Of a DNA stretch of 64,000 nucleotides, positions 1 through 64,000 are shown in pieces. How positions within the stretch are numbered: the stretch's first letter is position 1; each line of letters opens with the position of its first letter. The notes under the pieces were generated by a model. It was not told where the DNA came from. It saw only the letters and a list, made by a program, of their open reading frames with translations, and ran no database searches. Source of the stretch: Candidatus Aminicenantes bacterium (lineage in GTDB: Bacteria; Acidobacteriota; Aminicenantia; Aminicenantales; Saccharicenantaceae). The translations under genes and the position numbers were made by a program. The DNA lies in assembly GCA_963742235.1 (NCBI GenBank), contig CAVULT010000005.1, forward strand, positions 36,508 to 100,507, written 5' to 3'.

Positions 1-1321
1 GGTCTTCAGGTCCTGGAGATAGAGGTCGGCGGCCGGGCGGCCGATCGTCCGGGCCATCGCGTACTTCGACCACTCCGCGACGTAGGCGACCGGCGCCGCG
101 CTTGACCGGCGTCACCTCTTCGTTGACCGGGTCGTTCCCGAGCTGGACGAACGCGCCCGCATCGAGATGCCAGGCCGCCTCCATGTTGCGTTTGCGGAGC
201 TGGGCCGTGTTGTTCTTCTGATACGGCATCACGAGCACGTCTTTCGAGTGCCAGACCTCGACGGTCGACGGCTCCTCGGCGGGTGTCTTGGGCGGACCCG
301 TTTCGCTCTTGGCCGCGGGAGCGGGCTTCTCCTCCCACTTGGCGATGCCGAAGAACAAGGTCCGGCCGTCATCCGACCAGGAGAGCGGGCGGTAAGGGAC
401 GGTTCTCAAGCCGGCGGGAAAGCCCTTGTCCGCGGTGGGGTCGTAGGAGCGCTGGCGCTCGCTCCCGCCGATCCCCGTCCAGGCCATGATCAAGTGGGTC
501 GGACCGTCGCGGTGATCATCGGTCTTCGTCCGGAACACGGCCAGGTCCGGAGCGTTCTTCCGCCAGGCGAGGCCGGCGTAGATCGAGGCGGACGAATCGA
601 GCACCCGAAGGACGCCGGTCGCCGCATCGAAGAGCTGGACGCCGTTTCCGGCCTTGCCCTCCGCGCTGATGGCCAGGGCGATCAGATGGCTGAGCTCGGC
701 GTCCTGCCAGGCAAATTGAGAGACGTTGCCGAAAGCTACGTCTCTGCCGGAGGCGAGGTTTCTCACGACGACCTGGGTTCCGGGCTTTTCCTCGTCCGCG
801 TCAGAGGCGGCGGCGCCGCCGCCGCCGCTCCCCTCGCGCGGTCCGGCCGGGGGCGCAGGGGCGTAGTGATCCATGGCCAGGAAGGCGCCGTCGCGGCTGA
901 AGGCGAACGATTCGACGTCATCGACGATCGTCGTCCCGCCCGACCCGAGGTCGAGCAGGCCGAGCTTGTTGTGGACCGGCTTCTTGTCTTTTTTCAGCTT
1001 CTCCTGGTCGGCCTCGGACATGCCGATGGAGTAGGCGACCCATTTCGAATCCGAGGAAAACACGGGCTGCCCGCCGAATGCGGCGACTTTGACCGTGCCG
1101 TCGGCCAGCTTCAGGATCCGCAGCTCGTTATTGCGGTCGGAGCGGTTGATCCCGTACGCGAGCCAGCGGCCGTCCGGAGAGAGACCGCCGTGGGCGCCGG
1201 GCCGGGCCAGGCTCTCCCATTGACCGAAATCGGCCGGAGTCGCCGGCTTCTTGGTCTGAGCGCCGGCCGTGATCGACAGGATCAAGAGGATCCCGAGAAT
1301 GGCGGCTGAAGTGCGTTTCAT
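1..1321 (-). CDS. Secreted beta-propeller protein, S9/TolB-like peptidase N-terminal part; gene continues beyond the left window edge
   Basis: This ORF is not in the track because it has no stop inside the window. ATG at 1321-1319 is followed by signal peptide MKRTSAAILGILLILSITAGAQT, and the frame stays open to the edge. It has repeated propeller-blade motifs (SPDGRWLAY, SDSKWVAY, SRDGAFLA, SDDGRTLFF). The + ORF 167..1309 is its antisense shadow. The frame appears to slip by 1 nt near 91-100. Confidence 0.6.
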   Translation of the reverse strand, partial: MKRTSAAILGILLILSITAGAQTKKPATPADFGQWESLARPGAHGGLSPDGRWLAYGINRSDRNNELRILKLADGTVKVAAFGGQPVFSSDSKWVAYSIGMSEADQEKLKKDKKPVHNKLGLLDLGSGGTTIVDDVESFAFSRDGAFLAMDHYAPAPPAGPREGSGGGGAAASDADEEKPGTQVVVRNLASGRDVAFGNVSQFAWQDAELSHLIALAISAEGKAGNGVQLFDAATGVLRVLDSSASIYAGLAWRKNAPDLAVFRTKTDDHRDGPTHLIMAWTGIGGSERQRSYDPTADKGFPAGLRTVPYRPLSWSDDGRTLFFGIAKWEEKPAPAAKSETGPPKTPAEEPSTVEVWHSKDVLVMPYQKNNTAQLRKRNMEAAWHLDAGAFVQLGNDPVNEEVTPVKRGAGRLRRGVVEVRDGPDDRPPGRRPLSPGPED

Positions 1322-1427
1322 TTGGGCACCTTCCTCTCAAGAAAGGAATGGGGCGCAGCCCCTGACGCGAAATGATAGTTCGGGCCATGGATTCGTGTCA
1401 ATTTGCTTTTCAGCCTGATTGTCCGCT

Positions 1428-2822
1428 ATGCTTGAGGCCAAGGCGGACGTCGATATGGGACCTGAAAAGAACAACCCGGTCGTGGATTCCCCTCTCCACA
1501 TTCTCGTCGTGGACGACGAGCTCAACATCCGGAAAACGCTGACGGTGTGTCTCGAGACGGAAGGCCACAAAGTCACCGCCGTCAGCAACTTTCAAGACGC
1601 CATGGCCGAGGCCTCGCGCAGGTCCTTCGATCTCGCCTTCGTCGACCTCAGGTTGGGCATGGATGACGGCCTCGACCTCATCCCGGCCCTTCTGGCCGCC
1701 ACGCCCTGGCTCAAGATCATCGTCATCACCGCCTATGCGTCCATCGATACGGCCGTCGAAGCCATCCGGCGAGGGGCCGCCGACTACATTCCCAAGCCGT
1801 TCACGCCGGCCCAGATCAACCTGGCGGTCCGGAAGGTGTTCGAGGTCCGTTCCCTGGAGCGGAAGGTCGCGGCGCTCCAAGAGGACCTTGGGCGCCAGCG
1901 TCCCGAGATCGACTTCTCGAGCTCGAGCCCCCGGATGCAGAGGGCCGTGAACATGGCCCGCCAGGCCGCCGCCTCCGAAGCCACGATCCTTCTCAGCGGC
2001 GAGAGCGGAACAGGCAAAACCGTCCTGGCCCGGGCCATCCATTCCTGGAGCAGCCGGGCGGACAAGTCGTTCAGCCTCATCTCTTGCCCTTCCTTCCCTC
2101 CCGAGCTGCTGGAAAGCGAGCTCTTCGGGCATGTGAAGGGAGCCTTCACGGGGGCCTTCCGCGACAACCCCGGCCGCATCGCGGCGACCGACGGCGGGAC
2201 GTTATTTCTGGATGAGATCGGCGACCTGCCGCTCCCCCTCCAGCCGAAGCTCCTGCGTTTTGTCCAGGAAAGGGAATTCGAGCGCATCGGCGACACCGTC
2301 ACGCGAAAAGCGGACGTGCGGCTGATCGCGGCCACGAATACGAACCTGGCGGAGGCGGTCAAGGAAGGCCGGTTCCGGGAAGACCTCTATTTCCGCCTCA
2401 GCGTGATCCCGATCGAGATCCCTCCCCTCCGTGAGAGACCGGACGATGTCCCCATCCTGGCGGAACGCCTCTTGGCCTTCCACGCCCGGAACAACCACCG
2501 CTCGTTCCTGGGATTCAAAGATGATGCGCTTCGGACGCTGACCGCCTACTCTTGGCCGGGGAACCTCAGGGAATTGAGCAATGCCATCGAACGCGCGGCC
2601 ATCCTCTGCCCGGCCGACCGCATCGGCCTCGAATGTCTTCCGGCGAATCTCTCTCCGGGAGGCGCCGAGGTCAAGATCGGCGATCCTGTGAGCCTCGACA
2701 AGGTCGAGGAAGCTCATATCCGGCGAGTTCTGGCGGACTCCAAATCCCTTCGCGAAGCGGCTGATATCCTCAGAATCGACCAAGCCACTCTCTGGCGACG
2801 CCGAAAACAGTACGGTCTCTGA
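1428..2822 (+). CDS. Sigma-54-dependent response regulator (NtrC family: REC + AAA+ + Fis-type HTH)
   Basis: REC domain (ILVVDDE...DLAFVDLRLG). AAA+ domain with Walker A GESGTGKT and the GAFTGA sigma-54 contact loop. C-terminal HTH (LREAADILRIDQATLWRRRKQYG). The track ORF opens at TTG 1419; ATG 1428 (or 1455) is the more likely start. Confidence 0.9.
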   Translation: MLEAKADVDMGPEKNNPVVDSPLHILVVDDELNIRKTLTVCLETEGHKVTAVSNFQDAMAEASRRSFDLAFVDLRLGMDDGLDLIPALLAATPWLKIIVITAYASIDTAVEAIRRGAADYIPKPFTPAQINLAVRKVFEVRSLERKVAALQEDLGRQRPEIDFSSSSPRMQRAVNMARQAAASEATILLSGESGTGKTVLARAIHSWSSRADKSFSLISCPSFPPELLESELFGHVKGAFTGAFRDNPGRIAATDGGTLFLDEIGDLPLPLQPKLLRFVQEREFERIGDTVTRKADVRLIAATNTNLAEAVKEGRFREDLYFRLSVIPIEIPPLRERPDDVPILAERLLAFHARNNHRSFLGFKDDALRTLTAYSWPGNLRELSNAIERAAILCPADRIGLECLPANLSPGGAEVKIGDPVSLDKVEEAHIRRVLADSKSLREAADILRIDQATLWRRRKQYGL

Positions 2823-2826
2823 TAGT

Positions 2827-2872
2827 TGCATTTTTCAATGGGCTTATCCGGAGATGTCTTGATGAATGCAAA
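2827..2872 (+). promoter_or_regulatory. Inverted repeat TTGCAT-N34-ATGCAA, candidate enhancer (UAS) for the sigma-54 activator
   Basis: TTGCAT at 2827-2832 and ATGCAA at 2867-2872, inside an unusually AT-rich gap about 70-110 nt upstream of the -24/-12 element. This is a positional argument only. Confidence 0.2.
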
Positions 2873-2907
2873 CTCCCCATCCATGATGGTTCAACTATAA
2901 TATTCAT

Positions 2908-2920
2908 TATCAATCAGTTA
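2908..2920 (+). promoter_or_regulatory. IHF-like bending site
   Basis: TATCAATCAGTTA fits WATCAANNNNTTR. It lies between the candidate UAS and the -24 element, the usual place for IHF at sigma-54 promoters. Confidence 0.3.
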
Positions 2921-2935
2921 ATAACACGATGATCC

Positions 2936-2951
2936 TGGCATGAGTCTTGCT
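2936..2951 (+). promoter_or_regulatory. Sigma-54 (-24/-12) promoter reading into the histidine kinase and kdp genes
   Basis: TGGCAT(2936-2941)-N5-TTGCT(2947-2951) has the exact GG/GC spacing of TGGCAC-N5-TTGCW. It lies 26 nt upstream of the kinase ATG, in a 150-bp AT-rich gap directly after a sigma-54 activator gene. Confidence 0.6.
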
Positions 2952-2976
2952 TTATTGGGAGCCTGAGGAAACCATT

Positions 2977-4815
2977 ATGCTTGGACTTCGCCAAAAAATC
3001 TCCCTGGGATTCAGCGCGCTCCTGGTCATCATCATCGTCATCGGTACCCAGAGTATTCTCCATCTGTCCAAGCTGGGCGCTTCGATCGACGTCATCCTGC
3101 GCGAAAATTACCGGAGCGTCATCGCCTGCCAGCAGATGAAGGAAGCGCTGGAGCGCATCGACAGCGGGGTTCTTTTCGTTCTTCTCGGCCATGCCCGGGA
3201 GGGGGACGAGCTCGTCCGCAACAATCAGGCCGCCTTCGAAAAGGCCCTCCAAGTCGAGCTCAGCAACATCACCCTCCCGCCCGAGGGAGAAAAAGCCGCC
3301 CGGCTGCGGGACCTTTTCGGACGCTATGAAACCCTTTTGAAAGACGTCGTCGATCCGGCCCAATCCCCGGATCTCCGGAGCCGGACCTATTTCATGAACC
3401 TCCTGCCCCTGTTCGGGCAGATCAAGAACCAGGCCGACGAGATCCTGCAGCTGAACCAGCAGAACATGAGCGACGCCAATGACCGCGCTCGCCGGAGCGC
3501 CGCATCCGCCAGAAGGCAGATGTATGTTTTTCTGTCCGTCGGCACGGCTCTGGCCGTCGTCTTCATCTTTTTCACCGGAAGATGGATCCTCCGGCCGATC
3601 CACCGCCTCATCCGGTCGGCGGACGAGATCCGGCGCGGCAACCTGGATCTCGTCGTGGCCGCCGATTCCCGGGACGAGATCGGGCACCTCTCGAAAGCGT
3701 TCAACGCCATGGCCGCAAGCCTGCGGGAGTTCCGGAGGACGGACCAGGCCAAGCTCCTCCGCATCCAAAGGGCCACGCAGCAGGCCTTCGACAGCCTTCC
3801 CGATGCGATCGCCGTCATCGACGCGGAGGGGCGGGTCGAGGTGGCCACGGAATCTGCGAGGACCGTCTTCGGGCTGAGACCCGGGGTGGCCGTCGAGGAC
3901 CTGACGTTCGCGTGGATGGCCGATCTCTGGCGGGACGCGCGTCAGGACGGCCGCAACGCATTTCTCGAAGGCCAGAGGTCCATCCAGCAATTCGTCGGGG
4001 GCGAAGAACGTTACTATCGCCCCGAAGCGGTGCCGATCCTGGATAGCGAACGCCTGACGACCGGCGTGATCCTTGTCCTCAAGGATGTCACCCAGCTCCG
4101 GCAGCAGGACGAGATCAAGAGGGGCGTCGTCCGGACCGTGTCGCATCAATTGAACACCCCGCTCACGTCGGTGCGCATGGCCATCCATCTGCTTCTCGGC
4201 GAGAAGGTCGGCGCCCTGAACGAGAAACAGGCGGAGCTTCTGATGTCGGCCCGCGAGGACAGCGACCGCCTTCACGATATCCTCAACAGCCTGCTCGATC
4301 TCAGCCGCTTCGAATCGGGCAGGGCCCTGATGGAATTCCAGTCCCTCACCCCGCGGTCGATCGTCATGGATGCCGTTGAGTCCGTCCGCCGGACCGCCCA
4401 GGATCGCGGGGTGGCTCTCGAGGCCGACGTCCCGAGCGATCTTCCCGAGGTCTGGGCCGACACGACCCGGATCGGCCACGTCTTCAGCAACCTCCTCTCG
4501 AACGCGCTCAGGCATACCTCTCCCGGCGGCCGGATCGCGCTCGCCGCCGAGGCCGATGATGCCGCAGTCCGTTTTCATGTCTCCGACTCGGGCGAGGGCA
4601 TCCCGGAGGAGTTCCTGGCCAGGGTCTTCGAGCCCTTCTTCCGGGTCCCCGGCCGCCTGAACGAGAACGGGGCGGGGCTCGGGTTGGCCATCGTCAAGGA
4701 GATCGTCGAGGCCCACGGCGGGACCGTCGGCGTGGAAAGCAGCGAGGGCAACGGATCGACCTTCACGTTCACTCTGAGAAGGGCTGACCGGTTCCCGAAA
4801 GAAGAGGCCGCCTGA
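2977..4815 (+). CDS. Sensor histidine kinase, KinB-like (four-helix-bundle sensor, TM, HAMP, PAS, HisKA, HATPase_c)
   Basis: RBS GAGGAA precedes ATG 2977; the track start at 2947 would overlap the promoter. HAMP (ILRPIHRLIRSADEIRRGNLD...DEIGHLSKAFNAM). H-box SHQLNTPLTSV. G-boxes DSGEGIP and GAGLGLAIV. Confidence 0.9.
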   Translation: MLGLRQKISLGFSALLVIIIVIGTQSILHLSKLGASIDVILRENYRSVIACQQMKEALERIDSGVLFVLLGHAREGDELVRNNQAAFEKALQVELSNITLPPEGEKAARLRDLFGRYETLLKDVVDPAQSPDLRSRTYFMNLLPLFGQIKNQADEILQLNQQNMSDANDRARRSAASARRQMYVFLSVGTALAVVFIFFTGRWILRPIHRLIRSADEIRRGNLDLVVAADSRDEIGHLSKAFNAMAASLREFRRTDQAKLLRIQRATQQAFDSLPDAIAVIDAEGRVEVATESARTVFGLRPGVAVEDLTFAWMADLWRDARQDGRNAFLEGQRSIQQFVGGEERYYRPEAVPILDSERLTTGVILVLKDVTQLRQQDEIKRGVVRTVSHQLNTPLTSVRMAIHLLLGEKVGALNEKQAELLMSAREDSDRLHDILNSLLDLSRFESGRALMEFQSLTPRSIVMDAVESVRRTAQDRGVALEADVPSDLPEVWADTTRIGHVFSNLLSNALRHTSPGGRIALAAEADDAAVRFHVSDSGEGIPEEFLARVFEPFFRVPGRLNENGAGLGLAIVKEIVEAHGGTVGVESSEGNGSTFTFTLRRADRFPKEEAA

Positions 4816-4898
4816 TGATCGACGCGCTCTTTGTTCTGCTGACGGTTCTATTCTTCGGCCTGTGCGCGCTCTACGCCAGGGCCTGCGAAAGGCTTTGA
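4815..4898 (+). CDS. 27-aa hydrophobic micro-protein, possibly a diverged KdpF-like peptide
   Basis: MIDALFVLLTVLFFGLCALYARACERL. The ATG overlaps the kinase stop (ATGA at 4813-4818). It has one TM helix and the same length and position as kdpF, which starts 3 nt after its stop. It is below the ORF-track size cutoff. Confidence 0.4.
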   Translation: MIDALFVLLTVLFFGLCALYARACERL

Positions 4899-4900
4899 CC

Positions 4901-4984
4901 ATGACCGACATCCTGGGACTGATCGTCGGGATTCTGCTCCTCGGCTATCTTCTGCTGAGTGTCCTGCGGCCCGAGAAGTTCTGA
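4901..4984 (+). CDS. kdpF: K+-transporting ATPase subunit F
   Basis: MTDILGLIVGILLLGYLLLSVLRPEKF. This is a single TM helix with the characteristic GYL...LLRPEKF C-terminus, immediately upstream of kdpA. Confidence 0.75.
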   Translation: MTDILGLIVGILLLGYLLLSVLRPEKF

Positions 4985-4997
4985 CGAGGTGACGACG

Positions 4998-6717
4998 ATG
5001 GACCTTTACGGCTGGCTTCAACTGGCCCTCTTCCTCGGCCTCCTCGTAGTGGTCACGAAGCCCCTGGGTCTCTACCTCATCCGGGTCCTCGAGCCCGAGG
5101 GCAGGACTTGGCTCGACCGCCCGGTCAAGCCCGTCGAGCGCCTCCTCTACCGGATCCTCGGCGTCGACCCGAAGACGGAGCAGGACTGGAGGCAATACAC
5201 CCGGTCCCTCATCGTCTTCAGCCTGGCCGGGCTGCTGTTCACGTACGCCGTGCTCCGGCTCCAGCATCTTCTCCCGTTGAATCCCCAGAAATTCGGACCC
5301 GTCGGGCCCGACCTCGCCTTCAACACCGCGGCCAGCTTCACCACCAACACGAACTGGCAGAATTACGCGGGGGAATCCACACTGTCCTACTTTTCGCAGA
5401 TGGTCGGGCTCGTTTTCCATAACTTTGTCTCGGCGGCGGCCGGCATCGCGGCGGCCGCGGCTCTGGTGCGGGGGATCGCCCGGCATTCGGCCAGGACGAT
5501 CGGGAATTTCTGGGTCGACGTCGTCCGCATCAACCTCTATCTCCTGCTTCCCTTCTCGATCGTCTTCTCGCTCTTCCTGACGTCGCAGGGGGTGATCCAG
5601 AACTTCAAGCCTTCCGTCAGGGCCACGACGGTCGAGAGCGCGGCCCGGACAGGCCATCGCCCAGGGCCCGGCGGCTTCCCAGGTGGCCATCAAGATGCTC
5701 GGAACGAACGGCGGCGGTTTCTTCAACGCCAACGCCGCCCATCCCTACGAGAACCCGACGCCCCTCTCGAACTTCCTCCAGATGCTCTCCATCCTCCTCA
5801 TCCCGAGCGGACTCACCTATTACCTCGGACGCAAGGTCAAGAACCAGAAGCACGGCTGGGCCCTCTGGAGCGCCATGGCCGTCATCTTCGTGGCCGCGGT
5901 GCTTGTCTGCTGGCGGTCCGAGAGCGCGGGCAATCCCCGCCTGCAGGCGCTCGGCGTCGACCCGGCCGGCGGCAACATGGAAGGCAAGGAGGTCCGCTTC
6001 GGCGTTTTCGACTCGAGCCTGTTCGCCACCGTCACGACCGCCGCCTCGTGCGGAGCGGTCAACGCCATGCACGACTCGTTCACGCCGCTCGGCGGCTTGG
6101 TCCCGCTCGTCAACATCCAGCTGGGCGAGGTCGTCTTCGGCGGGGTCGGTTCGGGCCTGTACGGGATGCTCGTCTTTGTCATCCTGGCCGTCTTCCTCAC
6201 CGGCTTGATGGTCGGACGGACGCCCGAGTATCTGGGCAAGAAGATCGAATCCTATGACGTGAAGGTCTCCGTCCTGGCCTTGCTCGTCCTGATCTTCTCG
6301 ATCCTCGGGTTCTCCGCCTGGGCCGCGACCAGCCGGTTGGGCCTGGCCGGGCTCGCCAACTCCGGCCCGCACGGCTTGAGCGAGATCCTCTACGCTTTTT
6401 CCTCCGGCACGGGCAACAACGGCAGCGGCTTCGCGGGCCTTGACGGCAACACGCCCTTTTATAACATCACCCTGGCTCTGGCCATGCTCTTCGGCCGGTT
6501 CATCATGATGGTTCCTGTCCTCGCATTGGCCGGGAACATGGCCCGGAAAAAGCTCGTCCCGCCGAGCGAAGCGAGCTTCCCCGCGAGCGGCCCGACGTTC
6601 GTCATCATCCTCATCGGGACCGTCCTCATTGTCGGCGCCCTGACCTTTCTGCCGGCCCTGGCCCTCGGTCCCATCGTCGAGCATCTCCTGATGACCGGAT
6701 CCGGGGTCCTGTATTAA
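4998..6717 (+). pseudogene. kdpA: K+-transporting ATPase subunit A, interrupted as sequenced by a 1-nt frameshift near 5641-5647
   Basis: RBS GAGGTG precedes ATG 4998. The N-terminal half lies in the frame of ORF 4959..6257 (MDLYGWLQLALFLGL...[13 protein letters not shown]). It continues in the frame of ORF 5683..6717 ([29 protein letters not shown]...). Both halves are collinear with KdpA. Confidence 0.9.
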
Positions 6718-6728
6718 GGGAGGATGAC

Positions 6729-8750
<2,022 letters not shown>

Positions 8751-8771
8751 CATGAGGAAGGACGCACGGAA

Positions 8772-9365
8772 ATGAAAGACTGGCTGGCCGAACTCAGGAG
8801 GTCGTTCCTGGCCGTGGCCGTCCTGGCCGTCATCCTGTGCGGCCTCTACCCGCTCGTGACCTGGGTCCTCGCTCAAGGCATCTTTCCCGGCCGGGCCAAC
8901 GGCTCGCTCATCGTGCGGGACGAAGTCGTCGCCGGGTCGAGCCTGATCGGCCAGGAGTTTGCGTCCCCGAAGTATTTTCACCCGCGCCCTTCGGCGGCCG
9001 GGAAGGGATACGACGGCGGCCGGTCCGGGGGGACGAACCTCGGGCCCTTATCGAAGGACCTCGTGGAGACTGTCCTCAGGCGGACAACCGAGTACCGGAA
9101 GGAAAATGGGCTCGCCGACGCGACTCCGGTGCCGGTCGACGCCGTCACGGCCTCGGGGAGCGGGCTCGACCCCCATATCTCTCCGGAAAACGCCCGGCTC
9201 CAGGCCTCCCGCGTGTCGAGAGCCCGGGGCCTCGCGGAGGACGTGGTCCTGGCCCGGATCAAGGCCTGCACCGAAGGCCGCACGCTGGGCATCCTGGGCG
9301 AGCCGCGGGTGAACGTCATGCGTTTGAACCTGGCCCTCGACGGAGTCTCCGATGCCGGAAGATAG
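8772..9365 (+). CDS. kdpC: K+-transporting ATPase subunit C
   Basis: N-terminal TM helix, with typical KdpC motifs (SGSGLDPHISPENARLQ, GILGEPRVNVMRLNLAL). Confidence 0.95.
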   Translation: MKDWLAELRRSFLAVAVLAVILCGLYPLVTWVLAQGIFPGRANGSLIVRDEVVAGSSLIGQEFASPKYFHPRPSAAGKGYDGGRSGGTNLGPLSKDLVETVLRRTTEYRKENGLADATPVPVDAVTASGSGLDPHISPENARLQASRVSRARGLAEDVVLARIKACTEGRTLGILGEPRVNVMRLNLALDGVSDAGR

Positions 9366-11031
9366 GGCCGACGCGTTCTTGCGGATGATCCGCCGGGCCC
9401 AGCGGGGGCGCCTGAAGATCTTCCTCGGCTACTCGGCCGGCGTCGGCAAGACCTATCAGATGCTCCAGGAAGGCCACCGGCTCAAGAGCGAGGGCATCGA
9501 CGTCGTCATCGGCCTCCTCGAAACGCACGGCCGGGCGGACATCGCCCGGCTGGCCGAAGGCCTCGAGGTCGTTCCCCGCCGCGTCCAGGAGTATCACGGC
9601 ATCGCCATCGAGGAGATGAACGCGGAAGCGGTCATCGCCCGCAAGCCCCAGCTGGCCCTGATCGACGAGCTGGCTCATACGAATGTCCCGGGCAGCCGGA
9701 ACGCCAAGCGGTACGAGGACGTCCTGGATATCCTGGCCGCGGGGATCCACGTCATCAGCACGCTCAACGTCCAGCACCTGGAAAGCCTCTACAACATCGT
9801 GGAGACGGCCGTCGGGGTCAAAGTCCGCGAACGTCTCCCGGATTCCATCCTGGCCGAGGCGGATGAGATCGTCGATGTCGACCTCGCGACCGACGACCTC
9901 CGGAAGCGCCTCGAGGAAGGGAAGATCTACCCGGCCGAGCGGATCGAAGCCGCGCGGGCCAACTTTTTCATAAGGTCCAACCTGGAAAAGCTGCGCGAGC
10001 TGACGCTTCGCGAGCTCGCCGCGCAGATCGACCTGCGCCGGCGCGAGGCCCAGGGGGCGGAGGGCGGCGCGGCCTCGGACCAGGTCATGGTCTGTCTGAG
10101 CTCGCACGGGCCGAACAGCGAGAGGCTGCTGCGCTACGGCTCCCGTCTGGCCGGAAAATTCAACCGAAACTGGTACGCCGTCTACGTCCAGACGCCGTCC
10201 GAGGAGGCCACGGTCATCGACGCTCAGGTCCAGCGCCATCTCTCGGACACGCTGACGCTGGCCAAACAGCTCGGGGCCATGGTCTTCACCTACAAGGGCG
10301 AGGACATCGCCGACACCATCCTCCGGTTCGCGGCGGAATACAGGGTCGGACACATCGTCGTGGGCAAGGCCTCCACGAGGCCTCTCTGGAAGCGGCTGGG
10401 CCGGAACAAAACGATCGTCGAGGACCTGATCAGGAACGCCCGTAACGCCACGGTCATCGTCCTGGATACGTGCCAGGCCCTGCCGGGATCCGTCCGTTCT
10501 CAACCCGAGATCCCGGAAGAAGCTTCCCCCGTCGGGCCGGCTGAGGGACCAAGTCTCCAGCCGGTCGACCGCCCTCGCCTGAGCCTCCTGTCGTCTCCCC
10601 GGCACATCGTGATCTGGGAGACGGCCGTCGAAAAGGAGACCGTTCTCAGGACCCTGGCCGCGACGGTCGCGAGGGAAGCCGGAAGCGAGTCCGCGGAGAG
10701 TGTTTTCGAGGCCATCATGAAACGGGAAGCCCAGGGCTCGACGTTTTTCAACGAGGGCGTGGCCTTCCCCCATGTCCGCGTGGAGGGATTGGCCGCTCCG
10801 GCGATCGCCCTGGGGTTGACGAGAGAGGGGGTCATCGACGTGGCGACCGACAAGCCCATCGAGATCGTCTTCCTCATCCTGTCACCGGCCCAAACCCCCG
10901 AGACACAGGTCAAGCTTCTGGGCCTGGTCAGCCGGGCTGCCCAGAACAGGTCGCTCATGCAGGCCCTGCGGTCCGTCCGGACGCCGGAAGAGGCCATGCG
11001 CGCGATCCGCGAATGGGAGACGTCGGCGTGA
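9352..11031 (+). CDS. KdpD N-terminal sensor domain + Usp domain fused to a PTS EIIA type-2 (EIIA-Ntr-like) domain; no TM region and no kinase core
   Basis: aa 18-225 match KdpD-N (KIFLGYSAGVGKTYQML, IDELAHTN). aa 243-372 match Usp (VMVCLSSHG...HIVVGK). aa 408-556 match the EIIA type-2 pattern, with the candidate phospho-His in GVAFPHVRVEG (His474, nt 10771-10773). The start overlaps the kdpC end. Confidence 0.85.
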   Translation: MPEDRADAFLRMIRRAQRGRLKIFLGYSAGVGKTYQMLQEGHRLKSEGIDVVIGLLETHGRADIARLAEGLEVVPRRVQEYHGIAIEEMNAEAVIARKPQLALIDELAHTNVPGSRNAKRYEDVLDILAAGIHVISTLNVQHLESLYNIVETAVGVKVRERLPDSILAEADEIVDVDLATDDLRKRLEEGKIYPAERIEAARANFFIRSNLEKLRELTLRELAAQIDLRRREAQGAEGGAASDQVMVCLSSHGPNSERLLRYGSRLAGKFNRNWYAVYVQTPSEEATVIDAQVQRHLSDTLTLAKQLGAMVFTYKGEDIADTILRFAAEYRVGHIVVGKASTRPLWKRLGRNKTIVEDLIRNARNATVIVLDTCQALPGSVRSQPEIPEEASPVGPAEGPSLQPVDRPRLSLLSSPRHIVIWETAVEKETVLRTLAATVAREAGSESAESVFEAIMKREAQGSTFFNEGVAFPHVRVEGLAAPAIALGLTREGVIDVATDKPIEIVFLILSPAQTPETQVKLLGLVSRAAQNRSLMQALRSVRTPEEAMRAIREWETSA

Positions 11032-11068
11032 GGTCCGGGGATCGAACGGATTTCCGACTGGAGGCAAC

Positions 11069-11851
11069 ATGACACTCAAAAAGAAATTGAGCCTGGGCCT
11101 GGGGTTCCTCTTCCTGATCATCTTTGTCCTGGCGTTCGTCTGTTCCTATTATATCGGCGAGCTCTCGCGGGACGCCGGGAACATCCTGAAGGACAACTAT
11201 AAGTCCCTCGTCTTCTCCAGGAACATGATCGCGGCGCTCGAGGACACTCGGACGGCTGTCACCAGCATCGTCTTCAATCCGGCCGATGACCAGAAGACGT
11301 CCGACTACTTCATGAAGCTCTTCGAGGCCGGCCGGACTGAATTCGAGAACAGCCTCAAGTCCGAAAACGGCAACATCACCGAGATCCACGAAAGCGAATA
11401 CGTGGCCACGGTCAACCAGGTCTATGTCTTGTACGCCAACCTCGGCCTCCGGCTGATCAAGGGAGAGGGCGGCCGGGCCCTTTATTTCAACGAATACCAG
11501 CCGGCCTTCGAAAAGCTCTCCCAGGCCATCAATGCCATCAACGATCTTAACATGCAGGCGGTCGAGCGGAAGAGCCGGATGGCCAAGGATGATTCCGTCA
11601 GGATCATCCGCCTCATGGCCCTGATCGGGGTCTTTGGCCTCATCCTGGCGTTCGGCTATTTCTGGTACTTCCCCTTCTACATCTCCAACACGATCGCCTA
11701 TCTCGCGGAAAGAATGAAAACGCTCCTCGAAAAATCCGGCATCGTCCTCGACATCAAGACGAACGACGAGGCCTTCGTCATTCTGCAGGGGATCAACCTG
11801 TTGGAGAGCAGACTCGGGCTGAAGGACAAGGGGGAAGCGCAAGAGCGATGA
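11069..11851 (+). CDS. Membrane sensor module (four-helix-bundle sensor, 2 TM, HAMP-like segment) with no output domain; paralog of the N-terminus of kinase 2977..4815
   Basis: The N-terminus MTLKKKLSLGLGFLFLIIFVLAF...ILKDNYKSLVFSRNMIAALE parallels MLGLRQKISLGFSALLVIIIVIG...ILRENYRSVIACQQMKEALE of the kinase. The second TM is followed by a HAMP-like PFYISNTIAYLAERMK...NDEAFVILQGINLLESRL, and the protein then ends. Confidence 0.7.
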   Translation: MTLKKKLSLGLGFLFLIIFVLAFVCSYYIGELSRDAGNILKDNYKSLVFSRNMIAALEDTRTAVTSIVFNPADDQKTSDYFMKLFEAGRTEFENSLKSENGNITEIHESEYVATVNQVYVLYANLGLRLIKGEGGRALYFNEYQPAFEKLSQAINAINDLNMQAVERKSRMAKDDSVRIIRLMALIGVFGLILAFGYFWYFPFYISNTIAYLAERMKTLLEKSGIVLDIKTNDEAFVILQGINLLESRLGLKDKGEAQER

Positions 11852-11933
11852 TCTCCGCTCTGGGCGGCAAAGGATGGAGTTGAAAAACCGCTCCGTTTCC
11901 GCTAATTTGGAAATAGAGGGAATGGGAGGTCAT

Positions 11934-12221
11934 ATGAAAAAAGCTGCGTTCTTGATTCTCTTGGGTGTCATTTCGGTTCTTCTCGCCGACTGCATTGTCA
12001 CCTATCCGACGTTCGGTCCTCCCGAGATGAGGGCGGAAGTCATTGTCGGAGGCCCCAGACCCGGATACGTTTGGATAGGTGGGCACTGGGGATGGTCGGG
12101 CGGCAACTATGTCTGGACCAAGGGGTACTGGGCCAAGGCCAAGCATGGGCGGACCTGGGAGCCCGGACGCTGGGAACAGAGGGGCCGGAAGTGGGCCTGG
12201 CGGGACGGCCGCTGGCGATAG
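11934..12221 (+). CDS. Small lipoprotein with YXWGXW-type repeats
   Basis: RBS GGGAGG precedes ATG 11934. Lipobox LLADC. Repeats YVWIGGHWGW, NYVWTKGYWAK, WEPGRWE and KWAWRDGRW. Confidence 0.6.
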   Translation: MKKAAFLILLGVISVLLADCIVTYPTFGPPEMRAEVIVGGPRPGYVWIGGHWGWSGGNYVWTKGYWAKAKHGRTWEPGRWEQRGRKWAWRDGRWR

Positions 12222-14267
12222 CTATTTCTTGTCCGGTAGGGCAGCGGCCCGATCGACGGCGGCGGCCAGGTCCCTGAGGGTCAGGGGTTTCATGACGACC
12301 TCGCTCACGCCTGCCTCCCGGAGGGAATCCTCGTCGACCGACTTGCTGTAGCCCGTGGTCAGGATGATCGGAAGGTCGGGGCTGATCCTCCGCAGCTTAG
12401 CGGCCAGCTCGAGGCCGCTCATTTGGGGCATGGTCTGATCGACGACGGCCAGGTCGAAATTCTGGGGCCCGGTGCGGAAAAGCGCCAGCGCCCCGGCGGC
12501 GTTCCTGACCGCTGTCGGCTTATGACCAAATGATTCCAGGGCCCGCCGCATGGTATCGAGGACCATATCTTCGTCGTCGACGAGGAGAATGCGCCGGCTC
12601 TGGACGGCAGGGCCCCTGTCCCGAGCCCGGCGATCGCCCGCCGGCGCGACCTCGTCCGCCGTCGGGAGATAAACGCTCACGTCGGTCCCGCGGCCCACGC
12701 CGCTCTCGACGGTGATGGCCCCCCCATGGCTTTTGACGATCCCGTGGACGACCGAAAGCCCGATCCCCGTTCCCTTGCCCGCCTCCTTGGTCGTGAAAAA
12801 AGGATCGAAGATCCGATCGAGATTCTGGGGCGGTATGCCGCAGCCCGTATCTTTGACCGTCAGCCTCACGTAGGGCCCCGGGGGGACGTCGAGGAGAAAG
12901 TCTTTCGCGTCAAGATCGACGCTGGCGAGCGAAACCTCCAGGACCCCGCCCCGCTCGGCCATGGCGTCGACGGCGTTCGCGCACAGGTTGGTGACCAGCT
13001 CGTGGATCTCCGTCGGGTCTCCGCTCACTGTATCCTTAGGTTTATCCGCAACATAGCGCATCTCGATCGAGGCCGGCAAGGACGGCTTGATGAGCGTCAA
13101 GGCTTCGTCGACGACGGGTTGGATGCGGATGGCCCGGAGGTTCTGCTTCGTTTGGCGGGTGAACGACAGGATCTTCTTGACCAGGTCCCTCTGGCGGTAG
13201 GCCGCCTGGAGGATATTCTTCAGCATCGCGTGGTTCGGGGTGCCCGGTTCCGTCTCGCCGAGGAGCAGCTCGGCATTGACGACGATGGGCAGGAGGATGT
13301 TGTTCAGGTCGTGGGCGACGCCGCCAGCCAGCCGTCCGAGGGCCTCGGTGCGTTCCATCTGGCGAATCGTCTGCTCGAGCTTCATGGCGTGCGTGACATC
13401 GCGGAAGAAGACGATATAGCTCGAGATGGCCCCGGTTTGGCTCCTCAGGGGGACCACGGAGACATCCAGATCGATGGGCTTCCCGTCTTTCCGGATCCTG
13501 CCGACGTGGCCTTTCCAAATCCCCTCATTCGCGAGGACTCTCCTGACGTCTGCGACGGTCTCCGCTCCGAATCGTTCCTGGCCGGTTCCGACAAGCTCGC
13601 TGTCCGCGTACCCCGTGATCTTTTGGCAGGCCGGATTGGCGTAGATGATCTCTCCGGCCGGGTTCAGGATCATGACGCCGTCGACGGCCTGGGAAACCAC
13701 GGCCGCCAACCGCGTCAGCTCCTCCTGCGTCCGCTTTTGCTCGGTCATGTCGGCGATGACGCCGGACAGGGCGCGGATGCCTTGGATCGACATGGGCGCA
13801 AGGGACAGACGGGCCTGGAGGCGTCCGCCGGACGCCTTGAGGAATTCCACATCCGCGCGAGCGGTTTCTTTTTCGGCCTTGGCCACGAGCCGCTCCAGGT
13901 CTTCCAGAGCTGACGGCGCCGCCCGGCTGAAGAGGTTGTCCCCAAGGAGCTCCTCCAGGGAGACGTCCAGCATGGCCGCGAATTGCCTGTTGGCATAGAT
14001 AATGAAACCGTCGGGGCGGATGGTCACGGTCCCTTCGCCCATATTTTCGACGATCATCCGATAGGGGCGATCGGCGTCCTTCAGGGTATAGACCTGGTCG
14101 CCGAGCGGCCCCTTGATGACCAGGGCATCGACTTCGCCCATGCGAATGGCGTTCAGGCTCTCTTCGGCCTCCTCCAGGCGCCGCCTGAGCGCGGCGGTCT
14201 CGCGACGAGGACTGTCCAGGTCGAGGGCCTGATCCGTCACCGGCCGTCCCGCTTTCGATCCAGCCAT
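12222..14267 (-). CDS. Hybrid sensor histidine kinase (coiled coil, 2 PAS, HisKA, HATPase_c, C-terminal receiver)
   Basis: H-box GGVAHDLNNIL. G-boxes DTGCGIP and GTGIGLSVV. Receiver ILLVDDE...LAVVDQTMPQMSG...KP. RBS GGAGGA. It is the last gene of the kai operon. Confidence 0.9.
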   Translation of the reverse strand: MAGSKAGRPVTDQALDLDSPRRETAALRRRLEEAEESLNAIRMGEVDALVIKGPLGDQVYTLKDADRPYRMIVENMGEGTVTIRPDGFIIYANRQFAAMLDVSLEELLGDNLFSRAAPSALEDLERLVAKAEKETARADVEFLKASGGRLQARLSLAPMSIQGIRALSGVIADMTEQKRTQEELTRLAAVVSQAVDGVMILNPAGEIIYANPACQKITGYADSELVGTGQERFGAETVADVRRVLANEGIWKGHVGRIRKDGKPIDLDVSVVPLRSQTGAISSYIVFFRDVTHAMKLEQTIRQMERTEALGRLAGGVAHDLNNILLPIVVNAELLLGETEPGTPNHAMLKNILQAAYRQRDLVKKILSFTRQTKQNLRAIRIQPVVDEALTLIKPSLPASIEMRYVADKPKDTVSGDPTEIHELVTNLCANAVDAMAERGGVLEVSLASVDLDAKDFLLDVPPGPYVRLTVKDTGCGIPPQNLDRIFDPFFTTKEAGKGTGIGLSVVHGIVKSHGGAITVESGVGRGTDVSVYLPTADEVAPAGDRRARDRGPAVQSRRILLVDDEDMVLDTMRRALESFGHKPTAVRNAAGALALFRTGPQNFDLAVVDQTMPQMSGLELAAKLRRISPDLPIILTTGYSKSVDEDSLREAGVSEVVMKPLTLRDLAAAVDRAAALPDKK

Positions 14268-14297
14268 GGCTCAATCCTCCGGGCTAACGCCTGTCTC

Positions 14298-14723
14298 TCA
14301 GAGGTCCTTCTTTTTGGGCAAGAGATCCAACCCGACCAGAATCTTCTCGGTCTGCGAGAGGTCGCCGATGAAGGTCCGGAGCGGCAGTGGCAGCTTCCGG
14401 ATCAGCGTCGGGGCCACGACGAGCTGCTCCTTCGCGGCCAGCTCGGGTTGCTGGTAGATATCGATGATCTTCAGCCGGTAGCGTCCCTTGAGATGCTTCT
14501 CGCAAATGCGCTTGATGTTCTCGATGGCCATGACGGACCGCGGCGTCGTGCCGGTCACGTAAAGCCTCAGGAGGTACGTCCTGGCGTCATCCGAGCTCAG
14601 GGCTTTTTCGAAGGCCCCGGACCTGTTCCCGGGATTGCTTCTCTTGGCTTGGCGCGGCGCTTTTCCTGTCACGATGTTCCCCCGCTTCCGTTGACCCCTT
14701 GGATGGGCCATAGAAGCCGTCAT
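14298..14723 (-). CDS. kaiB: KaiB paralog with a roughly 45-aa basic N-terminal extension
   Basis: KaiB core [76 protein letters not shown] 14723 overlaps the upstream kaiB stop (ATGA). ATG 14711 is an alternative start. The 230-aa track ORF is an over-extension. Confidence 0.8.
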
Positions 14724-15019
14724 TGGCAGATCCTGATGTCGAGTCCCACCAGGACGCGCTCGGTATTGGAAAGATCCCCGATGATCTTCTTGATCGGCGT
14801 CGGCAGCTTCCGCACCAGCGTCGGGATGGCGAAGATCTGGTCTCCCCGGGCCAACTGCGGGTTCTCGACGAGATCGACGACCTCGATGCGATACTGTCCC
14901 GCCAGGTGCTCTTCGCAGATTTTCTTGAGGTTGGCGAACGCCACAAGCGATTTCGGCGTCTGCCCGGCGACGTACAGCCTGAGCTCCCACCGCTTCGCAC
15001 GTTTCTTCTGGGTCGGCAT
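14720..15019 (-). CDS. kaiB: Circadian clock protein KaiB homolog
   Basis: 99 aa with a thioredoxin-like KaiB signature: [72 protein letters not shown]. Confidence 0.9.
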
Positions 15020-15022
15020 CGT

Positions 15023-16786
15023 TCAGACCCTCCTTCTCGGCTCGCGCTTCCCGTCTGCGGGCTTCTCCGCGCTTTCTCCGTCCGCCTTCCGGCTCTTGGC
15101 CATGATCTCCCGATCTTCGTCTTGAACCCGAAGACCGTTCTTGGCGTAAGCAAGCTTCTGCCGGAGGTCGGTTTCGTCTCTCTCCACCTCGCCGCGGAGC
15201 CTGGCGATCTGGGCCTCGGCCTCGACGCGTTTTCGCTTGACGTCGGCTTCAAGCCGCTTGATCTCCCGCTGCTGCAAGCGTATCAGGTTCCTGTCTTCCG
15301 CTTCGCGAGAAGCCCGGGCTGAGCCGGTGAGGACGCCGGACGGCCCGAGGTAGACGTCGAGGAGGTCGATGCCCTTCGAGGACAGCACGAACTCGCGGAT
15401 CTGGTTCGAATGGGCCATGCCCCGTGATTTCAGGATATAGATGCCGCGGTTGCGCTCGCCGCCGATCTCGATATCCCTCAAAAAGATCCAAGTATCGGCC
15501 AGGGACGAGATGGAGACGGTTGTGGACTCGAGGTTCTCTCCCCCGGGCGTCAGGCTCGTGAACAGGCCCGTGGCGCCCCTGTTCTTCAGGAACGTGGAGA
15601 AGCGCATCAGCATGAGACGGACATCTCGCGTTGTCGCCACGGTCGTGAAGTTCGAGAGCGGATCCATCACCACGACCTTGGGGTCGAGGTCTTCGATTTG
15701 GCGCTGCATTGTGACGAGATGGGTCTCCAGTCCGTAGACGGTCGGGCGCGGCGCGTAGAACTTGAGCAGGCCTTTCTTGATGCAACGGTCAAGGTCGATG
15801 CCGATGGACTTCATATTCCGCATGACCTGGCCGGGGGATTCCTCGAACGTCAGGAAGACCGCGCGCTCTCCTCTGGCGCAGGCCGCTTCGACGAATTTGG
15901 CCGCGATGCTCGTTTTCCCCGTGCCGGCCGTCCCGGAGACGAGGATCATGCTGCCGCGATAGTAGCCCTTCCCGCCCAGCATGGCGTCGAGCCGCGGGAT
16001 GCCCGTTGAAACACGCTCCCGGCTCGCCGGGCGCTCGGAGTAGGCCAGGGAGGTGACGGGCAGGACCGAGATGCCGGTATCGGTGATGAGGAAGGGATAC
16101 TCGTTCGTGCCATGGGACGAGCCCCGGTATTTCAGCACTCGCAGACGGCGCGTCGGGACCTGGTCTTCCATCCTGTGGTCGAGAAGGATGACGCAGTCGG
16201 AGACGTATTCCTCGAGTCCCTCCCGGGTGAGGTGGCCGTTGCCGGCCTCCGCGGTGATGACGCTGGTCATCCCCTTTTCCTTGAGCCAGCCGAACAGGCG
16301 GCGCAGCTCCGCCCGGAGGATGCCGGCATTGGGCAAGCCGGCGAAAAGCGATTCGAGGGTGTCGAGGACGACGCGCTTGGCCCCGACCGATTCGATGGCG
16401 TGGTTGAGCCGGATGAACAGGCCCTCGAGGTCGTATTCGCCCGTTTCCTCGATCTCGTGGCGCTCAATCCTGACGTGGTCGATGACCAGCTTCTTCGTCG
16501 CCGCGAGCTTGTTCAGGTCGTAGCCGAGGGACTTGACGTTGGCCGCCAGCTCCTCCCCCGTCTCCTCGAAGGCCATGATGACGGCCGGCTCGTTGTATTC
16601 GGCGGCGCCCTTGACGGCGAATTCGATGCCCATGAGCGTCTTCCCCGTTCCAGGGGTGCCGACGATGAGGGTCGTCCGGCCGCGCGGGAATCCGCCGTCC
16701 GTCACTGCGTCGAGGCCTCGGATGCCTGTTGCGGCCTTTTCGAGGCCGGGGCCGAGAGCGCCTGCATTGGGTTTCTTCTTCGCCAT
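15023..16786 (-). CDS. kaiC: KaiC homolog (double RecA/P-loop domains) with a roughly 100-aa C-terminal coiled-coil extension
   Basis: Two Walker A motifs (GTPGTGKT, GTAGTGKT). Catalytic EE pairs (AFEETGEE, TFEESPGQ). The segment VSISSLADTWIFL is equivalent to the S/T phosphosite region. RBS GGAAGGAGAAAG precedes ATG 16786; the track start at 16873 is an over-extension. Confidence 0.9.
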   Translation of the reverse strand: MAKKKPNAGALGPGLEKAATGIRGLDAVTDGGFPRGRTTLIVGTPGTGKTLMGIEFAVKGAAEYNEPAVIMAFEETGEELAANVKSLGYDLNKLAATKKLVIDHVRIERHEIEETGEYDLEGLFIRLNHAIESVGAKRVVLDTLESLFAGLPNAGILRAELRRLFGWLKEKGMTSVITAEAGNGHLTREGLEEYVSDCVILLDHRMEDQVPTRRLRVLKYRGSSHGTNEYPFLITDTGISVLPVTSLAYSERPASRERVSTGIPRLDAMLGGKGYYRGSMILVSGTAGTGKTSIAAKFVEAACARGERAVFLTFEESPGQVMRNMKSIGIDLDRCIKKGLLKFYAPRPTVYGLETHLVTMQRQIEDLDPKVVVMDPLSNFTTVATTRDVRLMLMRFSTFLKNRGATGLFTSLTPGGENLESTTVSISSLADTWIFLRDIEIGGERNRGIYILKSRGMAHSNQIREFVLSSKGIDLLDVYLGPSGVLTGSARASREAEDRNLIRLQQREIKRLEADVKRKRVEAEAQIARLRGEVERDETDLRQKLAYAKNGLRVQDEDREIMAKSRKADGESAEKPADGKREPRRRV

Positions 16787-16872
16787 CGTCTTTCTCCTTC
16801 CCTCAGCGCCCATTGCGGCCGAGAAGAAAAGGGCCCCGTAAATGACGAGCTGGAGCCGGATACGGTAGGCCA

Positions 16873-16901
16873 ACTATATTCCGGGCCTTGGACAGAGTCA
16901 A
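16873..16901 (-). promoter_or_regulatory. Sigma-70-type promoter for the kai operon
   Basis: On the minus strand, TTGACT (16901-16896), a 17-nt spacer, then TATAGT (16878-16873). It lies about 85 nt upstream of the kaiC ATG. Confidence 0.45.
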
Positions 16902-17051
16902 GGACGGGGGGCCGTCTCAAAACGAGGGCGTGCCCCTGTTGCCATGCGCCAGAGAGCTGGGGCATCATACCAGGCCTAGCGTCCGCGCCGGTCCGGGTCC
17001 CCTCCATGTAGGGCCTGGCCGTGAGTACACAAAGAATTGATAATAAACATC

Positions 17052-17080
17052 TTGACAGATGCCCGGACATATGGAATATT
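17052..17080 (+). promoter_or_regulatory. Possible sigma-70-type promoter (divergent from kai)
   Basis: TTGACA (17052-17057), a 17-nt spacer, then AATATT (17075-17080), in the only AT-rich patch of a 0.7-kb gene-poor gap. Confidence 0.25.
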
Positions 17081-17122
17081 CGGAAACTCCGCGGGGCTTC
17101 GTGAAAAGGAAGGGCAGATATC

Positions 17123-17287
17123 GTGACCCTTATCCTCGCGGCCGGCTTCTTTTCTCTCCTCCCTCCCGTATACCTCCTCCGGCTGATGGCTGACGCCAGG
17201 AAGCTCGAGAGAAGGCTCGCGGGGCGCCAAACGGCTTACGGCGACCGTGCGCAGGTGACCGAAGGGCTCCCGATCCGGCACGATTAG
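17123..17287 (+). CDS. Hypothetical 54-aa membrane peptide (weak call)
   Basis: GTG start 9 nt after AGGAAGGG. The N-terminal hydrophobic stretch TLILAAGFFSLLPPVYLL is followed by a charged tail. No homolog recognised. Below the track cutoff. Confidence 0.2.
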   Translation: MTLILAAGFFSLLPPVYLLRLMADARKLERRLAGRQTAYGDRAQVTEGLPIRHD

Positions 17288-17495
17288 GGCGCCTGGCCGG
17301 AGGAATCCGGCACCCCTCCCCGGCCCCGGCAGACGGTCCTGAGGTCCAAGGTGAGGATCGCCTCTCCGGTTTTTTTCCCGAAACTCGACGGCCTGTCCGA
17401 CAAAATCTCATGGTGGCTGCGCCCGGTCGCGGGCGGCGTTCCTTGATTTAGCCCGGAGCGAGTGGTATTTTGGATGCCAAGTCCTCGCAGGTGAT

Positions 17496-18434
17496 ATGAA
17501 AAGCAAAGTCTTGGTTGTGTTCATCCTTGCCTCCCTGGCCGCCTGGCCGGGCAGGCAGGCCTTTGCCCAGGAGAAGGTCCAGGATCTGACCGCCCACGAA
17601 TATGTCGTCCGGGCCATCACGCTGGCCGTCACGGTCCAGGATTCCAGGGGGCGCTTCGTCAACAACCTGACCGAGAAGGACTTCACGATCTACGAGAACA
17701 ACAAGAAGAAGCCGATCACCTACTTCCTGCACGATTTCGGGGCCCCGCTCAGCCTGACCGTCCTCCTCGACGTCAGCGGCAGCATGGCCCTCGAAGGCAA
17801 GCTCGACGAGTGCAAGGCCGCCCTCCGCACCCTGGCCACCCGGCTGCTTCGGCCCCGCGACGAGATCGCCCTCCTCCTCTTCGCCGACGGGCAGGTCGAG
17901 GTGGCCGCCAAGCACGCGACGGACAAGAGCGAGTTCCTGCGGGTCCTCGATAAGACCGAAGCCTACGGTCAGACCGCCCTCAACGACGCCGTGGCCGTGT
18001 CGCCGGAGTTCGCGACCAGGGCCAAGAACGAGAAGCGGGCCCTCCTTCTCATCACCGACGGCATCGAGAACGACAGCCAGGCGACCCCGGAACAGGCCCT
18101 CGAGATCGCCCGGCGGGTCGATGTCCCCATCTATACGATCGGTTACAAGATCCCCCGCAACGAGCAGCTCGCCGCCCACAAGCGGGCGGCCAGCCTGACT
18201 TCGGCCGGGATCGTCGAGACCCTGGACAAGTTCTCCCAGGCCACGGGCGGCAAGGCCTGGTTCCTGAACGAGCCGACGGACCTGACCGAGGTCATCCAGG
18301 AGATCAGGAACGAGCAGAGCCACCAGTATATCATCGGCTACACGTCCTACCAGGATACGTCCGACCTCTACCGCTGGATCCGGGTGACGACGCCGAACCC
18401 CAGGCACAAGATCCGTACCCGCCAGGGGTACTGA
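17496..18434 (+). CDS. Secreted VWA-domain protein (VWFA-related Acidobacterial domain type)
   Basis: Signal peptide. MIDAS-like LLDVSGSM. Motifs GQTALNDAV and LLLITDGIEN. The C-terminal YIIGYTS...RWIRV...RTRQGY is typical of the TIGR03436 family. Confidence 0.85.
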   Translation: MKSKVLVVFILASLAAWPGRQAFAQEKVQDLTAHEYVVRAITLAVTVQDSRGRFVNNLTEKDFTIYENNKKKPITYFLHDFGAPLSLTVLLDVSGSMALEGKLDECKAALRTLATRLLRPRDEIALLLFADGQVEVAAKHATDKSEFLRVLDKTEAYGQTALNDAVAVSPEFATRAKNEKRALLLITDGIENDSQATPEQALEIARRVDVPIYTIGYKIPRNEQLAAHKRAASLTSAGIVETLDKFSQATGGKAWFLNEPTDLTEVIQEIRNEQSHQYIIGYTSYQDTSDLYRWIRVTTPNPRHKIRTRQGY

Positions 18435-18478
18435 GGCTGTCCGCCGCCTGTTGTCCGGGAACCCTGATATCCTCCCAA

Positions 18479-18509
18479 GGGGGTATTTTTCCCCCGGACC
18501 TTTATTTTT
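18479..18509 (+). terminator. Rho-independent terminator candidate after the VWA gene
   Basis: GGGGG-TATTTTT-CCCCC hairpin (18479-18495) followed by TTTATTTTT (18501-18509). Confidence 0.45.
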
Positions 18510-18600
18510 CCGGGGAAAAAGCATAAGATGGTCGCATGCGGGGTCGGGGTCGATCGGCGGCGCTCAGCCGCTCGTCAAGAATCATCAACAGGAGGTTCTC

Positions 18601-19236
18601 ATGAAGAACAGGAAGATTGTGTATCTCACGGGGTTCCTGCTTTTGGCCGCTCTCATCACCGGACCGGCCTGCGCCACGAAGAAGTTCGTCAAGACCGAAT
18701 CGGCGACGCTCGACCAGAAGATCTCGGGCGTCTCGACCGAGGTCGAGGCCAACCAGAAGCGGATCGCCGAGCACGACGAGAAGCTGGCCACGATCGGCTC
18801 GCTCATCTCCAAGCATGACGACCAGTTCAAGGCCGTCGAGGGCGAGATCGGCGAGGTCAAGACCCTCATCAAGGGCAACCTCGTCATGACCGCCACGCTG
18901 AAGAATGACGAGGCCAAGTTCGCCTTCAATGACGCCACGCTCACCCCCGCGGCCAAGGGTGTTCTCGACGCCTTCGTCCAGAGGCTCGTCACGGAGAACA
19001 AGGGCGTCTACATCGAGATCCAGGGCCACACCGACAACACCGGCGGCGATGAGATCAACATGGCCCTCGGCCAGAAGCGGGCCGAAGCGGTGCTGATGTA
19101 CCTTTACAAGACCTACAAGATCCCGCTCTACCGCATGTCGGCCATCAGCCTGGGCAGCTCCATGCCCGTCGCCGACAACGGGACGCGCGACGGCCGCAGC
19201 CAGAACAGGCGGGTCGAGATCCTCGTCTACGAATAA
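18601..19236 (+). CDS. OmpA-family lipoprotein with a coiled-coil N-domain
   Basis: RBS AGGAGG precedes ATG 18601. Lipobox ITGPAC. OmpA_C motifs GHTDNTGGDEINMALGQKRAEAV and NRRVEILV. Confidence 0.85.
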   Translation: MKNRKIVYLTGFLLLAALITGPACATKKFVKTESATLDQKISGVSTEVEANQKRIAEHDEKLATIGSLISKHDDQFKAVEGEIGEVKTLIKGNLVMTATLKNDEAKFAFNDATLTPAAKGVLDAFVQRLVTENKGVYIEIQGHTDNTGGDEINMALGQKRAEAVLMYLYKTYKIPLYRMSAISLGSSMPVADNGTRDGRSQNRRVEILVYE

Positions 19237-19266
19237 GAGCGCGAGTCCAGGAATTTCCTCACCGGG

Positions 19267-19290
19267 GGCAGGGCCTCTAAAGGCCTTGCC
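19267..19290. terminator. Hairpin between convergent genes (bidirectional terminator candidate)
   Basis: GGCAGGGCC-TCTAAA-GGCCTTGCC forms a 9-bp stem with one G-U pair. It lies between the OmpA stop (19236) and the M6 protease stop (19299). Confidence 0.4.
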
Positions 19291-19298
19291 TCCGGCCT

Positions 19299-21308
19299 TT
19301 ACCTTGCCGTGGCCGAGGCGGCAAGCCCTTCCCTACCCAGAGCGTTGACCCCCACGACCTCATAGGCGTAGACCTCAGAGCTGTCGATCCTCCGGTGGAG
19401 GTAGCGGTACGCGGTGCCGCCCGCGGCCTTGGGCGCCTCGGCCACGAGCGCGCGGCCGCCGCCGGCGACGATCCGGTAGATCCGATACTTCTGGACGCTC
19501 TGGTTCCGGGAATTGTCCGCCCAGGTCAGGACATTGGCGTATTCCCGCAGGAGCAGGCTGCGGATGACCGACCGGGTCGCCTTGAGGTTGACGACCGGGA
19601 AGATGTTGTCCATGACGACGCCGACATCCGCTTCGCTGTGCGCGCCGGTCGAGTCGTAAGCGACGGCCCGAACCGTGTGCGCCCCGTTCGTGAACAGGGT
19701 CGTATCGAGGATGAAGGAGAATGGGGGCGCGGTCAGCGTCTGGCTCAGATAGCTGTCGCCGTAGAGCTCGACGCGGGCCAGGCTGCCGTCGTCGCTGGCC
19801 GCGACCTCGACCTCGAGGGCTCCGTACACCGTCTGGCCGGCGGCCAGGTTCGTGATGGCGACGATCGGAGGGTTGTCGCCGGCGGTGATGGTCACGCTCA
19901 TCGGGGTCGTCGTCCCGGAGATGTCCGACAGGGCCATGGCCGTCTGCCCTCCGTCATACCTCGCCGAGCTCGGAAGAGTCGAAGGGCCGAACGTCATCCC
20001 CGCCTTGTAGTAGTCCCCCGCATCGGCCGAAGCCGCCCAGGTCTCGATCTCCTCGAGCCCGTCGGCCTCCATGAGCCGGAGGAGCTTGTGGGCCGAGTAG
20101 GAATTATCGGACAGGAAGTCCCAGCTCCAGGTATCGAGCCGGGCGTCGACGTGCCAGACGACCAGGCCGTCGGAGCCTGTGAAGAGGCTCGTGTCGTTGC
20201 CCGAGCGGGCCCGGTTCTGGACCATGAAGTACTCGTCGAAGATGCGGCCCTCGACGGCTCCGGGCATGAACAGGACCGCGTCGGGGTAGAGCCCCGAGGC
20301 CCTCAAGGCGACCGTTTGCGATCCCGTCGATACGACCGTGGGCGTGATCCAGTCCAGCATGAACTTCGAAAAGCAGTTGTGATCGCCGGAGCCGTCCATG
20401 ATGTCGAGGCCGCCGACGCCGCCCCGCGGGCCGACCGCGTCGTCGTAGTCATAGTAGTCGGGCACCCCGAGGGCATGTCCGGTTTCGTGGATGATCGTGC
20501 TCGGCGTGAAGCCGCCGCCGGGGTAATTGTACAGCTCCCACTGCCAGGAGTAATTCGTCAGCCGCTTGCCGTCGAGACGAAAGGTCGAGTCGGAGAACCA
20601 GGTGTAATAGCCCCACCAGAACTCGGCCCAGCCGTCGTGCGGGCCGCTCCAGAAGACGCACAGGTAGTCGATCGTGCCGTCGCCGTCGTTGTCGTACTGC
20701 GAGAAGTCGCGCCCCTGGGCGTCGTAGTAGCTCAGGGCCTCCTTGATCAGGTTCTCGCGGCCCGCGTCCGTTTCGGCCACCGTGCTCCTGGCGTAGGGGG
20801 CCTGGTACCAGCCGAGCACGTCTCCGGTGATCGTCAGCCGGTCATAGGAAGCCCGCCGGTAGAAGTTCCTCAGGCTGTCGAACGGCGGGCCGCCGGCGCC
20901 GCTTCCGAAAAGCCGTGATTCGAAAGTCGCCGGGGCGGTCGTCCCCGGGTAGTCGGAAAACGAGATGAGCAGGGTCAGGATCCTGACCGTCCCGGTCGTC
21001 GGCATGCCTTTCCAGGCGCCGGGCGGCGCGAGAATGACGGCGGGGGAAGCGGCGCGCGCGGGAACGGCGCCGCGCCCCGTGATCAGGCGGGTCACCTTGT
21101 CGCGGAGCCGCGCCCTCATCAACTGGGGGATCTTGTGGTTGCCGAGGGCCCTGGCCCGGGCGGCGCGGGCGGCCATCGTCCCATCGAGCTTGTACCGGGC
21201 GATCTGCTCCTTCGTCGGCGGCTCGAGGGCCAGCCCCGGCAGAAGACCGGCGACGAAGAACGCGGCCACAAGCATCGCCGCGAAAAGGGGACGTGAGGTT
21301 TGCGCCAT
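19299..21308 (-). CDS. M6-family (immune inhibitor A-like) secreted metalloprotease with C-terminal Ig/FN3-like domains
   Basis: Signal peptide from MAQTSRPLFAAMLVAAFFVAG. Zinc motif IIHETGHALG. An M6 domain pattern follows (DYYDYD...GGLDIMD). Confidence 0.85.
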   Translation of the reverse strand: MAQTSRPLFAAMLVAAFFVAGLLPGLALEPPTKEQIARYKLDGTMAARAARARALGNHKIPQLMRARLRDKVTRLITGRGAVPARAASPAVILAPPGAWKGMPTTGTVRILTLLISFSDYPGTTAPATFESRLFGSGAGGPPFDSLRNFYRRASYDRLTITGDVLGWYQAPYARSTVAETDAGRENLIKEALSYYDAQGRDFSQYDNDGDGTIDYLCVFWSGPHDGWAEFWWGYYTWFSDSTFRLDGKRLTNYSWQWELYNYPGGGFTPSTIIHETGHALGVPDYYDYDDAVGPRGGVGGLDIMDGSGDHNCFSKFMLDWITPTVVSTGSQTVALRASGLYPDAVLFMPGAVEGRIFDEYFMVQNRARSGNDTSLFTGSDGLVVWHVDARLDTWSWDFLSDNSYSAHKLLRLMEADGLEEIETWAASADAGDYYKAGMTFGPSTLPSSARYDGGQTAMALSDISGTTTPMSVTITAGDNPPIVAITNLAAGQTVYGALEVEVAASDDGSLARVELYGDSYLSQTLTAPPFSFILDTTLFTNGAHTVRAVAYDSTGAHSEADVGVVMDNIFPVVNLKATRSVIRSLLLREYANVLTWADNSRNQSVQKYRIYRIVAGGGRALVAEAPKAAGGTAYRYLHRRIDSSEVYAYEVVGVNALGREGLAASATAR

Positions 21309-21379
21309 CGGACCGCTTTCTCCGCGGCAAATATAGGCCTCGACGGCGATCAAGTCAAACCGGGCGCGCCGGGGCGGAT

Positions 21380-22372
21380 TCAGCGCACGCCGAAGTTGAA
21401 GCCCGTCCGCTCCTCGCTCCTGTCCGTGGCCGGCGGCGGCTCCGGGGACAGGGCGGCGATCTCGGCCCTGAGCTCCGGCGTCATCGGGATGTCCGCGGCG
21501 GCGAGAAGCGGGGCGAGCTGGGCCGTGTTCCTGGCCCCGACGAGCGGCGCCGTGACGGCGGGATGGGAGCCGACCCAGGCGACGGCCAGCCCGGCCGGAT
21601 CGAAGCCGCGCTCCCTGGCGAAGGCGGCGAACCGCTCGGCCACGTCGTAGTTCAGGTCGTCCACATAGCGGGTGGCGTAGATCTTGTTGGAGACCAGCCG
21701 TCCGGCCTCGGGCCGGCGGCCGGGGCCGTACTTGCCGCTCAGGAGTCCCCCGCCGATCGGGCTGTACGGAAAGACGCCCAGCCCTTCGGACAGGGCCAGG
21801 GGCAGGATCTCGACTTCGGCCTGGCGCTTGACCAGATTGTACATCGGCTGGATGCAGGCGAACGGGGCCAGGCCTTCCTTGGCCGAGACGCCCAGCGCCT
21901 TGGCGACTTGCCAGGCGGCGAAATTGCTGGCCCCGAGGTAGAGGACCTTGCCCGAGCCGACGAGGTCATCGAGGGCCCGCAGGGTCTCTTCGAGCGCCGT
22001 GCGGTCGTCGAAGCGGTGGACATAGTAGATGTCGATGCGGTCGGTTTGGAGGCGCCGGAGCGAGGCCTCGACGGCGTACTGGATGTGGCGGCGCGACGCT
22101 CCCATGGCGTTGACGTCCTTGGAGGTCGCGAAATAGGCCTTGCTCGTGATGAGCACCTCTTCCCGGCAGTCCTTGATGAGGCGGCCCAGGATCTCCTCGG
22201 ACCGTCCGCCGGCGTACATGTCGGCACAGTCGAAGAGGTTGACGCCGGCCGCGCGGCAGAGCTCGAACAGAGCCTTGGAACCCGCCTCGTCGGCGTCGCC
22301 GCCGAAGGACATCGTCCCATAGGCGATGGCCGAAACCTTGACCCCGGTCTTGCCCAGAAATTTATAGATCAT
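21380..22372 (-). CDS. Aldo/keto reductase
   Basis: AKR signature along the whole 330 aa (FDCADMYAGGRSEEILG, IDIYYVHRFD, GKVLYLGASNF, GVFPYSPIGGGLLSGKY). Confidence 0.9.
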   Translation of the reverse strand: MIYKFLGKTGVKVSAIAYGTMSFGGDADEAGSKALFELCRAAGVNLFDCADMYAGGRSEEILGRLIKDCREEVLITSKAYFATSKDVNAMGASRRHIQYAVEASLRRLQTDRIDIYYVHRFDDRTALEETLRALDDLVGSGKVLYLGASNFAAWQVAKALGVSAKEGLAPFACIQPMYNLVKRQAEVEILPLALSEGLGVFPYSPIGGGLLSGKYGPGRRPEAGRLVSNKIYATRYVDDLNYDVAERFAAFARERGFDPAGLAVAWVGSHPAVTAPLVGARNTAQLAPLLAAADIPMTPELRAEIAALSPEPPPATDRSEERTGFNFGVR

Positions 22373-22385
22373 GTCGATCTTCCTT

Positions 22386-24152
22386 TCAGGACGTTTTCTT
22401 CTTCAGTTCGAGCCCGTGGCCGATCGGATAGAGGTCCGGGATCGAAACCGGCAGCTTCCCGGTCACATCCATTTCCCCGGCCAGGGCCCGGGCGGCGGTC
22501 GACTGGGTCTCCGGAGTGTCCTTGTACAGGCAAAGGTAGGCGTCGATCCCGGGGAAATGCCTCAGGACATAGGGGCTGCCGAAGGACACCGCGACGATCT
22601 TCGGCCGGCCGGGCAGGGCCGACAGCTTGCGGATGAGCTCGATGTGCTTCGGCTCGAGGTCGACGCTCCCCTTCCGGTCGCTCAGCCTCGAGAACAGGGC
22701 CAGGACGACGGCGCCGGCGGAAGAGGCCTTGGCGAAAGCGTCGTCAAGGAGGTCCTGGCCGGTGTCCGCGTCGGCGTAGAAGGCGGCGGCCCCGGGGAAC
22801 CTGTCCTCTATCGCGGCGACGAAAGCCTGGCCGGCGAAATAGTCGCCGAGGTCGCTGCTGAGAGAGAGCACGACGAGCCCGCCGGCGCCCGCGGAGAGCG
22901 GCAGCACGCCGCCCTCGTTCTTGACCAGCGTCGCCGAGCCTTCCAGGATCCTGGCGGCCTGATCGAGGTTGGCTTTGGGGGCGACGAGACGGCTGAGGGC
23001 GTCGATCCGGACGAAGCGATGGCGCTGGAGGCCGAGCGAGGCCTTGGCTTCGAGGATCCGGCGCACCGAGGCGTCGATCCTGGCGGCCGGGATGCGGCCA
23101 TCGCGGACGGCCGCGGACAGATAGGCGATGACCTTGACGGGATCGGGCGGCAGGAGGAGCTGGTCGACCCCTGCCAGGACGGCCCGGAGCGAGGCTTCCT
23201 CGGTGGAAAAGGCATTGGTCACGCCGGCCATCTCGAGGGCGTCGGTGACGATGAGACCTTTGAAGCCCATCTTCTGCCGCAGGAGACCGGTCAGGATCGG
23301 GGCCGAAAGGGTCGCCGGGACGCCGGGCGTCGGGTCGAGGGCCGGGACGGCCAGGTGGGCCGTCATGACCGCCTTGACGCCGGCGTCAACGGCCTGCTTG
23401 AACGGAAAGAGCTCGACCTTCTCCAGCCGCTCGAGGTCGGCGGTGATGGTCGGCATGAGGCTGTGGGAATCCTGGGACGTGTCGCCGTGGCCCGGGAAAT
23501 GCTTGGCCGTGGCGATCATGCCGTTGTCCTGGACGCCGCGGATGAAGGCGTCGGCGAGCCGGCTGACGAGGGCCGGGTCGGCGCCGATCGAACGGGTGTT
23601 GATGATGGGATTGTCGGGGTTGATGTTGACGTCGACGACCGGGGCATAGGTCACGTGAATGCCCATGGCCCGGCCTTCGACGGCCGTGACCTTGCCCATG
23701 GCGTAGGCGAGGTCCTCGGAGCCGGTCGCGCCAAGGGCCATGAACGGCGGGAAGAGCGTCGCGTTGCTGACCCGGTTGGCCGCTCCCCTCTCGAAATCGG
23801 AGGCCATGAGGAGGGGGACCTTGGCCAGCTTCTGGAAGGCGTTCGTGAGCTCGGCCGTTTCGTAGACGCGCGCGGGCGCGAAGAGGACCAGGCCGCCGAT
23901 CTTCGAATCGGAGACGAGAGACTCGAGCTCGCGGAGGGTGGCGCTGTCGGCGTTGCGGAAATCGGCCGTGAAGCGGCAGGCGACCATCTGGCCGACCTTC
24001 TCCTCGATGGTCATCCTCTTGAGGGTCCGGGCGACCCAGCCGGCGTCGGGAGCGACAAGCCGAGGGCCCGAGGCCGGCGCCGGGAGGCGGGCGCAGCCCG
24101 AGACGGCGAGCGCCAGGAGGGCGGCCGCGGCCGCCGCTTGGATTCTTGTCAT
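22386..24152 (-). CDS. Glycoside hydrolase family 3 (NagZ/beta-hexosaminidase-like, two-domain) lipoprotein
   Basis: Lipobox AVSGC. GH3 motifs EEKVGQM, KHFPGHGDTSQDSH and GLIVTDALEM. Confidence 0.85.
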   Translation of the reverse strand: MTRIQAAAAAALLALAVSGCARLPAPASGPRLVAPDAGWVARTLKRMTIEEKVGQMVACRFTADFRNADSATLRELESLVSDSKIGGLVLFAPARVYETAELTNAFQKLAKVPLLMASDFERGAANRVSNATLFPPFMALGATGSEDLAYAMGKVTAVEGRAMGIHVTYAPVVDVNINPDNPIINTRSIGADPALVSRLADAFIRGVQDNGMIATAKHFPGHGDTSQDSHSLMPTITADLERLEKVELFPFKQAVDAGVKAVMTAHLAVPALDPTPGVPATLSAPILTGLLRQKMGFKGLIVTDALEMAGVTNAFSTEEASLRAVLAGVDQLLLPPDPVKVIAYLSAAVRDGRIPAARIDASVRRILEAKASLGLQRHRFVRIDALSRLVAPKANLDQAARILEGSATLVKNEGGVLPLSAGAGGLVVLSLSSDLGDYFAGQAFVAAIEDRFPGAAAFYADADTGQDLLDDAFAKASSAGAVVLALFSRLSDRKGSVDLEPKHIELIRKLSALPGRPKIVAVSFGSPYVLRHFPGIDAYLCLYKDTPETQSTAARALAGEMDVTGKLPVSIPDLYPIGHGLELKKKTS

Positions 24153-24156
24153 GGCC

Positions 24157-24696
24157 TCAGTAGCGGACCAGGGCGCGGACGGCGACCTCGGGATGGGCCG
24201 CCCGGATCGTCTCGACGCCCTTCAGAAAGGAGAGCTCGACCACGGCCCCGAAGCCGACGACGTCGCCCCCGAGGAGCTTGACCAGGTTGATGGCGCTCAC
24301 CGAGGAGGAGCCGGTGGCGATGAGATCGTCGATGATGAGGACGCGCTGGCCCGGGGCCACGGCGTCCTCGTGCATCTCGAAATGCTCGAGGGCATACTCG
24401 TTCGGGGCCACGACCGAGGCGCACTTGCGGGGCAGCTTGCCCTTCTTGCGGATGATGGTCATGCCGAGACGGAGGTCGCGGGCCAGGGCCGCGGCGAAGA
24501 GGAAGCCCCGGGATTCGATCCCGGCGATGATCTCCGGCCTTCTCGGCGCCGCCCAGGCCGAGAGCTCGTCGACAGCGAAGTTGAAGGCCTGGGAGCTCAG
24601 GACGACCGGCGTGATGTCCTTGAAGACGATACCCGGCTTGGGGAAGTCGGGAACGTCGAGAATGTAGGATTTGAGGTCGATGCTCATGGCAGACAT
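24157..24696 (-). CDS. apt: Adenine phosphoribosyltransferase
   Basis: FPKPGIVFKDITP and the PRPP-binding motif VLIIDDLIATGSS. Length is about 175 aa. Confidence 0.9.
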   Translation of the reverse strand: MSAMSIDLKSYILDVPDFPKPGIVFKDITPVVLSSQAFNFAVDELSAWAAPRRPEIIAGIESRGFLFAAALARDLRLGMTIIRKKGKLPRKCASVVAPNEYALEHFEMHEDAVAPGQRVLIIDDLIATGSSSVSAINLVKLLGGDVVGFGAVVELSFLKGVETIRAAHPEVAVRALVRY

Positions 24697-24762
24697 AATT
24701 TATCAAATTCCCCACTTTCCGGCCAGCCCCATTTTTTTTGCAAAATCGCTATACTGGAAGGG

Positions 24763-25407
24763 ATGGTTACCGATTACTCGCTTTACCTCGTGGCCGACGC
24801 CGATTATGCCGCCGGCCGCGACCTGGCCGCCCTCGTCGACGCGGCGGTCGCCGGCGGAGTGACGGTCGTCCAGCTCCGGGCGAAGCGCCTCGCCGGAGGC
24901 GAATTCGTCGAGCTCGGACGGACGCTTGCCGGACGGCTCGCGGCGAGGGGCGTCCCGCTTCTCGTCAACGATCGCCTGGACGTCGCCATGGCCTGCGGCG
25001 CCGCGGGAGTCCACCTCGGCCAGGAGGATCTGCCGCTCTTTCTCGCCCGGCGCATCCTCGGGCCCGGCGCGACGATCGGCATCTCGGTCAACACGGCCGA
25101 AGAGGCCCGCCGCGCGGAACGGGACGGCGCCGACTACGTCGGAGCCGGCCCCGCCTACGCCACGACGACGAAAGAGACCCCTTTGACCGTTCTGGGCCCC
25201 GAGGGCATCCGGCTCATCACGGAAGCGACCCGGATCCCGGTCGTGGCCATCGGCGGGATCGGCGCGGGGAACGCGGCGGGGCTCGGCCGGGCCGGGGCCG
25301 GCGGCATCGCCGTCGTCTCGGCCATTCTCGGCGCTCCGGACGCGAGGCTGGCGGCAGAAGAGCTGAAACGGACTTTTTTAAAATATCAAGTCAGGAGGGC
25401 GATATGA
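24763..25407 (+). CDS. thiE: Thiamine-phosphate synthase
   Basis: LYLVAD...VQLRAK...LLVNDR...GVHLGQEDL...GAGPAYATTTK...VAIGGI. The upstream part of track ORF 23938..25407 is an antisense shadow. Confidence 0.9.
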   Translation: MVTDYSLYLVADADYAAGRDLAALVDAAVAGGVTVVQLRAKRLAGGEFVELGRTLAGRLAARGVPLLVNDRLDVAMACGAAGVHLGQEDLPLFLARRILGPGATIGISVNTAEEARRAERDGADYVGAGPAYATTTKETPLTVLGPEGIRLITEATRIPVVAIGGIGAGNAAGLGRAGAGGIAVVSAILGAPDARLAAEELKRTFLKYQVRRAI

Positions 25408-26117
25408 ACATGGGAAAGTGGGCGGTATTGCCGCTGGCTCTGGTTTTGGCCCTGTCTCCGGCCTTGGCCGGACCCCGGACCGGGACTGCCCAGCCCGCCG
25501 GGAGTGAGGACCAGGTCAAGAAGGTCGAGGACGCCGTCCGCGTGGTCTCGGAAATGATGAAGGAATCGGACAAGGGCATTCCCGCGGGCCTGGTCAGAGA
25601 TTGCGCCGGGATCGCCATCATCCCCGACGTCATCAAGGCGGGTCTGGTCGTCGGAGGGCGCCACGGCCGGGGCGTCGTGCTCGTCCGGACCAAGGAGGGA
25701 GGCTGGAGCGACCCGGCCTTCATCGAGCTGACGGGGGGAAGCATCGGCTGGCAGGCCGGCGTCCAGTCCGGTGACATCATCCTCGTCTTCCGGACGCCGC
25801 GGAGCGTCGAGAACATCAGCAAGGGCAAATTCACGCTGGGCGCGGACGCCGGCGTCGCCGCCGGTCCGCTGGGGCGCACGGCCGAGGCCAGCACCGACAC
25901 CGCGCTCAAGGCGGAGATCCTGTCCTATTCCCGAAGCCGTGGTCTCTATGCCGGGCTGACCTTGCAGGGATCCTCGATCCAGGAAGACCGCAAGGCCAAC
26001 CGGGATTTCTACGGGGTGGACATCTCGCCCATGGGCATCTTCGAGGGTCAAGCCAAGGCGACTCCCGAAATCGCGCAGAAGCTCAAGAGGACCCTGGCCG
26101 AGATGGTCAAGAAATAA
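25404..26117 (+). CDS. Secreted SYLF (Ysc84/DUF500) lipid-binding domain protein
   Basis: The ATG overlaps the thiE stop (ATGA). Signal peptide. Motifs IAIIPDVIKAGLVVGGRHGRGV, SIGWQAG and GADAGVAAGPLGR. Confidence 0.75.
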   Translation: MNMGKWAVLPLALVLALSPALAGPRTGTAQPAGSEDQVKKVEDAVRVVSEMMKESDKGIPAGLVRDCAGIAIIPDVIKAGLVVGGRHGRGVVLVRTKEGGWSDPAFIELTGGSIGWQAGVQSGDIILVFRTPRSVENISKGKFTLGADAGVAAGPLGRTAEASTDTALKAEILSYSRSRGLYAGLTLQGSSIQEDRKANRDFYGVDISPMGIFEGQAKATPEIAQKLKRTLAEMVKK

Positions 26118-26133
26118 GGGGCAAAGAGGGGCA

Positions 26134-26148
26134 GTCCCCTTCGGGGAC
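26134..26148. terminator. Short GC hairpin between convergent genes
   Basis: GTCCCC-TTC-GGGGAC, between the SYLF stop (26117) and the tsaE stop (26154). No clear U tract. Confidence 0.3.
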
Positions 26149-26153
26149 GGCCC

Positions 26154-26570
26154 TTACTCGATCGTGATGCGGCGCTCGTCGTCGCCGGAGGTCTCTATCC
26201 GGACGACGATCCCGTCGACCGGAAAGGTCATCTTCTCGGCCCATTCGACGACGACGATCCCGCGTCCGAGCATGTCTTCCCAGCCGAGGTCGGCGATCTC
26301 CGCCTCCCGTTCGAGGCGGTAGAGGTCGATATGATAAACGGGGTGACGGCCTTCATAGACGTTGACCAGGGTGAATGACGGGCTCGTGACGCGGCCGGGG
26401 TCGGTGACGCCCGCGCCCGCGGCGATGCCCTTGGCGAAGACGGTCTTCCCCGCCCCGAGCTCTCCGATGAGAAGGACGACCTCGGTCCCCTCGAAGCCGG
26501 CGGCCATCTTCCGGGCCAGCTCGAAGGTCTCCTCCGCGGAGCGCGTCGCGACGACCGTCTTCCGGCTCAT
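26154..26570 (-). CDS. tsaE: tRNA t6A37 biosynthesis ATPase TsaE
   Basis: P-loop GELGAGKT, SPSFTL and HIDLYRL motifs. It overlaps the nnr stop by 4 nt, the same yjeF-yjeE pairing as in E. coli. Confidence 0.9.
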   Translation of the reverse strand: MSRKTVVATRSAEETFELARKMAAGFEGTEVVLLIGELGAGKTVFAKGIAAGAGVTDPGRVTSPSFTLVNVYEGRHPVYHIDLYRLEREAEIADLGWEDMLGRGIVVVEWAEKMTFPVDGIVVRIETSGDDERRITIE

Positions 26571-28120
26571 CCCCCGGCCAGCTCCTTCAAAGCCGGGGGA
26601 AGGAAGCGTATGAGGTCGCCGGCGACGAGCGACTTTTCGCTCAAACGGTCCGCGGCCACGTCCCCGGCCAGGCCGTGGGCGTAAACGGCCGAGAGGACGG
26701 CCCCGAGCAGATCGTTCTTCTGGGCGATCTGGGAGCCGATCAGGCCTCCGAGGACGTCCCCGGTGCCTCCGGTGGCCATGCCGGGATTGCCCGTCGGATT
26801 GACAAAAACGCGGCCGTCGGGCACGGCGATGAGCGTCCGGTACCCCTTGAGAACCACGACCACGCCGTGCTTGACCGCGAACTCCGGGGCGAGCTCCAGC
26901 CGATGGCGGACGACCTCTTCGGTCGCGAGGCCGGTGAGTCTCCCGAACTCGCCCGGATGAGGCGTGATGACGGCCGGCGCCCCGAGACCGGCCAGGACGT
27001 CCAGGCGCGAGGCGACGATGTTGAGCCCGTCGGCGTCGATGACGAGCGGGACCTTGATCTTCGGCAGGAGCCCGAGCACGAATTCCGCGGTCGACGCGTG
27101 GGTCGAGAGGCCGGGCCCGACGAGAACGGCGTTCTTCCCCTTGAGCAGGGCCAGCGCCCGGGGCAGTGCGGCCGCCGCGATCGTCCTGTCCGGAGTTTCG
27201 GCCAACGGCTCGGTCATGAGCTCGGCCATGGACCGGGCGATCGACGGCAGGACCCCGGCGGCCGTGGCCACCGTGACCAGGCCGGCGCCCATGCGCAGCG
27301 CCGCCCTCCCGGCCAGGACGGACGCGCCCGACTTGCCGAGCGATCCGGCGAAGATGAGGAGATGGCCGTAGCTCCCCTTGTGGGTGTCCCTTTTCCGCCT
27401 GGCGAAGTACGGCCGGACGGCCGCTTCCTCGACCAGCTCGAGCTTCAAGCCCGGCTTCTCGAAAAGCGCGGCCGGGATGCCGATCGGGGCGATGACGAGC
27501 TCGCCGACCCGGTCCGCGGCGGGCGGAAAGATATGGGCCACCTTGGGAGCCGCCAGCGTGACCGTCAGGTCCGCCTTGACGCTCGGCCCGATCGTCTCGA
27601 ACGTGTCGGCCGAGAGGCCCGAGGGAATGTCGACGGCCACCTTGAAGGCCTCAGAACGGTTGATGTCTTCGACAGCCGCGGCGTAGAGGCCGTCGAGCGG
27701 CTTGACCAGGCCGGTCCCGAAGAGCGCGTCGACGACGATCGAGGCGCGGGAGAGCCTGCGCCGGACCCTCTTCCAGGCCGCGGCATCGCGGACCTCGGTC
27801 ACGGGGATGCCCATCTTGAGCGCGATGGCCAGATTGACCGCGGCATCACCCCTGACCTCCTCTTGGGCCGCCAGGAGCAGGATCTCGGGCCTGGCGCCGG
27901 AATTGAAGAGGTGCCGGGCGACGACGAAACCGTCGCCTCCGTTGTTGCCCTTTCCGGCCGCGATGACGATCCGCTCGTCCGCGATCGCCGGGAAGCGGAA
28001 CTTGAGCGCCCGGACGATCCCCAGGCCGGCATTTTCCATGAGCACGACCCCGGGGATGCCGAGCTCCTCGATGGCCGTCCGGTCGATGTCCCTCATCTCG
28101 GCCGAGGTCAGGATCTTCAT
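26567..28120 (-). CDS. nnr: Bifunctional NAD(P)H-hydrate repair enzyme (epimerase + ADP-dependent dehydratase)
   Basis: YjeF_N motifs (GKGNNGGDG) and a carbohydrate-kinase C-domain (GTGDVLGG) in one 517-aa ORF. Confidence 0.9.
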   Translation of the reverse strand: MKILTSAEMRDIDRTAIEELGIPGVVLMENAGLGIVRALKFRFPAIADERIVIAAGKGNNGGDGFVVARHLFNSGARPEILLLAAQEEVRGDAAVNLAIALKMGIPVTEVRDAAAWKRVRRRLSRASIVVDALFGTGLVKPLDGLYAAAVEDINRSEAFKVAVDIPSGLSADTFETIGPSVKADLTVTLAAPKVAHIFPPAADRVGELVIAPIGIPAALFEKPGLKLELVEEAAVRPYFARRKRDTHKGSYGHLLIFAGSLGKSGASVLAGRAALRMGAGLVTVATAAGVLPSIARSMAELMTEPLAETPDRTIAAAALPRALALLKGKNAVLVGPGLSTHASTAEFVLGLLPKIKVPLVIDADGLNIVASRLDVLAGLGAPAVITPHPGEFGRLTGLATEEVVRHRLELAPEFAVKHGVVVVLKGYRTLIAVPDGRVFVNPTGNPGMATGGTGDVLGGLIGSQIAQKNDLLGAVLSAVYAHGLAGDVAADRLSEKSLVAGDLIRFLPPALKELAGG

Positions 28121-28179
28121 GGCAGCCCTCCATGCGGAATCTTAGCACAATCCCCGAATTCGACGATAGAGGGGTTATA

Positions 28180-28209
28180 TTGACTTTGCCTCTTTCCCTG
28201 TGTTAGTAA
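28180..28209 (+). promoter_or_regulatory. Possible sigma-70-type promoter for the diguanylate cyclase gene
   Basis: TTGACT (28180-28185), an 18-nt spacer, then TAGTAA (28204-28209), in an AT-rich divergent gap. Confidence 0.3.
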
Positions 28210-28236
28210 TACAAAAATAGTACCAAGGGAATCATC

Positions 28237-30833
<2,597 letters not shown>

Positions 30834-30840
30834 GCCCGGC

Positions 30841-32020
30841 ATGAACTTCGTCGCCGACCTGGACGTCAAAGGCAAGCTCGTCTTCCTCCGCGTCGATTTC
30901 AACGTCCCGCTCGACGATAAGGGCGGGATCCGCGACGACACGCGCATCCGCGCCTCCCTGCCCACGATCATCTGGCTCCTCGATCACGGCGCCCGCCTGG
31001 TCATCGCCTCCCACCTCGGGCGGCCCAAGGGCAAGGTCGACCCGGCGATGAGCCTCCGCCCGGCCGCGCAAAGGCTGGCCGAGCTCATCCCGAACAAGGT
31101 CGTCATGGCCCCCGACGTCGTCGGCGACGAGGTCGGGCGGCTCAAGAGCGCCCTGGGCGAGGGCGAAGCGCTCCTCCTCGAGAACGTCCGGTTCTACAAG
31201 GAGGAGGAGAAGAACGACCCGGAATTCGCCAGGAAGCTGGCCGAGGACATCGACATCTTCGTCAACGACGCCTTCGGCTCGAGCCACCGGGCCCACGCCT
31301 CGGTCGTCGGCATCGCCGACTTCGTTCCGCTCACGGCCGCCGGCTACCTGATGAAAAAGGAGGTCGAGTACCTCAAGAAGGCCATCCACACCCCGGTCAA
31401 ACCGTACGTGGCCATCCTCGGCGGGGCCAAGGTGTCGGACAAGATCGAGATCATCGAGAGCCTCCTCGGCAAGGCCGACCAGCATCCTGATCGGCGGCGC
31501 CATGGCCTACACCTTCCTGAAGGCCCAGGGTCTGGGCGTCGGCACCTCTCTCGTCGAGAACGACCAGCTCGAAGTGGCCCTGGTCATCCTGGACAAGGCC
31601 CGGACGAACGCGGTCAGCTTCCACCTGCCCCAGGACCACCTCCTGGCCAAGGCCGCGGCGGCCGGGGCGATCACGAAGGTCGTGGAAACCTTGCCCTTCC
31701 CCGAGGACATGATGGGCGTCGATATCGGTCCCAAGACCGTCGACGCCTACGCCGCGGTCATCGCCACGGCCAAGACCATCTTCTGGAACGGCCCCATGGG
31801 CATCTTCGAGATCGACGAGTTCGCCAAAGGGACGATCGGCGTCGCCAAGGCCGTGGCGGCCTCGGGCGCCGTCTCCATCGTCGGCGGCGGGGACTCGATC
31901 GCCGCCGTGAAGAAGGCCGGCGTTGCGGACAGGATCAGCCACCTCTCGACGGGCGGCGGGGCCTCTCTCGAGTACATCGCCTACGAGACCCTGCCCGGCA
32001 TCACCGCCCTGGAGAAGTAG
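30841..32020 (+). pseudogene. pgk: Phosphoglycerate kinase, interrupted as sequenced by a 1-nt insertion near 31480-31484
   Basis: The N-terminal 213 aa lie in the frame of ORF 30841 (...VAILGGAKVSDKIEIIESLLGKADQ). The protein continues in the frame of ORF 31502..32020 (ILIGGAMAYTFLKAQG...STGGGASLEYI). Removing one base restores a collinear Pgk of about 393 aa. Confidence 0.9.
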
Positions 32021-32809
32021 ATGGCCGGCCGCGTCCGAGGCCCGTTCGTGGCGGGCAACTGGAAAATGAACCTGGGGCTCCGGGAAGCCTCGGATCTCGC
32101 CCGGAAGACAATCGAGGCGGGACCGGAGCTCGCCGATTGCGCCATCGTCCTCATCCCCCCTTTCACCTCGCTCGCCGTGGTCGCCGGCGTCATCGCCGGC
32201 TCGGCGGTGGCGCTCGGGGCCCAGGACCTTTTCTGGGAGGACCAGGGCGCCTACACTGGCGAGATCTCGGGTCCCATGCTCAAAAACGCGCGGTGCGCCT
32301 ACGTCCTCGTCGGCCACTCGGAGCGGCGCCAGCTCTTTGGCGAGACCGACGAAACCGTCAACCGCAAGATCCGGGCCGCGCTCCGATCCGGTCTCGACCC
32401 CATCGTCTGCGTCGGCGAGGTGCTGGCCGAGAGGGACGGCGGACAGACGCTCGACCGCATCGACGGCCAGCTGGCCAAGGGCCTGGCCGGCGTGTCGAAA
32501 GAGGACATGGCCCGCGTCGTCATCGCCTACGAGCCCGTCTGGGCGATCGGAACAGGGCGGACGGCCTCCCCCGCCCAGGCCGAGGAGGTCCACGCCCATA
32601 TCCGGGGGCGTCTGAGAGAGATCTATGGAATTGAAACGGCCGCTTGTGCTATAATCCTCTACGGCGGCTCCGTCAAGCCGGCCAATTCTTATCCGTTGTT
32701 CAGAGAAAAGAACATCGACGGATTTTTGGTCGGAGGAGCTTCACTCGACGCCGGCGGCTTCGTCGGCATCGCCCGGGAAGCCCTTCGAGCCTGCAGGGAA
32801 GAGAAGTGA
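32021..32809 (+). CDS. tpiA: Triose-phosphate isomerase
   Basis: The ATG directly abuts the pgk stop. Motifs AGNWKMN, GHSERR, AYEPVWAIGTG and GGSV. Confidence 0.95.
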   Translation: MAGRVRGPFVAGNWKMNLGLREASDLARKTIEAGPELADCAIVLIPPFTSLAVVAGVIAGSAVALGAQDLFWEDQGAYTGEISGPMLKNARCAYVLVGHSERRQLFGETDETVNRKIRAALRSGLDPIVCVGEVLAERDGGQTLDRIDGQLAKGLAGVSKEDMARVVIAYEPVWAIGTGRTASPAQAEEVHAHIRGRLREIYGIETAACAIILYGGSVKPANSYPLFREKNIDGFLVGGASLDAGGFVGIAREALRACREEK

Positions 32810-33195
32810 GCGCTTTAATCATCATCCTTCACATCGTCGTTTGCCTGATCCTGATCTTCGCCGTCCTGCTCCAGTCGGGCAAGGCGGCGGACTTGGCCGG
32901 AGCCTTCGGCGGCGGCGGCAGCCAGACGGCCTTCGGGTCCCGCGGCAACGCCACCCTGCTCACCAAGTTGACGACCGCGTCGGCCGTCCTGTTCATGCTG
33001 ACGTCACTCGGCCTGTGGATCATCTCTGGCCGCGGCACGACATCCGTCGTCGGCGGCGAGAAGGCCCCGGCCGCGGCGACCGTCCCCCAGGCCAAGCCCG
33101 GGGACAAGGCCGTGACGACCGTGCCGGCCGCCAAGCCTGAGCAGAAGACCGAAACGCAGAAGCCTCCCGTTCCGGCCCCGCCTGTGAAGAAATAG
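32806..33195 (+). CDS. secG: Preprotein translocase subunit SecG with a Pro/Ala/Lys-rich tail
   Basis: GTG 32806 overlaps the tpiA stop (GTGA). ILIFAVLLQSGKAADLAGAFGGGGSQTAFG is the SecG signature. A second TM follows. Confidence 0.8.
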   Translation: MSALIIILHIVVCLILIFAVLLQSGKAADLAGAFGGGGSQTAFGSRGNATLLTKLTTASAVLFMLTSLGLWIISGRGTTSVVGGEKAPAAATVPQAKPGDKAVTTVPAAKPEQKTETQKPPVPAPPVKK

Positions 33196-33207
33196 ATCCG
33201 TTTTTGT

Positions 33208-33291
33208 GCCGAAGTGGTGGAATTGGCAGACACGCTAGCTTGAGGGGTTAGTTCCCGCAAGGGATTGGGGGTTCGAGTCCCCCCTTCGGCA
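33208..33291 (+). tRNA. tRNA-Leu, anticodon GAG (long variable arm; CCA not encoded)
   Basis: Acceptor GCCGAAG/CTTCGGC. Anticodon stem CTAGC/GTTAG with loop TTGAGGG. Variable arm TTCCCGCAAGGGATTG. T arm GGGGG-TTCGAGT-CCCCC. Nearly collinear with E. coli leuU. Confidence 0.9.
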
Positions 33292-33453
33292 TACCCTTTT
33301 CCCCGAGAAATCCGGCCTGATGGCGGCGTCTGGAGCTGTCACGTCCTGCCTGGAATCAACAAAATCTCGGCCCTTTGAGTATGAATCGATAATCTATTTG
33401 AAGGCGTTTTAATGATTGAGTCCGGCTGAGTTGATGGCAGAGGGAGGCTAAGC

Positions 33454-34581
33454 ATGAGTACGCTCAGAATTCAATGTTCCATTTTGGGTCTCCTGATCTT
33501 GATTTCGCCGGTCCCCGCCCGAGCTCAGTCCCAACCCAAATGGGAGGGATCGACCATCCAAGAAGGCAACGTCACAGTCGTCAAGAATCCTTATGAGCCG
33601 ATCTTCAAGACGCCTGTCCTCGAGCTCGAAGAAGATCTTTCGCTGGGAGGCCCGCGCGCCGCAGGTGATTATGCTTTTGGGAGCATCCGTAATTTTGTCG
33701 TCGACGAAAAGGGATCCATCTACGTTCTCGATGATAAGAACACCCGCGTCCAGGTTTTCGATGCCTCGGGCAAGTATGTCCGGACGATCGGCCGAAAAGG
33801 CCAAGGCCCCGGCGATCTTGACTCTCCACTCTCCCTGTCCTTGAACCGGACCTCGGACGAACTCCTGGTCCTTCAGGGGATCCGCCGGTTGTCATTCTTC
33901 AGAACGGATGGATCCTTTATACGACAGCTGAACATCGATAACTCCATTCGCGCGCAGCTCGATTCGCGGGGACAGATCTATCTGCTCGAACAATCCCGCT
34001 CGCAGGAAGGTACGTGGTCCTTCAATGTCAGGAAGCTCAGCATGTTCGGCACGGATCTCGGCGTGGTCGCCAGCGCGCCCGGCCAGGGTTATACGGGCAA
34101 GATCAATCCATTCTTCCCGTATAGCTATTTTCAGATCGATCGATCCGACAATCTCATCTATGGAGACTCAAGATCCTACGAAATCCTGTTCTTCGAGCCG
34201 TCTGAGGGAAAGCTGTTCAAGAAGATCACGCGGCAGTGCTCCGCTATTCCCGTAACAGAAGAGGACAGACAAAGGGAATTGAAGAATACGCCCCCGGAAG
34301 CCCGATCTTATATTGATATCGTGTTCCCCAGGTACCATCCCGTATTTTCCGGATTCTTTCTCAGTGACGTCGGACATCTATTTGTACGGACCAAAGAAAG
34401 AACCAGGGATGGGCTTGACATTTATGATGTCTTCGACGCGCAGGGACGCTATGCGAGCCGCATAGCGCTCAAGCCCCTGGGGATAACGATCCTCAAGGAT
34501 CGATACTACGCCCTTGAGCAAGACGAGGACGGCTTCCAATATGTCAAACGCTACAAGATCATCTGGAAAGACAGATCATAG
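33454..34581 (+). CDS. Secreted 6-bladed beta-propeller (NHL-like) protein, in a visibly lower-G+C segment
   Basis: Signal peptide. Repeated blade motifs (IYVLDDKNTRVQVFDASGKYVRTIGRKGQGPGDL, IYLLE, LIYGD, LFVRT). Codon usage is clearly more AT-rich than in neighbouring genes. Confidence 0.7.
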   Translation: MSTLRIQCSILGLLILISPVPARAQSQPKWEGSTIQEGNVTVVKNPYEPIFKTPVLELEEDLSLGGPRAAGDYAFGSIRNFVVDEKGSIYVLDDKNTRVQVFDASGKYVRTIGRKGQGPGDLDSPLSLSLNRTSDELLVLQGIRRLSFFRTDGSFIRQLNIDNSIRAQLDSRGQIYLLEQSRSQEGTWSFNVRKLSMFGTDLGVVASAPGQGYTGKINPFFPYSYFQIDRSDNLIYGDSRSYEILFFEPSEGKLFKKITRQCSAIPVTEEDRQRELKNTPPEARSYIDIVFPRYHPVFSGFFLSDVGHLFVRTKERTRDGLDIYDVFDAQGRYASRIALKPLGITILKDRYYALEQDEDGFQYVKRYKIIWKDRS

Positions 34582-34612
34582 CTCTTTCCGGCCTCACTTC
34601 GTTCGCTCCGAG

Positions 34613-35053
34613 TTAGGTCCGGCTGGCGGCCCAGAGAGCGAAGCTGCTCTCGTCCATGGCGCCCACGGACCGTCCCCGCTCCGCGCCTTTGTGGACGATG
34701 ACGAAGGTCGGCACCCCCTTGACGCCGAACTCCATGGCCAGCTCCTGGTTCGTCTCCACGTTGATCCGGATGACGGCGACCTCGCCCGCCCGCCGGACGG
34801 CCAGTCGCTCGAGGATGGGGTGCATCATGTGGCAGGGGCCGCAGGTCGGCGAATAGAAGTCCGCCAGCACCGGCAGGGTCGAGTTGTGAAAAAGATTGAG
34901 GATGCCCTCCGGGCCGGGCTCGAGGATCTGGCCCGGTTCCGGCAGCGGCGACTTGCACCGGCCGCAGAGAACCTTCTTGCCGCGCGCGGCCAGGGGAAAA
35001 TTGTTCGTCGTGCCGCACGTGCCGCAGCTGACTTTCGCCGTATCTTCGGTCAT
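34613..35053 (-). CDS. trxC: Thioredoxin 2 type (N-terminal zinc finger + thioredoxin fold)
   Basis: CGTCG...CGRC zinc-binding pairs, then the active site [10 protein letters not shown]. Confidence 0.85.
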
Positions 35054-35087
35054 GTCTCCTCCTGGCCTCCGGCCCGCCGCCGCCCGG

Positions 35088-38387
<3,300 letters not shown>

Positions 38388-38396
38388 GGGACCTCC

Positions 38397-39191
38397 TCAG
38401 CGACCCCGCGGGGTCGGTTCTTTCGGTTTCGTTTCGATGAGCAGCGCCTTCCTCCGGGCTTCCGGAAAGCGTTCGATGGCGTAGCGGACGGTCGTCCGGG
38501 GCATGGACGGCCCGCGGGCGAGAAGGAATCGCTCCAGCCGGGCGGCATCGGCCTTGCCCGCCTCGCGGAGGAGCCAGCCGTTGGCCTTGTGGATGAGATC
38601 GTCGTCGACGTCGAAGACCGAGGCCGAGATCTCATAGACGGCCGGAAGGAATTCCGCTTTGCGGGCCAGCTTGATGAAGGACACGAGCGAGGCCCGCTTG
38701 ACCCAGCGGTTCGGGTGATGGGCCCAGGGCTTGATCTTCTCGACGAAAGCCGGGCGGCTTTCGAGGAAAGCGCCCAGGGAATCGGTGCAGAAGACGTCGA
38801 CCGAGGCCCAGTTCGCCAGCCGGTCGGACTCAAGCCAAGCCTTGGCCTTGGCAAAAAGGGACTGGGGGAAGGTCTTTTTGAAGCGGCTCAGGATGAGCGC
38901 CGCGGTCGCCTTGGCTTCGAGCTCCGGGTCGGCAAAGAGGATATCACAGAGCGCGATGGCGTCCTCCGCGGTCCAGCCGTCACGGACACGACCGTAAAGG
39001 GCCGAAGCCAGGGCGTGGATCTCCGGGGCGGCCACGCCGTAGCACTTGACGGTCTCTTTGAAGTATCGCTCGGCGCCACGAGCCCACGCCCGGTCGGCTT
39101 TGGCGGAAAGAGCCCGCCGAACCTCCCCGGCGACGGTCTGCGGACTGACCCTGCGTCCCGTCACGGTCCGTACGGCCTTTCCCTTCGCCAT
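38397..39191 (-). CDS. DNA alkylation repair protein (AlkC/AlkD-like HEAT-repeat family)
   Basis: Family pattern (AERYFKE...YGV..PE...WVKRASLVSF...LIHKANGWLLRE). Confidence 0.8.
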   Translation of the reverse strand: MAKGKAVRTVTGRRVSPQTVAGEVRRALSAKADRAWARGAERYFKETVKCYGVAAPEIHALASALYGRVRDGWTAEDAIALCDILFADPELEAKATAALILSRFKKTFPQSLFAKAKAWLESDRLANWASVDVFCTDSLGAFLESRPAFVEKIKPWAHHPNRWVKRASLVSFIKLARKAEFLPAVYEISASVFDVDDDLIHKANGWLLREAGKADAARLERFLLARGPSMPRTTVRYAIERFPEARRKALLIETKPKEPTPRGR

Positions 39192-39237
39192 CGTGGCCCA
39201 ATTTTATGCCGTCCCAGGGGAAAAATCAATCAAAGAG

Positions 39238-39355
39238 GGGGTCAAACCTACGGCAGGGAGCGGATTCCGAGGAGCGACCGTCAGAAGTGCGGCGGAGCTG
39301 CTCGGAGCCGCGCTTCTGGGAAATATCTGAATGGAGGGGACTTCGGTTTGACCCC
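39238..39355. repeat. Perfect 11-bp inverted repeat (GGGGTCAAACC ... GGTTTGACCCC) enclosing 96 nt of non-coding DNA
   Basis: Arms at 39238-39248 and 39345-39355, in the gap between the hemW stop and the AlkD-like start. Confidence 0.4.
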
Positions 39356-39358
39356 TTC

Positions 39359-40516
39359 TTAGATGAACCGGGACAGGATGGCGTTGGAGACGAGGAGCTT
39401 GTCGGCAGGGATCCAGAGCCGGGCGCCGGCCTGGACGAGCAAACCTTCGGAGGCGAGCTCGTCGATCTCCCGCGCGTACAGGGCGCAGACATTGACGCCC
39501 GTGCGCTCCTCGAGCTCGGCCACGTCGATGCCGCGGACGAGCCTCAGCCCGAAGACCAGGGCCTCGCGGGCGGCGAGCGCCGGCGTGAGCTCGACGGTCT
39601 CTTCAGCGGCCGGCTGTCCCCGCTCGACGGCCTCGGCCCAGGACTGGCACGAGGCCTTGTTGCACCAGCGTTTGAGGGCGATGTGGGAGCAGGCCGACGG
39701 GCCCAGGCCGAGGTACGGCTCGTAGCGCCAATACTTGAGATTGTGGCGGCACTCCTTGCCCGGCCGGGCGAAATTCGAGATCTCGTATTGAAGGAGCCCC
39801 GAGGCCTCGAGGGCAGCCCTCACCCTCAGGTAGTGATCGACGGCGGCGTCCTCATCGACCGGCCGGCGGGCCAGGACTTTGGCGAACGGCAGCCCTTCAA
39901 CGTTCTCCAGGAAATAGACGGAAACGTGGTCCGGCGCGAGATCGAGAACGGCTTCCAGGGTCCGGCCGACGGACTCAGGAGTCTCTCCGGGAACCCCGAT
40001 CATGAGATCCACGGCCAGGGCATCGAAACCGGTCCGCCGGGCCATCCGGCAAAAATCGAGCGCGCCGGCCGCCGAGTACCGCCGCCCGAGCGTGCGCAGA
40101 ATGCCGTCGTCGAACGACTGGACGCCGACGCTCAGGCGGCTGACGCCGGCCTCATGCCATCCCCGGAGGAATCCCCGCCTCTCGTCGCCGGGATTGGCCT
40201 CGAGAGTGAATTCCGCGATCTCCATGGAAAAGCGGTCCAGGGCGAGGCGGCGGATGGCGGCCACGTCGTCAGGCACGAGAAGGGACGGCGTTCCTCCGCC
40301 GATGTAGACCGTGTCGAACCCGAGGTCGCAGGCCGAGGCCGCCGCCGCTTCCTTCTCGAGCCCCTCGCGCCAGGCCCTTGCCCCGGCGATCGTCCAAGGG
40401 ACGCTGTAGAAATGACAATAAGGGCACTTGGCTTCGCAGAACGGATAATGGATATAGAGCCCGGCGTACGGGGATCCCCCCGGCGGGCGTCCCGAGGACC
40501 CTGCCGGTTCCCTCAG
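39359..40516 (-). CDS. hemW: Radical SAM heme chaperone HemW (coproporphyrinogen III oxidase-like), no canonical start codon
   Basis: The radical SAM motif LYIHYPFCEAKCPYCHF lies upstream of the track ORF start (GTG 40276), in the same open frame. Between the in-frame stop (40520-40522) and that motif there is no ATG, GTG or TTG. The only candidate is CTG 40516-40514, which overlaps the upstream gene stop (CTGA). Confidence 0.8.
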   Translation of the reverse strand: MREPAGSSGRPPGGSPYAGLYIHYPFCEAKCPYCHFYSVPWTIAGARAWREGLEKEAAAASACDLGFDTVYIGGGTPSLLVPDDVAAIRRLALDRFSMEIAEFTLEANPGDERRGFLRGWHEAGVSRLSVGVQSFDDGILRTLGRRYSAAGALDFCRMARRTGFDALAVDLMIGVPGETPESVGRTLEAVLDLAPDHVSVYFLENVEGLPFAKVLARRPVDEDAAVDHYLRVRAALEASGLLQYEISNFARPGKECRHNLKYWRYEPYLGLGPSACSHIALKRWCNKASCQSWAEAVERGQPAAEETVELTPALAAREALVFGLRLVRGIDVAELEERTGVNVCALYAREIDELASEGLLVQAGARLWIPADKLLVSNAILSRFI

Positions 40517-40980
40517 GTTCTATCCTCGTAGCCGACGGCTGCGTGATAGATGGCCCGGTCGAAGAATACGAGCACCCTGTGCTGGAGATCCATGGCCTGG
40601 TAGAGGTCCAGGGCGGTGTCCAGAAGTCCGGCCGCCTGGATCTTGCTCCAGAGGAGACGACGGATGTGGAAGAGCGACAACACAATCTCCGAGAACGGGA
40701 AACCCTCGCGCCGGCGCTGGCGGCCCAGGGCCGTCCAATAGCTCCGCACATCCTCCTTGGTCGTCTCGTGGGAAATCCATTTGCCGAGCTGGCTGTAGAC
40801 GCGGAAGGCCCTCTTGTAGATCTCTTTCTGGTCGAAGCCCTGATAGCTGGGCATCCGCGGGTCGCGGCGGATGTCTTCGACGTAGCTGGTGGTCAGCTCG
40901 TCGGCGTTGCGCTCGATGAGGTCGACAAGCTTCCGGGAAGCGGTGGTCTCGAAAAAAACGTCCTCACCCGAATCCAGCAC
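40513..40980 (-). CDS. Stand-alone globin-like sensor domain protein (RsbRD N-terminal domain-like); tentative
   Basis: 155-aa all-helical protein. ASRKLVDLIERNADELTTSYVEDIRRDP... resembles the RsbRD_N family pattern. Assignment is from memory of the family and has not been searched. Confidence 0.5.
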   Translation of the reverse strand: MLDSGEDVFFETTASRKLVDLIERNADELTTSYVEDIRRDPRMPSYQGFDQKEIYKRAFRVYSQLGKWISHETTKEDVRSYWTALGRQRRREGFPFSEIVLSLFHIRRLLWSKIQAAGLLDTALDLYQAMDLQHRVLVFFDRAIYHAAVGYEDRT

Positions 40981-41094
40981 GATGACCCCTACCTCTGCTC
41001 AATGAATTAGCACGGCGAGGGAGCCTTGTCAACAAAAACCCCGTTCCGCAAGCGAACGGGGTTCGAAGACTTCAGGCCGGGACGAATTCCCGGG

Positions 41095-41775
41095 TCACTT
41101 CTTCTTCATCGGGCAATCGGCGCAACAGGCCGATTCGGACATCTTGTCGGCGCCCATGGCCGCCGGCGCCTTGGCCGGGGCCTCCATCATCTTCTTCATC
41201 ATGGCCATGTGCTCGGCCATATGGACCTGGATGGCCTTGACGACCTCGGGGTCCTTCGAGGTGACCTTGAGGACGGCCCCATCTTTGGTATCTTCGACGG
41301 CCATCTCGATCTTATCGCCGTACAACATGAAGAGCTGGCCCATGCCGGGGGCCATCATGCCGCGGCCCGGCATGCCCATGCGGCCCTGCTTCATGCCCAT
41401 CTGACCCATCCCGCCGCCCATCATCGGGCAGCCGGCCATCCCTTGGTGCTTCATCATGCCCATCTGGCCGCCCATCTGCCCCATCTGCCCCATCTGGCCC
41501 ATTTGGCCCATCTGGCCTTTCTCGGCGCCCGCCTTGGCCTGGGCCTGGAGATACTTCTCGGGTTCCTTGGCGAAGGCGTCTTTGCAGCCTGTGTTGCAGA
41601 AGTAATAGGTCGTCCCCTTGTAGTCGAAGGTCGCCTTGGCGTTGGCCTTGACGACGGTCATGCCGCAGACCGGATCGACGGCGGTGTCGGCGCTTTTCTG
41701 CTGGGCCACGACGCCGACGACGAGGATGAAGGCCAGAGCGGCCATGAGGACGATCGAACGGATATTCTTGTTCAT
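41095..41775 (-). CDS. Membrane-anchored YHS/TRASH-domain protein with a Met/Gly/Gln-rich repeat and a C-terminal CCxxC motif (putative Cu/Ag-binding)
   Basis: RBS AAAGGAGG. Signal/anchor helix. YHS motif DPVCGMTV...YYFCNTGCKDAF. The tract GQMGQMGQMGQMGQMGGQMGMM...GMGQMGMKQGRMGMPGRGMMAPGMGQ follows. The C-terminus is ACCADCPMKKK. By my count about one residue in seven is Met. Confidence 0.8.
   Translation of the reverse strand: MNKNIRSIVLMAALAFILVVGVVAQQKSADTAVDPVCGMTVVKANAKATFDYKGTTYYFCNTGCKDAFAKEPEKYLQAQAKAGAEKGQMGQMGQMGQMGQMGGQMGMMKHQGMAGCPMMGGGMGQMGMKQGRMGMPGRGMMAPGMGQLFMLYGDKIEMAVEDTKDGAVLKVTSKDPEVVKAIQVHMAEHMAMMKKMMEAPAKAPAAMGADKMSESACCADCPMKKK
41458..41517 (-). repeat. In-frame tandem 9-bp repeat (GGCCAGATG and variants) encoding (GQM)n
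   Basis: The plus strand reads CATCTGGCC / CATCTGCCC units about six times in a row, inside the YHS gene. Confidence 0.7.
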
Positions 41776-41845
41776 TCCGAGCCTCCTTTTAGACTTCTTC
41801 CATTGTATAGGAAGGCCCGGAAGATGGCAATGGCTTGGGAGGCGT

Positions 41846-43009
41846 CTATTTTCCCTTGATGATGGCGATGATGGCGTCCAGGGCCCGAGGGTCGTCGGAT
41901 TCGCCCAGCCAGAAAACGGCCTTCTTGCGAATGCGCGCGTCGGGATGCGTCTTGGCCAGCTTGATCAGGGCGTCGAGGCCCCCGTTTTCCGGGAGCTCAG
42001 ACAGGGCGAAGAGCGCGTGTTCCTGGACTTCGAGGTCGCCGTCCTTGCGGGCGACCTCCTCCAGGAACTTGCCGGATTTCTCCGAGGCCTGCTGGCCGAG
42101 CCAGAACACGGCCTGCTTCCGGACGTCCCGCCTGTCCGCGTCCCGGGCGAGAGAGATCAGCTCGTCGACGGCGCCGGGAAGCTCGACCTGGCTGATGCCG
42201 AAAACGGCCCCCTCGCGGACCTCTTCCGACCGGTCGGCGCGGGCCGTCCTGACCAGAAGGCGCAGGCCGTCGGCGGCGTTCTGTTGGCCGATCCAGAAAG
42301 TCGCGTCCTTGCGCAGCCCGTCGGCGCCGTCACCGGCCAGGATCCCCTCGAGGAAGGGCAGAACGAGCTTCGGCGAGCCGTGACAGCCGGCGGCCGCGAT
42401 CAGGTTCTCGCGGACCTTATCGCCGCGATTACGGCCGTAAAGGCCCTCGACCAACGCCAGGCTCTGGTCCTCGGGCGCCTTGCCGAGCCAGAAGAGCGGC
42501 TCGCCCTCGAAATCGAAGCCCAGATCGAGGTTGCTCATCCTGACCTCGGACAGAACCGGCGAGCCGCCCGGCCCATACTCGAGAAAGAAGCCGAGCTCCT
42601 TGAGGACCATCTTCTCCGGCTGTCCTTTGCGCTCGAGCCTGTCGAGCGCGGCCTTGGCCGAATCGCGCAGATCGCCGGGAGTGTCTTCGGGCCCGGCCGG
42701 GCCCGTTTTGCCGGCCAGGATGGCGCGGATGGCGACGTCCCGGCCCGCCCGGCCGGAGTTATAGGAGCCGATATGGGAGTTCTCCTCCATCAGCCTGTCG
42801 ATGGCATAGCCGACCCAGAAGGCCCGACCCGGCGCGGACTTGGCCGCCTCGGCCAGGGCCCGGTCGAGCTTCGCCGCCAGGGGTCCCGACTCCGCCGACC
42901 TGTCGAAAACCTGGGCGGGCGGCCGATTGCGGTCCGCCCCGGAGAGTGAGAGAAGGCCGGCGGCGGCCACGGCCAGGGAAACGGCCACTCGGAGCTTGTG
43001 CCTGATCAT
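41846..43009 (-). CDS. Secreted HEAT-repeat protein
   Basis: Signal peptide. The C-terminal half has repeated HEAT units (VREGAVFGISQ, VRKQAVFWLGQ, VQEHALFALSE, IRKKAVFWLGE). Confidence 0.7.
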   Translation of the reverse strand: MIRHKLRVAVSLAVAAAGLLSLSGADRNRPPAQVFDRSAESGPLAAKLDRALAEAAKSAPGRAFWVGYAIDRLMEENSHIGSYNSGRAGRDVAIRAILAGKTGPAGPEDTPGDLRDSAKAALDRLERKGQPEKMVLKELGFFLEYGPGGSPVLSEVRMSNLDLGFDFEGEPLFWLGKAPEDQSLALVEGLYGRNRGDKVRENLIAAAGCHGSPKLVLPFLEGILAGDGADGLRKDATFWIGQQNAADGLRLLVRTARADRSEEVREGAVFGISQVELPGAVDELISLARDADRRDVRKQAVFWLGQQASEKSGKFLEEVARKDGDLEVQEHALFALSELPENGGLDALIKLAKTHPDARIRKKAVFWLGESDDPRALDAIIAIIKGK

Positions 43010-43018
43010 CTCTCCACC

Positions 43019-44620
43019 TTACAGGACAGGGGTCTCCGATTTCTTCTCGAGGATCTCGAGCAAGGCCGCTTTGGCCTTGGGCGTCCCGATCTCCCCCAGC
43101 GCTTGGACGGCCGCCCGGCCCAACCTGGCGTCCTTGCCCCTGGCGACCTCGAGAAGCGCGGGGACAGCCTCATCGCTCTTGGTCTGCCCCAGGGACATGA
43201 CGGCCTGTTCTCTGAGCTCGCTGTCGGTCTCGGTCTTCAGGATCTCGACCATAGCTTTCACGGCCGCTTCGTCCTTTTCGTCGGCGAGGGCCATCAGGAC
43301 GGCCCGGCGCGCCCGGGGGGACTTGGCGTTCTTCATCACATTGAGGAGCGCTTCGGAGCCGGACCCTCCCTCGATCTCGGCCAGCGCGAAAACGGCCATC
43401 TGGGCTGTTTCGTCGTCGGCGCTCGTCAAGGCGGCCTGGAGGAGGGCATCTTTGGCCTCCGCCCCGCCCTGCTGCGAGAGGGCCATCAGGGCGTGCCTCT
43501 TGAGCTCGTCGTCTTTGGCGGTCGCGAGGTACTGTTTGAGGACGGCCGCGGCCTCGGGCGTCTTGAGCTCGGCGATCTGGAACAAGGCCGACCGGGCCAT
43601 GTCCCTGTCCGTTTCATTGAACAGAACGTCTTTGAGCAAGGGCAGCGACTGGGTTTCGTCGCGGTCGGCCAGGGAGTAGAGGGCGGCCTGACGGATCTCC
43701 CGGTCCTTGGCTTCTTTCAGGATCCGCCGCAGGGCATCGGCCGCCGCCTGGCCCTCGATGTCCTGGAGGGCGAAGGCCGCGGTGCGGGCCATCTCCTGAT
43801 CGGGATCCGTCAGGGCGATCTGGGTGTAGAGGGAGACCAGGCCGGGATCATCGGTGTCGGCCAGGGCGAAGAGGGCGTTGCGCCGGAGCTCGGCCGGAGC
43901 GTCGGAGGCGAGGATCTCCTTCAGGGTCTTGACCGACTCGGGCCCGCCGCGGGAGCCGATGGCGAAGAGGGCGCTGCGGCGGACCTCCTCGTCCGGCTCG
44001 CGCAGAGCGATGTCGCGGAGCTTGGCCAGGGCCTCGGGCGTTTCCATGTCCCCGAGCATGAAGACGATCTGGCTCTTGAGCTTGGCGCTCGTCGCCTTGT
44101 CGTAGAGGCCGATGATCGTCTTGAAGGCGTCGGCATCGCCGAAGTCCTGCAGGGCGTAGAGGGCGGTCATCTTGACATCGTCCTCGTCCTCGGCCTGGAA
44201 GGTCTTGATGATCGTCTCGTATTGGGACTTGCCGGCCTTGGCCAGGCCCTGGGCCAGGCGGATCATGTTGGACTTGGCGTCATCGGTCCAGTCGCTGTCC
44301 GGGTAATCGTCGATGAACTTCTGGTAGCACTGGAAGACGGACTCGGCCGGCCGGCCGAGCTTTTCCTGGGAGTAGCAGGACCAGAAGCGGGCGTCATCGA
44401 CCCAGGCGCTCTTGGGGAACTGGCGGATCAGGTCGTCCATCGCCGCTCCGGCGGGGGCCCACTTCTCTTCGAGGACGAGGGCGTAGGCCTGCTTGTAGGC
44501 GATCGAGTCCTTCTCCTGTCCGGACGGGATCTCGGCCGGGACGAGCGCGGCCTGGGCGAGCCCGGCCGCGAGGACCAGGATGAGGACGGTCCCGAGGAAC
44601 AGGCTGTTTCGGTTTCTCAT
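43019..44620 (-). CDS. Secreted TPR/YfiO-like + HEAT-repeat protein
   Basis: Signal peptide. N-terminal outer-membrane-lipoprotein-like helical repeats (FPKSAWVDDARFW, YPDSDWTDDA). About 10 HEAT units follow (VRRSALFAIG, LRRNALFALAD, IRQAALYSLAD...). Confidence 0.7.
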   Translation of the reverse strand: MRNRNSLFLGTVLILVLAAGLAQAALVPAEIPSGQEKDSIAYKQAYALVLEEKWAPAGAAMDDLIRQFPKSAWVDDARFWSCYSQEKLGRPAESVFQCYQKFIDDYPDSDWTDDAKSNMIRLAQGLAKAGKSQYETIIKTFQAEDEDDVKMTALYALQDFGDADAFKTIIGLYDKATSAKLKSQIVFMLGDMETPEALAKLRDIALREPDEEVRRSALFAIGSRGGPESVKTLKEILASDAPAELRRNALFALADTDDPGLVSLYTQIALTDPDQEMARTAAFALQDIEGQAAADALRRILKEAKDREIRQAALYSLADRDETQSLPLLKDVLFNETDRDMARSALFQIAELKTPEAAAVLKQYLATAKDDELKRHALMALSQQGGAEAKDALLQAALTSADDETAQMAVFALAEIEGGSGSEALLNVMKNAKSPRARRAVLMALADEKDEAAVKAMVEILKTETDSELREQAVMSLGQTKSDEAVPALLEVARGKDARLGRAAVQALGEIGTPKAKAALLEILEKKSETPVL

Positions 44621-44631
44621 GGTTGATCTCC

Positions 44632-45468
44632 TTATGCTTGGCTTTTCTTGAAAGGGGCCACGGCTCCGGCCGGCGAGACCGGGCGGGAGCCGCCGCGGGC
44701 ATCGCGGGCCATGCGGTCGAGGTCGATCTTGAGGAAGATGCCGCCGCGGTCGACGCCCTGCTTGATGAGCTCGATGCCGTCGACATCCTGCCCCGATTCG
44801 AGGTTGGCGATCTGCATCATGATGACTTCGAGGTCGGCGACGAGGTCACGGAGCCGCCGCTGGCCGGGCTGGTTGAGTCCCTGGCGGAGGACCGCGGCCT
44901 CGGTCGCGAGCCCGCGGGAGACGGCTTTCTTCCTGCCCAGGTCGAGGGCATAGGCGTCGTCGGTCGCCGGATCGAAGTTGACCAAACCCAGGAGCAGGAC
45001 CTTGGACCGTTCGACGAAATTCGCCGCCTGGACGACGGCGCCGGCCTGGACGGGCCGGGCCGTCGCGGTCCGCGTCGTCGGCGGGCCCGGGGGACCGATC
45101 AGGCGGCTGCCGATCAGGATCCCGACGAGAACGAGCGCGGCCGCGCCCGCGGCCTGATAGGCCCATCGGGGCAGGTGGAAAAGAACGCGGCCGATCAGGG
45201 CCGCGGGGGACGGACGGCGGCCCTCTTCGGTCTCATCCCAGAGCAGCCGCCGCGAAAGCCTGTCCCAATACCCGTCCCAGAATTCCGGGCCCGGGTCGGG
45301 CCTCTCGCGCCGGTCCATCAGCCTGAGCGTTTCTCCGAGGGCCGCGTACTCGGCCCGGCACTTCGGACAGGCCTCGAGGTGACGCTCGAGCCCGGCCTTG
45401 CCGGCCGGGGCGAGTTCGCCGTAGAGGGCCTCGATCATGGCGTCCCGGCAAGTCTTGCATTCATTCAT
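44632..45468 (-). CDS. Anti-sigma factor (zf-HC2 N-domain, one TM, periplasmic domain)
   Basis: MNECKTCRDAM...HLEACPKCRAEY (H-x3-C-x2-C). TM AAGAAALVLVGILIG. The start overlaps the ECF sigma gene end by 8 nt. The longer track ORF is an over-extension. Confidence 0.8.
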   Translation of the reverse strand: MNECKTCRDAMIEALYGELAPAGKAGLERHLEACPKCRAEYAALGETLRLMDRRERPDPGPEFWDGYWDRLSRRLLWDETEEGRRPSPAALIGRVLFHLPRWAYQAAGAAALVLVGILIGSRLIGPPGPPTTRTATARPVQAGAVVQAANFVERSKVLLLGLVNFDPATDDAYALDLGRKKAVSRGLATEAAVLRQGLNQPGQRRLRDLVADLEVIMMQIANLESGQDVDGIELIKQGVDRGGIFLKIDLDRMARDARGGSRPVSPAGAVAPFKKSQA

Positions 45469-46063
45469 GGGAAGTCTCCGCGTTGGAGATGATGGCCGTC
45501 GGGCCAAGCTCCTTCTGGATCTTGCGGACGGCCCGGAAAAGATAGCTCTTGACCGACCCGACGGACAGTCCCAGAGAAGAGGCGATGTCCTTGAGCATGA
45601 GATCGTCATAATGGCGCAGGACGAAAACGGCCTTTTCCTGGGGTGAGACCCTATCGAGGGCCCGGGCGATCCGGTCCTGGAGCTGCCTCGATTCCAGGGC
45701 CGCTCCCGGATCGGCGGGGCCGCGGCGGGGCAACCCGGCCTCGGAGTCTCCGGCGGATTCGATGAGCTCGTCGGCCACGGCTGCGGGCGCCGCGCCCCTC
45801 CGCCTGAGGTGGTCGATCGAGGCGTTGTAAGTGATCCTGTAGAGCCAGGAGCCGAGCTTGGCGCCCTTCCTGAACGTGGCGAAGGAGCGGAAGACCTTGA
45901 GAAAGACCTCCTGCGAGATGTCCTCGGCGTCGACGGGATTCCCGGCCATGTCCAGGGCCAGGTAATAGACCTTCTTTTTATAGCGCTCGACGAGCTCACG
46001 GAAGGCGCGCGGGTCGCCCCGGGTCATTCCCTCGATGATCTCGTTCTCGTCCATAGGGTCCAT
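45461..46063 (-). CDS. ECF-type RNA polymerase sigma factor
   Basis: Region 2 (DAEDISQEVFLKVFRSF...WLYRITYNASID) and region 4 (KAVFVLRHYDDLMLKDIASSLGLSVGSVKSYLFRA). Confidence 0.9.
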   Translation of the reverse strand: MDPMDENEIIEGMTRGDPRAFRELVERYKKKVYYLALDMAGNPVDAEDISQEVFLKVFRSFATFRKGAKLGSWLYRITYNASIDHLRRRGAAPAAVADELIESAGDSEAGLPRRGPADPGAALESRQLQDRIARALDRVSPQEKAVFVLRHYDDLMLKDIASSLGLSVGSVKSYLFRAVRKIQKELGPTAIISNAETSHE

Positions 46064-46080
46064 ATCCGGCTTTCACTGCG

Positions 46081-46107
46081 TTAGACGGACGGACCGGCCA
46101 CGGGGTT
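46081..46107 (-). promoter_or_regulatory. Possible ECF-type autoregulated promoter
   Basis: On the minus strand, CCAAC (AAC at 46107-46105), 17 nt, then CGTCTAA (46087-46081). The AAC/CGT spacing is as in ECF promoters. The -35 is a weak match. Confidence 0.25.
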
Positions 46108-46140
46108 GGCAGGCGCTCAAAAGAGGCCAAAAGCGGTCAT

Positions 46141-47114
46141 TTAGCCGCCTTGGACATAGCGCCCGTATCTCTCGCGGACCCGGCCGGATGCGACATCCCC
46201 CCTGTGGACGAGGATGCCGACACGCTGGCTGATCGACCCGCCCTGGCGAAGGACGAAGGGCTTGCCGCTCATGATCGTCGGGCCGTCGCGGCCCGAAGGT
46301 GCCGTATTCCCGCGTCAGCCAGCGGTGCTCGCGGCCATCGGGCCATTGGAAGACCGCGACGCCTTCCGTCGTTCCGTCCACGGTGTTCGAATAGTCGATC
46401 CAGAGCGCCGGCTTCATGTTGGTGGAGGCCTCGCCGACGGCCCCTGAATCGGAGGTGATCTTGCCGCCCTGCCCGCCGCTCCAGACGGGCGCGAGACGGA
46501 GGAAGGGCCAGGCATAATGGACGTCGTCGCTGACAAGGAGATCTCGCCGTAGGAGGCCGTGAGCGTCCAGCTCAGGTCGAGAAGATACTCGCCTTCACCG
46601 AGGCTGTGGATGACGAGCCGCCTCGCCTCATCCAGAACGGGCTGGCCGTCCGATTCCCAGACGAGCCGGGCATCGACGGCGGCGCGGGCTCTTCCCGCGT
46701 CGAGCCGGGTGAACGACTCGAGCCGGATCCGGTCGCGGAAGGGCGGGCCGAAATCGCCGGCCTCCGTCCTGACTCCGCTCGCGAGAGCGTAGTAGAAGCT
46801 CAGGTCCCTCTCCCCTCCCGCCGGACGGATCGTATCGGCGAACCAGAAGCTGCGATGGTGGGGATAGGGCTCGGTCTTCTCGACGAGCATGTCCCGGCCG
46901 CTCGGGCTTCGCATCGGCCAGTAGTGGGGCAGGTCGACGTCGGGGCCGTATCGGAAGACGAGGGCTTCCCGGCCGCCGATGCTGGACCGTGAGCGGCCGG
47001 CCGCGTCGTCGCGCTGGAGCGTGACCCGGGGCTTTGACGCCTGGAGGCTGAGGGCGGCGGCGCAGAGAAGGACGACGGCGCGGACGGCCGCCGGCCGACG
47101 CTCAGACGATCCAC
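46141..47114 (-). pseudogene. PmoA-family (DUF6807) secreted protein, about three frameshifts
   Basis: Readable pieces lie in three frames. First is the signal peptide RRPAAVRAVVLLCAAALSLQA. Second is SSIGGREALVFRYGPDVDLPHYWPMRSPSGRDMLVEKTEPYPHHRSFWFAD...WTLTASYGEIS. Third is LVSDDVHYAWPFLRL...MKPALWIDYSNTVDGTTEGVAVFQWPDGREHRWLTREYGTF. Last is IMSGKPFVLRQGGSISQRVGILVHRGDVASGRVRERY. Shifts occur near 47087, 46535 and 46291. Confidence 0.7.
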
Positions 47115-48406
47115 GGCCGCCGGTGGGGATAGTCGAGCCTGCGGTTGGCCTCTTCGTCCCCGGCGAACCTCTCGGCCTGCGGGTCCCAGGCGAGCTTGCG
47201 GCCGAGCTTCATGGCGATGTGGGTCATGACGCAGATCGAGTTGGAGCGGTGGCCCACCTCGACCGGCGCGGCCGGGGCCTGCCGGCTGCGCACGGCCTCG
47301 AGGAAGTTCTTCATGTGGTTGCCGCTCTGCACGAGCTTGACCGCGCCCTGGCCCGGCTTCCATTTCAGGATCTCGGGGTCGGAGGCCTTGATGGCGCCGC
47401 GCTCGACGAAGACCCAGCCGTCGTCGCCCTCGAAGCGCACGCCCGCCGGGTCGCCGGTCTCCATGATGAGGCGGACGCCGTTCGCGTAGACGGCCTCGGC
47501 CTTGAACTTGGTGTGGACGTTGAACAGGCCCCGGTCGGGGAAATCGCCCTTGGCCTCGATGCTGACGGGGCCGCTGAGGTCGGTGCCGTTGCCCCACTGG
47601 GCGATGTCCACCATGTGCGATCCCCAGCCGGTGACCATGCCCAGGCAATAGGGCTCGATCTGGAGCCAGCCGGGCCGCTCGAAGCTCATCTGGGGATGGA
47701 CGCGGTCCTCGGTGAAGGGGGCTTCGGCCGAAGGGCCCATCCAGGTCTCGTAGTCGAGGTTCGGCGGCACGGGCTCGGGCCTCGGGTCGCCGCGGCCCTG
47801 ATCCTCGGGCAGCCAGACGCGGATCGTCCGGAGCTTACCGACCCGGCCGTTGCGGGCGAGCTCGCAGGCCATCAGAAAGTGGATCGAGGAGCGCTGCTGG
47901 GAGCCGACCTGAAGGACGCGCTTGTGCCTTTTCACCGTCGCGACGAGCTTGCGACCCTCGGCGATCGAGTAAGTCAGGGGTTTTTCGAGATAGATGTCTT
48001 TGCCCGCGGCGGCCGCGGCGACGGCATGGGCCGCGTGCCAGAAGTCGGGCGTGACGATGAGCACGCCGTCGATGTCCTTGCGGGCCAGGAGCTCGCGGAA
48101 ATCATGGAAGGCCCTGACGCTCTTCGAGGCGTTCCGACTCGTCTCGACCGCGTAGATCTTCTCGGCCAGCCACTGGGCGTCCTCGAGTCTGTGGGAGTCG
48201 ATGTCGCACACGGCCGTCACCCTGGCCCCGTTCTCGAGGCCGCGGTAGATGAGCTCCTGCATGTCGGCCTGGCCCTGACGGCCGACGCCGATGCAGCCGA
48301 ACTGGAGGGTATCGCTCGGGGCGGGCCGGGCGAAAACGGACGACGGGACGAGGACCGGAGCCGAGGCCGTCACGGCCGCGGCCTTCAGGAAGCTTCGACG
48401 GTTCAT
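47102..48406 (-). CDS. Gfo/Idh/MocA-family oxidoreductase with a Tat signal (intact)
   Basis: Tat motif MNRRSFLKAAAVTASA. Rossmann motif GCIGVGRQG, plus EKP. 434 aa are uninterrupted. RBS GGGAGGA. Confidence 0.9.
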   Translation of the reverse strand: MNRRSFLKAAAVTASAPVLVPSSVFARPAPSDTLQFGCIGVGRQGQADMQELIYRGLENGARVTAVCDIDSHRLEDAQWLAEKIYAVETSRNASKSVRAFHDFRELLARKDIDGVLIVTPDFWHAAHAVAAAAAGKDIYLEKPLTYSIAEGRKLVATVKRHKRVLQVGSQQRSSIHFLMACELARNGRVGKLRTIRVWLPEDQGRGDPRPEPVPPNLDYETWMGPSAEAPFTEDRVHPQMSFERPGWLQIEPYCLGMVTGWGSHMVDIAQWGNGTDLSGPVSIEAKGDFPDRGLFNVHTKFKAEAVYANGVRLIMETGDPAGVRFEGDDGWVFVERGAIKASDPEILKWKPGQGAVKLVQSGNHMKNFLEAVRSRQAPAAPVEVGHRSNSICVMTHIAMKLGRKLAWDPQAERFAGDEEANRRLDYPHRRPWIV

Positions 48407-48424
48407 GCTGTCCTCCCGGAGCTG

Positions 48425-48452
48425 AAACTACCACCCGTCCGGGCACTGTCAA
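48425..48452 (-). promoter_or_regulatory. Possible sigma-70-type promoter for the oxidoreductase gene
   Basis: On the minus strand, TTGACA (48452-48447), a 16-nt spacer, then TAGTTT (48430-48425), about 20 nt upstream of the ATG. Confidence 0.3.
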
Positions 48453-48601
48453 CGCTGGGACCTCGGCCGCGGAAGGGGCTCGTAGTCAGCCTCACCCTGC
48501 TCGCCCCTCACCAACGGACTCTGCCGGCAACGACGGGCCGCATCTCCGGAATCGTGAGAAGAACCTGCGAAGGCGGATATGGCTGCCGTTCTGGAAACTC
48601 C

Positions 48602-49914
48602 TCAGAGGAGTGAGAGGATCTTGACCACGGCGCCGGCGGCCACGACGAGGATGGCCAGGAGGAGGAGGACATTCCAGGCCGCGCCCTTGAAGCCCCGGTT
48701 GACCTCGTCGCCGAGGTAGCTGCGCTTGTTCTGAAGGATGAAGAAGGCGACGTAGGCGATGGGCATCATGATGAGCGCGATGGACGAGGCCACGACCGGA
48801 AGCCAGAACGGCAAGGGGGTGAACGCGCCGAGGATGCCGACTTGGCCGTCATCGTCGCCGCCCGATAGCGCCAGCCTCGCGGCTCGAAGCCGAGCATCTC
48901 GCTCAGGACGAAGCCGCAGATGACCATCTCGATCGTGAGCGTCGTGAAGCACATGCCGAGGATGCCGAGCGAGAAGATGACCCGGCCCGCCGCGACGCCG
49001 GCCACGGGAGCCAGGGCGTGCGCGCATCGACCGCCTCGCGGACGCGGATCCCCTGCACATGGAGCGTGTTGGCCAGACGAAGACAGCCAGTCCCATGTGG
49101 GACGAATATCGCGAACATCGAGACGACGAGGTCGAAGTTCTTGAGCCGCCGGTGCTCCCGGCCCAGCCGCGGGCGAGGAGAGTGTAGGGATAGAGAAAGG
49201 TCATATTGACCCCGACCGCCGCGCCGAGCGCGCCGAGGACGATCGTCAGGCCTTCGCGGTCGCGCGGGACATGGAAGCCGAAGAGGCCGTGGAGAAGGGC
49301 TTTGAAATCCACGCCGGTCTTGATGACGACGAGGAGGAAGAAAAGGGACATCAGCAGGACGAGGTACTTCAGGACGCGCTCGAAGAGCCGGACCGACCGG
49401 CGGCCGCCCTGGCCCGTAGCTCCAGCAGAGAGCCGGTGCCGGCGACGAGAAGCCCGAGCGCGATGGGCGCGCGGGGAATGTCCAGGCCGGCGACGTCGAA
49501 GATGTCCCGGCTGACGCTCGTCGCCAGGGCGTACTGAGGGAACTGCCAGATGACGGAGGCCACGAGGACGACGCCGCCCCAGGCAAAGGCCAAGGCCGGG
49601 TGGAGCTTCTTCCGGAAGACGTCGTACGGCCGGGCCTGGGTCATGAGGAGCTGGTGGCCGATAGCCGCGAACACCACGATGCCGAGGAACATGGCCACCG
49701 GCTGGACCCACAGCAAGTCGTAGCCGAAGACCGCGCCGGCGAAGATGGATGAGCCGGCCGAACCGGCGCCCAGGGTCAGGGCGCTCTGGACCCAGCCCGG
49801 TCCGGAGAGCGACCAATAGCCGAGCCATCGGCGCAGGCGGCCGGGGCGGGCGTCGATCTCGCGCAGCCGGGCCTTTTCGCGCTCGAGGGCCTCGGGGTCC
49901 CGCGACCCGGCCAT
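48602..49914 (-). pseudogene. Nramp-family-like membrane transporter, at least four frameshifts
   Basis: A collinear protein is readable across four frame changes, near 49420, 49160, 49022 and 48856. It runs MAGSRDPEALE...SLSGPGWVQSALTLGAGSAGSSIFAGAVFGYDLLWVQP..., then RSVRLFERVLKYLVLLMSLFFLLVV...FLYPYTLLARGW. It continues GREHRRLKNFDLVVSMFAIFVPHGTG...REAVDA, then AHALAPVAGVAAGRVIFSLGILGMCFTTLTIEMVICGF, and ends VGILGAFTPLPFWLPVVASSIALIMMP...VVKILSLL. Confidence 0.7.
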
Positions 49915-49970
49915 GGGCAGGCCGCGCCGAAGGCCGTCGGGCACGGGTCTCGTCCGGCATTTGCGGCCGT

Positions 49971-50831
49971 CTATTTCCCCGGGCCGGCGACCTTGGCCGG
50001 GCCCACGGCTTCGAACCCCGTCACGGGGCGAAGAACGCCGCACATGCCCAGGGTCGAGCTCCCGGCGGGAACGTGGAGGACCGGGCCGGCCTCCTCAGAC
50101 GCCGCTGCGGCAGGTTCTCGAGCCGCTTGCGGAGCCGCAGGCCCCAGGCCATCGGGCCGGCCTCGACGGCGCGGCCGAAGCTCGATACCTCGTGGGCCGC
50201 GGTCATGCAGGTGGACACGGATGAACCGGGCCAGTTCCATGTAATAGGCAGGCTGGTCCTTCCTCCACAGCTCCACGAGACTCATATAGGCGCGGATGGC
50301 CGCGTCTCGCCGGTCGAGAGCTCCCTCGAGCCCTTTCGTCTTGGCCAGGCCGGTCGAGGCGGTCGATACTCGTCCGGATCGTCGTCGACGGCCTTGCCGA
50401 AGTAGATCCGGGCGTCTCCCCCTCGGCCAGACCGGCGTTGCCCATGACCACGAGCAGGACGAGGTGGTCGGTGTTGACCAGCGCGGTGGAGGACGCAAGG
50501 CGGGAATTGGAGGTAGCGTCCGGGCAGGAGGTCGACCGAGCGGAAGCCGCCCTCGAGGTCATGGAGCTCGACCCTCCCCTTGCCGCTCATGACGTAGTAC
50601 CCTTCGTCGGTCACGGCGTGGACGTGGGGAGAGCCCGACATCAGCCCGTCCGGGGCCGGACGCTGGTCGTAAACCGTGAGCTGGGTCAAGCCGATGCCGC
50701 TGATGAGATCTTCGGACCGGTACCGAGGCTCGGGACGAAGATCGCCACAAGAAGCGCGAGACTTGTCGAGGCGGCCCGTCGAAGGGCATCCGATGGCGCT
50801 TGTCGCGATGGGTAAGCACATCCTGGGCCAT
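49971..50831 (-). pseudogene. Cupin-domain protein (about 286 codons), at least five frameshifts
   Basis: RBS GAGGAGG precedes ATG 50831. The cupin core RYRSEDLISGIGLTQLTVYDQRPAPDGLMSGSPHVHAVTDEGYYVMSGKGRVELHD...GRYLQFPP is readable. It continues in other frames as LVNTDHLVLLVVMGNAGLAEG / DARIYFGKAVDDDPDEY / GLAKTKGLEGALDRRDAAIRAYMSLVELWRKDQPAYYMELARFIRVHLH / AAHEVSSFGRAVEAGPMAWGLRLRKRLENLPQ / ASEEAGPVLHVPAGSSTLG. Confidence 0.65.
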
Positions 50832-50891
50832 GGGGGACCTCCTCACAGGCTCCTTTTTATCAGAAGCCCCGGAGAAAAGGAAATGATTCGT

Positions 50892-50907
50892 GGCGATATC
50901 CATCGCC
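50892..50907 (-). terminator. Perfect palindromic hairpin downstream of the Ser/Thr kinase gene
   Basis: GGCGAT-ATCC-ATCGCC (6-bp stem), about 35 nt after the stop at 50941. The following sequence is only moderately U-rich. Confidence 0.25.
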
Positions 50908-50940
50908 GTTTCGAGAGGGATTTCCAGGAAGGAGAGGCTC

Positions 50941-53900
50941 TTACAGCCCGGCGGGCGTGCCGATGAACGGAAGCGAATAGAAGGCGTCAACCGGCCCGCC
51001 TTTGGGCATGGGGGCCCGGCCCTTGAGCCGGGCCAGCCTTTCCCGGACGGTCGCGACCTCGGCGAGATCCGGGTCGGCCTGCTTCCAGAGGCTCCACAGG
51101 GTTTTGTACTGCTCGAGCGCACGGTCCAGGTCGCCCTGGGCTTCATAAAGGGCGGCCAGGCGGAGACGGCTGAACGGATGGATCAAGGCCCCTTCGCGGT
51201 CCTTGGCCTCCGGAGAGACCAGCCTCTCGTACTCCTTCATGGCCAGGCCCATTCCGCCCTTCTTGAGATGGGCTCGGGCGGCGAAGTCGCCCATGAAGGG
51301 CAGGTTCTTGCTTTCGACGGTCACCGCGTTGCCGAGATCGATCTTGACCTCCGGGCCCTCGGCAAAGACCTTGACCGCCGCGTCGTATTGCCCGTCGGCG
51401 AAGAGGATCTCGCGCTTCAGGTGGTTCGAGGCGAGCAGGTTGAATTCCTTCTCTTTATCGCCGACCGACGCCGCCAATGCGTCCATCGCCTCGAGCTTTT
51501 TCCTGGCGCCGGGGACGTTGCCCGACTTGACATCGTAGAGCCCGGTGTAAAGCAGCTCGTAGATCTTGTTCAAGCTGTCGGTGCCCATCTTCGTTTCGGC
51601 CCTGTAGGACAAGCGCCTGTCGAGATAGGATTTGAAGAGGTCGAGGCGGCCCCAGTCATAGGAGATCCAGAGGGCGTCCCGGAGGATGATGTCGGCCAGA
51701 TCTTTGTTGCCCGAGGTCTTGGCCAGGGTCTCCGCCGTGCCGAGCTCGGCCAGCGCGTCATTGAACCGTCCCGAGAGGGAATAATAGAGTCCCTTCCACT
51801 GGTGCCCGTCGGCCCTCATGCCGTCGGTCTGGGCCCGGGTGATCATCTCGTCGACCCAGCGCAGGGCCGCGTCATAATCTCCGTCCATGGCATAGAGGTA
51901 GGCCAGCTTCCAGGTCGACGGAAAATCGGGCCTGACCCCCAGCGCCAGCTGGTACTTGGCCCGGGCCTTGTCGTATTCGCCGGTCAGGAAATAGAGGTCG
52001 CCCAGGGAGTCGAGGGGGTTGGCCTCGCCCGGATGGGACGCGGCATAGCGGTCGAAGGTGGCGATGGCCTTGTCCTTCTCCCCCAGATCGGCGTAGGTAT
52101 AGGCCAGCAGGTTCAAGGCGTAGCCGAAGTCCGGATCGATGGCCAGGGCCTTTTCGAACTCGGCCACCGCCTCGGTGTACTTCTTATCGTTCCTATAGAA
52201 CCAGGCCAGGTCGGCATGGGCGCGCTTGTCCTGCGGGTCGGCCTTGATGACCTCGTGCAGCCCCTGGACATAGCCCTTGATGTCCTTTTCCATCAGCGCG
52301 GACAGGGCGGCGATGTACAGGCCGTCCTTGCCCTTGCCCGGGCTGGTCTTGCTCAGCTTCTTGAATTGCTCCATGGCCTTGGCCGCCCGCGGCGCGTCGG
52401 CCAGGCTGTTATAGACCCGCGTCAGGTAATAGTGCGGCAGGGCGAAGGACGGGTCCTTATCGACCGCCTTCTCGAGCGACACGCGGGCGTCCTCGAAGTA
52501 GTAGCGCTCGAAGTCCTCGAGTCCCTTGAGGAAAAGCTGGTAGGCATCCATCGAGGCCGTCGTGACCTTGGTGATAGGCATCGCGCCCTTGGCCGCCGCC
52601 AACGCCGAGAGCCCGACGCCCCGGGCGATCTCCCGGGTCAGCTCGTCGATCTGCGTCCGGAGGATGCTCCCGACCCCCTCGCCGCGCGAACCCGTGCTTT
52701 TGAGGAGGTTCTTCGTCTGGACGTCGTAGATCTTGGCGTCGGTGGCGAACAGGTTCTCCGCCTTGGTGAAGCTGCCCATGACGATAGCGTCGACGCCGGC
52801 TCGACGGCAGATATCGAACCAAAGGTTCCGGTCGGCGGAGCTGGCCACGTCCCTGTCCTTCGGCCCGGCCAGATCGTTCAGCCGCTCCCACGAAACGACC
52901 TCGAGGTATTTCGACTGCTCGAGGCTGGTGATGAGGAGGTTGGGGATGGCTTTCTTCAAGTACTCGTAGGCGGCCTCGCCGGTCAGGTTCTCGAAGCCGA
53001 CGATGGCCACGGTGCGGACGGCCCCCTTGGCCTTGGGGAGGACCTGACGGATGACGATCCCGGCGGCCATGATGCCCAGGAAGGCGACGACGGGGACGGC
53101 GGCCTTCCGCCACGGGAAGCGCTCGACGGCGGCGAGCAGGGTGGTCTTCCGCGTCGTCGGCCTGACCCAGGGCGACGGCTGGGGCGTGGTGTGAATCGTC
53201 TCCTCGACCTGACCGAGGTCGCGGCACACGTCTTCGATCGTCTGGTACCGCTCGTCCCGGTCCTTGGCCAGGCAGCGAAGGATGATGGCGCTCAGCTGGG
53301 GCGGCGTCTGGGGGTTCAGCTCCTCGGGCGACGGCGGCGGCTCGGACTGCTGCTTGAAGGCGACGACGAAAGGCGTGTCCGCGGCGAACGGCAGCCGCCC
53401 GGTCACCATCTCGAACAGGATGACCCCGAACGCGTAGATGTCCGAGCGCTGGTCGGCGTCCTTGCCCTCGACCTGCTCGGGCGACATGTATTCGGGCGTG
53501 CCGATGACGCTCCCCTCGACGGTGACCCCCGGAACGCCGATGGCCCGGGCGATGCCGAAGTCGAGGATCTTGGCGTTGCCGTCCTTGTCGATCATGATGT
53601 TGCTGGGCTTGAGGTCGCGGTGGACGATGCCCGCGTCATGGGCCTCGCTGAGTCCGCTGCAGACCTGCTTGGCGATGGTCACGGTCGTGGAGATGTCGAG
53701 GCGGCGCGAGCGGCGGATGAAGCTCTTCAGGTCCTCGCCGGGCACGTACTCCATGGTGATATAGTGGAGCCCCTCGTCTTCGCCCAGGTGGTACATCTTG
53801 CCGATGTTGCGGTGGGAGATCTTGTGGGCCAGCTTGATCTCGTTGACGAAGCGCTCGAGGGTCCGCTTGTCCTCGGCGATGTCGGGCCGGATGAGCTTGA

Positions 53901-54171
53901 TGGCCACTTCTTCATGGGCCTTGATGTCGAGGGCCCTGTAGACGCGCCCCATGCCGCCGCGGCCGAGCTGCTCGATGATCTGGTAGCGCCCGCCGAAGAT
54001 CGTCCCGGTCGGCAGGTCCCAGGCCGGGGATTCGTAGGTCCGGGTGGCGGAGATGGAAATCGGCCGAGTGGCGGACGAGCCTTCGCGGCTCCTCAGGACG
54101 GTGGCGCAATTGCTGCAGAAGTTCGCCGTCTCAGAATTTTCGCTGTGGCACGTGGGGCAGAGGGTGGCCAT
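50941..54171 (-). CDS. Ser/Thr protein kinase with N-terminal zinc ribbon, one TM, a periplasmic domain and TPR repeats
   Basis: CPTCHSEN...CSNC zinc ribbon. Hanks kinase motifs GRGGMGRVY, AIK, HRDLKPSN, DFG and GTPEYMSPE. TM AAVPVVAFLGIMAAGIVI. A long TPR-like C-terminal region follows. 1076 aa are uninterrupted. Confidence 0.9.
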   Translation of the reverse strand: MATLCPTCHSENSETANFCSNCATVLRSREGSSATRPISISATRTYESPAWDLPTGTIFGGRYQIIEQLGRGGMGRVYRALDIKAHEEVAIKLIRPDIAEDKRTLERFVNEIKLAHKISHRNIGKMYHLGEDEGLHYITMEYVPGEDLKSFIRRSRRLDISTTVTIAKQVCSGLSEAHDAGIVHRDLKPSNIMIDKDGNAKILDFGIARAIGVPGVTVEGSVIGTPEYMSPEQVEGKDADQRSDIYAFGVILFEMVTGRLPFAADTPFVVAFKQQSEPPPSPEELNPQTPPQLSAIILRCLAKDRDERYQTIEDVCRDLGQVEETIHTTPQPSPWVRPTTRKTTLLAAVERFPWRKAAVPVVAFLGIMAAGIVIRQVLPKAKGAVRTVAIVGFENLTGEAAYEYLKKAIPNLLITSLEQSKYLEVVSWERLNDLAGPKDRDVASSADRNLWFDICRRAGVDAIVMGSFTKAENLFATDAKIYDVQTKNLLKSTGSRGEGVGSILRTQIDELTREIARGVGLSALAAAKGAMPITKVTTASMDAYQLFLKGLEDFERYYFEDARVSLEKAVDKDPSFALPHYYLTRVYNSLADAPRAAKAMEQFKKLSKTSPGKGKDGLYIAALSALMEKDIKGYVQGLHEVIKADPQDKRAHADLAWFYRNDKKYTEAVAEFEKALAIDPDFGYALNLLAYTYADLGEKDKAIATFDRYAASHPGEANPLDSLGDLYFLTGEYDKARAKYQLALGVRPDFPSTWKLAYLYAMDGDYDAALRWVDEMITRAQTDGMRADGHQWKGLYYSLSGRFNDALAELGTAETLAKTSGNKDLADIILRDALWISYDWGRLDLFKSYLDRRLSYRAETKMGTDSLNKIYELLYTGLYDVKSGNVPGARKKLEAMDALAASVGDKEKEFNLLASNHLKREILFADGQYDAAVKVFAEGPEVKIDLGNAVTVESKNLPFMGDFAARAHLKKGGMGLAMKEYERLVSPEAKDREGALIHPFSRLRLAALYEAQGDLDRALEQYKTLWSLWKQADPDLAEVATVRERLARLKGRAPMPKGGPVDAFYSLPFIGTPAGL

Positions 54172-54280
54172 TGTCCTTGTCGTCTCCGGCTTCGCTTCCC
54201 AGGACCGTTCTCCTCGAATCCTCCACGCCGCGTCCCCGCCGTCATCAGGTAATACGTTTTAGACGGTTGTTAGGTTGCAG

Positions 54281-54296
54281 TGCAAAGAACATGCCA
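54281..54296 (-). promoter_or_regulatory. Sigma-54 (-24/-12) promoter candidate upstream of the Ser/Thr kinase gene
   Basis: On the minus strand, TGGCAT(54296-54291)-N5-TTGCA(54285-54281), with consensus spacing. It lies in the 258-bp intergenic gap, about 110 nt upstream of ATG 54171. Confidence 0.5.
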
Positions 54297-54429
54297 GAGG
54301 CGGCCGCGGCGGCCTCCCCTGTTGCCGGGCCCCGTGGCCTGCAGGCGCCGGCGGTCTCCTTAAGGTCCTTTACGCCATTTATTTACACTGCGGGGGTTCA
54401 AGCAGACAGGAAGGGGTCAGAGCTTGATT

Positions 54430-56676
54430 CTAGGGGCGGATGGAGAGCGAGATCTTGATGACGCCGCGGTCGCCGAGCGAGCTGAACCGGCTTCGGGGGT
54501 CCCAGACCCTCTCCCAGTTCCTGTTGTAGACGAGATAGATCTCGTTGCCGGGGCTGATCTGCCAGCGCAGCCGCGCGCTCCAGCCCAACGTGTTCGAGAT
54601 GTCGTCGAACTGGATATAGTTCATCAGGCCCAGGTCGGGCGAAAGGAAGATGTCGGCCTTGACCTGGTAGACGTTCTCGCTGAATCGCCCCTGCGGCATG
54701 CGGCCGCGGACGAGGTTCGCGTCGAGAGCCAGGGTGGCATAGCCCTTGAACTTCATCGTCACCCCCATGGTGACGTCGTCGTAGCGCCCCGCGTAGTACC
54801 CGCCGAAATTCCAGCCCGCGTCAAAGACGACCGGCCGGTGGCCGGCCGTGCTCGCGTTGAGCCGGTAGCTCGTCCAGCTGTACGGTCCGGCGGGCAGGAC
54901 GACGCCGTCCGAAACGGGCCAATCGAAGGGCAGGACGTCATGATTGGCGACGACGCTGAAGCCGAACGACTCCCCGCTCTGCGTCCTGAAGCTGAGCGGC
55001 GAAGCGCTGAGCGTGCTCGTCGCGAGGCGGCCCGAAAGGTCCCAGTAATAATCGGCGCTCGTGTCGAAGAAGAACTGCCGCACGAAGCTCCCGAGGAAGC
55101 CGCCTTTCGGCCGCGGCTGAAAGCTCGCCATGACGAAGCCCGTCTGGATCCCCTGCCGCATCATGTACCCCAGGCCGGGGTTGAGGGCCTCGCCGTAATA
55201 AGCGTAGGTCGTCTGGATATTCCAGAGGTCGTTCGGATAGTTGGCCCGGAAACCGAAGCCGTGGTGACGGCCCTCTTTCGTCTCATTCCAGTTGTAGACG
55301 CCCCAGGCGGCGAGCATGACGTTCTTGTCGCCCAAAAACTTCGACGAGGAATAATTGAAGTCCATGCCGAGGAGCGAGTTCCTCTCGCCCGTCGGACTGC
55401 CGTTGGTGAAGATCCAGCCGATCTTGCTCTGGGCGAAGATGTTCTGGGTCACCCGGGCCGCCAGCAGGTTGCGGCCGGGGAGATCGATGGGGCCGCCCAT
55501 GTCGGGGTCGGGCACGGACGCGGCCCGGGTCTGGACATCGAGCAAGGTCAGGTTGGTGCTGCCGATCTTGCCGTAGAGCTTCGTTCCGAAGAGAACCGGG
55601 ATCTGGGAGCCCTGGTACAGGCCGACGGTGCGGCTGAAGAACGGCGTGAAGCTGATGCTCGAGCTGAAGCTGAAGTTCTCGGACCCTTCGAGGAAGAACA
55701 TCCGCTTTTCCGGGAAGAACATCGGGAAGCGCGTCAGATTGATCCGCCGCTCGTCGACCTCGGTCTCGGCGAAATCCATGTTGTAGCTGACGACGCCGAC
55801 GAGGTTCGGCGTGAAGCTCTTATAGAGGTCGAAGCCGCCGTCGAGCTCGCTGTCGTACCGGTTCGAGACCAGGTTGTCCTTGGCGCCGCTGGCCAGGCCG
55901 TAAGGGCGGAAGGTGATGCCCAACCCCTGCTTGACGCCCTCGATCCCCTGCAGCGGGGCCGCCTCGTTGGGGTTGTCGAAATTGCTGTCGAGGGTCGTCC
56001 CGGAAAGCCGGATCGTCTCCATCTTGCGGGCGATCGTCCGTTCGATATTGATCCCCCAGACGCTGAGCCCGGGCCGGAAGGAGATGGTCTTGAAGGGGAT
56101 GCGGAACTCGGCCGACCAGCCGTCCACGAGACGGCAGCTCGCGGCTTCCCAGATGCCGTCCCAATTGAGGCTCGACTCCCCGGCGTAAACGAGGCCCTCG
56201 CCGCGGGCCCCGCGGGGATTGACGAAGAAGACGTAGGCGTTGCGCTTGTCCTGGAAGGGATCGAGAAGGACGCGGACGACGTCGTCGCTCGACGTCGTGG
56301 AGCCGTGGTGGCCGTAGCCGTACATGGACCCGCCCTCGCCGCCGCTGTCGTGGGCCATCGAATTGGCCGAGATGCGCGACGGCTCGCTGTCGTGGCAGGT
56401 GATGCCGATGTAGAGACTGTGCCGGTCGTAGACGACCCGGGCCTCCGTCTTTTCGCTCGGATCTTCCCCGGGCCGCGGCTCGACCATGCGGAAGCCGTCG
56501 ATCACCGGCGCCGCCTGCCAGGCGGGATCGTCGAGGCGCCCGTCGATGCGGGGCCCGACCTCGACGCGGACGGCCCTGAGGTCCTGGCCGCCGAACGCGA
56601 GGGACCCTGCCCCGATCGCGGCCAGGCCCAGGATGAGGAGGGTCAGGCTTCGGGAACGGCGGGATGTCGACTTCAT
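54430..56676 (-). CDS. DUF5916 / CBM9-like domain outer-membrane-associated protein
   Basis: Signal peptide. The N-terminal CBM9-like pattern (IDGRLDDPAWQAAPVIDGF...VVYDRHSLYIGI...DVVRVLLDPFQDKRNAYVFFVNP...WSAEFRIPF) is followed by a long beta-rich region ending in an aromatic-rich C-terminus. Confidence 0.75.
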   Translation of the reverse strand: MKSTSRRSRSLTLLILGLAAIGAGSLAFGGQDLRAVRVEVGPRIDGRLDDPAWQAAPVIDGFRMVEPRPGEDPSEKTEARVVYDRHSLYIGITCHDSEPSRISANSMAHDSGGEGGSMYGYGHHGSTTSSDDVVRVLLDPFQDKRNAYVFFVNPRGARGEGLVYAGESSLNWDGIWEAASCRLVDGWSAEFRIPFKTISFRPGLSVWGINIERTIARKMETIRLSGTTLDSNFDNPNEAAPLQGIEGVKQGLGITFRPYGLASGAKDNLVSNRYDSELDGGFDLYKSFTPNLVGVVSYNMDFAETEVDERRINLTRFPMFFPEKRMFFLEGSENFSFSSSISFTPFFSRTVGLYQGSQIPVLFGTKLYGKIGSTNLTLLDVQTRAASVPDPDMGGPIDLPGRNLLAARVTQNIFAQSKIGWIFTNGSPTGERNSLLGMDFNYSSSKFLGDKNVMLAAWGVYNWNETKEGRHHGFGFRANYPNDLWNIQTTYAYYGEALNPGLGYMMRQGIQTGFVMASFQPRPKGGFLGSFVRQFFFDTSADYYWDLSGRLATSTLSASPLSFRTQSGESFGFSVVANHDVLPFDWPVSDGVVLPAGPYSWTSYRLNASTAGHRPVVFDAGWNFGGYYAGRYDDVTMGVTMKFKGYATLALDANLVRGRMPQGRFSENVYQVKADIFLSPDLGLMNYIQFDDISNTLGWSARLRWQISPGNEIYLVYNRNWERVWDPRSRFSSLGDRGVIKISLSIRP

Positions 56677-56701
56677 GGTCAGTCGGTCAGCTCCGGGAAG
56701 G

Positions 56702-58090
56702 CTATTGCGGCAGCCAGGCCGTGATCTGTCTGGCGGCCTGGCCGGCCGTCGGCGGATCGAAGTTCGTCAGGACGATGACGATGAAGCCGCTTCGCGGGTC
56801 CCATTCGAGGACCGAGTTGATCCCGGGCGCCCCGCCGGCGACGCCGAGACCGCTTTCGGCATCCGGCAGGACGATCTTTTTGTCCTTCACGGCCAGCGCG
56901 AACTTCAGCATGTCCCCGGCCGTCGAGTAGCCGCCGCCGGCCGAGCTGCCGCGCCCCGGGAGTGTGGCGAAATTCAGGACGCGCGCGCCCCCGGCCGCCT
57001 CGCCCTCGCGCGTGTAGCCGCGGGCGAGGTTCGGGGTGCCGGCGGCCCGGGGAAAGGCGTCGGTGTCGGCCATGCCGCAGGGCTTGAAGATATTCTCCCG
57101 GACATAGGCGTAATAGTCGACGCCGCTCAGCTTCTCGATGATGAGCCCGAGGACGATGTAGCCGCCGTTGGAATACTTGTTCGATTTCCCCGGCTCGAAC
57201 TCGAGGGGCTGGTCGGCGAAGAGCGGCAGGTAGTCCCGAAGCGTCAGGATCTTCTCCTTCGGCGTCGCGTCGTAGCGCTCGCCGAAGAAGTCGCCGATGC
57301 CGGAGGTCATGTTGAGGAGCTGGCGCACGCTGACCTTCTCGGCGGCCTCGGCGTTCGGGTAGTCGGGCAGGAACTTTTTGATCGGGTCGTCGAGCGAAAG
57401 CTGGCCCCGCCCCGCCAGCTGGTGGATGGCGACCCGGGTGAAGATCTTGTTGATCGAGCCCAGATTGAATTTGGTGTCCGTCCGGTTGGGGATCTTGTCG
57501 TCGCGGTCGGCGAAGCCGTAGGCCGCCTCGAAAACGACCCGGGGGCCATTGGCCACGAGGGCGACGCCGGAGAACTCGTCGGCCTTGGCCTGGGCTTCGA
57601 GAAAGCCCTTCACGGCGGCCTTGAATTCCTTCTCGTCGGCCTTGGGCTCCGGGGCGACCACGTTGGCGGGATCATCGACGAGATCGATCGACAGGGTCAG
57701 CAGGCCGTGCGGGGGGGCCTTCTCGGCCGTCGCCTTGAGCAGAAGGAACTCGCCGTTCTGGGCCTTGGTCAGAACGGAGGCCCGGAATGGCTCGTCGGAC
57801 ACGACCCGCTGGATCTCGAGGGACTTGAGCTGGGCCTTGGCCCTGCGGAAGCGGATCAGGCGCTGCTCGACGGGCATCTCCTTGAGGGCCTGGGCCCCGG
57901 CATGAGCCAGGAAGTAGGCTTTCATCTGCCCCGGGACGCCGGAATTGAAGGCCTCGATGTAGGCCCGGAGATGAGCCAACGCGGCATTCGCCGGAGCGGC
58001 CGGTTCCTGAACGGGCCCCGACAGGGCCCAAACCGAAGTCCAAAGAACGGCCGCGGCCGTCCAGCCGGGAGACCGGCGATGTCGTCTCAT
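56702..58090 (-). CDS. Serine hydrolase (beta-lactamase/PBP4-like family) with an N-terminal accessory domain
   Basis: RBS GAGGAGG precedes ATG 58090. SxxK motif GSINKIFT, YSNGGY and a GG-rich C-terminal box. The track ORF is over-extended to 58237. Confidence 0.85.
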   Translation of the reverse strand: MRRHRRSPGWTAAAVLWTSVWALSGPVQEPAAPANAALAHLRAYIEAFNSGVPGQMKAYFLAHAGAQALKEMPVEQRLIRFRRAKAQLKSLEIQRVVSDEPFRASVLTKAQNGEFLLLKATAEKAPPHGLLTLSIDLVDDPANVVAPEPKADEKEFKAAVKGFLEAQAKADEFSGVALVANGPRVVFEAAYGFADRDDKIPNRTDTKFNLGSINKIFTRVAIHQLAGRGQLSLDDPIKKFLPDYPNAEAAEKVSVRQLLNMTSGIGDFFGERYDATPKEKILTLRDYLPLFADQPLEFEPGKSNKYSNGGYIVLGLIIEKLSGVDYYAYVRENIFKPCGMADTDAFPRAAGTPNLARGYTREGEAAGGARVLNFATLPGRGSSAGGGYSTAGDMLKFALAVKDKKIVLPDAESGLGVAGGAPGINSVLEWDPRSGFIVIVLTNFDPPTAGQAARQITAWLPQ

Positions 58091-58132
58091 GCGTCCTCCT
58101 CGAGGCGGCCCTATCGTTAGGCCCGAAAGGAA

Positions 58133-58141
58133 ATTATAACA
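58133..58141 (-). promoter_or_regulatory. Extended -10 promoter element (TGTTATAAT) for the serine hydrolase gene
   Basis: The minus strand reads TGT-TATAAT at 58141-58133, about 45 nt upstream of ATG 58090, in the gap after the RND gene. The -35 region is poor. Confidence 0.35.
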
Positions 58142-58233
58142 CGACCAGGCAGGTTTGTGTTGCGGGGCCGGCCGCTCCGCCCCGGGGGGAAGTCCGAAAG
58201 GGCTATCGATGGGTTTGGACGCGGGCGTTTCGG

Positions 58234-61200
58234 TCAAGAGCCGGTTTGGCCGCGCCTCCCCTTCTCCCGCCGCTTCTGGAGATTGTCGAAGACGACGTAA
58301 AACACCGGCGTGACATAAAGGGTAACGAGCTGGGAGAAGAGCAGCCCGCCGACGACGGCCAAGCCCAGCGGCCGCCGCGATTCGGCCCCGGCCCCGAAGC
58401 CGATGGCGATCGGCAGCGTCCCGAGCAGGGCGGCCATGGTCGTCATCATGATCGGCCGGAACCGGATCATGCAGGCCTCGAAGATGGCCTCCCCGGCGTT
58501 CTTCCCCTCCCCCCGTTCCGCGGCCAGGGCGAAGTCGACCATCATGATGCCGTTCTTCTTGACCAGGCCAATGAGCATGATGACGCCGACAAAGGCGTAC
58601 ATGCTGAGCTCCGTATGGAAGATGAGCAGCGTCACCAGCGCCCCGAAGCCGGCGAAGGGCAAGGCCGAAAGGATCGTCAGCGGGTGGATGAAGCTCTCAT
58701 AAAGGATGCCCAGGATCATATAGATGACGACGATCGTCATCAGCAGGAGAAAGCCGAGCCCGCTCAGGGAAGATTGGAAGGCCTGGGCCGCCCCCTGGAA
58801 GCTCGTGACGATCGTCGCCGGCATGCTCTCCCGGGCCTGGCGCGTGATCTCGGCCACCGCCGGACCGAGCGCGACCCCGGGCTTGAGGTTGAAGGAGATC
58901 GTGACCGCAGGGATCTGGCCCGAGTGGTTGACGGTCAGGGGCCCGACGGTCGGGACCAGCCGCGCGAGGGCGTCGAGGGGCACGAGCTGTCCCGACGACG
59001 ACTGGACATAGAGCTTGGAGAGCTGGGACGGGTCGTTTTGGAAGCGGGGCTCGAGCTCCATGATCACATAATATTGATTGGTGGCCGCGTAGATCGTCGA
59101 GACCTGCCGGGAGCCGTAGCTGAGCGAGAGGGCGTTCTCGACCTGGAAGGGCGTGACCCCCAGGGCGAGGGACTTGTCCCTGTCGATCTCGACCGTGACC
59201 TGCGGGTTCTGAAGCTGCATGTCCGTCGTCACGTCCTGGAGGAGAGGGATGGCGCGCATCCGGCTCTCGAACTTGGAGGCCGAGTCGTACAGAACATCGA
59301 CGTCCGGGCTCTGCAGGGTGAACTGATAAAGGCTCTTGGTGAAGCGGCCGCCGATCTGAATGGGCGGCGGGTTCTGCAGGAAGACGTTGATCCCGGTCAG
59401 ACCGAACATTTTCGGCCGCAGGCTCTCGACGACCTGGTCGGCGCTGAGCTTCCGTTGGCTGTGCGGCTTCAAGCGGACGAACATGCGGCCCGAATTGCTG
59501 GCCCCGATGCCGCCGACCGCAGAGACAAAGGACTCGACGTTGGGGTCGTCCTGAATGATCTTGGCCGCGGCCGCCTGGTGTTCGGCCATGGAGTCGAAGC
59601 TGATCCCCTGGGCCGCTTCTGTCACGCCCGCGAGGAAGCCGGAGTCCTCGCTCGCGAGGAAGCCTTTCGGGATCTTGACGAAGAGGAGGACGGTCAGGGC
59701 GAGGATAGCGGCCGAGAAGGCCAGGGTCGTCGCCCTGTGCTTCAGGACCCTGGACAAGGTGGCGCCGTAGAAGTCCTGCATGGACCGGAAGGCCTTTTCG
59801 GCGGCATTATAGAAGGATCCGTGCTTGACCTGACCCGGCTCCTTCAAGAGGCGGCTGGCCAAGGCCGGAGTCAGGGTCAGCGAGACGAACCCGGAGAAGA
59901 GGACCGCGGAGGCGATGGTGACGGCGAACTCGTGGAAGAGGCGACCCAGGATCCCGCCCATGAACAGAATGGGGATGAAGACCGCGGCCAGCGACAGGGT
60001 CATGGACACGATCGTGAAGCCGATCTCCTTGGAGCCCTTGAGCGTCGCCTCCATGGTCGCTTCGCCCATCTCCTGATGGCGGACGATGTTCTCGAGCATG
60101 ACGATGGCGTCGTCGACCAGGAAGCCGATGGACAGGGTCAGGGCCATCAGGGAGAGGTTGTCGAGGCTGTAGCCGAGAAGCTGCATGACGGCGAACGTCC
60201 CGATGATCGAGAACGGCAGGGCCAGGCTCGGGATGAGGGTCGCCCGGACGCTCCTCAGGAAGACGAAGATGACCATGATGACCAGGACGAGCGCGAGGAC
60301 GAGGGTGAACTTGACGTCGTTGACCGAGGCCTGGATGGACTCGGACCGGTCGAAGAGAGTCGTGAACTCGACGGACGCCGGCAGGCGTGTCCGGAAGAGA
60401 GGCATGAGCTTCCGAACGGCGGCGGCCACGGCGACCGTGTTCGTTCCCGGCTGGCGCTGGATGGCCAGGACGACGGAGCGTTGCCGCGTCCCGTCCCGGT
60501 AGGTCCAGGCCGCGACCTTGTCGTTCTGGACGCTGTCGATGACCCGGCCCAGGTCTTTGAGCCGGACCGGCGAGCCGTTCCGGTAGGTCACGACGAGCTC
60601 CCGGTATTCGGCGGCGTTGTTGAGCTGGCCCGTCGATTCGATGGTGAAGGCCTTAAAGGGGCCGTAAAGCGTCCCCGTGGGAAGGTTGACGTTGCCGGCC
60701 TGCACGGCCTGGCTGACCTGGTCGATGCCGAGGCCGCGCGAGGCCAGGGCGTCGGGGTCGAGCTGGATCCTGACGGCGTAGGTCTGCGCTCCGTAGACGG
60801 CGACCTGGGCGACGCCGCTGACCGTGGAGATGCGCTGGGCCATCATCGTTTCCGCGTAATCGTCGAGCGTCGACAGCGGCAGCGTGTCCGAGCTGAGCAT
60901 GATGAAGAGGATCGGCGAGATGGCCGGGTTGACTTTCTGATAGACGGGCGGAGACGGCATGTCTTGGGGCAACAGGCGGGCGGTAAAGGTGATCGCTTCC
61001 TGGACGTCCTGGGCGGCGGAGTCCAGGTTCCGGCTCAGGGCGAACTGGAGCGTGATCTGGGTCAGGCCGAGCTGGTTCGTCGAGGTCATGGAATCCAGGC
61101 CCTGGATCGTCGAAAACTGCCTCTCGAGGGGCGTCGCAACCGTCGAAGCCATGGTCTCCGGGCTCGCTCCCGGCAGGCCGGCGGTCACCACGATCGTCGG

Positions 61201-61326
61201 GAAGTCCACGTTCGGGAGGTCGCTCACGGGAAGAAGCCGGTACCCCAGGATCCCGAAGATGAGGAGCGCCGCCATGAGGAGCGTGGTCATCACCGTGCGG
61301 CGGACGAAGATTGCCGAGAAGTTCAT
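58234..61326 (-). CDS. RND efflux pump inner-membrane transporter (AcrB/MdtB/C-like)
   Basis: 1030 aa. N-terminus FVRRTVMTTLLMAALLIFGILGY..LPVSDLPNVDFPTI. 12-TM RND architecture. Conserved motif FLVDDAIVMLENI. Confidence 0.95.
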   Translation of the reverse strand: MNFSAIFVRRTVMTTLLMAALLIFGILGYRLLPVSDLPNVDFPTIVVTAGLPGASPETMASTVATPLERQFSTIQGLDSMTSTNQLGLTQITLQFALSRNLDSAAQDVQEAITFTARLLPQDMPSPPVYQKVNPAISPILFIMLSSDTLPLSTLDDYAETMMAQRISTVSGVAQVAVYGAQTYAVRIQLDPDALASRGLGIDQVSQAVQAGNVNLPTGTLYGPFKAFTIESTGQLNNAAEYRELVVTYRNGSPVRLKDLGRVIDSVQNDKVAAWTYRDGTRQRSVVLAIQRQPGTNTVAVAAAVRKLMPLFRTRLPASVEFTTLFDRSESIQASVNDVKFTLVLALVLVIMVIFVFLRSVRATLIPSLALPFSIIGTFAVMQLLGYSLDNLSLMALTLSIGFLVDDAIVMLENIVRHQEMGEATMEATLKGSKEIGFTIVSMTLSLAAVFIPILFMGGILGRLFHEFAVTIASAVLFSGFVSLTLTPALASRLLKEPGQVKHGSFYNAAEKAFRSMQDFYGATLSRVLKHRATTLAFSAAILALTVLLFVKIPKGFLASEDSGFLAGVTEAAQGISFDSMAEHQAAAAKIIQDDPNVESFVSAVGGIGASNSGRMFVRLKPHSQRKLSADQVVESLRPKMFGLTGINVFLQNPPPIQIGGRFTKSLYQFTLQSPDVDVLYDSASKFESRMRAIPLLQDVTTDMQLQNPQVTVEIDRDKSLALGVTPFQVENALSLSYGSRQVSTIYAATNQYYVIMELEPRFQNDPSQLSKLYVQSSSGQLVPLDALARLVPTVGPLTVNHSGQIPAVTISFNLKPGVALGPAVAEITRQARESMPATIVTSFQGAAQAFQSSLSGLGFLLLMTIVVIYMILGILYESFIHPLTILSALPFAGFGALVTLLIFHTELSMYAFVGVIMLIGLVKKNGIMMVDFALAAERGEGKNAGEAIFEACMIRFRPIMMTTMAALLGTLPIAIGFGAGAESRRPLGLAVVGGLLFSQLVTLYVTPVFYVVFDNLQKRREKGRRGQTGS

Positions 61327-61339
61327 GGCGCCCTCCCTC

Positions 61340-62446
61340 TTAGCGGCCCGGCTTGATCTCGACCTTGGCCCCGGGGCCGAGCCGGAGCTGTCCGTCCGTG
61401 ACGACGCGCTCTCCCGGCTTCAGGCCTTCGGCGATGACGGAATCTCCGCCGAATTCCCGGGCGACCTTGACCGGTCTCATCTCGGCGGTCAGGTCGTCCT
61501 TGACGACGTAGACGTACTCCCCGGACTGCCCGGTCTGGACGGCCTGCGACGGGACGGTGACGACCCCTTTCTCGGTGGTCAGCGTCAGGCGCACGTTCAG
61601 GAACTGGCCCGGCCAGAGGGCCCGGTCGGCGTTGTCGAAGGTCGCCTTGAGCATGATCGTCCCGGTCGTTTCATCGATCGCGTTGTCGACGAAGGTCAGG
61701 ACGCCGGAGGCAGGCTTCTGCCCCTCGCCCGCCGCAACGGCCTCCACTTTCAGCGCCTCTTTGGCCATGAATTCCTTGATCCGGGCCAGATTCTGTTCGG
61801 GGACGGAAAAGGTGACATAGATCGGGCTGACCTGGTCGATCACGACGGCGGCGCCGACATCGTTCGCCTTGATGATATTGCCGGCGTCGATAAGCAGCTT
61901 CCCTGTCCGGCCGTCGATCGGCGAGCGGATGGTCGCGTAGTCGAGATTGAGACGGGCGTTCGAGACGCCGGCCTCGTCGGCCTTGACGACGGCGATGAGA
62001 ACGTCGCGGTTGGCGACGAGCGCGTCGTACTGCTCCTTGGTCACATAATCCTTCTGAACGAGACCGGCGTAGCGGGCGACGTCGGCCTCGGCGTTCTTCA
62101 GCTGGGCCCGGTCCTTCTCGAGCAGGGATTCGGCCTGCCTCACGGCGATATCGAAGGTCCGGGGGTCTATCGTGAACAGCCGGTCTCCTTTCCGGACGGT
62201 CTGGCCTTCCTTGAAATAGACCCCGGTGACCTGGCCGCCGACCTGGGCCTTGACGGAAACGGTCGCGAGCGCCTCGGCCCGGCCCACCGAGGCGATCTCG
62301 AGCGGGACGTCTTTCTGTTCGGAGGAGGCCACCGTCACGGGACTCCCGGGCACGGCCGGAGGCTTCTTTTTCCCTGAGCAGGCCGATCCTCCCATGAGCG
62401 CGGCGAGTGCGATCGTGCCGATGAGCGTGTAACGAGGAGTCTTCAT
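61340..62446 (-). CDS. RND efflux periplasmic adaptor (membrane fusion protein)
   Basis: Lipobox GGSAC. Barrel-sandwich/hairpin pattern (GQVTGVYFKEGQTVRKGDRLFTID...IRSPIDGRTG). It overlaps the upstream OMF gene by 4 nt. Confidence 0.9.
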   Translation of the reverse strand: MKTPRYTLIGTIALAALMGGSACSGKKKPPAVPGSPVTVASSEQKDVPLEIASVGRAEALATVSVKAQVGGQVTGVYFKEGQTVRKGDRLFTIDPRTFDIAVRQAESLLEKDRAQLKNAEADVARYAGLVQKDYVTKEQYDALVANRDVLIAVVKADEAGVSNARLNLDYATIRSPIDGRTGKLLIDAGNIIKANDVGAAVVIDQVSPIYVTFSVPEQNLARIKEFMAKEALKVEAVAAGEGQKPASGVLTFVDNAIDETTGTIMLKATFDNADRALWPGQFLNVRLTLTTEKGVVTVPSQAVQTGQSGEYVYVVKDDLTAEMRPVKVAREFGGDSVIAEGLKPGERVVTDGQLRLGPGAKVEIKPGR

Positions 62447-63940
62447 GGCCTGTGATCTCCTTTCTCCGGGCCCGCGGGCGGGGCCAGGGTCCCGGTATCG
62501 TGCGTGAACTGGACCAGGGCCAGGAACCAGTCGGATCTGGCCCGGACGAGCTGAACGCGCCCGTCGGCGAGAACCGATTGGGCGGCCAGCAGGTCGAGGA
62601 TGCTGCCGACGCCCTCCTTGTAGCGGCCCAGGGCGACGTCATAAGAAGCCTCGGCGCTTGCCAGGAGGTCCTTGGCGGTCACGATCTCCTGCTCCGAGGT
62701 CTTGAGGCCGTAGTAGCTCGTCCAGACCTGGAGCTCGACCGAGCGGTCGAGGTCGGTCATCCGGTCGCGGGCCCCTTCGGCCAGCGCCTTGGCCTCCAGG
62801 ACGGCGTACTGTTGGAGCCCGAAAAGGAAAGACAGATCGACCGTGGCCGAAATCGCATAGAAGGGGTTCGAAACCGGGTTGCCGCGATAATAGATGCGGC
62901 CGGCGTTGCCGCTGAGCGAGAGGGAGGGAAAGAACGTCGAACGGGCCTTCCTGACGGCGGCCTCGGCTTCGAGAACCTGGGCGCGGGCGGCGGCCAGGTC
63001 GGGCCGCCTGGCTTCCGCCTCCTCGATGGACAGGTCGACCTGTTTGGATCACGGATTCGAACGGGATGTCCTCGGGAAGACTTTCGGCGACCTCGAATGG
63101 AACGGCGGCCGGGAGTCCCATCGCGCTGGCCAGGGCGCCGTGGAGGGTCTGGATGAGCCCGCGCGTCGTCACGAGCTGGAGGTCGATCGTCGACAGGGCC
63201 GTTTTGGCCTGGAGAACGTCGGCGATGGTGGCCACGCCGGCCCGATGGCGGTCGTTAGAGGCGTCATAGTTGGCCTGTGCGCCTTTGCGGCTCGTCTCCT
63301 GGGCTTCGAGGAGGGCCCGGGCGGCGAGATACTGATAGTAGACGTCTTCGATCCCGAGGATGACGTTTTGCAGGACCGCGTTCTGGGTCCAGTTGGCCGC
63401 TTCGAGCGCCAGCCGGGCCGACCGGACATCGGCCTCCCGCCCCCCGAAATCGAAGATCAGGAAGTTGAGGCTGGCCGCCGGCGTCAACGTCGTCTGGTTG
63501 ATGATGAACTGGCCCCCGGCGAAGACCGCCTTCTGTTTGGTGCCCGTGAGCGTCGCGGCGATCGAGGGGAGGTAGGCGCCCAGGGAAATGCTCACGGCCG
63601 CGGAGGCGGCCCGGGCCGCGTTCCAGGCCGCGCGCGTCTGAGGGTTGTTGGTGAGGCCGACGTCGACGATGTCCGCCAGGGTCCACATCCGTCCCGGAGC
63701 CTGGAGCTCGGCGGGGATCGCAGGGGCGGGAATGGGCTCGGGCGGCTTCGCCTCCCTGGCCGGCGGAGTCCACGGCCGCGCGGGCGAATCCGCCGTACGT
63801 CGCGTGAGGCCGCCCATCGTCGCGCACGCGGCCAGGACGGACGCGGCCAAAAGGGCCGCGGCGGCCTTGAAGAACAGGCCGTGCCAACGGTCCGAACGTT
63901 TGGGAGATGACAGAGACTGAAGCTCGGGACTTGCGGACAT
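62443..63940 (-). pseudogene. TolC-like outer-membrane efflux factor, interrupted as sequenced by a 1-nt frameshift near 63040-63050
   Basis: The first half (lipobox LAAC, WTLADIVDVGLTNNPQTRAAW...) lies in the frame of ORF 62639..63952, up to ...LPEDIPFESVIQ. The second OEP repeat (VDLSIEEAEARRPDLAAARAQVLEAEAAV...MTDLDRSVELQVWTSYYGL...) lies in the frame of ORF 62443..62760. Confidence 0.85.
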
Positions 63941-64000
63941 GTTCAACCTCACACCTGCCCTCTCGCTAATGAGCCGAGGTGGCTGACCGGACTCCGGGGT

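Follow-up and report, generated by a model that had tools for sequence, protein, structure and literature searches.

The Kdp potassium pump of a Candidatus Aminicenantes bacterium is quite probably under two-layer control, in which transcription would depend on sigma-54 and a short KdpD protein would shut off the pump post-translationally. Control of transcription through a sigma-54 promoter and an adjoining two-component activator, in place of KdpD/KdpE, is almost certain. Judged by sequence comparison, the sigma-54-controlled kdp design is real and is kept across many phyla. For the Aminicenantes host all functional steps are inferred, as are the kind of signal and what the EIIA domain does.

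Layout of the kdp locus

The locus is found in a 64,000-nt stretch of contig CAVULT010000005.1 (the window). Its features are as follows.

1428-2822, plus strand: NtrC-type response regulator (Pfam Response_reg, Sigma54_activat with E 3e-65, AAA_lid_14, HTH_8)
Between 2822 and 2977: regulator-kinase gap, 154 nt
2826-2838: predicted upstream activator site 1, TTGCATTTTTCAA, imperfect palindrome TTGCA-N3-TGCAA
2859-2871: predicted upstream activator site 2, TTGATGAATGCAA, 13-bp palindrome
2908-2920: IHF-like site TATCAATCAGTTA, exact match to the IHF consensus WATCAANNNNTTR
2936-2951, plus strand: predicted sigma-54 promoter TGGCAT-N5-TTGCT (GG 2937-2938, GC 2949-2950)
2977-4815, plus strand: histidine kinase, first operon gene (Pfam 4HB_MCP, HAMP, PAS, HisKA, HATPase_c)
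4815-4898, plus strand: micro-ORF of 27 codons, conserved in relatives
4901-4984, plus strand: kdpF (TIGR02115, PF09604)
4998-6717, plus strand: kdpA (Pfam KdpA over two frames)
6729-8750, plus strand: kdpB, P-type ATPase subunit (Pfam E1-E2_ATPase and Hydrolase)
8772-9365, plus strand: kdpC (PF02669, E 3e-67)
9352-11031, plus strand: KdpD-N/Usp/EIIA protein, here called short KdpD (PF02702, E 1e-88; PF00359, E 1e-21)
11069-11851, plus strand: 4HB-only sensor paralog, similar to the sensor domain of the kinase

Pfam searches and coordinates agree with the gene order and motif positions given in an earlier note on this DNA, including its overlapping or nearly abutting genes. The kinase stop overlaps the micro-ORF start (TGATG within TGATGA, 4813-4818), kdpC and the kdpD-like gene share 14 nt, and from the kinase to short kdpD neighbouring genes overlap or are separated by gaps of at most 22 nt. 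A single transcript from the kinase gene to short kdpD, starting at the predicted sigma-54 promoter, is strongly supported by the sequence. Terminator-like sites show no excess (11 seen, 9.2 by chance), and no Rfam riboswitch was found within the kdp locus. Among the scanned ORFs, which cover part of the window, there was no rpoN, OmpR-type regulator, full-length KdpD or PTS EI/HPr (NPr), consistent with the claimed absence of an OmpR-family KdpE and a full-length KdpD. An upstream ORF at 167-1309 (+) was rejected as spurious in favour of a minus-strand neighbour (2-1322) oriented divergently to the regulator.

The 4HB-only protein, correctly described before as an output-less sensor paralog, has two TM helices and no output domain. 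It is a paralog of the periplasmic four-helix bundle of the kinase, with 26% identity over 167 aa to the kinase sensor domain (E 8e-12). Only 5 close relatives have such a protein downstream; it is therefore lineage-specific and may fall outside the conserved module. No conserved gene was found downstream of short kdpD in 75 loci.

Predicted sigma-54 promoter and activator sites

The -24/-12 match, located at 2936-2951 as claimed, is far above chance: TGGCAYN5TTGCW has 2 matches in 64 kb against 0.04 expected, and none of 100 shuffles reached 2. Transcription is predicted to start at about 2961-2963, followed by a ribosome-binding site (GAGGA, 2965-2969). The centres of activator sites 1 and 2 lie at about -130 and -97 from this predicted start and are spaced 33 bp, or three helical turns. 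The earlier note had read TTGCAT-N34-ATGCAA as an inverted repeat. Its positions (TTGCAT 2826-2831, ATGCAA 2866-2871) and the spacing of exactly 34 nt are right, but the element really consists of two tandem 13-bp palindromes (TTGCA-N3-TGCAA). The IHF-like sequence is an exact consensus match and lies inside an AT-rich stretch with the activator sites on one side and the promoter on the other. It is the weakest of the promoter elements, because the strict consensus is found in only 8 of 48 orthologous loci, mostly close relatives; the region is AT-rich in most relatives.

Similar neighbourhoods had been suspected in other phyla, and the comparison set comprised about 120 related loci, spread over more than 10 phyla, in which the activator and kinase flank kdpFABC and short KdpD. 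The linked module is found in Aminicenantes, Thermodesulfobacteriota, Hydrogenedentota, Krumholzibacteria, Chlorobiaceae, Deferribacteraceae, Planctomycetota, Fibrobacteria, Nitrospirales and others. Activator orthologs (56-91% identity) adjoin kdp genes in about 100 loci, and kinase orthologs (40-88% identity) hold the same position. The proposed check of promoter conservation gave a clear result. In 48 orthologous intergenic regions compared with shuffles, the -24/-12 element is present in 45 (shuffles 1.65) and paired activator sites at a fixed distance in 36 (shuffles 0). An independent set of 70 loci, retrieved via the activator, has the -24/-12 element in 55 and the paired sites in 40. 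Counted from the kinase ATG, relatives have the element at -38 to -51. In most orthologous loci site 1 (≤2 mismatches) begins 106-111 bp upstream of the -24 element, and the paired site 2 begins 74-78 bp upstream of it. The spacing of the whole layout (two activator sites, AT-rich bend region, -24/-12) is constant across relatives.

This promoter conservation strongly supports the predicted wiring of the locus, in which kdp expression would need sigma-54 and an AAA+ activator and the kinase would be autoregulated. The autoregulation would be positive, since the predicted sigma-54 transcript includes the kinase gene. The activator gene is upstream of the promoter and outside the operon, and therefore only the kinase, not the activator, would be autoregulated.

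The activator (start codon ATG 1428 or ATG 1455, either possible) has a receiver, an AAA+ domain and a Fis-type HTH; the GAFTGA loop is intact, as claimed ('GHVKGAFTGAF'). In NCBIfam it gave generic NtrC/AtoC-class matches alone, below cut-offs. The kinase is ordered TM, periplasmic four-helix bundle, TM, HAMP, PAS, HisKA (H-box SHQLNTPL) and HATPase_c. Its former label 'KinB-like' is unsupported, the best NCBIfam matches being the generic PnpS, WalK and PhoR, all below cut-offs.

Short KdpD with a fused EIIA domain

Short KdpD lacks the transmembrane, GAF and histidine-kinase part. Residues 7-370 match NF038185 ('KdpD-like non-kinase potassium sensor') with 350 bits, below the 550 cut-off. 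Pfam called no Usp domain in the short KdpD of the window, and the Usp region is assigned from alignment to KdpD models alone. Among solved structures, the C-terminal domain is nearest to E. coli PtsN (1A6J, E 3e-13), whose His73 aligns with His474. All 79 short KdpD orthologs keep His474, the Walker A motif G-x5-GKT and the Walker B motif DE unchanged. The analysis points to an atypical serine kinase that switches KdpB off as the most likely role of short KdpD, a better reading than that of a leftover sensor. KdpD-N alone phosphorylates KdpB S162, and this serine-kinase activity has been shown in E. coli and Deinococcus; HK-less short KdpDs are reported to do only KdpB phosphorylation (Silberberg 2024, PMC11018627). 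The target of the KdpD serine kinase in E. coli is the TGES serine of KdpB (PMC11018627), and the kdpB translation in the window holds 'ITGESAPV', so that the TGES motif is kept. We found no description in the literature of a short KdpD fused to a PtsN-type EIIA. With the fused domain the control signal could be PTS phosphorylation, instead of or besides c-di-AMP.

Comparison with known systems

Sigma-54 control of kdp is not new. It was described for Desulfovibrio and Syntrophobacter in 2011, and the earlier statement that no mechanistic description is known is contradicted by Rajeev et al. 2011 (PMC3333781) and Kazakov et al. 2015 (PMC4641369); the latter included the DVU3334/kdp operon in the sigma-54 regulome. 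For D. vulgaris, DAP-chip identified the kdp operon as a target of its own sigma-54 regulator DVU3334, with a peak upstream of kdpF, and two further regulators bind this promoter (PMC3333781). The DVU3334 site GTTACA-N3-TGTAAC was predicted from orthologs without mutated-EMSA confirmation and is absent from Table S6. For the S. fumaroxidans ortholog Sfum_2622, the predicted site precedes the kinase gene Sfum_2621 by 173 bp (PMC3333781).

D. vulgaris DVU3334-DVU3339.1 and the window share an NtrC-type sigma-54-dependent regulator with GAFTGA, a separate PAS histidine kinase, a KdpD-N/Usp protein without kinase domain, and kdpFABC in the same cluster. A palindrome located about 100-150 bp upstream of the first gene, its arms 5 nt long and its spacer 3 nt, is common to D. 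vulgaris, S. fumaroxidans and the window, and the order regulator, site, kinase is that of Sfum_2622/Sfum_2621. In D. vulgaris kdpFABC is followed by kdpD', the kinase and then the regulator, which is within the operon, whereas in the window the regulator is upstream and outside. The half-sites are one base apart (TTGCA in the window, TTACA in D. vulgaris, TTTCA in S. fumaroxidans), and the window sites TTGCA-N3-TGCAA are nearer to the validated DVU3305 site GTTGCA-N3-TGCAAC than to the DVU3334 site. The likeness of the window activator to DVU3334 is one of published description and site geometry. The published description of DVU3336, a K+ sensor plus UspA, mentions no EIIA, whereas the window protein has EIIA. 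The host, in Acidobacteriota/Aminicenantes, is also of a different phylum from D. vulgaris.

The window has the same kdpF, A, B and C as the E. coli KdpD/KdpE system, with a KdpD N-terminal/Usp module directly after kdpC. A two-component system drives transcription in E. coli and would do so in the window. Unlike E. coli, the window has no OmpR-family KdpE among the scanned ORFs and no TM/GAF/DHp-CA part of KdpD. Its predicted promoter is of the -24/-12 (sigma-54) type and would need a distantly acting AAA+ activator, and its kinase has a periplasmic four-helix bundle, HAMP and PAS in contrast to the four TM helices and GAF of E. coli KdpD. In Proteobacteria ptsN sits in the rpoN operon, a link to sigma-54. 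E. coli PtsN is reported to stimulate KdpD kinase activity (Luttmann et al. 2009). A PtsN-type EIIA functionally coupled to KdpD and to potassium homeostasis would be common to E. coli and the window. In E. coli EIIA is a free 160-aa protein, whereas in the window it is fused to short KdpD and has no KdpD histidine kinase as partner.

The short KdpD of Deinococcus geothermalis (PMC11018627) resembles that of the window in having KdpD-N with G-x5-GKT and DE, then Usp, and no histidine-kinase part; it is likewise encoded with the pump, and the KdpB TGES target is present. The window protein adds a C-terminal PtsN-type EIIA with a conserved phosphorylatable histidine. Transcription of kdp in short-KdpD species is not discussed by Silberberg et al. 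2024 (PMC11018627).

Proposed mechanism and alternative explanations

The kinase (2977-4815) may sense a signal via its periplasmic four-helix bundle and/or PAS domain and phosphorylate the NtrC-type regulator (1428-2822), which would be expressed from its own upstream promoter. The regulator would bind both palindromes, centred near -130 and -97. With the DNA bent in the AT-rich IHF-like region, it would convert the sigma-54 closed complex at 2936-2951 to the open form at the expense of ATP, giving one transcript with kinase, micro-ORF, kdpF, kdpA, kdpB, kdpC and short kdpD. At sufficient potassium, short KdpD (9352-11031) would phosphorylate the KdpB TGES serine and the pump would stop; its activity may be set by the Usp region and the phosphorylation state of the fused PtsN-type EIIA.

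A possible though doubtful reading is that the KdpD-N/Usp/EIIA protein is a split-off sensing half of KdpD, acting with the histidine kinase on transcription and not on KdpB. The reported PtsN stimulation of E. coli KdpD would suit EIIA input to kinase signalling. Nearly all loci link short KdpD to the kinase, and the pair stays adjacent while kdpABC moves in the rearranged L029, L031, L217, L242-L251 and L263. Rajeev et al. read DVU3336/DVU3335 in this way, as a KdpD 'split into two ORFs' (PMC3333781). The working KdpB serine kinase of KdpD-N alone, the sole activity reported for HK-less KdpDs (PMC11018627), argues against it, as do the invariant catalytic Walker residues and the complete sensor set of the partner kinase (periplasmic bundle, HAMP, PAS), which is unrelated to the KdpD C-terminus. 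The transcriptional role and the KdpB role of short KdpD could coexist.

It is very unlikely that the sigma-54 promoter serves the kinase gene only and that kdpFABC is driven mainly by an internal sigma-70 promoter or a canonical KdpD/KdpE pair from another part of the genome. In L042, L056 and L074 the kinase is 400-660 bp away from the kdp genes, and kdpABC is placed elsewhere in some relatives, so that some lineages do have separate kdp promoters. In the window, however, the genes are tightly packed from the kinase stop onwards, and a simple sigma-70 scan found no promoter-like site in 2977-4998. The activator family is tied to kdp in 42 of 57 loci with sufficient flank, and species with HK-less KdpD are mostly without KdpE (PMC11018627). 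Slightly less likely still is a decaying locus with a non-functional pump. In the assembly kdpA is split over two frames (Pfam positions 2-206 in one, 219-548 in the next) by one extra C in the run 5644-5646, where L001, L039 and L003 have CC in the alignment. Only one base is added, in a homopolymer run, and all other genes of the locus are intact and highly conserved. The insertion is probably an assembly error, because the housekeeping gene pgk in the same window is similarly frameshifted; the related MAG loci L004, L008, L011 and L043 are also fragmented in a way typical of long-read indel errors. The kdpA frameshift had been missed in the earlier note.

Conserved micro-ORF preceding kdpF

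The micro-ORF product MIDALFVLLTVLFFGLCALYARACERL (27 aa, hydrophobic) is conserved before kdpF. It had no match in Pfam or NCBIfam, and we found no description of it in the literature. It was considered as KdpF and rejected by profile searches; the separate kdpF at 4901-4984 scores 31.7 bits with TIGR02115, above the 26.85 cut-off (PF09604, E 1.6e-8). Among 54 complete 27-codon copies of the micro-ORF, 52 are distinct in DNA. Residues D3 and F14 are invariant, and the pairwise differences per site are 0.37, 0.28 and 0.59 at codon positions 1, 2 and 3.

Gene content and probable transcription unit of the kdp locus

The locus at 1428-11851 carries a potassium pump operon together with its own regulator and kinase. 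An earlier note, made from the DNA alone, had given the gene order as regulator, kinase, micro-ORF, kdpFABC, a KdpD-N/Usp/EIIA protein (short KdpD in this text) and a sensor paralog; Pfam, NCBIfam and the gene coordinates confirmed this order:

1428-2822 (+): NtrC-type response regulator; receiver, Sigma54_activat (E = 3e-65), AAA lid and HTH_8 (Pfam)
Regulator-kinase gap: 154 nt
2977-4815 (+): membrane histidine kinase; 4HB_MCP, HAMP, PAS, HisKA and HATPase_c (Pfam)
4815-4898 (+): micro-ORF, 27 codons
4901-4984 (+): kdpF; TIGR02115 above cut-off
4998-6717 (+): kdpA, split over two frames
6729-8750 (+): kdpB
8772-9365 (+): kdpC
9352-11031 (+): short KdpD, 559 aa; KdpD N-terminal domain (E = 1e-88) and PTS_EIIA_2, PF00359 (E = 1e-21)
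11069-11851 (+): two-TM protein, 260 aa; paralog of the kinase sensor domain (26% over 167 aa, E = 8e-12)

The regulator is an AAA+ enhancer-binding protein; its GAFTGA loop is intact (GHVKGAFTGAF) and it has a DNA-binding domain (HTH_8). The kinase had been called KinB-like; this label was dropped because NCBIfam gives nothing better than generic families, each scoring under its cut-off. The claim that the window has no OmpR-family KdpE and no full-length KdpD agrees with our Pfam survey. This survey covered ORFs of coding-type composition in part of the window, and among them found none of the following: rpoN, an OmpR-type (Trans_reg_C) regulator, a full-length KdpD, PTS EI or HPr.

The gene overlaps reported earlier were also seen: the kinase stop and micro-ORF start overlap in TGATGA (4813-4818), and kdpC overlaps short kdpD by 14 nt. 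From the kinase through short kdpD all genes overlap or are separated by gaps of 22 nt or less. Terminator-like hairpins occur at chance level, and an Rfam scan of the leader and locus for c-di-AMP or other riboswitches found no element. A single transcript, as the earlier note had proposed, is thus the simplest reading.

Upstream of the regulator, the plus-strand ORF 167-1309 was rejected as a high-G+C artefact (window G+C is 65%); third-position G+C assigns the real gene to the minus strand at 2-1322. This gene is divergent from the regulator and has no Pfam match; its sigma-70-like promoter lies at 1401-1372. The region 1323-1428 was also searched for a sigma-54 promoter that could drive the regulator gene, and no correctly spaced GG-N10-GC element was found.

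The kdpA reading frame is interrupted. Positions 2-206 of the Pfam model are read in one frame and 219-548 in another, and alignment with three relatives places the lesion at one extra C in the run 5644-5646. A programmed frameshift was rejected since the relatives are in frame at that site. The window pgk gene is likewise split into an N-terminal half (30841 to ~31490) and a C-terminal half (~31480 to 32020) in different frames, with the break at ~31480-31500, and several related MAG loci gave fragmented matches. For these two reasons the kdpA lesion is read as a probable assembly indel error and not as gene decay. The single-base frameshift in pgk, a housekeeping gene, likewise points to an assembly indel and away from a pseudogene.

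Predicted sigma-54 promoter and activator sites

The regulator-kinase gap contains the following elements:

2826-2831 and 2866-2871: TTGCAT and ATGCAA, 34 nt between
2826-2838: predicted activator site 1, TTGCATTTTTCAA, imperfect 13-bp palindrome, centre at about -130
2859-2871: predicted activator site 2, TTGATGAATGCAA, imperfect 13-bp palindrome, centre at about -97
2908-2920: IHF-like site, TATCAATCAGTTA
2936-2951 (+): sigma-54 promoter TGGCAT-N5-TTGCT, with -24 GG and -12 GC at canonical spacing, upstream of the kinase gene

The motif positions in the earlier note (TTGCAT/ATGCAA with 34 nt between, the IHF-like site and TGGCAT-N5-TTGCT) were all exact. What did not hold is the TTGCAT-N34-ATGCAA element as a single inverted repeat: it consists of two tandem imperfect palindromes of 13 bp, with centres 33 bp apart. 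Upstream activator sites are expected at ~80-150 bp from the promoter, and the predicted pair fits this range. Transcription is predicted to start near 2961-2963; the leader would then be 15 nt long and contain GAGGA as ribosome-binding site.

The consensus TGGCAYN5TTGCW occurs twice in the window (0.04 expected). The second occurrence, CTGGCATGTTCTTTGCA, lies on the minus strand at 54281-54297, ~110 nt upstream of a gene for a 1076-aa Ser/Thr protein kinase-TPR protein (50941-54171, minus), a hint that the sigma-54 regulon of the organism extends beyond kdp. This second site, taken with the GAFTGA activator, implies that rpoN probably exists in the genome.

In the transcriptional model, the kinase would phosphorylate the NtrC-type regulator, which would bind both predicted sites (centres at about -130 and -97). 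From there it would act over the AT-rich, IHF-like stretch to remodel the sigma-54 closed complex at 2936-2951. The kinase would be autoregulated; the regulator would not be, because its gene lies upstream of the sigma-54 promoter. We consider this model of kdp control highly probable.

Conservation of the regulator, promoter and gene order

A short-KdpD scan with one genome per species gave 309 relatives, and the best 80 of the 309 were examined. The closest public relatives of the window are other Candidatus Aminicenantes MAGs (phylum Acidobacteriota), with short KdpD identity of 91% and 89% in two of the loci (L001 and L039). Wherever the contig is long enough, the regulator comes first and is followed by the kinase, (micro-ORF), kdpF, A, B, C and short kdpD.

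Forty-eight loci, the window included, have a complete regulator-kinase intergenic region and form the first set. The earlier note had named conservation of TGGCAT-N5-TTGCT at orthologous loci as a check on its claim, and the -24/-12 element (two mismatches or fewer) is present in 45/48 loci (1.65 in shuffles). A TTGCA-N3-TGCAA site pair precedes the element in 36/48 (0 in shuffles); in these 36 one site begins 106-111 bp and the other 74-78 bp upstream of the element. The distance from the -24/-12 element to the kinase start codon is 38-51 nt in most loci. The strict IHF consensus is kept in only 8/48 loci, although the region is mostly AT-rich even so.

The window regulator is 68% identical to the kdp-linked regulator of a Syntrophobacter MAG (L072). 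The second set, retrieved with the regulator of a Syntrophobacter MAG, spans Hydrogenedentota, Chlorobiaceae, Deferribacteraceae, Planctomycetota, Fibrobacteria, Nitrospirales, Latescibacterota and others. The -24/-12 element is found in 55/70 loci of this set and the site pair in 40/70. Among 57 non-duplicate loci with enough flank, the kinase is present in 44, kdpB in 42 and short KdpD in 41; the short KdpD carries the EIIA domain in 34 of those 41. Some loci (L209, L211, L244, L253, L259 and L279) combine the same regulator and kinase with a short KdpD lacking EIIA, which marks the domain as an optional add-on within the family.

Rearranged versions were found in L242, L243, L249, L251 (Chlorobiaceae), L254 and L279. 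The last two have a divergent orientation, with the pump genes transcribed away from the regulator. Some loci have kdpABC placed elsewhere, and in some rearranged loci the regulator, kinase and short KdpD stand together with no kdpABC in between. Downstream of short kdpD, a conserved partner (HPr/NPr or KdpE) was looked for in 75 loci; none was found, and no gene is conserved at that position.

Linkage over very distant lineages and a layout fixed within a few bp are strong evidence that the regulator, its predicted sites and the sigma-54 promoter control kdp. The earlier proposal of sigma-54 and AAA+ activator control is supported in substance by both the conserved linkage and the fixed promoter layout.

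Two further features of individual loci were noted. In some Thermodesulfobacteriota-type loci (L067; compare the long intergenic regions of L062-L070) the promoter follows directly after the regulator gene, and L067 has an extra secreted-looking ORF of ~200 aa (2787-3515) between the sigma-54 promoter and the kinase.

Comparison with known Kdp control systems

The operon DVU3334-3339.1 (kdpFABC) of Desulfovibrio vulgaris was shown by DAP-chip to be a target of DVU3334, the sigma-54-dependent regulator that it encodes. Two further regulators bind the same promoter, and the kinase is described as 'split', with the K+ sensor plus Usp part in DVU3336 and the rest in DVU3335 (Rajeev et al., 2011, PMC3333781). 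A sigma-54 regulome also lists DVU3334 (GAFTGA) with DVU3339.1-DVU3337 under 'potassium uptake' (Kazakov et al., 2015, PMC4641369). The window resembles this type: its kdpFABC genes are clustered with those for an NtrC-type regulator, a histidine kinase separate from KdpD, and a KdpD-N/Usp protein that lacks a kinase domain. The predicted DVU3334 site, CGTTACATTTTGTAACG at -149, falls outside the EMSA-validated motifs; for the S. fumaroxidans ortholog Sfum_2622 the site is CGTTTCATTTTGAAATGT, and it precedes the kinase gene Sfum_2621 by 173 bp (Rajeev et al., 2011, PMC3333781). The regulator-site-kinase order in S. fumaroxidans is that of the window. The site geometry is equal in all three (5-nt arms, 3-nt spacer), with the arms TTGCA in the window, TTACA in D. 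vulgaris and TTTCA in S. fumaroxidans. DVU3305 is another regulator that binds the kdp promoter of D. vulgaris, and the window site is more like its validated site than like that of DVU3334. The published S. fumaroxidans site CGTTTCATTTTGAAATGT is absent from all kdp-related loci compared; its one match is in a locus from an exact scan for the D. vulgaris 17-mer CGTTACATTTTGTAACG, among whose listed matches there were only random genomes.

It was concluded that the window locus belongs, in a new phylum, to the known sigma-54/NtrC-type kdp control system, and that the interpretation is supported in substance and is not novel. The statement in the earlier note that no mechanistic description is known has to be withdrawn in view of D. 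vulgaris and S. fumaroxidans, published in 2011. For the phylogenetic breadth, the KdpD-EIIA fusion and the micro-ORF, no relevant description was found in the literature searched. A search for sigma-54 control of kdp outside Desulfovibrio likewise gave no relevant report in that literature.

The locus differs from the canonical KdpD/KdpE system: the window short KdpD has no TM, GAF or DHp-CA domains, and no OmpR-family KdpE is encoded beside short kdpD among the scanned window ORFs.

Short KdpD and its EIIA domain

The KdpD model has 895 positions, of which the short KdpD matches just 10-372; the EIIA domain forms the end of the protein. It has no histidine-kinase domains; a putative Usp region follows KdpD-N (the Pfam Usp domain is called in some orthologs only). 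NF038185, 'KdpD-like non-kinase potassium sensor', matches residues 7-370 with 350 bits, under the cut-off of 550. Public names for its relatives in protein databases (P0002-P0120) are 'PTS sugar transporter subunit IIA' (NCBI) and 'two-component system sensor histidine kinase KdpD' (JGI). Both names are misleading, because the protein has neither a transporter nor a histidine-kinase domain.

Atypical serine kinase activity has been shown for the N-terminal domain of KdpD, which phosphorylates KdpB Ser162 (TGES) and inhibits the pump, and the short KdpDs lacking a histidine kinase, typical of KdpE-less species, carry out only KdpB phosphorylation (Silberberg et al., 2024, PMC11018627). In sequence, the window protein is like them in its G-x5-GKT and D-E motifs, absence of HK domains, putative Usp region and the TGES of its KdpB. 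Walker A (GYSAGVGKT) and Walker B (IDELAHTN) are both present, G, GKT and DE are invariant in 79/79 short-KdpD orthologs, and the KdpB target motif is kept (ITGESAPV in the translation). On these diagnostic motifs and the retained TGES, we assign to short KdpD a probable role as a serine kinase acting on the KdpB TGES serine, with lower confidence than the transcriptional model. In an older reading, which follows the description of DVU3336 and DVU3335 (Rajeev et al., 2011, PMC3333781), the protein would be the sensing part of a kinase that has been split in two. It is a live rival to the KdpB-kinase assignment and is also compatible with it, so the same protein could serve in both ways.

The best PDB matches of the EIIA domain are all PtsN (1A6J, E = 3e-13), with GIAIPH aligned to GVAFPH. 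It shares with EIIA-Ntr (PtsN) the PTS_EIIA_2 fold and the phosphorylatable histidine, His474, which is invariant in 79/79 orthologs. It was rejected as a PtsN ortholog: it is fused to the short KdpD C-terminus, whereas PtsN is a free-standing protein of ~160 aa, and TIGR01419 (PtsN) scores 56.5 bits against a cut-off of 138.7. By these alignments the C-terminal part is a PtsN-like domain. Its closeness to PtsN and the aligned, invariant histidine suggest that a PTS-type phosphoryl relay may regulate short KdpD. In a more tentative reading, whether His474 is phosphorylated would decide if the KdpB-inactivating serine kinase is active, and/or would modulate the partner histidine kinase. Phosphodonor proteins (EI-Ntr, NPr/HPr) were found neither in the scanned window ORFs nor as conserved genes 3' of short kdpD in the 75 loci.

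Micro-ORF preceding kdpF

A complete micro-ORF of 27 codons is found in 54 loci (52 distinct in DNA), always just before kdpF. At 84 nt it is below the usual gene-calling length. The encoded 27-aa peptide is hydrophobic, with the motif FFGLC-x-LYARACERL and invariant D3 and F14. Pairwise differences per site at codon positions 1, 2 and 3 are 0.37, 0.28 and 0.59; this excess of third-position variation, together with the invariant residues, is the signature expected of a translated, selected peptide. The micro-ORF has no family match in Pfam or NCBIfam, and a second KdpF was rejected since neither PF09604 nor TIGR02115 matches it. The peptide could be an unrecognised extra subunit of the pump or the kinase.

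Implications for Kdp regulation

In the textbook view, KdpD/KdpE switches on the emergency potassium pump of bacteria. Work on the HK-less short KdpDs left open how kdp is transcribed without KdpE (Silberberg et al., 2024, PMC11018627). In the window and ~120 related loci, a dedicated sigma-54 activator/kinase pair with a highly conserved promoter layout appears to fill this role in many poorly studied anaerobic phyla. Sigma-54 control of kdp, earlier documented only for Desulfovibrio and Syntrophobacter, is thereby extended. A motif model is ready for annotating such promoters, and corrected names are available for proteins that now go under 'PTS sugar transporter subunit IIA' or 'sensor histidine kinase KdpD'.

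Taken jointly, the proposal that the fusion wires a nitrogen-PTS-type signal into the pump, that this with sigma-54 control makes a second Kdp paradigm and that the micro-ORF peptide is a subunit is tentative, and we would rather bet against it as a whole. If true, the EIIA fusion with sigma-54 control, found in >300 species-level genomes of >10 mostly anaerobic phyla, would be a widespread second paradigm of Kdp regulation, and it would explain kdp transcription in the many KdpE-less species with a short KdpD. The EIIA fusion and the micro-ORF are two testable leads; worth following are the candidate KdpB kinase with its fused EIIA domain, the conserved micropeptide, and the spread of the system over so many phyla.

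Other features of the window

The sole Rfam match in the window is one tRNA gene at 33208-33291. A KaiC-family ATPase gene (15023-16873, minus) is located near a PAS-HisKA-HATPase-receiver hybrid kinase gene (12222-14267, minus); the two could form a signalling module built on KaiC outside the cyanobacteria.

Follow-up and report, generated by a model that had tools for sequence, protein, structure and literature searches.

A 64,000-nucleotide stretch of DNA from Candidatus Aminicenantes bacterium (here called the window) contains a kdp operon whose last gene encodes a fusion of the KdpD N-terminal serine-kinase and Usp domains with a C-terminal PTS EIIA type-2 domain (Table 1). This fusion appears to be undescribed, while short KdpD serine kinases and the link between PtsN and Kdp are already known. 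We propose, with moderate confidence, that the protein is a short KdpD serine kinase that acts on KdpB and is gated by phosphorylation of its tethered EIIA domain, and that a separate sigma-54-dependent two-component system controls transcription of the operon.

Table 1. Features of the kdp operon and of the fusion gene, with positions counted from the first letter of the window.
Feature	Position	Strand	Basis or remarks
NtrC-type sigma-54-dependent response regulator	1419..2822	+	Pfam: REC, AAA+ sigma-54 interaction domain, HTH_8
Candidate enhancer (UAS), TTGCATTTTTCAATG ... TTGATGAATGCAA, inverted TTGCAT/ATGCAA ends	2826..2871	.	Read from sequence
Sigma-54 (-24/-12) promoter, TGGCATGAGTCTTGCT	2936..2951	+	About 41 nt before kinase ATG
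Membrane histidine kinase: TM, periplasmic 4HB sensor, TM, HAMP, PAS, HisKA, HATPase	2977..4815	+	Pfam, hydropathy
27-aa hydrophobic micro-ORF (MIDALFVLLTVLFFGLCALYARACERL) just before kdpF	4815..4898	+	Homologues in related loci
kdpF	4901..4984	+	TIGR02115, 31.7 bits vs cut-off 26.85
kdpA, frame broken	4998..6717	+	Pfam: two halves in two frames
kdpB, P-type ATPase; TGES Ser156 = E. coli Ser162, proposed target of the fusion	6729..8750	+	Pfam
kdpC	8772..9365	+	Pfam
KdpD-EIIA fusion gene	9352..11031	+	ATG start; 559 aa + stop; KdpD-N serine-kinase domain, Usp, linker, EIIA
KdpD N-terminal domain	9400..10029	+	PF02702, E 1e-88; PDB 2r8r match; residue mapping to E. coli
KdpD-type Usp domain, aa ~243-372	10078..10467	+	NCBIfam KdpD_non_kinase; fold match 7ji4
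Pro/Glu/Ser-rich flexible linker, aa ~373-407	10468..10572	+	pLDDT ~30 in both AlphaFold models
PTS EIIA type-2 (PtsN-like) domain, aa 416-554	10597..11013	+	PF00359; PtsN sequence and fold matches
260-aa two-TM protein, periplasmic 4HB_MCP-like domain	11069..11851	+	Pfam, hydropathy

The initial annotation of this DNA had described a protein with these three domains, no TM helices, and no HisKA/HATPase core. The domain architecture was confirmed by Pfam, NCBIfam, and structure matches. The protein is soluble; it has no hydrophobic segment (highest 19-residue Kyte-Doolittle mean 1.31), and Pfam gave no match to HisKA, HATPase, or DUF4118. Compared with full-length KdpD, it keeps the N-terminal and Usp domains and lacks DUF4118, GAF, and the HisKA/HATPase transmitter; the NCBIfam model of the full-length histidine kinase KdpD (NF007793) aligns only over positions 10–372 and scores 342.6 bits against a cut-off of 1123. 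The linker of ~35 residues is disordered and varies in sequence and length across the fusion family. Two full-length AlphaFold runs, made with 42 and 121 sequences, reached a pTM of 0.34–0.35 and are usable only for the folds of single domains; neither model, at this pTM and with the linker disordered, shows any sign of the EIIA domain docking on the kinase domain.

Relatives of the fusion occur in at least 190 GTDB species, found by a GTDB scan that started from a 3-sequence EIIA alignment and used two peptide patterns; the count is a lower bound because the patterns miss divergent lineages such as Leptospira and Thermoanaerobaculia. Loci were fetched for 80 GTDB species, and 69 of them encode P-loop and EIIA in one ORF of 552–596 aa that ends in a stop codon. 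Both domains also occur together in over 230 additional clusters at 90% identity, nearly all of them 520–606 aa long. Loci with the same architecture come from Aminicenantes, Thermodesulfobacteriota, and Krumholzibacteriia; further carriers, in Thermoanaerobaculia, Dadabacteria, and a Leptospira, came out of protein searches made separately. One carrier, Syntrophorhabdus aromaticivorans UI (Thermodesulfobacteriota), is cultured, and a Leptospira genome record likewise carries the fusion. Among the complete or nearly complete assemblies with the fusion are OY970261.1, OY969586.1, OY969762.1, OY969696.1, OY970122.1, OY970063.1, and NZ_KI867150.1 (S. aromaticivorans UI); the Leptospira record is GCA_029310945.1 (Leptospira sp. 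96542). Three short proteins (P0124–P0126) considered as an EIIA-less class were rejected as such, since their C-terminal sequences, compared by eye, look like those of frame-shifted or truncated fusion copies. The usual gene context comprises a sigma-54 regulator, a kinase, kdpFABC, and the fusion, and where related loci extend far enough to show it, the fusion nearly always adjoins kdpABC. Thermoanaerobaculia have the fusion next to a KdpD-C-type (DUF4118) kinase and a KdpE-like regulator. What all these contexts share is the pump rather than one particular kinase. Our literature search returned no published description of a KdpD-EIIA fusion, and neither PTS nor EIIA is mentioned in the 2024 KdpD survey (PMC11018627) and its available supplements.

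The N-terminal part of the fusion (residues 17–226) matches the Pfam KdpD family PF02702 with an E-value of 1.2e-88 and PDB entry 2r8r with 5e-61. By itself, the N-domain of E. coli KdpD works as an atypical serine kinase, which phosphorylates Ser162 of KdpB and thereby inhibits the pump, and short KdpD/Usp proteins likewise phosphorylate KdpB (Silberberg et al, 2024, PMC11018627). The genes of these short proteins are kept downstream of the pump genes, with transcription under a separate two-component system (PMC11018627). By alignment, the E. coli residues G30, G36/K37/T38, W39, D109/E110, and R190 correspond to G26, G32/K33/T34, Y35, D105/E106, and R186 of the fusion, which has a Walker A motif (G26-YSAGV-G32K33T34), a Walker B motif (D105/E106), and an adenine pair in which Y35 replaces the E. 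coli tryptophan and R186 is the partner arginine. These catalytic residues are invariant or nearly so in sets of 70 and 121 homologues; K33, D105, E106, and R186 are present in 121/121, T34 in 120/121, and Y35 in 117/121. KdpB of the window is 66% identical to E. coli KdpB in the alignment, and its E155/S156, equivalent to E. coli E161/S162, lie inside a 15-residue stretch identical to E. coli residues 155–169. The fusion is predicted from these residues to act as a kinase on KdpB. The term "kinase-less", first applied to the KdpD part, is misleading, because KdpD-N is itself a serine kinase for KdpB (PMC11018627) and both the serine-kinase residues and the target serine are conserved.

For the Usp domain, the Pfam match is sub-threshold (18.6 bits, below 24); the NCBIfam KdpD_non_kinase model spans residues 7–370 and lends support to the assignment, and the modelled domain matches the KdpD Usp structure 7ji4 with a target-normalised TM-score of 0.83. 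Two motif types are distinguished in KdpD Usp domains, RXXXR-X8-WXAVY of the E. coli type and SXS-X20-FTAXY of the c-di-AMP-binding type (PMC4686210). The fusion carries R261-X3-R265-X8-W274YAVY278, with positions read from the sequence, and therefore has the E. coli type of motif rather than SXS-X20-FTAXY, which makes another input plausible. Its Ser251 and Tyr278 sit at the positions of S. aureus Ser244 and Tyr271, both of which have been shown to be important when c-di-AMP binds (PMC4686210), and nucleotides may thus exert some control through this domain.

The C-terminal domain (residues 416–554) matches PF00359 (PTS_EIIA_2) over profile positions 5–143 of 144, with an E-value of 1.3e-21 and 77.5 bits against a gathering threshold of 27. 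It matches the PtsN structure 1a6j by sequence (3e-13), and Foldseek superposes it on 1a6j, 2a0j, 3urr, and 4gqx with target-normalised TM-scores of 0.78–0.85; the closest solved structures are all PtsN. The motif GVAFPHVRVEG (10756–10788) contains His474 (codon 10771–10773), whose counterpart in the alignment to E. coli PtsN is the phospho-histidine His73, and the active-site Arg458 lies within an REKxGST motif. Arg458 is present in 121/121 and His474 in 120/121 homologues, down to 37% full-length identity. Both the EIIA type-2 assignment and the choice of His474 as the phospho-histidine, which had been made from the sequence, therefore hold, and His474 is predicted to be phosphorylated. The further attribution to the nitrogen PTS stands in part: the domain is PtsN-like by similarity, but it scores below the cut-offs of the PtsN equivalogs TIGR01419 (56.5 vs 138.7) and NF008145 (49.8 vs 221), a fructose IIA profile scores equally well (57.2), and no gene for EI, NPr, or HPr was found in the window.

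This negative result comes from Pfam scans of ~50 window genes and from tblastn, which also detected no EI, HPr, or NPr in 85 related loci, a weak search for an 85-aa protein. The queries were HPr, NPr, and EI of E. coli and B. subtilis; the searches covered the window and the fetched loci and say little about the rest of the genome. The absence of a phosphodonor from the DNA searched weighs against PTS gating. Most documented cases of PTS-Ntr come from Proteobacteria, Chlamydiales, Spirochaetales, and Planctomycetales, and the delta-proteobacteria and spirochaetes, lineages that carry the fusion, are reported to have it (PMC13104625). For Aminicenantes, our literature search returned a single report of a PTS, a putative mannose PTS. 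The window genes scanned include no PTS permease domains that would point to an EIIB/EIIC association, and the neighbours are kdpFABC and two-component genes. Homologues of the fusion go by the name "PTS sugar transporter subunit IIA", which is used by NCBI, or by "sensor histidine kinase KdpD", and neither name fits; the former is at odds with the kdp neighbourhood and with the lack of permease domains among the scanned genes.

The placement of the fusion at the end of a sigma-54-linked kdp operon, as initially annotated, agrees with the surrounding genes. All NCBIfam matches of the NtrC-type regulator fall under equivalog cut-offs; most related loci also have this regulator upstream of the operon. 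A search of 61 related loci gave a -24/-12 match with at most one mismatch, 39–52 nt upstream of the start of the kinase gene, in 52 of them, compared with 0 of 61 for a control region inside that gene. The element between the regulator gene and the promoter is also present in a relative (L001) and may function as a UAS. The first gene of the operon starts at an ATG preceded by a GAGGAAA ribosome-binding site and encodes a histidine kinase that is not KdpD-like. It had been called KinB-like, a label that we reject, as its best NCBIfam matches (PnpS, WalK, and PhoR) and all others remain below cut-off. At least 46 related loci contain homologues of the micro-ORF, with FFGLCxLYxRACERL as their ending, and these lie just upstream of kdpF wherever both were located; the micro-ORF matches no NCBIfam family. 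The frame of kdpA is broken at ~5640–5655 by a 26-nt deletion relative to L001 (tblastn and sequence comparison), and elsewhere in the window the frames of pgk and an OEP gene are also disrupted. No kinase core follows the fusion gene; the next gene encodes the 260-aa two-TM protein, which resembles the sensor part of the operon's kinase without its kinase core. Homologues of this protein with 72–85% identity are found near the operon in many Aminicenantes loci, with varying position and strand, and it is possibly a loosely associated accessory.

In the mechanism that we propose, the fusion would be made together with the pump. Its start overlaps the end of kdpC (stop codon TAG, 9363–9365) by 14 nt, and the two genes are therefore probably translationally coupled. 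KdpD-N, as an atypical Walker A/B serine kinase, would phosphorylate Ser156 in the TGES motif of KdpB and turn off KdpFABC that is already in the membrane. A PTS relay would phosphorylate the His474/Arg458 site of the EIIA domain through a carrier of the HPr or NPr type, and the phosphorylation state of the tethered domain would gate the serine kinase, coupling post-translational control of K+ uptake to a PTS signal such as PEP supply or carbon/nitrogen status. Transcription would be controlled apart from this, by the upstream NtrC-type activator, the histidine kinase encoded by the first gene, and the sigma-54 promoter. The central step, in which phosphorylation of His474 in a covalently attached EIIA(Ntr)-like domain directly switches a KdpD-type kinase that inactivates KdpFABC, is put forward more tentatively than the scheme as a whole. 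The link between PTS-Ntr and Kdp has precedent: several proteobacteria have KdpD under the control of PtsN, and in rhizobia ptsN2 is part of the kdp cluster (PMC13104625). According to the title of a study cited there (Mork-Morkenstein 2017, in PMC13104625), PtsN binds the transmitter (DHp/CA) domain of E. coli KdpD. The known target is hence the transmitter and not the N-domain, which weighs against gating of KdpD-N by EIIA. The fusion is genuine, and the Rosetta-stone argument of the initial annotation is loose, since the part of KdpD that PtsN binds in E. coli is missing from the fusion.

In a transcriptional alternative, which is the model of the initial annotation, the protein would mainly modulate kdp expression: its EIIA domain, when in one of its phosphorylation states, would bind either the DHp/CA part of the neighbouring kinase or the activator, with KdpD-N/Usp serving as a scaffold or sensor. 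The arrangement would be analogous to free PtsN acting on E. coli KdpD and could coexist with serine-kinase activity. PtsN not only binds the KdpD transmitter but also acts on other kinases (PMC13104625), the fusion co-occurs with a sigma-54 regulator and kinase pair in most loci, the N-terminal domain of E. coli KdpD can complement a separate C-terminal domain (title of Heermann 2000, in PMC11018627), and the long flexible linker would let EIIA reach a partner in trans. However, the partner kinase varies by lineage, with a 4HB-HAMP-PAS protein here and a DUF4118-type KdpD-C with a KdpE-like regulator in Thermoanaerobaculia, whereas the kdpABC neighbourhood and the serine-kinase residues are constant. 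A scaffold-only N-domain would also leave the strict conservation of Walker A/B, R186, and KdpB Ser156 unexplained. Action in trans on the neighbouring kinase or activator, as originally suggested, is possible and less economical than action on KdpB, and we consider the transcriptional model unlikely.

Slightly less probable still is that EIIA is not a working PTS acceptor but a phosphorylation-independent module for protein or ligand binding or for dimerisation, and that the kinase is controlled through Usp by a nucleotide such as c-di-AMP or ATP. The missing phosphodonor genes in the window and the 85 loci and the EIIA scores under the PtsN equivalog cut-offs are consistent with this, as are the stimulation of the short KdpD of Deinococcus geothermalis by c-di-AMP (PMC11018627) and the match of Ser251/Tyr278 to S. 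aureus residues important in c-di-AMP binding. Against it stand the near-invariance of His474 and Arg458, as would be expected if the phospho-site works, the E. coli-type Usp motif, and the reported PTS-Ntr of delta-proteobacteria and spirochaetes that carry the fusion. An artefact, whether a full-length kdpD cut down to its N-terminal part or a chimera created by mis-assembly, is suggested by the frame disruptions in kdpA, pgk, and the OEP gene. Yet one public protein is identical to the fusion protein of the window, hundreds of clusters of near-identical length come from independent assemblies, the single ORF recurs in most of the fetched species loci, architecture and operon are conserved across phyla, and no kinase core lies downstream. 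These comparative data refute the view of the gene as a fragment of a broken kdpD, and the chance of an artefact is negligible.

The fusion bears on two issues: what controls the serine-kinase activity of short KdpDs, which lack the TM and GAF domains that sense K+, in many species, and which physiological output of the nitrogen-related PTS is conserved. PTS-gated inhibition of the pump offers a concrete candidate answer to both, in which phospho-EIIA would gate the serine kinase, and the phospho-site is intact in at least 190 species of several phyla. The connection between PTS and potassium has been studied in Proteobacteria and would extend far outside that group. If true, PEP and carbon/nitrogen status would feed by a hard-wired route into the post-translational control of a P-type ATPase in Acidobacteriota, Thermodesulfobacteriota, Krumholzibacteriota, and some spirochaetes, and this would provide evolutionary evidence for control of K+ homeostasis as an ancestral core role of regulatory EIIA proteins. 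As a soluble protein, the fusion should be easy to assay against E. coli KdpFABC in vitro.

Several known systems share parts of this organization. Desulfovibrio vulgaris, from the same broad lineage as many carriers of the fusion, has a response regulator, DVU3334, which we take to be sigma-54-dependent. Its kdpFABC genes are likewise in an operon with their own response regulator (DVU3334–3339), and kinase function is described as distributed over two proteins, a kinase (DVU3335) and a KdpD-sensor/Usp protein (DVU3336) for which the paper reports no EIIA domain (Rajeev et al, 2011, PMC3333781). The short KdpD of D. geothermalis (Q1J2K3, PMC11018627) is similarly a soluble KdpD-N and Usp protein without TM, GAF, or DHp/CA parts, with conserved serine-kinase residues, a gene directly after kdpC, a separate two-component system, and a KdpB that keeps the TGES serine. 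The fusion differs from it in the additional EIIA type-2 domain on a flexible linker and in a Usp motif of the E. coli rather than the c-di-AMP type. With E. coli PtsN and the rhizobial ptsN2 of a kdpDE cluster (PMC13104625), it shares an EIIA-Ntr-type domain that has the conserved phospho-histidine and arginine and is linked to Kdp. However, PtsN is a free, stand-alone protein of ~160 aa that binds the transmitter half of KdpD, whereas this EIIA is covalently fused to the N-terminal half, as a domain of a 559-aa protein encoded in the kdp operon and not the rpoN operon, and most of its hosts belong to groups other than the classical Proteobacteria, such as Acidobacteriota and Krumholzibacteriota, or to the former delta-proteobacteria. 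The cyanobacterial-type "KdpD-like non-kinase potassium sensor" family (NF038185) aligns with residues 7–370 over its whole 373-position model, but at 350.7 bits against a cut-off of 550, and the fusion has ~190 extra residues including EIIA. Finally, EIIA type-2 (Mtl/Fru-type) domains are built-in, phosphorylation-controlled modules of PRD-containing transcription regulators such as MtlR and LicR. The fusion resembles these in using EIIA-2 as a regulatory module of a non-transport protein; unlike their DNA- or RNA-binding output, its output would be a serine kinase that controls a P-type ATPase.

The 559-aa fusion protein, encoded at the end of the kdp operon by an ORF that starts with ATG, joins a KdpD N-terminal domain, a Usp domain, a linker and a PTS EIIA type-2 domain. 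Pfam places KdpD (PF02702) at aa 17–226 (E 1.2e-88) and PTS_EIIA_2 (PF00359) at aa 416–554 (E 1.3e-21; 77.5 bits vs a gathering score of 27). The Usp match is sub-threshold in Pfam (18.6 bits vs a gathering score of 24), but the assignment is sound because the NCBIfam model KdpD_non_kinase covers aa 7–370 and a structural model of the protein matches the KdpD Usp structure 7ji4 (target-normalised TM 0.83). A phmmer search against PDB sequences retrieved EIIA proteins exclusively, the top four being PtsN (1a6j at 3e-13, then 2a0j, 3urr and 4gqx); in Foldseek, the modelled EIIA domain superposes on these four structures with target-normalised TM values of 0.78–0.85. His474, within the peptide GVAFPHVRVEG, occupies the same alignment column as His73 of E. 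coli PtsN, the residue that is phosphorylated there. Pfam returned no HisKA, HATPase or DUF4118 matches, and no hydrophobic segment was found (maximum 19-residue Kyte–Doolittle mean 1.31). The architecture, the EIIA histidine and the lack of membrane helices and a HisKA/HATPase core, all proposed in the initial annotation, are thus borne out. In both AlphaFold models (pTM ~0.35; linker aa ~375–406 at pLDDT ~30), the domains are beads on a string, and the models carry no information on docking.

Features of the window referred to in the text
Feature	Position	Strand	Remarks
NtrC-type sigma-54 response regulator	1419-2822		
AT-rich spacer	2826-2871		conserved TTGCAT...ATGCAA element
-24/-12 promoter	2936-2951		TGGCATGAGTCTTGCT
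Membrane histidine kinase	2977-4815		periplasmic 4HB sensor, HAMP, PAS
Micro-ORF	4815-4898	+	27 aa, hydrophobic, MIDALFVLLTVLFFGLCALYARACERL; between kinase stop and kdpF
kdpF, kdpA, kdpB, kdpC			in that order, between micro-ORF and fusion gene
kdpA	4998-6717		two frames, split at ~5640-5655
Fusion gene	9352-11031	+	14-nt overlap with kdpC
EIIA peptide GVAFPHVRVEG	10756-10788		
260-aa protein	11069-11851	+	two TM helices around periplasmic 4HB_MCP-like domain
Hybrid PAS-HisKA-HATPase-REC kinase	12222-14267	-	
KaiB	14720-15019	-	
KaiC	15023-16873	-	
pgk	30841-32020		frame-shifted near 31480-31500
Outer-membrane efflux (OEP) gene	62443-63952	-	two overlapping ORFs

The fusion is genuine and widely distributed. 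One public protein is identical to it, and the best 120 clusters (76–100% identity) carry the same two Pfam domains, with lengths of 556–568 aa in nearly all. Two more searches, one with a profile and one starting from a Leptospira member, each yielded 120 further two-domain clusters. Sources named across the searches are, among others, Aminicenantes, Thermoanaerobaculia, Thermodesulfobacteriota, Desulfobacterium sp. N47, Desulfobacterales, Chlorobiaceae, Dadabacteria and Leptospira sp. 96542. Exhaustive HMMER searching of 1.84 billion 50%-identity representatives recovered about 12 full-length fusion representatives, down to 39% identity, all of which keep the P-H motif. A GTDB scan (one genome per species, linker and EIIA region as query) found carriers in at least 190 species, a lower bound since only two peptide patterns were used; a cultured carrier is Syntrophorhabdus aromaticivorans UI. 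Wherever upstream DNA exists, KdpD-N and Usp lie on the same strand upstream of EIIA in all 80 kept loci. In 69 of the 80, the P-loop and EIIA domain share a single ORF of 552–596 aa; five of the others run off the contig, and in six the frame is broken. The protein is therefore not a fragment of a longer KdpD. Public names of its homologues, "PTS sugar transporter subunit IIA" or "sensor histidine kinase KdpD", do not suit it.

The sigma-54-linked operon seen in the initial annotation is supported (Table). Its gene order recurs in the relatives L001 (82% identity), L003 (52%) and the Leptospira locus L005 (44%), and holds for the majority of the 80 GTDB loci. In 52 of 61 loci, a sigma-54 promoter with at most one mismatch lies 39–52 nt 5' of the kinase start; the corresponding count for a control stretch within the kinase gene was 0 of 61. 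Since this promoter and the TTGCAT...ATGCAA element precede the kinase gene, the former at a fixed distance, the kinase, kdpFABC and fusion genes probably form one sigma-54 transcription unit. Five loci (L017, L019, L020, L023 and L033) have the order kinase, fusion, kdpABC, and the pump is the recurrent neighbour of the fusion in every locus with sufficient flanking DNA.

KdpD is divided further elsewhere. In the Thermoanaerobaculia locus L004 (11760–13948, minus strand), kdpACB (an unusual order) and the fusion precede a divergently oriented KdpE-like OmpR regulator and a kinase of the type DUF4118-HisKA-HATPase, which corresponds to the C-terminal half of KdpD; in this locus KdpD is split, with the fusion as its N-terminal half. 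Some delta-proteobacterial MAGs have an additional gene of ~420 aa adjoining the fusion (L044 7515–8807, L066 7529–8794, L053 6899–8179), whose product, with Usp, a DUF4118-like TM domain and a GAF-like region, represents the middle part of KdpD, so that the protein is dissected into at least three there. Separately, the representative search returned proteins of ~750 aa (P0127, P0137, P0146 and others) with two tandem KdpD-N plus Usp units in Pfam, another undescribed KdpD variant.

Homologues of the micro-ORF ending in FFGLCxLYxRACERL occur across phyla, in 46 or more of the 85 related loci; wherever they and kdpF could both be placed, they sit directly 5' of it, also in the rearranged L017, L020 and L023. 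No NCBIfam family matched this peptide, which may be an additional small KdpFABC subunit, or a regulator of the pump, so far missing from annotation. The 260-aa protein shares its topology with the sensor portion of the operon kinase but has no kinase part; homologues (72–85% identity) turn up close to the operon in many loci of Aminicenantes, with varying position and strand. Beyond it, KaiC and KaiB directly upstream of the hybrid kinase make up a KaiBC output module outside the cyanobacteria, here in Aminicenantes.

Several reading frames are broken. kdpA carries a 26-nt deletion relative to L001, which makes it a pseudogene unless the assembly is in error; the N-terminal half of pgk is in the 30841 frame and its C-terminal half runs from 31502. 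With the split OEP gene and the broken fusion genes of the related loci, several from the MFD series, these breaks probably stem from indels introduced during assembly. In the window, the fusion ORF is intact.

The term "kinase-less", used initially for this protein, is misleading, because the KdpD N-terminal domain is itself an atypical serine kinase, for which the Walker A motif G-X5-GKT, W39, Walker B D109/E110 and R190 are key; it is active in isolation and inhibits KdpFABC by phosphorylating KdpB Ser162 (Silberberg et al, 2024, PMC11018627). Aligned with E. coli KdpD (from NC_000913.3), the fusion retains these residues as G26 (G30), G32/K33/T34 (G36/K37/T38), Y35 (W39), D105/E106 (D109/E110) and R186 (R190), invariant or nearly so across 70 and 121 family members. 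The target is also kept: E155/S156 of the window KdpB lie within a segment that matches E. coli residues 155–169 at every position. Short KdpD/Usp proteins have the same function as the KdpD N-domain and are kept downstream of the pump genes, in species where transcription is under a separate two-component system; that of D. geothermalis is turned on by c-di-AMP via its Usp domain (PMC11018627). The fusion has the E. coli-type Usp motif RXXXR-X8-WXAVY (R261, R265, W274–Y278) and lacks SXS-X20-FTAXY, which is linked to c-di-AMP binding (PMC4686210); a nucleotide may still bind, as Ser251 and Tyr278 match both residues examined there. In the EIIA domain, conservation of Arg458 (121/121 sequences) and His474 (120/121) argues for a functional phospho-site.

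Given the published kinase findings and the conservation of the kinase residues, the KdpB serine and Arg458/His474, the fusion may be a serine kinase of the short-KdpD type that targets KdpB and whose activity would be gated by the phosphorylation state of the tethered EIIA domain, with transcription left to the sigma-54 system; we put the chances of this reading at about even. The initial annotation had the fusion act in trans on the neighbouring kinase or the activator. Action on the kinase is a live though less likely alternative and may coexist with action on KdpB; the label "KinB-like" given to that kinase found no support. As to phosphate donors, no EI, HPr or NPr genes were found within the window or in the 85 related loci. 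PTS-Ntr is reported in Proteobacteria (including the delta subdivision), Chlamydiales, Spirochaetales and Planctomycetales (2026 review, PMC13104625), and for PTS in Aminicenantes the literature yielded a single report, which concerns a putative mannose PTS.

Full-text literature searches found no paper describing the KdpD-N/Usp/EIIA architecture; the KdpD diversity survey and its supplements (PMC11018627) mention neither PTS nor EIIA, and the PTS-Ntr review (PMC13104625) does not mention fused EIIA forms. The individual domains and functional themes are known, and the combination is undescribed, though hundreds of database sequences are misnamed. The suggestion that the fusion unites two interaction partners, in the Rosetta-stone sense, is only loosely valid, because E. 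coli PtsN, as cited in that review (Mork-Morkenstein, 2017), binds the KdpD transmitter domain, whereas the fusion protein lacks this domain. The broader theme behind it, control of K+ homeostasis by PtsN, is real and is echoed by rhizobia, in which ptsN2 lies inside the kdp cluster (PMC13104625).

Follow-up and report, generated by a model that had tools for sequence, protein, structure and literature searches.

What would a KaiC protein do with two KaiB partners and a histidine kinase, but no neighbouring KaiA, in a bacterium that is neither a cyanobacterium nor a phototroph? The question is raised by a 64,000-nt stretch (the window) from Candidatus Aminicenantes, where a minus-strand set within 12222..16901 encodes KaiC, two KaiB proteins (here KaiB-a and KaiB-b) and a hybrid histidine kinase. 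We consider the locus to be, probably, a KaiA-independent timer or switch of the Rhodobacter sphaeroides KaiBC type, combined with a signalling kinase and with the second KaiB as coupler.

Layout of the locus

The features discussed below are as follows (Rs, R. sphaeroides).

16873..16901, minus: sigma-70-type promoter-like site, TTGACT-17-TATAGT
15023..16786, minus: kaiC, 587 aa, KaiC2 / R. sphaeroides type (PF06745 twice; NF006799; 8DBA)
16058..16732, minus: KaiC CI domain, aa 19–243 (Walker A aa 43–50, EE 74–75), the expected KaiB docking ring
15329..16024, minus: KaiC CII domain, aa 255–486 (Walker A aa 285–292, EE 315–316, T422/T423 position)
15503..15508, minus: codons of Ser427-Ser428, aligned to RsKaiC S413/S414 and S. 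elongatus KaiC S431/T432
15089..15328, minus: KaiC C-terminal extension, aa 487–566, aligning with the RsKaiC coiled-coil tail
15026..15088, minus: KaiC charged tail, aa 567–587
14720..15019, minus: kaiB-a, 99 aa, ortholog type of RsKaiB (PF07689), starting 3 nt past the kaiC stop
14298..14723, minus: kaiB-b, 141 aa, second KaiB clade (PF07689; same 141-aa call in P0001), its start overlapping the kaiB-a stop (ATGA)
14598..14612, minus: FEKAL motif, aa 38–42, within the N-terminal extension of KaiB-b; Phe38 almost invariant across the clade
12222..14267, minus: hybrid histidine kinase, 681 aa (PAS-PAS, HisKA, HATPase_c, receiver)
13713..14210, minus: kinase N-terminal module (N-module), aa 20–185, helix EAEESLNAIRMGEVDALVI then first PAS, conserved beside kaiB across phyla
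13392..13712, minus: second PAS domain, aa 186–292 (domain search)
12660..13340, minus: HisKA, aa 310–372 (phospho-His319 at 13311..13313), and HATPase_c, aa 416–536
12255..12590, minus: receiver, aa 560–671 (phospho-acceptor Asp610 at 12438..12440; DD564-565, T637 and K660 present)

The four genes are as tightly packed as the initial annotation had described them: kaiC and kaiB-a are separated by 3 nt, kaiB-a and kaiB-b overlap by 4 nt and kaiB-b is followed after 30 nt by the kinase gene. All four reading frames are full-length and unbroken, and no convincing internal terminator was found within the set. The promoter that had been proposed ahead of the operon stands as a promoter-like site with 10 of 12 consensus matches, leaving a 5′ UTR of ~80 nt before the kaiC ATG; a consensus scan is not proof of function, and over 5.8 kb it returned three sites of such quality against 0.8 expected. 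Both hexamers are identical in the nearest relative (L001, a Candidatus Aminicenantes MAG), amid otherwise diverged upstream DNA. Spacing and this one conserved promoter-like site support the prediction that kaiC, kaiB-a, kaiB-b and the kinase gene form a single transcription unit, of the type defined in purple bacteria as the kaiC-kaiB-PAS/HK operon (kaiC, kaiB and a PAS histidine kinase gene in one unit; PMC4794148).

We place the kaiC start at the ATG at 16786, which is preceded by a GGAG ribosome-binding site, is conserved in L001 and yields the 587-aa product; the TTG at 16873 given in the open-reading-frame list was rejected, since its codon and the –10 box overlap. For kaiB-b the start is the ATG of the ATGA overlap at 14723, in agreement with the public gene call and with the N-termini of close relatives, and a GGAGG ribosome-binding site lies upstream of the kinase gene.

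The window is colinear with L001 at 77–78% nucleotide identity, bearing out the non-cyanobacterial origin first assigned to it; the host is an uncultured, non-photosynthetic Aminicenantes of sediment type, in which no light-driven physiology is evident. Two frameshifted genes, kdpA and pgk, also lie in the window. The reported absence of kaiA holds within these 64 kb, where the ~44 genes scanned gave no KaiA-type Pfam match and no gene of any kind separates promoter and kaiC; a KaiABC oscillator is accordingly not encoded within the window.

KaiC, the KaiB pair and the kinase

KaiC has two tandem PF06745 stretches (367.7 bits, cutoff 26.6, E 2.6e–110) and scores 701.8 bits against the double-domain model NF006799 (cutoff 408), exceeding the curated thresholds. 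Each domain has its Walker A motif (GTPGTGKT at aa 43–50, GTAGTGKT at aa 285–292) and catalytic EE pair, and the phosphosite pair at 427–428 is SS, within ISSLADTW aligned to LSSLMDGW of 8DBA, all of which matches the initial description of a double-domain KaiC with SS phosphosites. Its most diagnostic feature, absent from that description, is a C-terminal extension of ~100 aa, ~80 aa of which can be aligned with the coiled coil of RsKaiC; the HMMER alignment with 8DBA continues to query residue 566, and the 80 nearest KaiC relatives align as far as residues 566–587. In the best heptad register of the extension 10 of the 18 a/d positions are hydrophobic. HMMER scores were 610.6 bits against 8DBA and ~348 bits against S. 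elongatus KaiC. A cyanobacterial KaiC1 identity was rejected, as TIGR02655 gave 354 bits (cutoff 546.25), the phosphosites are SS rather than ST and the C-terminus is ~70 aa longer than that of the 519-aa S. elongatus protein. The SS pair is part of the definition of KaiC2 (PMC10076222, PMC5520375), and the coiled-coil-homologous extension exceeds the length of at least ~50 aa expected of the R. sphaeroides type. The subgroup, left to be placed by the initial annotation, is therefore KaiC2: judged from its sequence, this KaiC is a member of the KaiC2 coiled-coil clade, R. sphaeroides type.

The two KaiB paralogs that had been named were likewise recovered, with PF07689 scores of 95.8 bits (KaiB-a) and 90.2 bits (KaiB-b; cutoff 27) and 52% mutual identity. 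Both fell below the cutoffs of the cyanobacterial clock-KaiB equivalog models, at 102.6 and 98.7 for NF006798 (cutoff 110) and 97.8 and 93.1 for TIGR02654 (cutoff 145.3), so that by profile score both are KaiB-family members but not cyanobacterial equivalogs. KaiB-a, more conserved than any other part of the cassette (mean pairwise distance 0.24), has 8FWJ_M as its best PDB match (113.8 bits) and belongs to the same clade as RsKaiB. Homology thus shows KaiC to have two active-type ATPase/kinase domains with SS phosphosites, and KaiB-a to be of the RsKaiB ortholog type.

KaiB-b belongs to a clade separate from that of KaiB-a and has a basic N-terminal extension followed by the KaiB domain (aa 53–133). 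The N-termini of its relatives are conserved, including an "FE..L" motif whose Phe38 is retained by at least 90% of the 102 clade sequences. An AlphaFold2 model of low confidence (pLDDT 58; N-terminal half confident, C-terminal half ambiguous) predicts, also with low confidence, a helix at 34–43 in the extension. The match of KaiB-b to the SasA model NF006800 is weak (29.8 bits, cutoff 342). KaiB-b is a conserved second KaiB, previously undescribed, that may connect the timer with the signalling kinase.

The fourth gene encodes a PAS-PAS hybrid histidine kinase with its own receiver, as first described: two PAS domains, HisKA with His319 in AHDLNN, HATPase_c with G1 (DTGCG) and G2 (GTGIGL) boxes, and a receiver whose acidic pocket is intact (DD564-565, D610, T637, K660). 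A LOV cysteine motif is missing from the first PAS domain, whose sequence allows no cofactor to be assigned. No KaiB domain was found in this kinase by domain search, which sets it apart from the SasA type. The N-module is conserved next to kaiB in 39 loci across phyla, and also in R. sphaeroides: tblastn of the kinase against the R. sphaeroides KD131 locus gave 27% identity over 305 aa (E 3e–14), with the motif EAEETLKAIRQGDVDALVV present, and the kinase shares the N-terminal helix and PAS module of its R. sphaeroides counterpart. All three distant N-module relatives that were sampled sit directly after kaiC-kaiB-kaiB.

The second KaiB and the output of the timer

Of the 80 closest kaiC loci, 43 had the kaiB-a/kaiB-b pair; they come from many phyla of bacteria and also from archaea (among them the anaerobic Methanoperedens and Bathyarchaeota). 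The order was always kaiC-a-b, and in 30 of these 43 the pair was followed directly by the kinase N-module. The KaiB gene adjoining the kinase was always kaiB-b, even in loci of a-a-b arrangement. The same four-gene layout occurs in a cultured organism, on plasmid p3 of Pararhizobium qamdonense T808 (NZ_CP119568.1). The version with two KaiBs and a kinase, singled out in the initial annotation, is present here but is not peculiar to this genome. An association of kaiC-kaiB with kinases has been on record since 2011 and 2016; the core operon is of a known kind and its layout is widespread, not rare.

Natural fusions join some of these parts. In one relative, P0283, KaiB-b including its FE..L extension runs in frame into the N-module and then into PAS-GGDEF-EAL; this protein is identical on two independent contigs, is located behind kaiC and kaiB-a, and has what its domain order identifies as a SasA-like architecture, the fusion of KaiB-b to the N-module being seen in this one lineage. 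The initial statement that a SasA-like KaiB-fold kinase is lacking is literally true of the locus, but a related lineage has KaiB-b fused to the same PAS module. KaiB-b is fused to a receiver domain in P0203, and intact tandem a::b KaiB fusions were found in P0153, P0155 and P0157.

The R. sphaeroides KaiBC system (Pitsawong et al. 2023, PMC10076222; PDB 8DBA, 8FWI, 8FWJ) is an hourglass that does not depend on KaiA: the 12-helix coiled coil formed by the RsKaiC extension joins two hexamers and keeps the A-loop exposed, allowing autophosphorylation without KaiA, while KaiB stimulates the ATPase and the cue is the change from ATP to ADP. By transfer from this 51% identical homolog, the Aminicenantes KaiC would form dodecamers and autophosphorylate independently of KaiA, which its coiled-coil-type extension would make dispensable. 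KaiB binding and regulation of the kinase are predictions carried over from the same homolog. KaiB-a would bind the post-hydrolysis CI ring and raise ATPase activity, and KaiC phosphorylation would therefore track ATP/ADP, being lost as the cellular ratio falls and regained as it rises. The expected outcome is an energy-state-driven hourglass or delay switch rather than a free-running clock, and in an anaerobic, non-phototrophic host such a timer would report metabolic state, not light.

Gene order, conservation and the natural fusions suggest that KaiB-b likewise docks on KaiC and conveys the state of KaiC to the hybrid kinase by way of the latter's conserved helix and PAS module, a role that would correspond to the job of SasA's built-in KaiB-like domain in cyanobacteria. 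The kinase would autophosphorylate at His319 and pass the phosphate to its own Asp610 and then to an Hpt protein or response regulator encoded outside the operon; no gene for such a partner was found near the operon among the window genes scanned. KaiB-b and the kinase may together be a SasA equivalent split over two proteins, an idea that stems from the fusion of KaiB-b to the same PAS module in a related lineage, and the putative adaptor role draws mainly on this one kind of fusion. The kinase could also serve as input rather than output. Our broadest proposal is tentative, and we regard it as possible without expecting it: that KaiB-b represents an undescribed, ancient and widespread KaiB class of trans-acting, SasA-like adaptors, docking on the CI ring and recruiting or gating a PAS-kinase or PAS-GGDEF-EAL protein, possibly through the FE..L extension.

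In distance-matrix correlations the four parts of the cassette all showed co-variation with KaiC (r 0.58–0.78). The correlation of KaiB-b with KaiC (r 0.71; partial r 0.59 when KaiB-a is controlled for) exceeded that with the kinase module, and between KaiB-b and the module no coupling beyond KaiC was detected (partial r 0.09). This would suit a different role, in which KaiB-b serves solely to regulate KaiC, as a second, subfunctionalised paralog that binds the CI ring with another affinity, state preference or timing than KaiB-a (giving, for example, a sharper or longer delay), and the kinase reads KaiC directly through its PAS module with no adaptor. The N-module also occurs in single-KaiB loci, including that of R. 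sphaeroides, and therefore does not depend on KaiB-b; the tandem fusions suggest two KaiBs side by side on one partner; and a Pseudomonas KaiC homolog binds the adjacent kinase through the latter's N-terminal PAS domain without any KaiB (bioRxiv 10.1101/2022.01.26.477890). Nonetheless, a specific connection of KaiB-b with signalling proteins is seen in its fusions to the N-module (P0283) and to a receiver (P0203), and its gene is always the one beside the kinase gene; we think a purely regulatory KaiB-b rather unlikely.

The PAS kinase might instead be the input sensor (of redox, oxygen or a small ligand) of a stress-response switch that has no timing role, with KaiBC either modulating the kinase or being modulated by it. 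Such a switch has been proposed for Legionella KaiBC and Pseudomonas KaiC homologs, which the literature connects with stress resistance, and a sensor role has been proposed for the PAS kinase neighbouring R. sphaeroides kaiBC (PMC10931921); the sediment-type host and the occurrence of the cassette in anaerobic archaea would fit as well. Against this, our KaiC resembles the hourglass protein of R. sphaeroides far more closely than it does the KaiB-less KaiC-like proteins of Pseudomonas, and the first PAS domain shows neither a LOV cysteine nor an assignable cofactor. Moreover, being an ATP/ADP-driven hourglass does not preclude being a metabolic stress switch. We judge a stress switch devoid of timing quite improbable. 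That the genes are juxtaposed by chance or misannotated behind a fortuitous promoter-like site, as the frameshifted kdpA and pgk and the limits of promoter scanning might suggest, is effectively refuted by four intact full-length frames, a gene order recurring in dozens of unrelated genomes and the conserved hexamers in L001.

On the preferred reading, of an R. sphaeroides-type timer coupled to the kinase by KaiB-b, the cassette offers a concrete output model for KaiA-less KaiBC; the work on R. sphaeroides accounts for the timer and not for what it passes on. What the cassette adds is a distinct second KaiB, together with a kinase bearing a Kai-specific module at its N-terminus, the two being connected by natural fusions. 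The presence of the cassette in non-phototrophic sediment lineages supports energy-state sensing over light. The cultured P. qamdonense T808, with the same layout, makes the output model testable. If the broader and more tentative proposal of KaiB-b as an adaptor class is true, KaiA-less KaiBC timers of dark-living bacteria and archaea would have a dedicated three-protein core (KaiC, the regulator KaiB-a and the coupler KaiB-b) that translates the energy state of the cell into phosphorelay or c-di-GMP signalling. Two KaiBs competing for one ring could also give delayed negative feedback, which in cyanobacteria is supplied by KaiA sequestration.

Comparison with known systems

In cyanobacterial SasA a KaiB-like domain of thioredoxin fold is fused to a histidine kinase. 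The likeness to our locus would be one of function, a KaiB-fold domain docking a histidine kinase on KaiC; here the KaiB fold and the kinase lie on separate polypeptides, the kinase itself containing PAS domains and a receiver. Legionella pneumophila and Pseudomonas also have non-cyanobacterial KaiC homologs associated with two-component proteins, but neither has the two-KaiB layout: the Pseudomonas KaiC-HK system has no KaiB, and the L. pneumophila KaiB is distant (4KUN, 56 and 46 bits against KaiB-a and KaiB-b).

In P. qamdonense T808 the KaiC is 56% identical to ours and is followed by an a-type and then a b-type KaiB and by a hybrid kinase with HisKA, HATPase and receiver, whose N-module is 41% identical. 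Its KaiB-b, unlike ours, has no room for the N-terminal extension, while its KaiB-a has an acidic one. The searched literature held no experimental characterisation of this cassette, which is known from RefSeq annotation. Rhodopseudomonas palustris, likened here by description and not by sequence, shares the concept of a kaiC, kaiB and PAS histidine kinase operon with one predicted promoter (Ma et al. 2016, PMC4794148); it too lacks KaiA, and its hourglass-like timing depends on KaiC, but it has a single KaiB.

The closest characterised system is that of R. sphaeroides KD131, where KaiC is 51% identical over 561 residues with the same SS phosphosites and coiled-coil extension, KaiB is ~63% identical to KaiB-a, KaiA is lacking, and kaiC and kaiB are followed by a kinase with the same helix and PAS N-terminus. 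It differs in its single KaiB, in a kinase with an HWE-type core and no receiver, and in being a plasmid-borne operon of a phototroph with a day/night ATP/ADP cue, whereas the Aminicenantes host is non-phototrophic. By analogy with this system, the KaiA-less timer or stress-switch module that the initial annotation envisaged appears well founded.

The operon and its surroundings

The initial annotation had placed a tightly packed, operon-like unit of four genes on the minus strand behind a TTGACT-17-TATAGT promoter, in a non-cyanobacterial host and with neither kaiA nor a SasA-like kinase, and each of these points was upheld. The unit (12222..16901) consists of four intact, closely spaced genes:

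15023..16786, minus strand: kaiC, with an ATG start preceded by GGAG and conserved in the nearest relative
14720..15019, minus strand: kaiB-a (the first kaiB), starting 3 nt past the kaiC stop codon
14298..14723, minus strand: kaiB-b (the second kaiB), with an ATGA overlap with kaiB-a
12222..14267, minus strand: hybrid histidine kinase, after a 30-nt gap and with its own GGAGG ribosome-binding site

The TTG at 16873 chosen by the ORF tool is an unlikely kaiC start, because it overlaps the –10 box of the promoter-like site (16901..16873; 10 of 12 consensus positions matched). Both hexamers of this site are identical in the nearest relative (L001, an Aminicenantes MAG) while the flanking upstream DNA has diverged, which we read as a phylogenetic footprint. 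Terminator scanning returned no more sites than in shuffled sequence, with none downstream of the kinase and none convincing inside the unit, and an Rfam scan of the entire window returned only a tRNA, so that neither the 5′ UTR nor the upstream spacer of 590 bp has a riboswitch or sRNA. That spacer also holds a promoter-like TTGACA-17-AATATT with extended TG (17052..17080, plus strand) pointing away from kaiC, which probably serves the divergent VWA-domain (17496..18434) and OmpA-family (18451..19236) genes. At the other end a small WXXGXW-repeat lipoprotein gene (11874..12221, plus strand) is convergent with the kinase gene; its stop ends at 12221 and that of the kinase at 12222, so that the genes abut without spacer or terminator, and synteny with L001 stops exactly at this junction.

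The KaiC closest to that of the window shares 87% identity and belongs to a Candidatus Aminicenantes MAG, whose contig is colinear with 12260..16830 and 17421..23216 of the window at 77–78% nucleotide identity; the source of the window is therefore a relative of that organism, non-cyanobacterial and presumably not phototrophic. A Pfam scan of roughly 44 genes across the window found none that was KaiA, CikA, SasA or RpaA-like.

Elsewhere in the window, kdpA (4959..6717, plus strand) is split over two frames, ORF 4959..6257 covering KdpA profile positions 2–206 and ORF 5683..6717 positions 219–548, either by an assembly-error frameshift or as a pseudogene; the next genes, kdpB (6729..8750) and kdpC (8772..9365), are intact. 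Phosphoglycerate kinase (30841..32020, plus strand), between gap (29754..30833) and tpi (32021..32809), also appears frameshifted, with only profile positions 216–376 in frame (31502..32020), and together the two cases suggest the indel errors typical of long-read assemblies. Directly downstream of kdpC lies a gene of unusual KdpD architecture (9352..11031, plus strand), fusing the KdpD N-terminal sensor domain to a PTS EIIA-2 (EIIA-Ntr-like) domain without a histidine-kinase core; the actual kdp regulators, replacing KdpDE, may be two proteins encoded ahead of the kdp genes at 1419..4815 (plus strand), one a sigma-54-dependent response regulator (REC-AAA) and the other a 4HB-HAMP-PAS histidine kinase. 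A PAS-GGDEF diguanylate cyclase (28237..29739, plus strand), a Tricorn-like protease (PD40, PDZ, S41; 35088..38387, minus strand) and a Ser/Thr protein kinase with TPR repeats (50941..54171, minus strand) have no positional link to the Kai operon.

KaiC type and the two KaiB clades

Domain scans (Pfam and NCBIfam) and residue checks bore out the description of the gene products as a double-domain KaiC with complete motifs and SS phosphosites, two KaiB paralogs and a PAS-PAS hybrid kinase with its own receiver. KaiC scored as a double KaiC domain, each half with its Walker A motif and EE pair, and carries SS at 427–428; its best match among solved structures is R. sphaeroides KaiC (8DBA, 610.6 bits, the alignment reaching query residue 566), as against about 348 bits for Synechococcus KaiC, and it passes the general model NF006799 and fails the cyanobacterial equivalog TIGR02655. 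SS phosphosites and a long C-terminal tail mark the KaiC2 clade (PMC5520375, PMC10076222), and homology assigns the predicted protein to this type, with a putative coiled-coil tail. [quoted passage not shown] KaiB attaches to the CI ring in its post-hydrolysis state and stimulates the ATPase, and KaiC phosphorylation tracks the ATP-to-ADP ratio, making the system an hourglass and not a self-sustained clock (PMC10076222). By analogy, the C-terminal extension of the window KaiC, which the initial annotation did not mention, would account for the absence of KaiA.

The two KaiBs share 52% identity, and in a tree of 113 KaiB sequences the a and b types form two separate clades, both well conserved. 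KaiB-a, the most conserved component of the cassette, clusters with R. sphaeroides KaiB (RsKaiB), a chain of which is its best PDB match (8FWJ_M, 113.8 bits), and by homology it is RsKaiB-type. KaiB-b is about equally far from cyanobacterial and R. sphaeroides KaiBs, and its clade has a sequence signature of its own. An N-terminal extension is usual, with a conserved "ds..FE..L" about 12 residues ahead of the first strand; F38 of KaiB-b is at least 90% conserved among 102 clade members, and the extensions of the Aminicenantes group are longer and highly basic. An AlphaFold2 model of KaiB-b from the 102-sequence clade alignment had a mean pLDDT of 58, too low for a fold state to be assigned; its C-terminal half was mixed, and the helix it placed in the extension was of low confidence. 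The clade profile matched 7357 wider KaiB-family representatives at E<1e–3, and 322 at E<1e–30.

The layout of two KaiBs and a kinase is not very unusual. In a collection of one representative genome per species for 185,579 GTDB species, at least 540 stretches encode a KaiC relative. Among the 80 closest loci, all of which we examined, an a-type then a b-type KaiB lay downstream of kaiC in 43, with the kinase N-module (N-terminal helix and first PAS domain) directly next in 30; an a-type KaiB stood alone in 20, and no KaiB followed in 17. Loci with both types occur among Methanoperedens, Bathyarchaeota, deltaproteobacteria, Chloroflexota, Bacteroidota, Planctomycetota, Acidobacteriota and Binatia. 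Variants were also seen: in Methanoperedens (L005, L030) kaiC precedes three KaiB genes ordered a-a-b, and a deltaproteobacterial MAG (L025) has two complete kaiC-kaiB cassettes in tandem. The sole KaiB of three Gallionellaceae/Nitrosomonadales loci (L023, L034, L049) branches with the b-clade in a neighbor-joining tree, so b-type-only systems may exist.

The kinase module and natural fusions

The kinase carries two PAS domains, HisKA, HATPase_c and a receiver, with His319 present and the receiver acidic pocket complete around D610, so that by homology it is an intact hybrid kinase. Consistent conservation beside kaiB is limited to its first ~190 residues. The N-module within them, a helix (consensus EAEETLRAIRSGEVDALVV) followed by a PAS domain, is shared at 31–42% identity by 39 loci and also begins the R. 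sphaeroides kinase, where the catalytic core is of the HWE type. A word-indexed search with the module returned only 32 short matches, which served as seeds for context look-ups; in the three contigs read, apparent frameshifts divide the kinase among several short gene calls, and all three of the distant relatives sampled sit immediately after kaiC-kaiB-kaiB. Its conservation and Kai context mark the module as the Kai-associated part, to which varied outputs are attached. A Pseudomonas KaiC homolog binds its neighbouring kinase via an N-terminal PAS domain (bioRxiv 10.1101/2022.01.26.477890). The first PAS domain was also considered as a LOV photoreceptor, a reading rejected on a weak YtvA match (25 bits) and the absence of the NCRFLQ cysteine motif.

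Searching with the KaiB-b clade profile also recovered fusion proteins, two of which join KaiB-b to a signalling domain:

L086 5001..8315, identical in L087 (two independent contigs from different sources): P0283, 1104 aa, KaiB-b including the FE..L extension, in frame with the helix and PAS module, then PAS-PAS-GGDEF-EAL
L088 1165..2019 (a single short 2.3-kb contig): P0203, 284 aa, KaiB-b and a response-regulator receiver domain

Ahead of the P0283 gene stand kaiC and an a-type kaiB, and after it come two receiver genes and hybrid kinases; being identical on two contigs in this setting, the fusion is no assembly error. The protein suggests a Kai timer with c-di-GMP as its output, and its architecture, in which a KaiB fold is joined to an output protein, is the SasA arrangement independently arrived at. 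Three tandem fusions of the a and b types (P0153, P0155, P0157) appear intact; two further candidates of that kind (P0004, P0030) were discarded as frameshift run-throughs, and P0159, P0162 and P0240 as frameshift artefacts. The natural fusions point to one complex of KaiB-a, KaiB-b and the signalling protein that bears the module, and they tie the second KaiB to an output protein.

A proposed mechanism and known systems

By analogy with R. sphaeroides, KaiC would autophosphorylate independently of KaiA, and KaiB-a would stimulate its ATPase, with dephosphorylation as ATP/ADP drops, the two together giving a delay switch driven by energy state. Gene order and the fusions suggest a role for KaiB-b as a KaiC-docking protein that transmits the state of KaiC to the kinase via the N-module; the kinase would then transfer phosphate from His319 to its Asp610, and from there to a further partner. 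Several observations count against coupling of KaiB-b to the kinase: the N-module occurs also in single-KaiB loci, the Pararhizobium KaiB-b is without the N-terminal extension, and the KaiB-b model is of low confidence. In a mirror-tree test, a weak one correlating distance matrices over the 31 loci with all four parts, all parts tracked KaiC, and with KaiC controlled no co-variation specific to KaiB-b and module remained (partial r 0.09), a result that does not support the adaptor idea. The main rival, in which KaiB-b is just another regulator of KaiC and the kinase senses KaiC itself, fits the co-variation and the single-KaiB loci, but given the fusions we consider it rather unlikely and prefer KaiB-b as the link between KaiC and kinase.

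Overall the original observation was confirmed and its interpretation supported, and the locus does not overturn current understanding. Our literature search, of incomplete coverage, found no account of a second KaiB clade, a two-KaiB kaiC2 cassette or KaiB-PAS fusions; the locus is one member of a widespread and, as far as found, undescribed variant with a second, distinct KaiB. It makes directly testable how KaiA-less Kai timers signal, and a culturable host is available for such work: plasmid p3 of the cultured Pararhizobium qamdonense T808 carries the same four genes as the window operon, annotated in RefSeq as kaiC, kaiB, KaiB family protein and response regulator. The operon core is of a known kind, the KaiBC-PAS-kinase operon already described as kaiC-B-PAS/HK in R. 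palustris and R. sphaeroides (PMC4794148). The locus of R. sphaeroides KD131 (kaiC-kaiB-HWE kinase) encodes a single KaiB, whereas the window operon encodes two.
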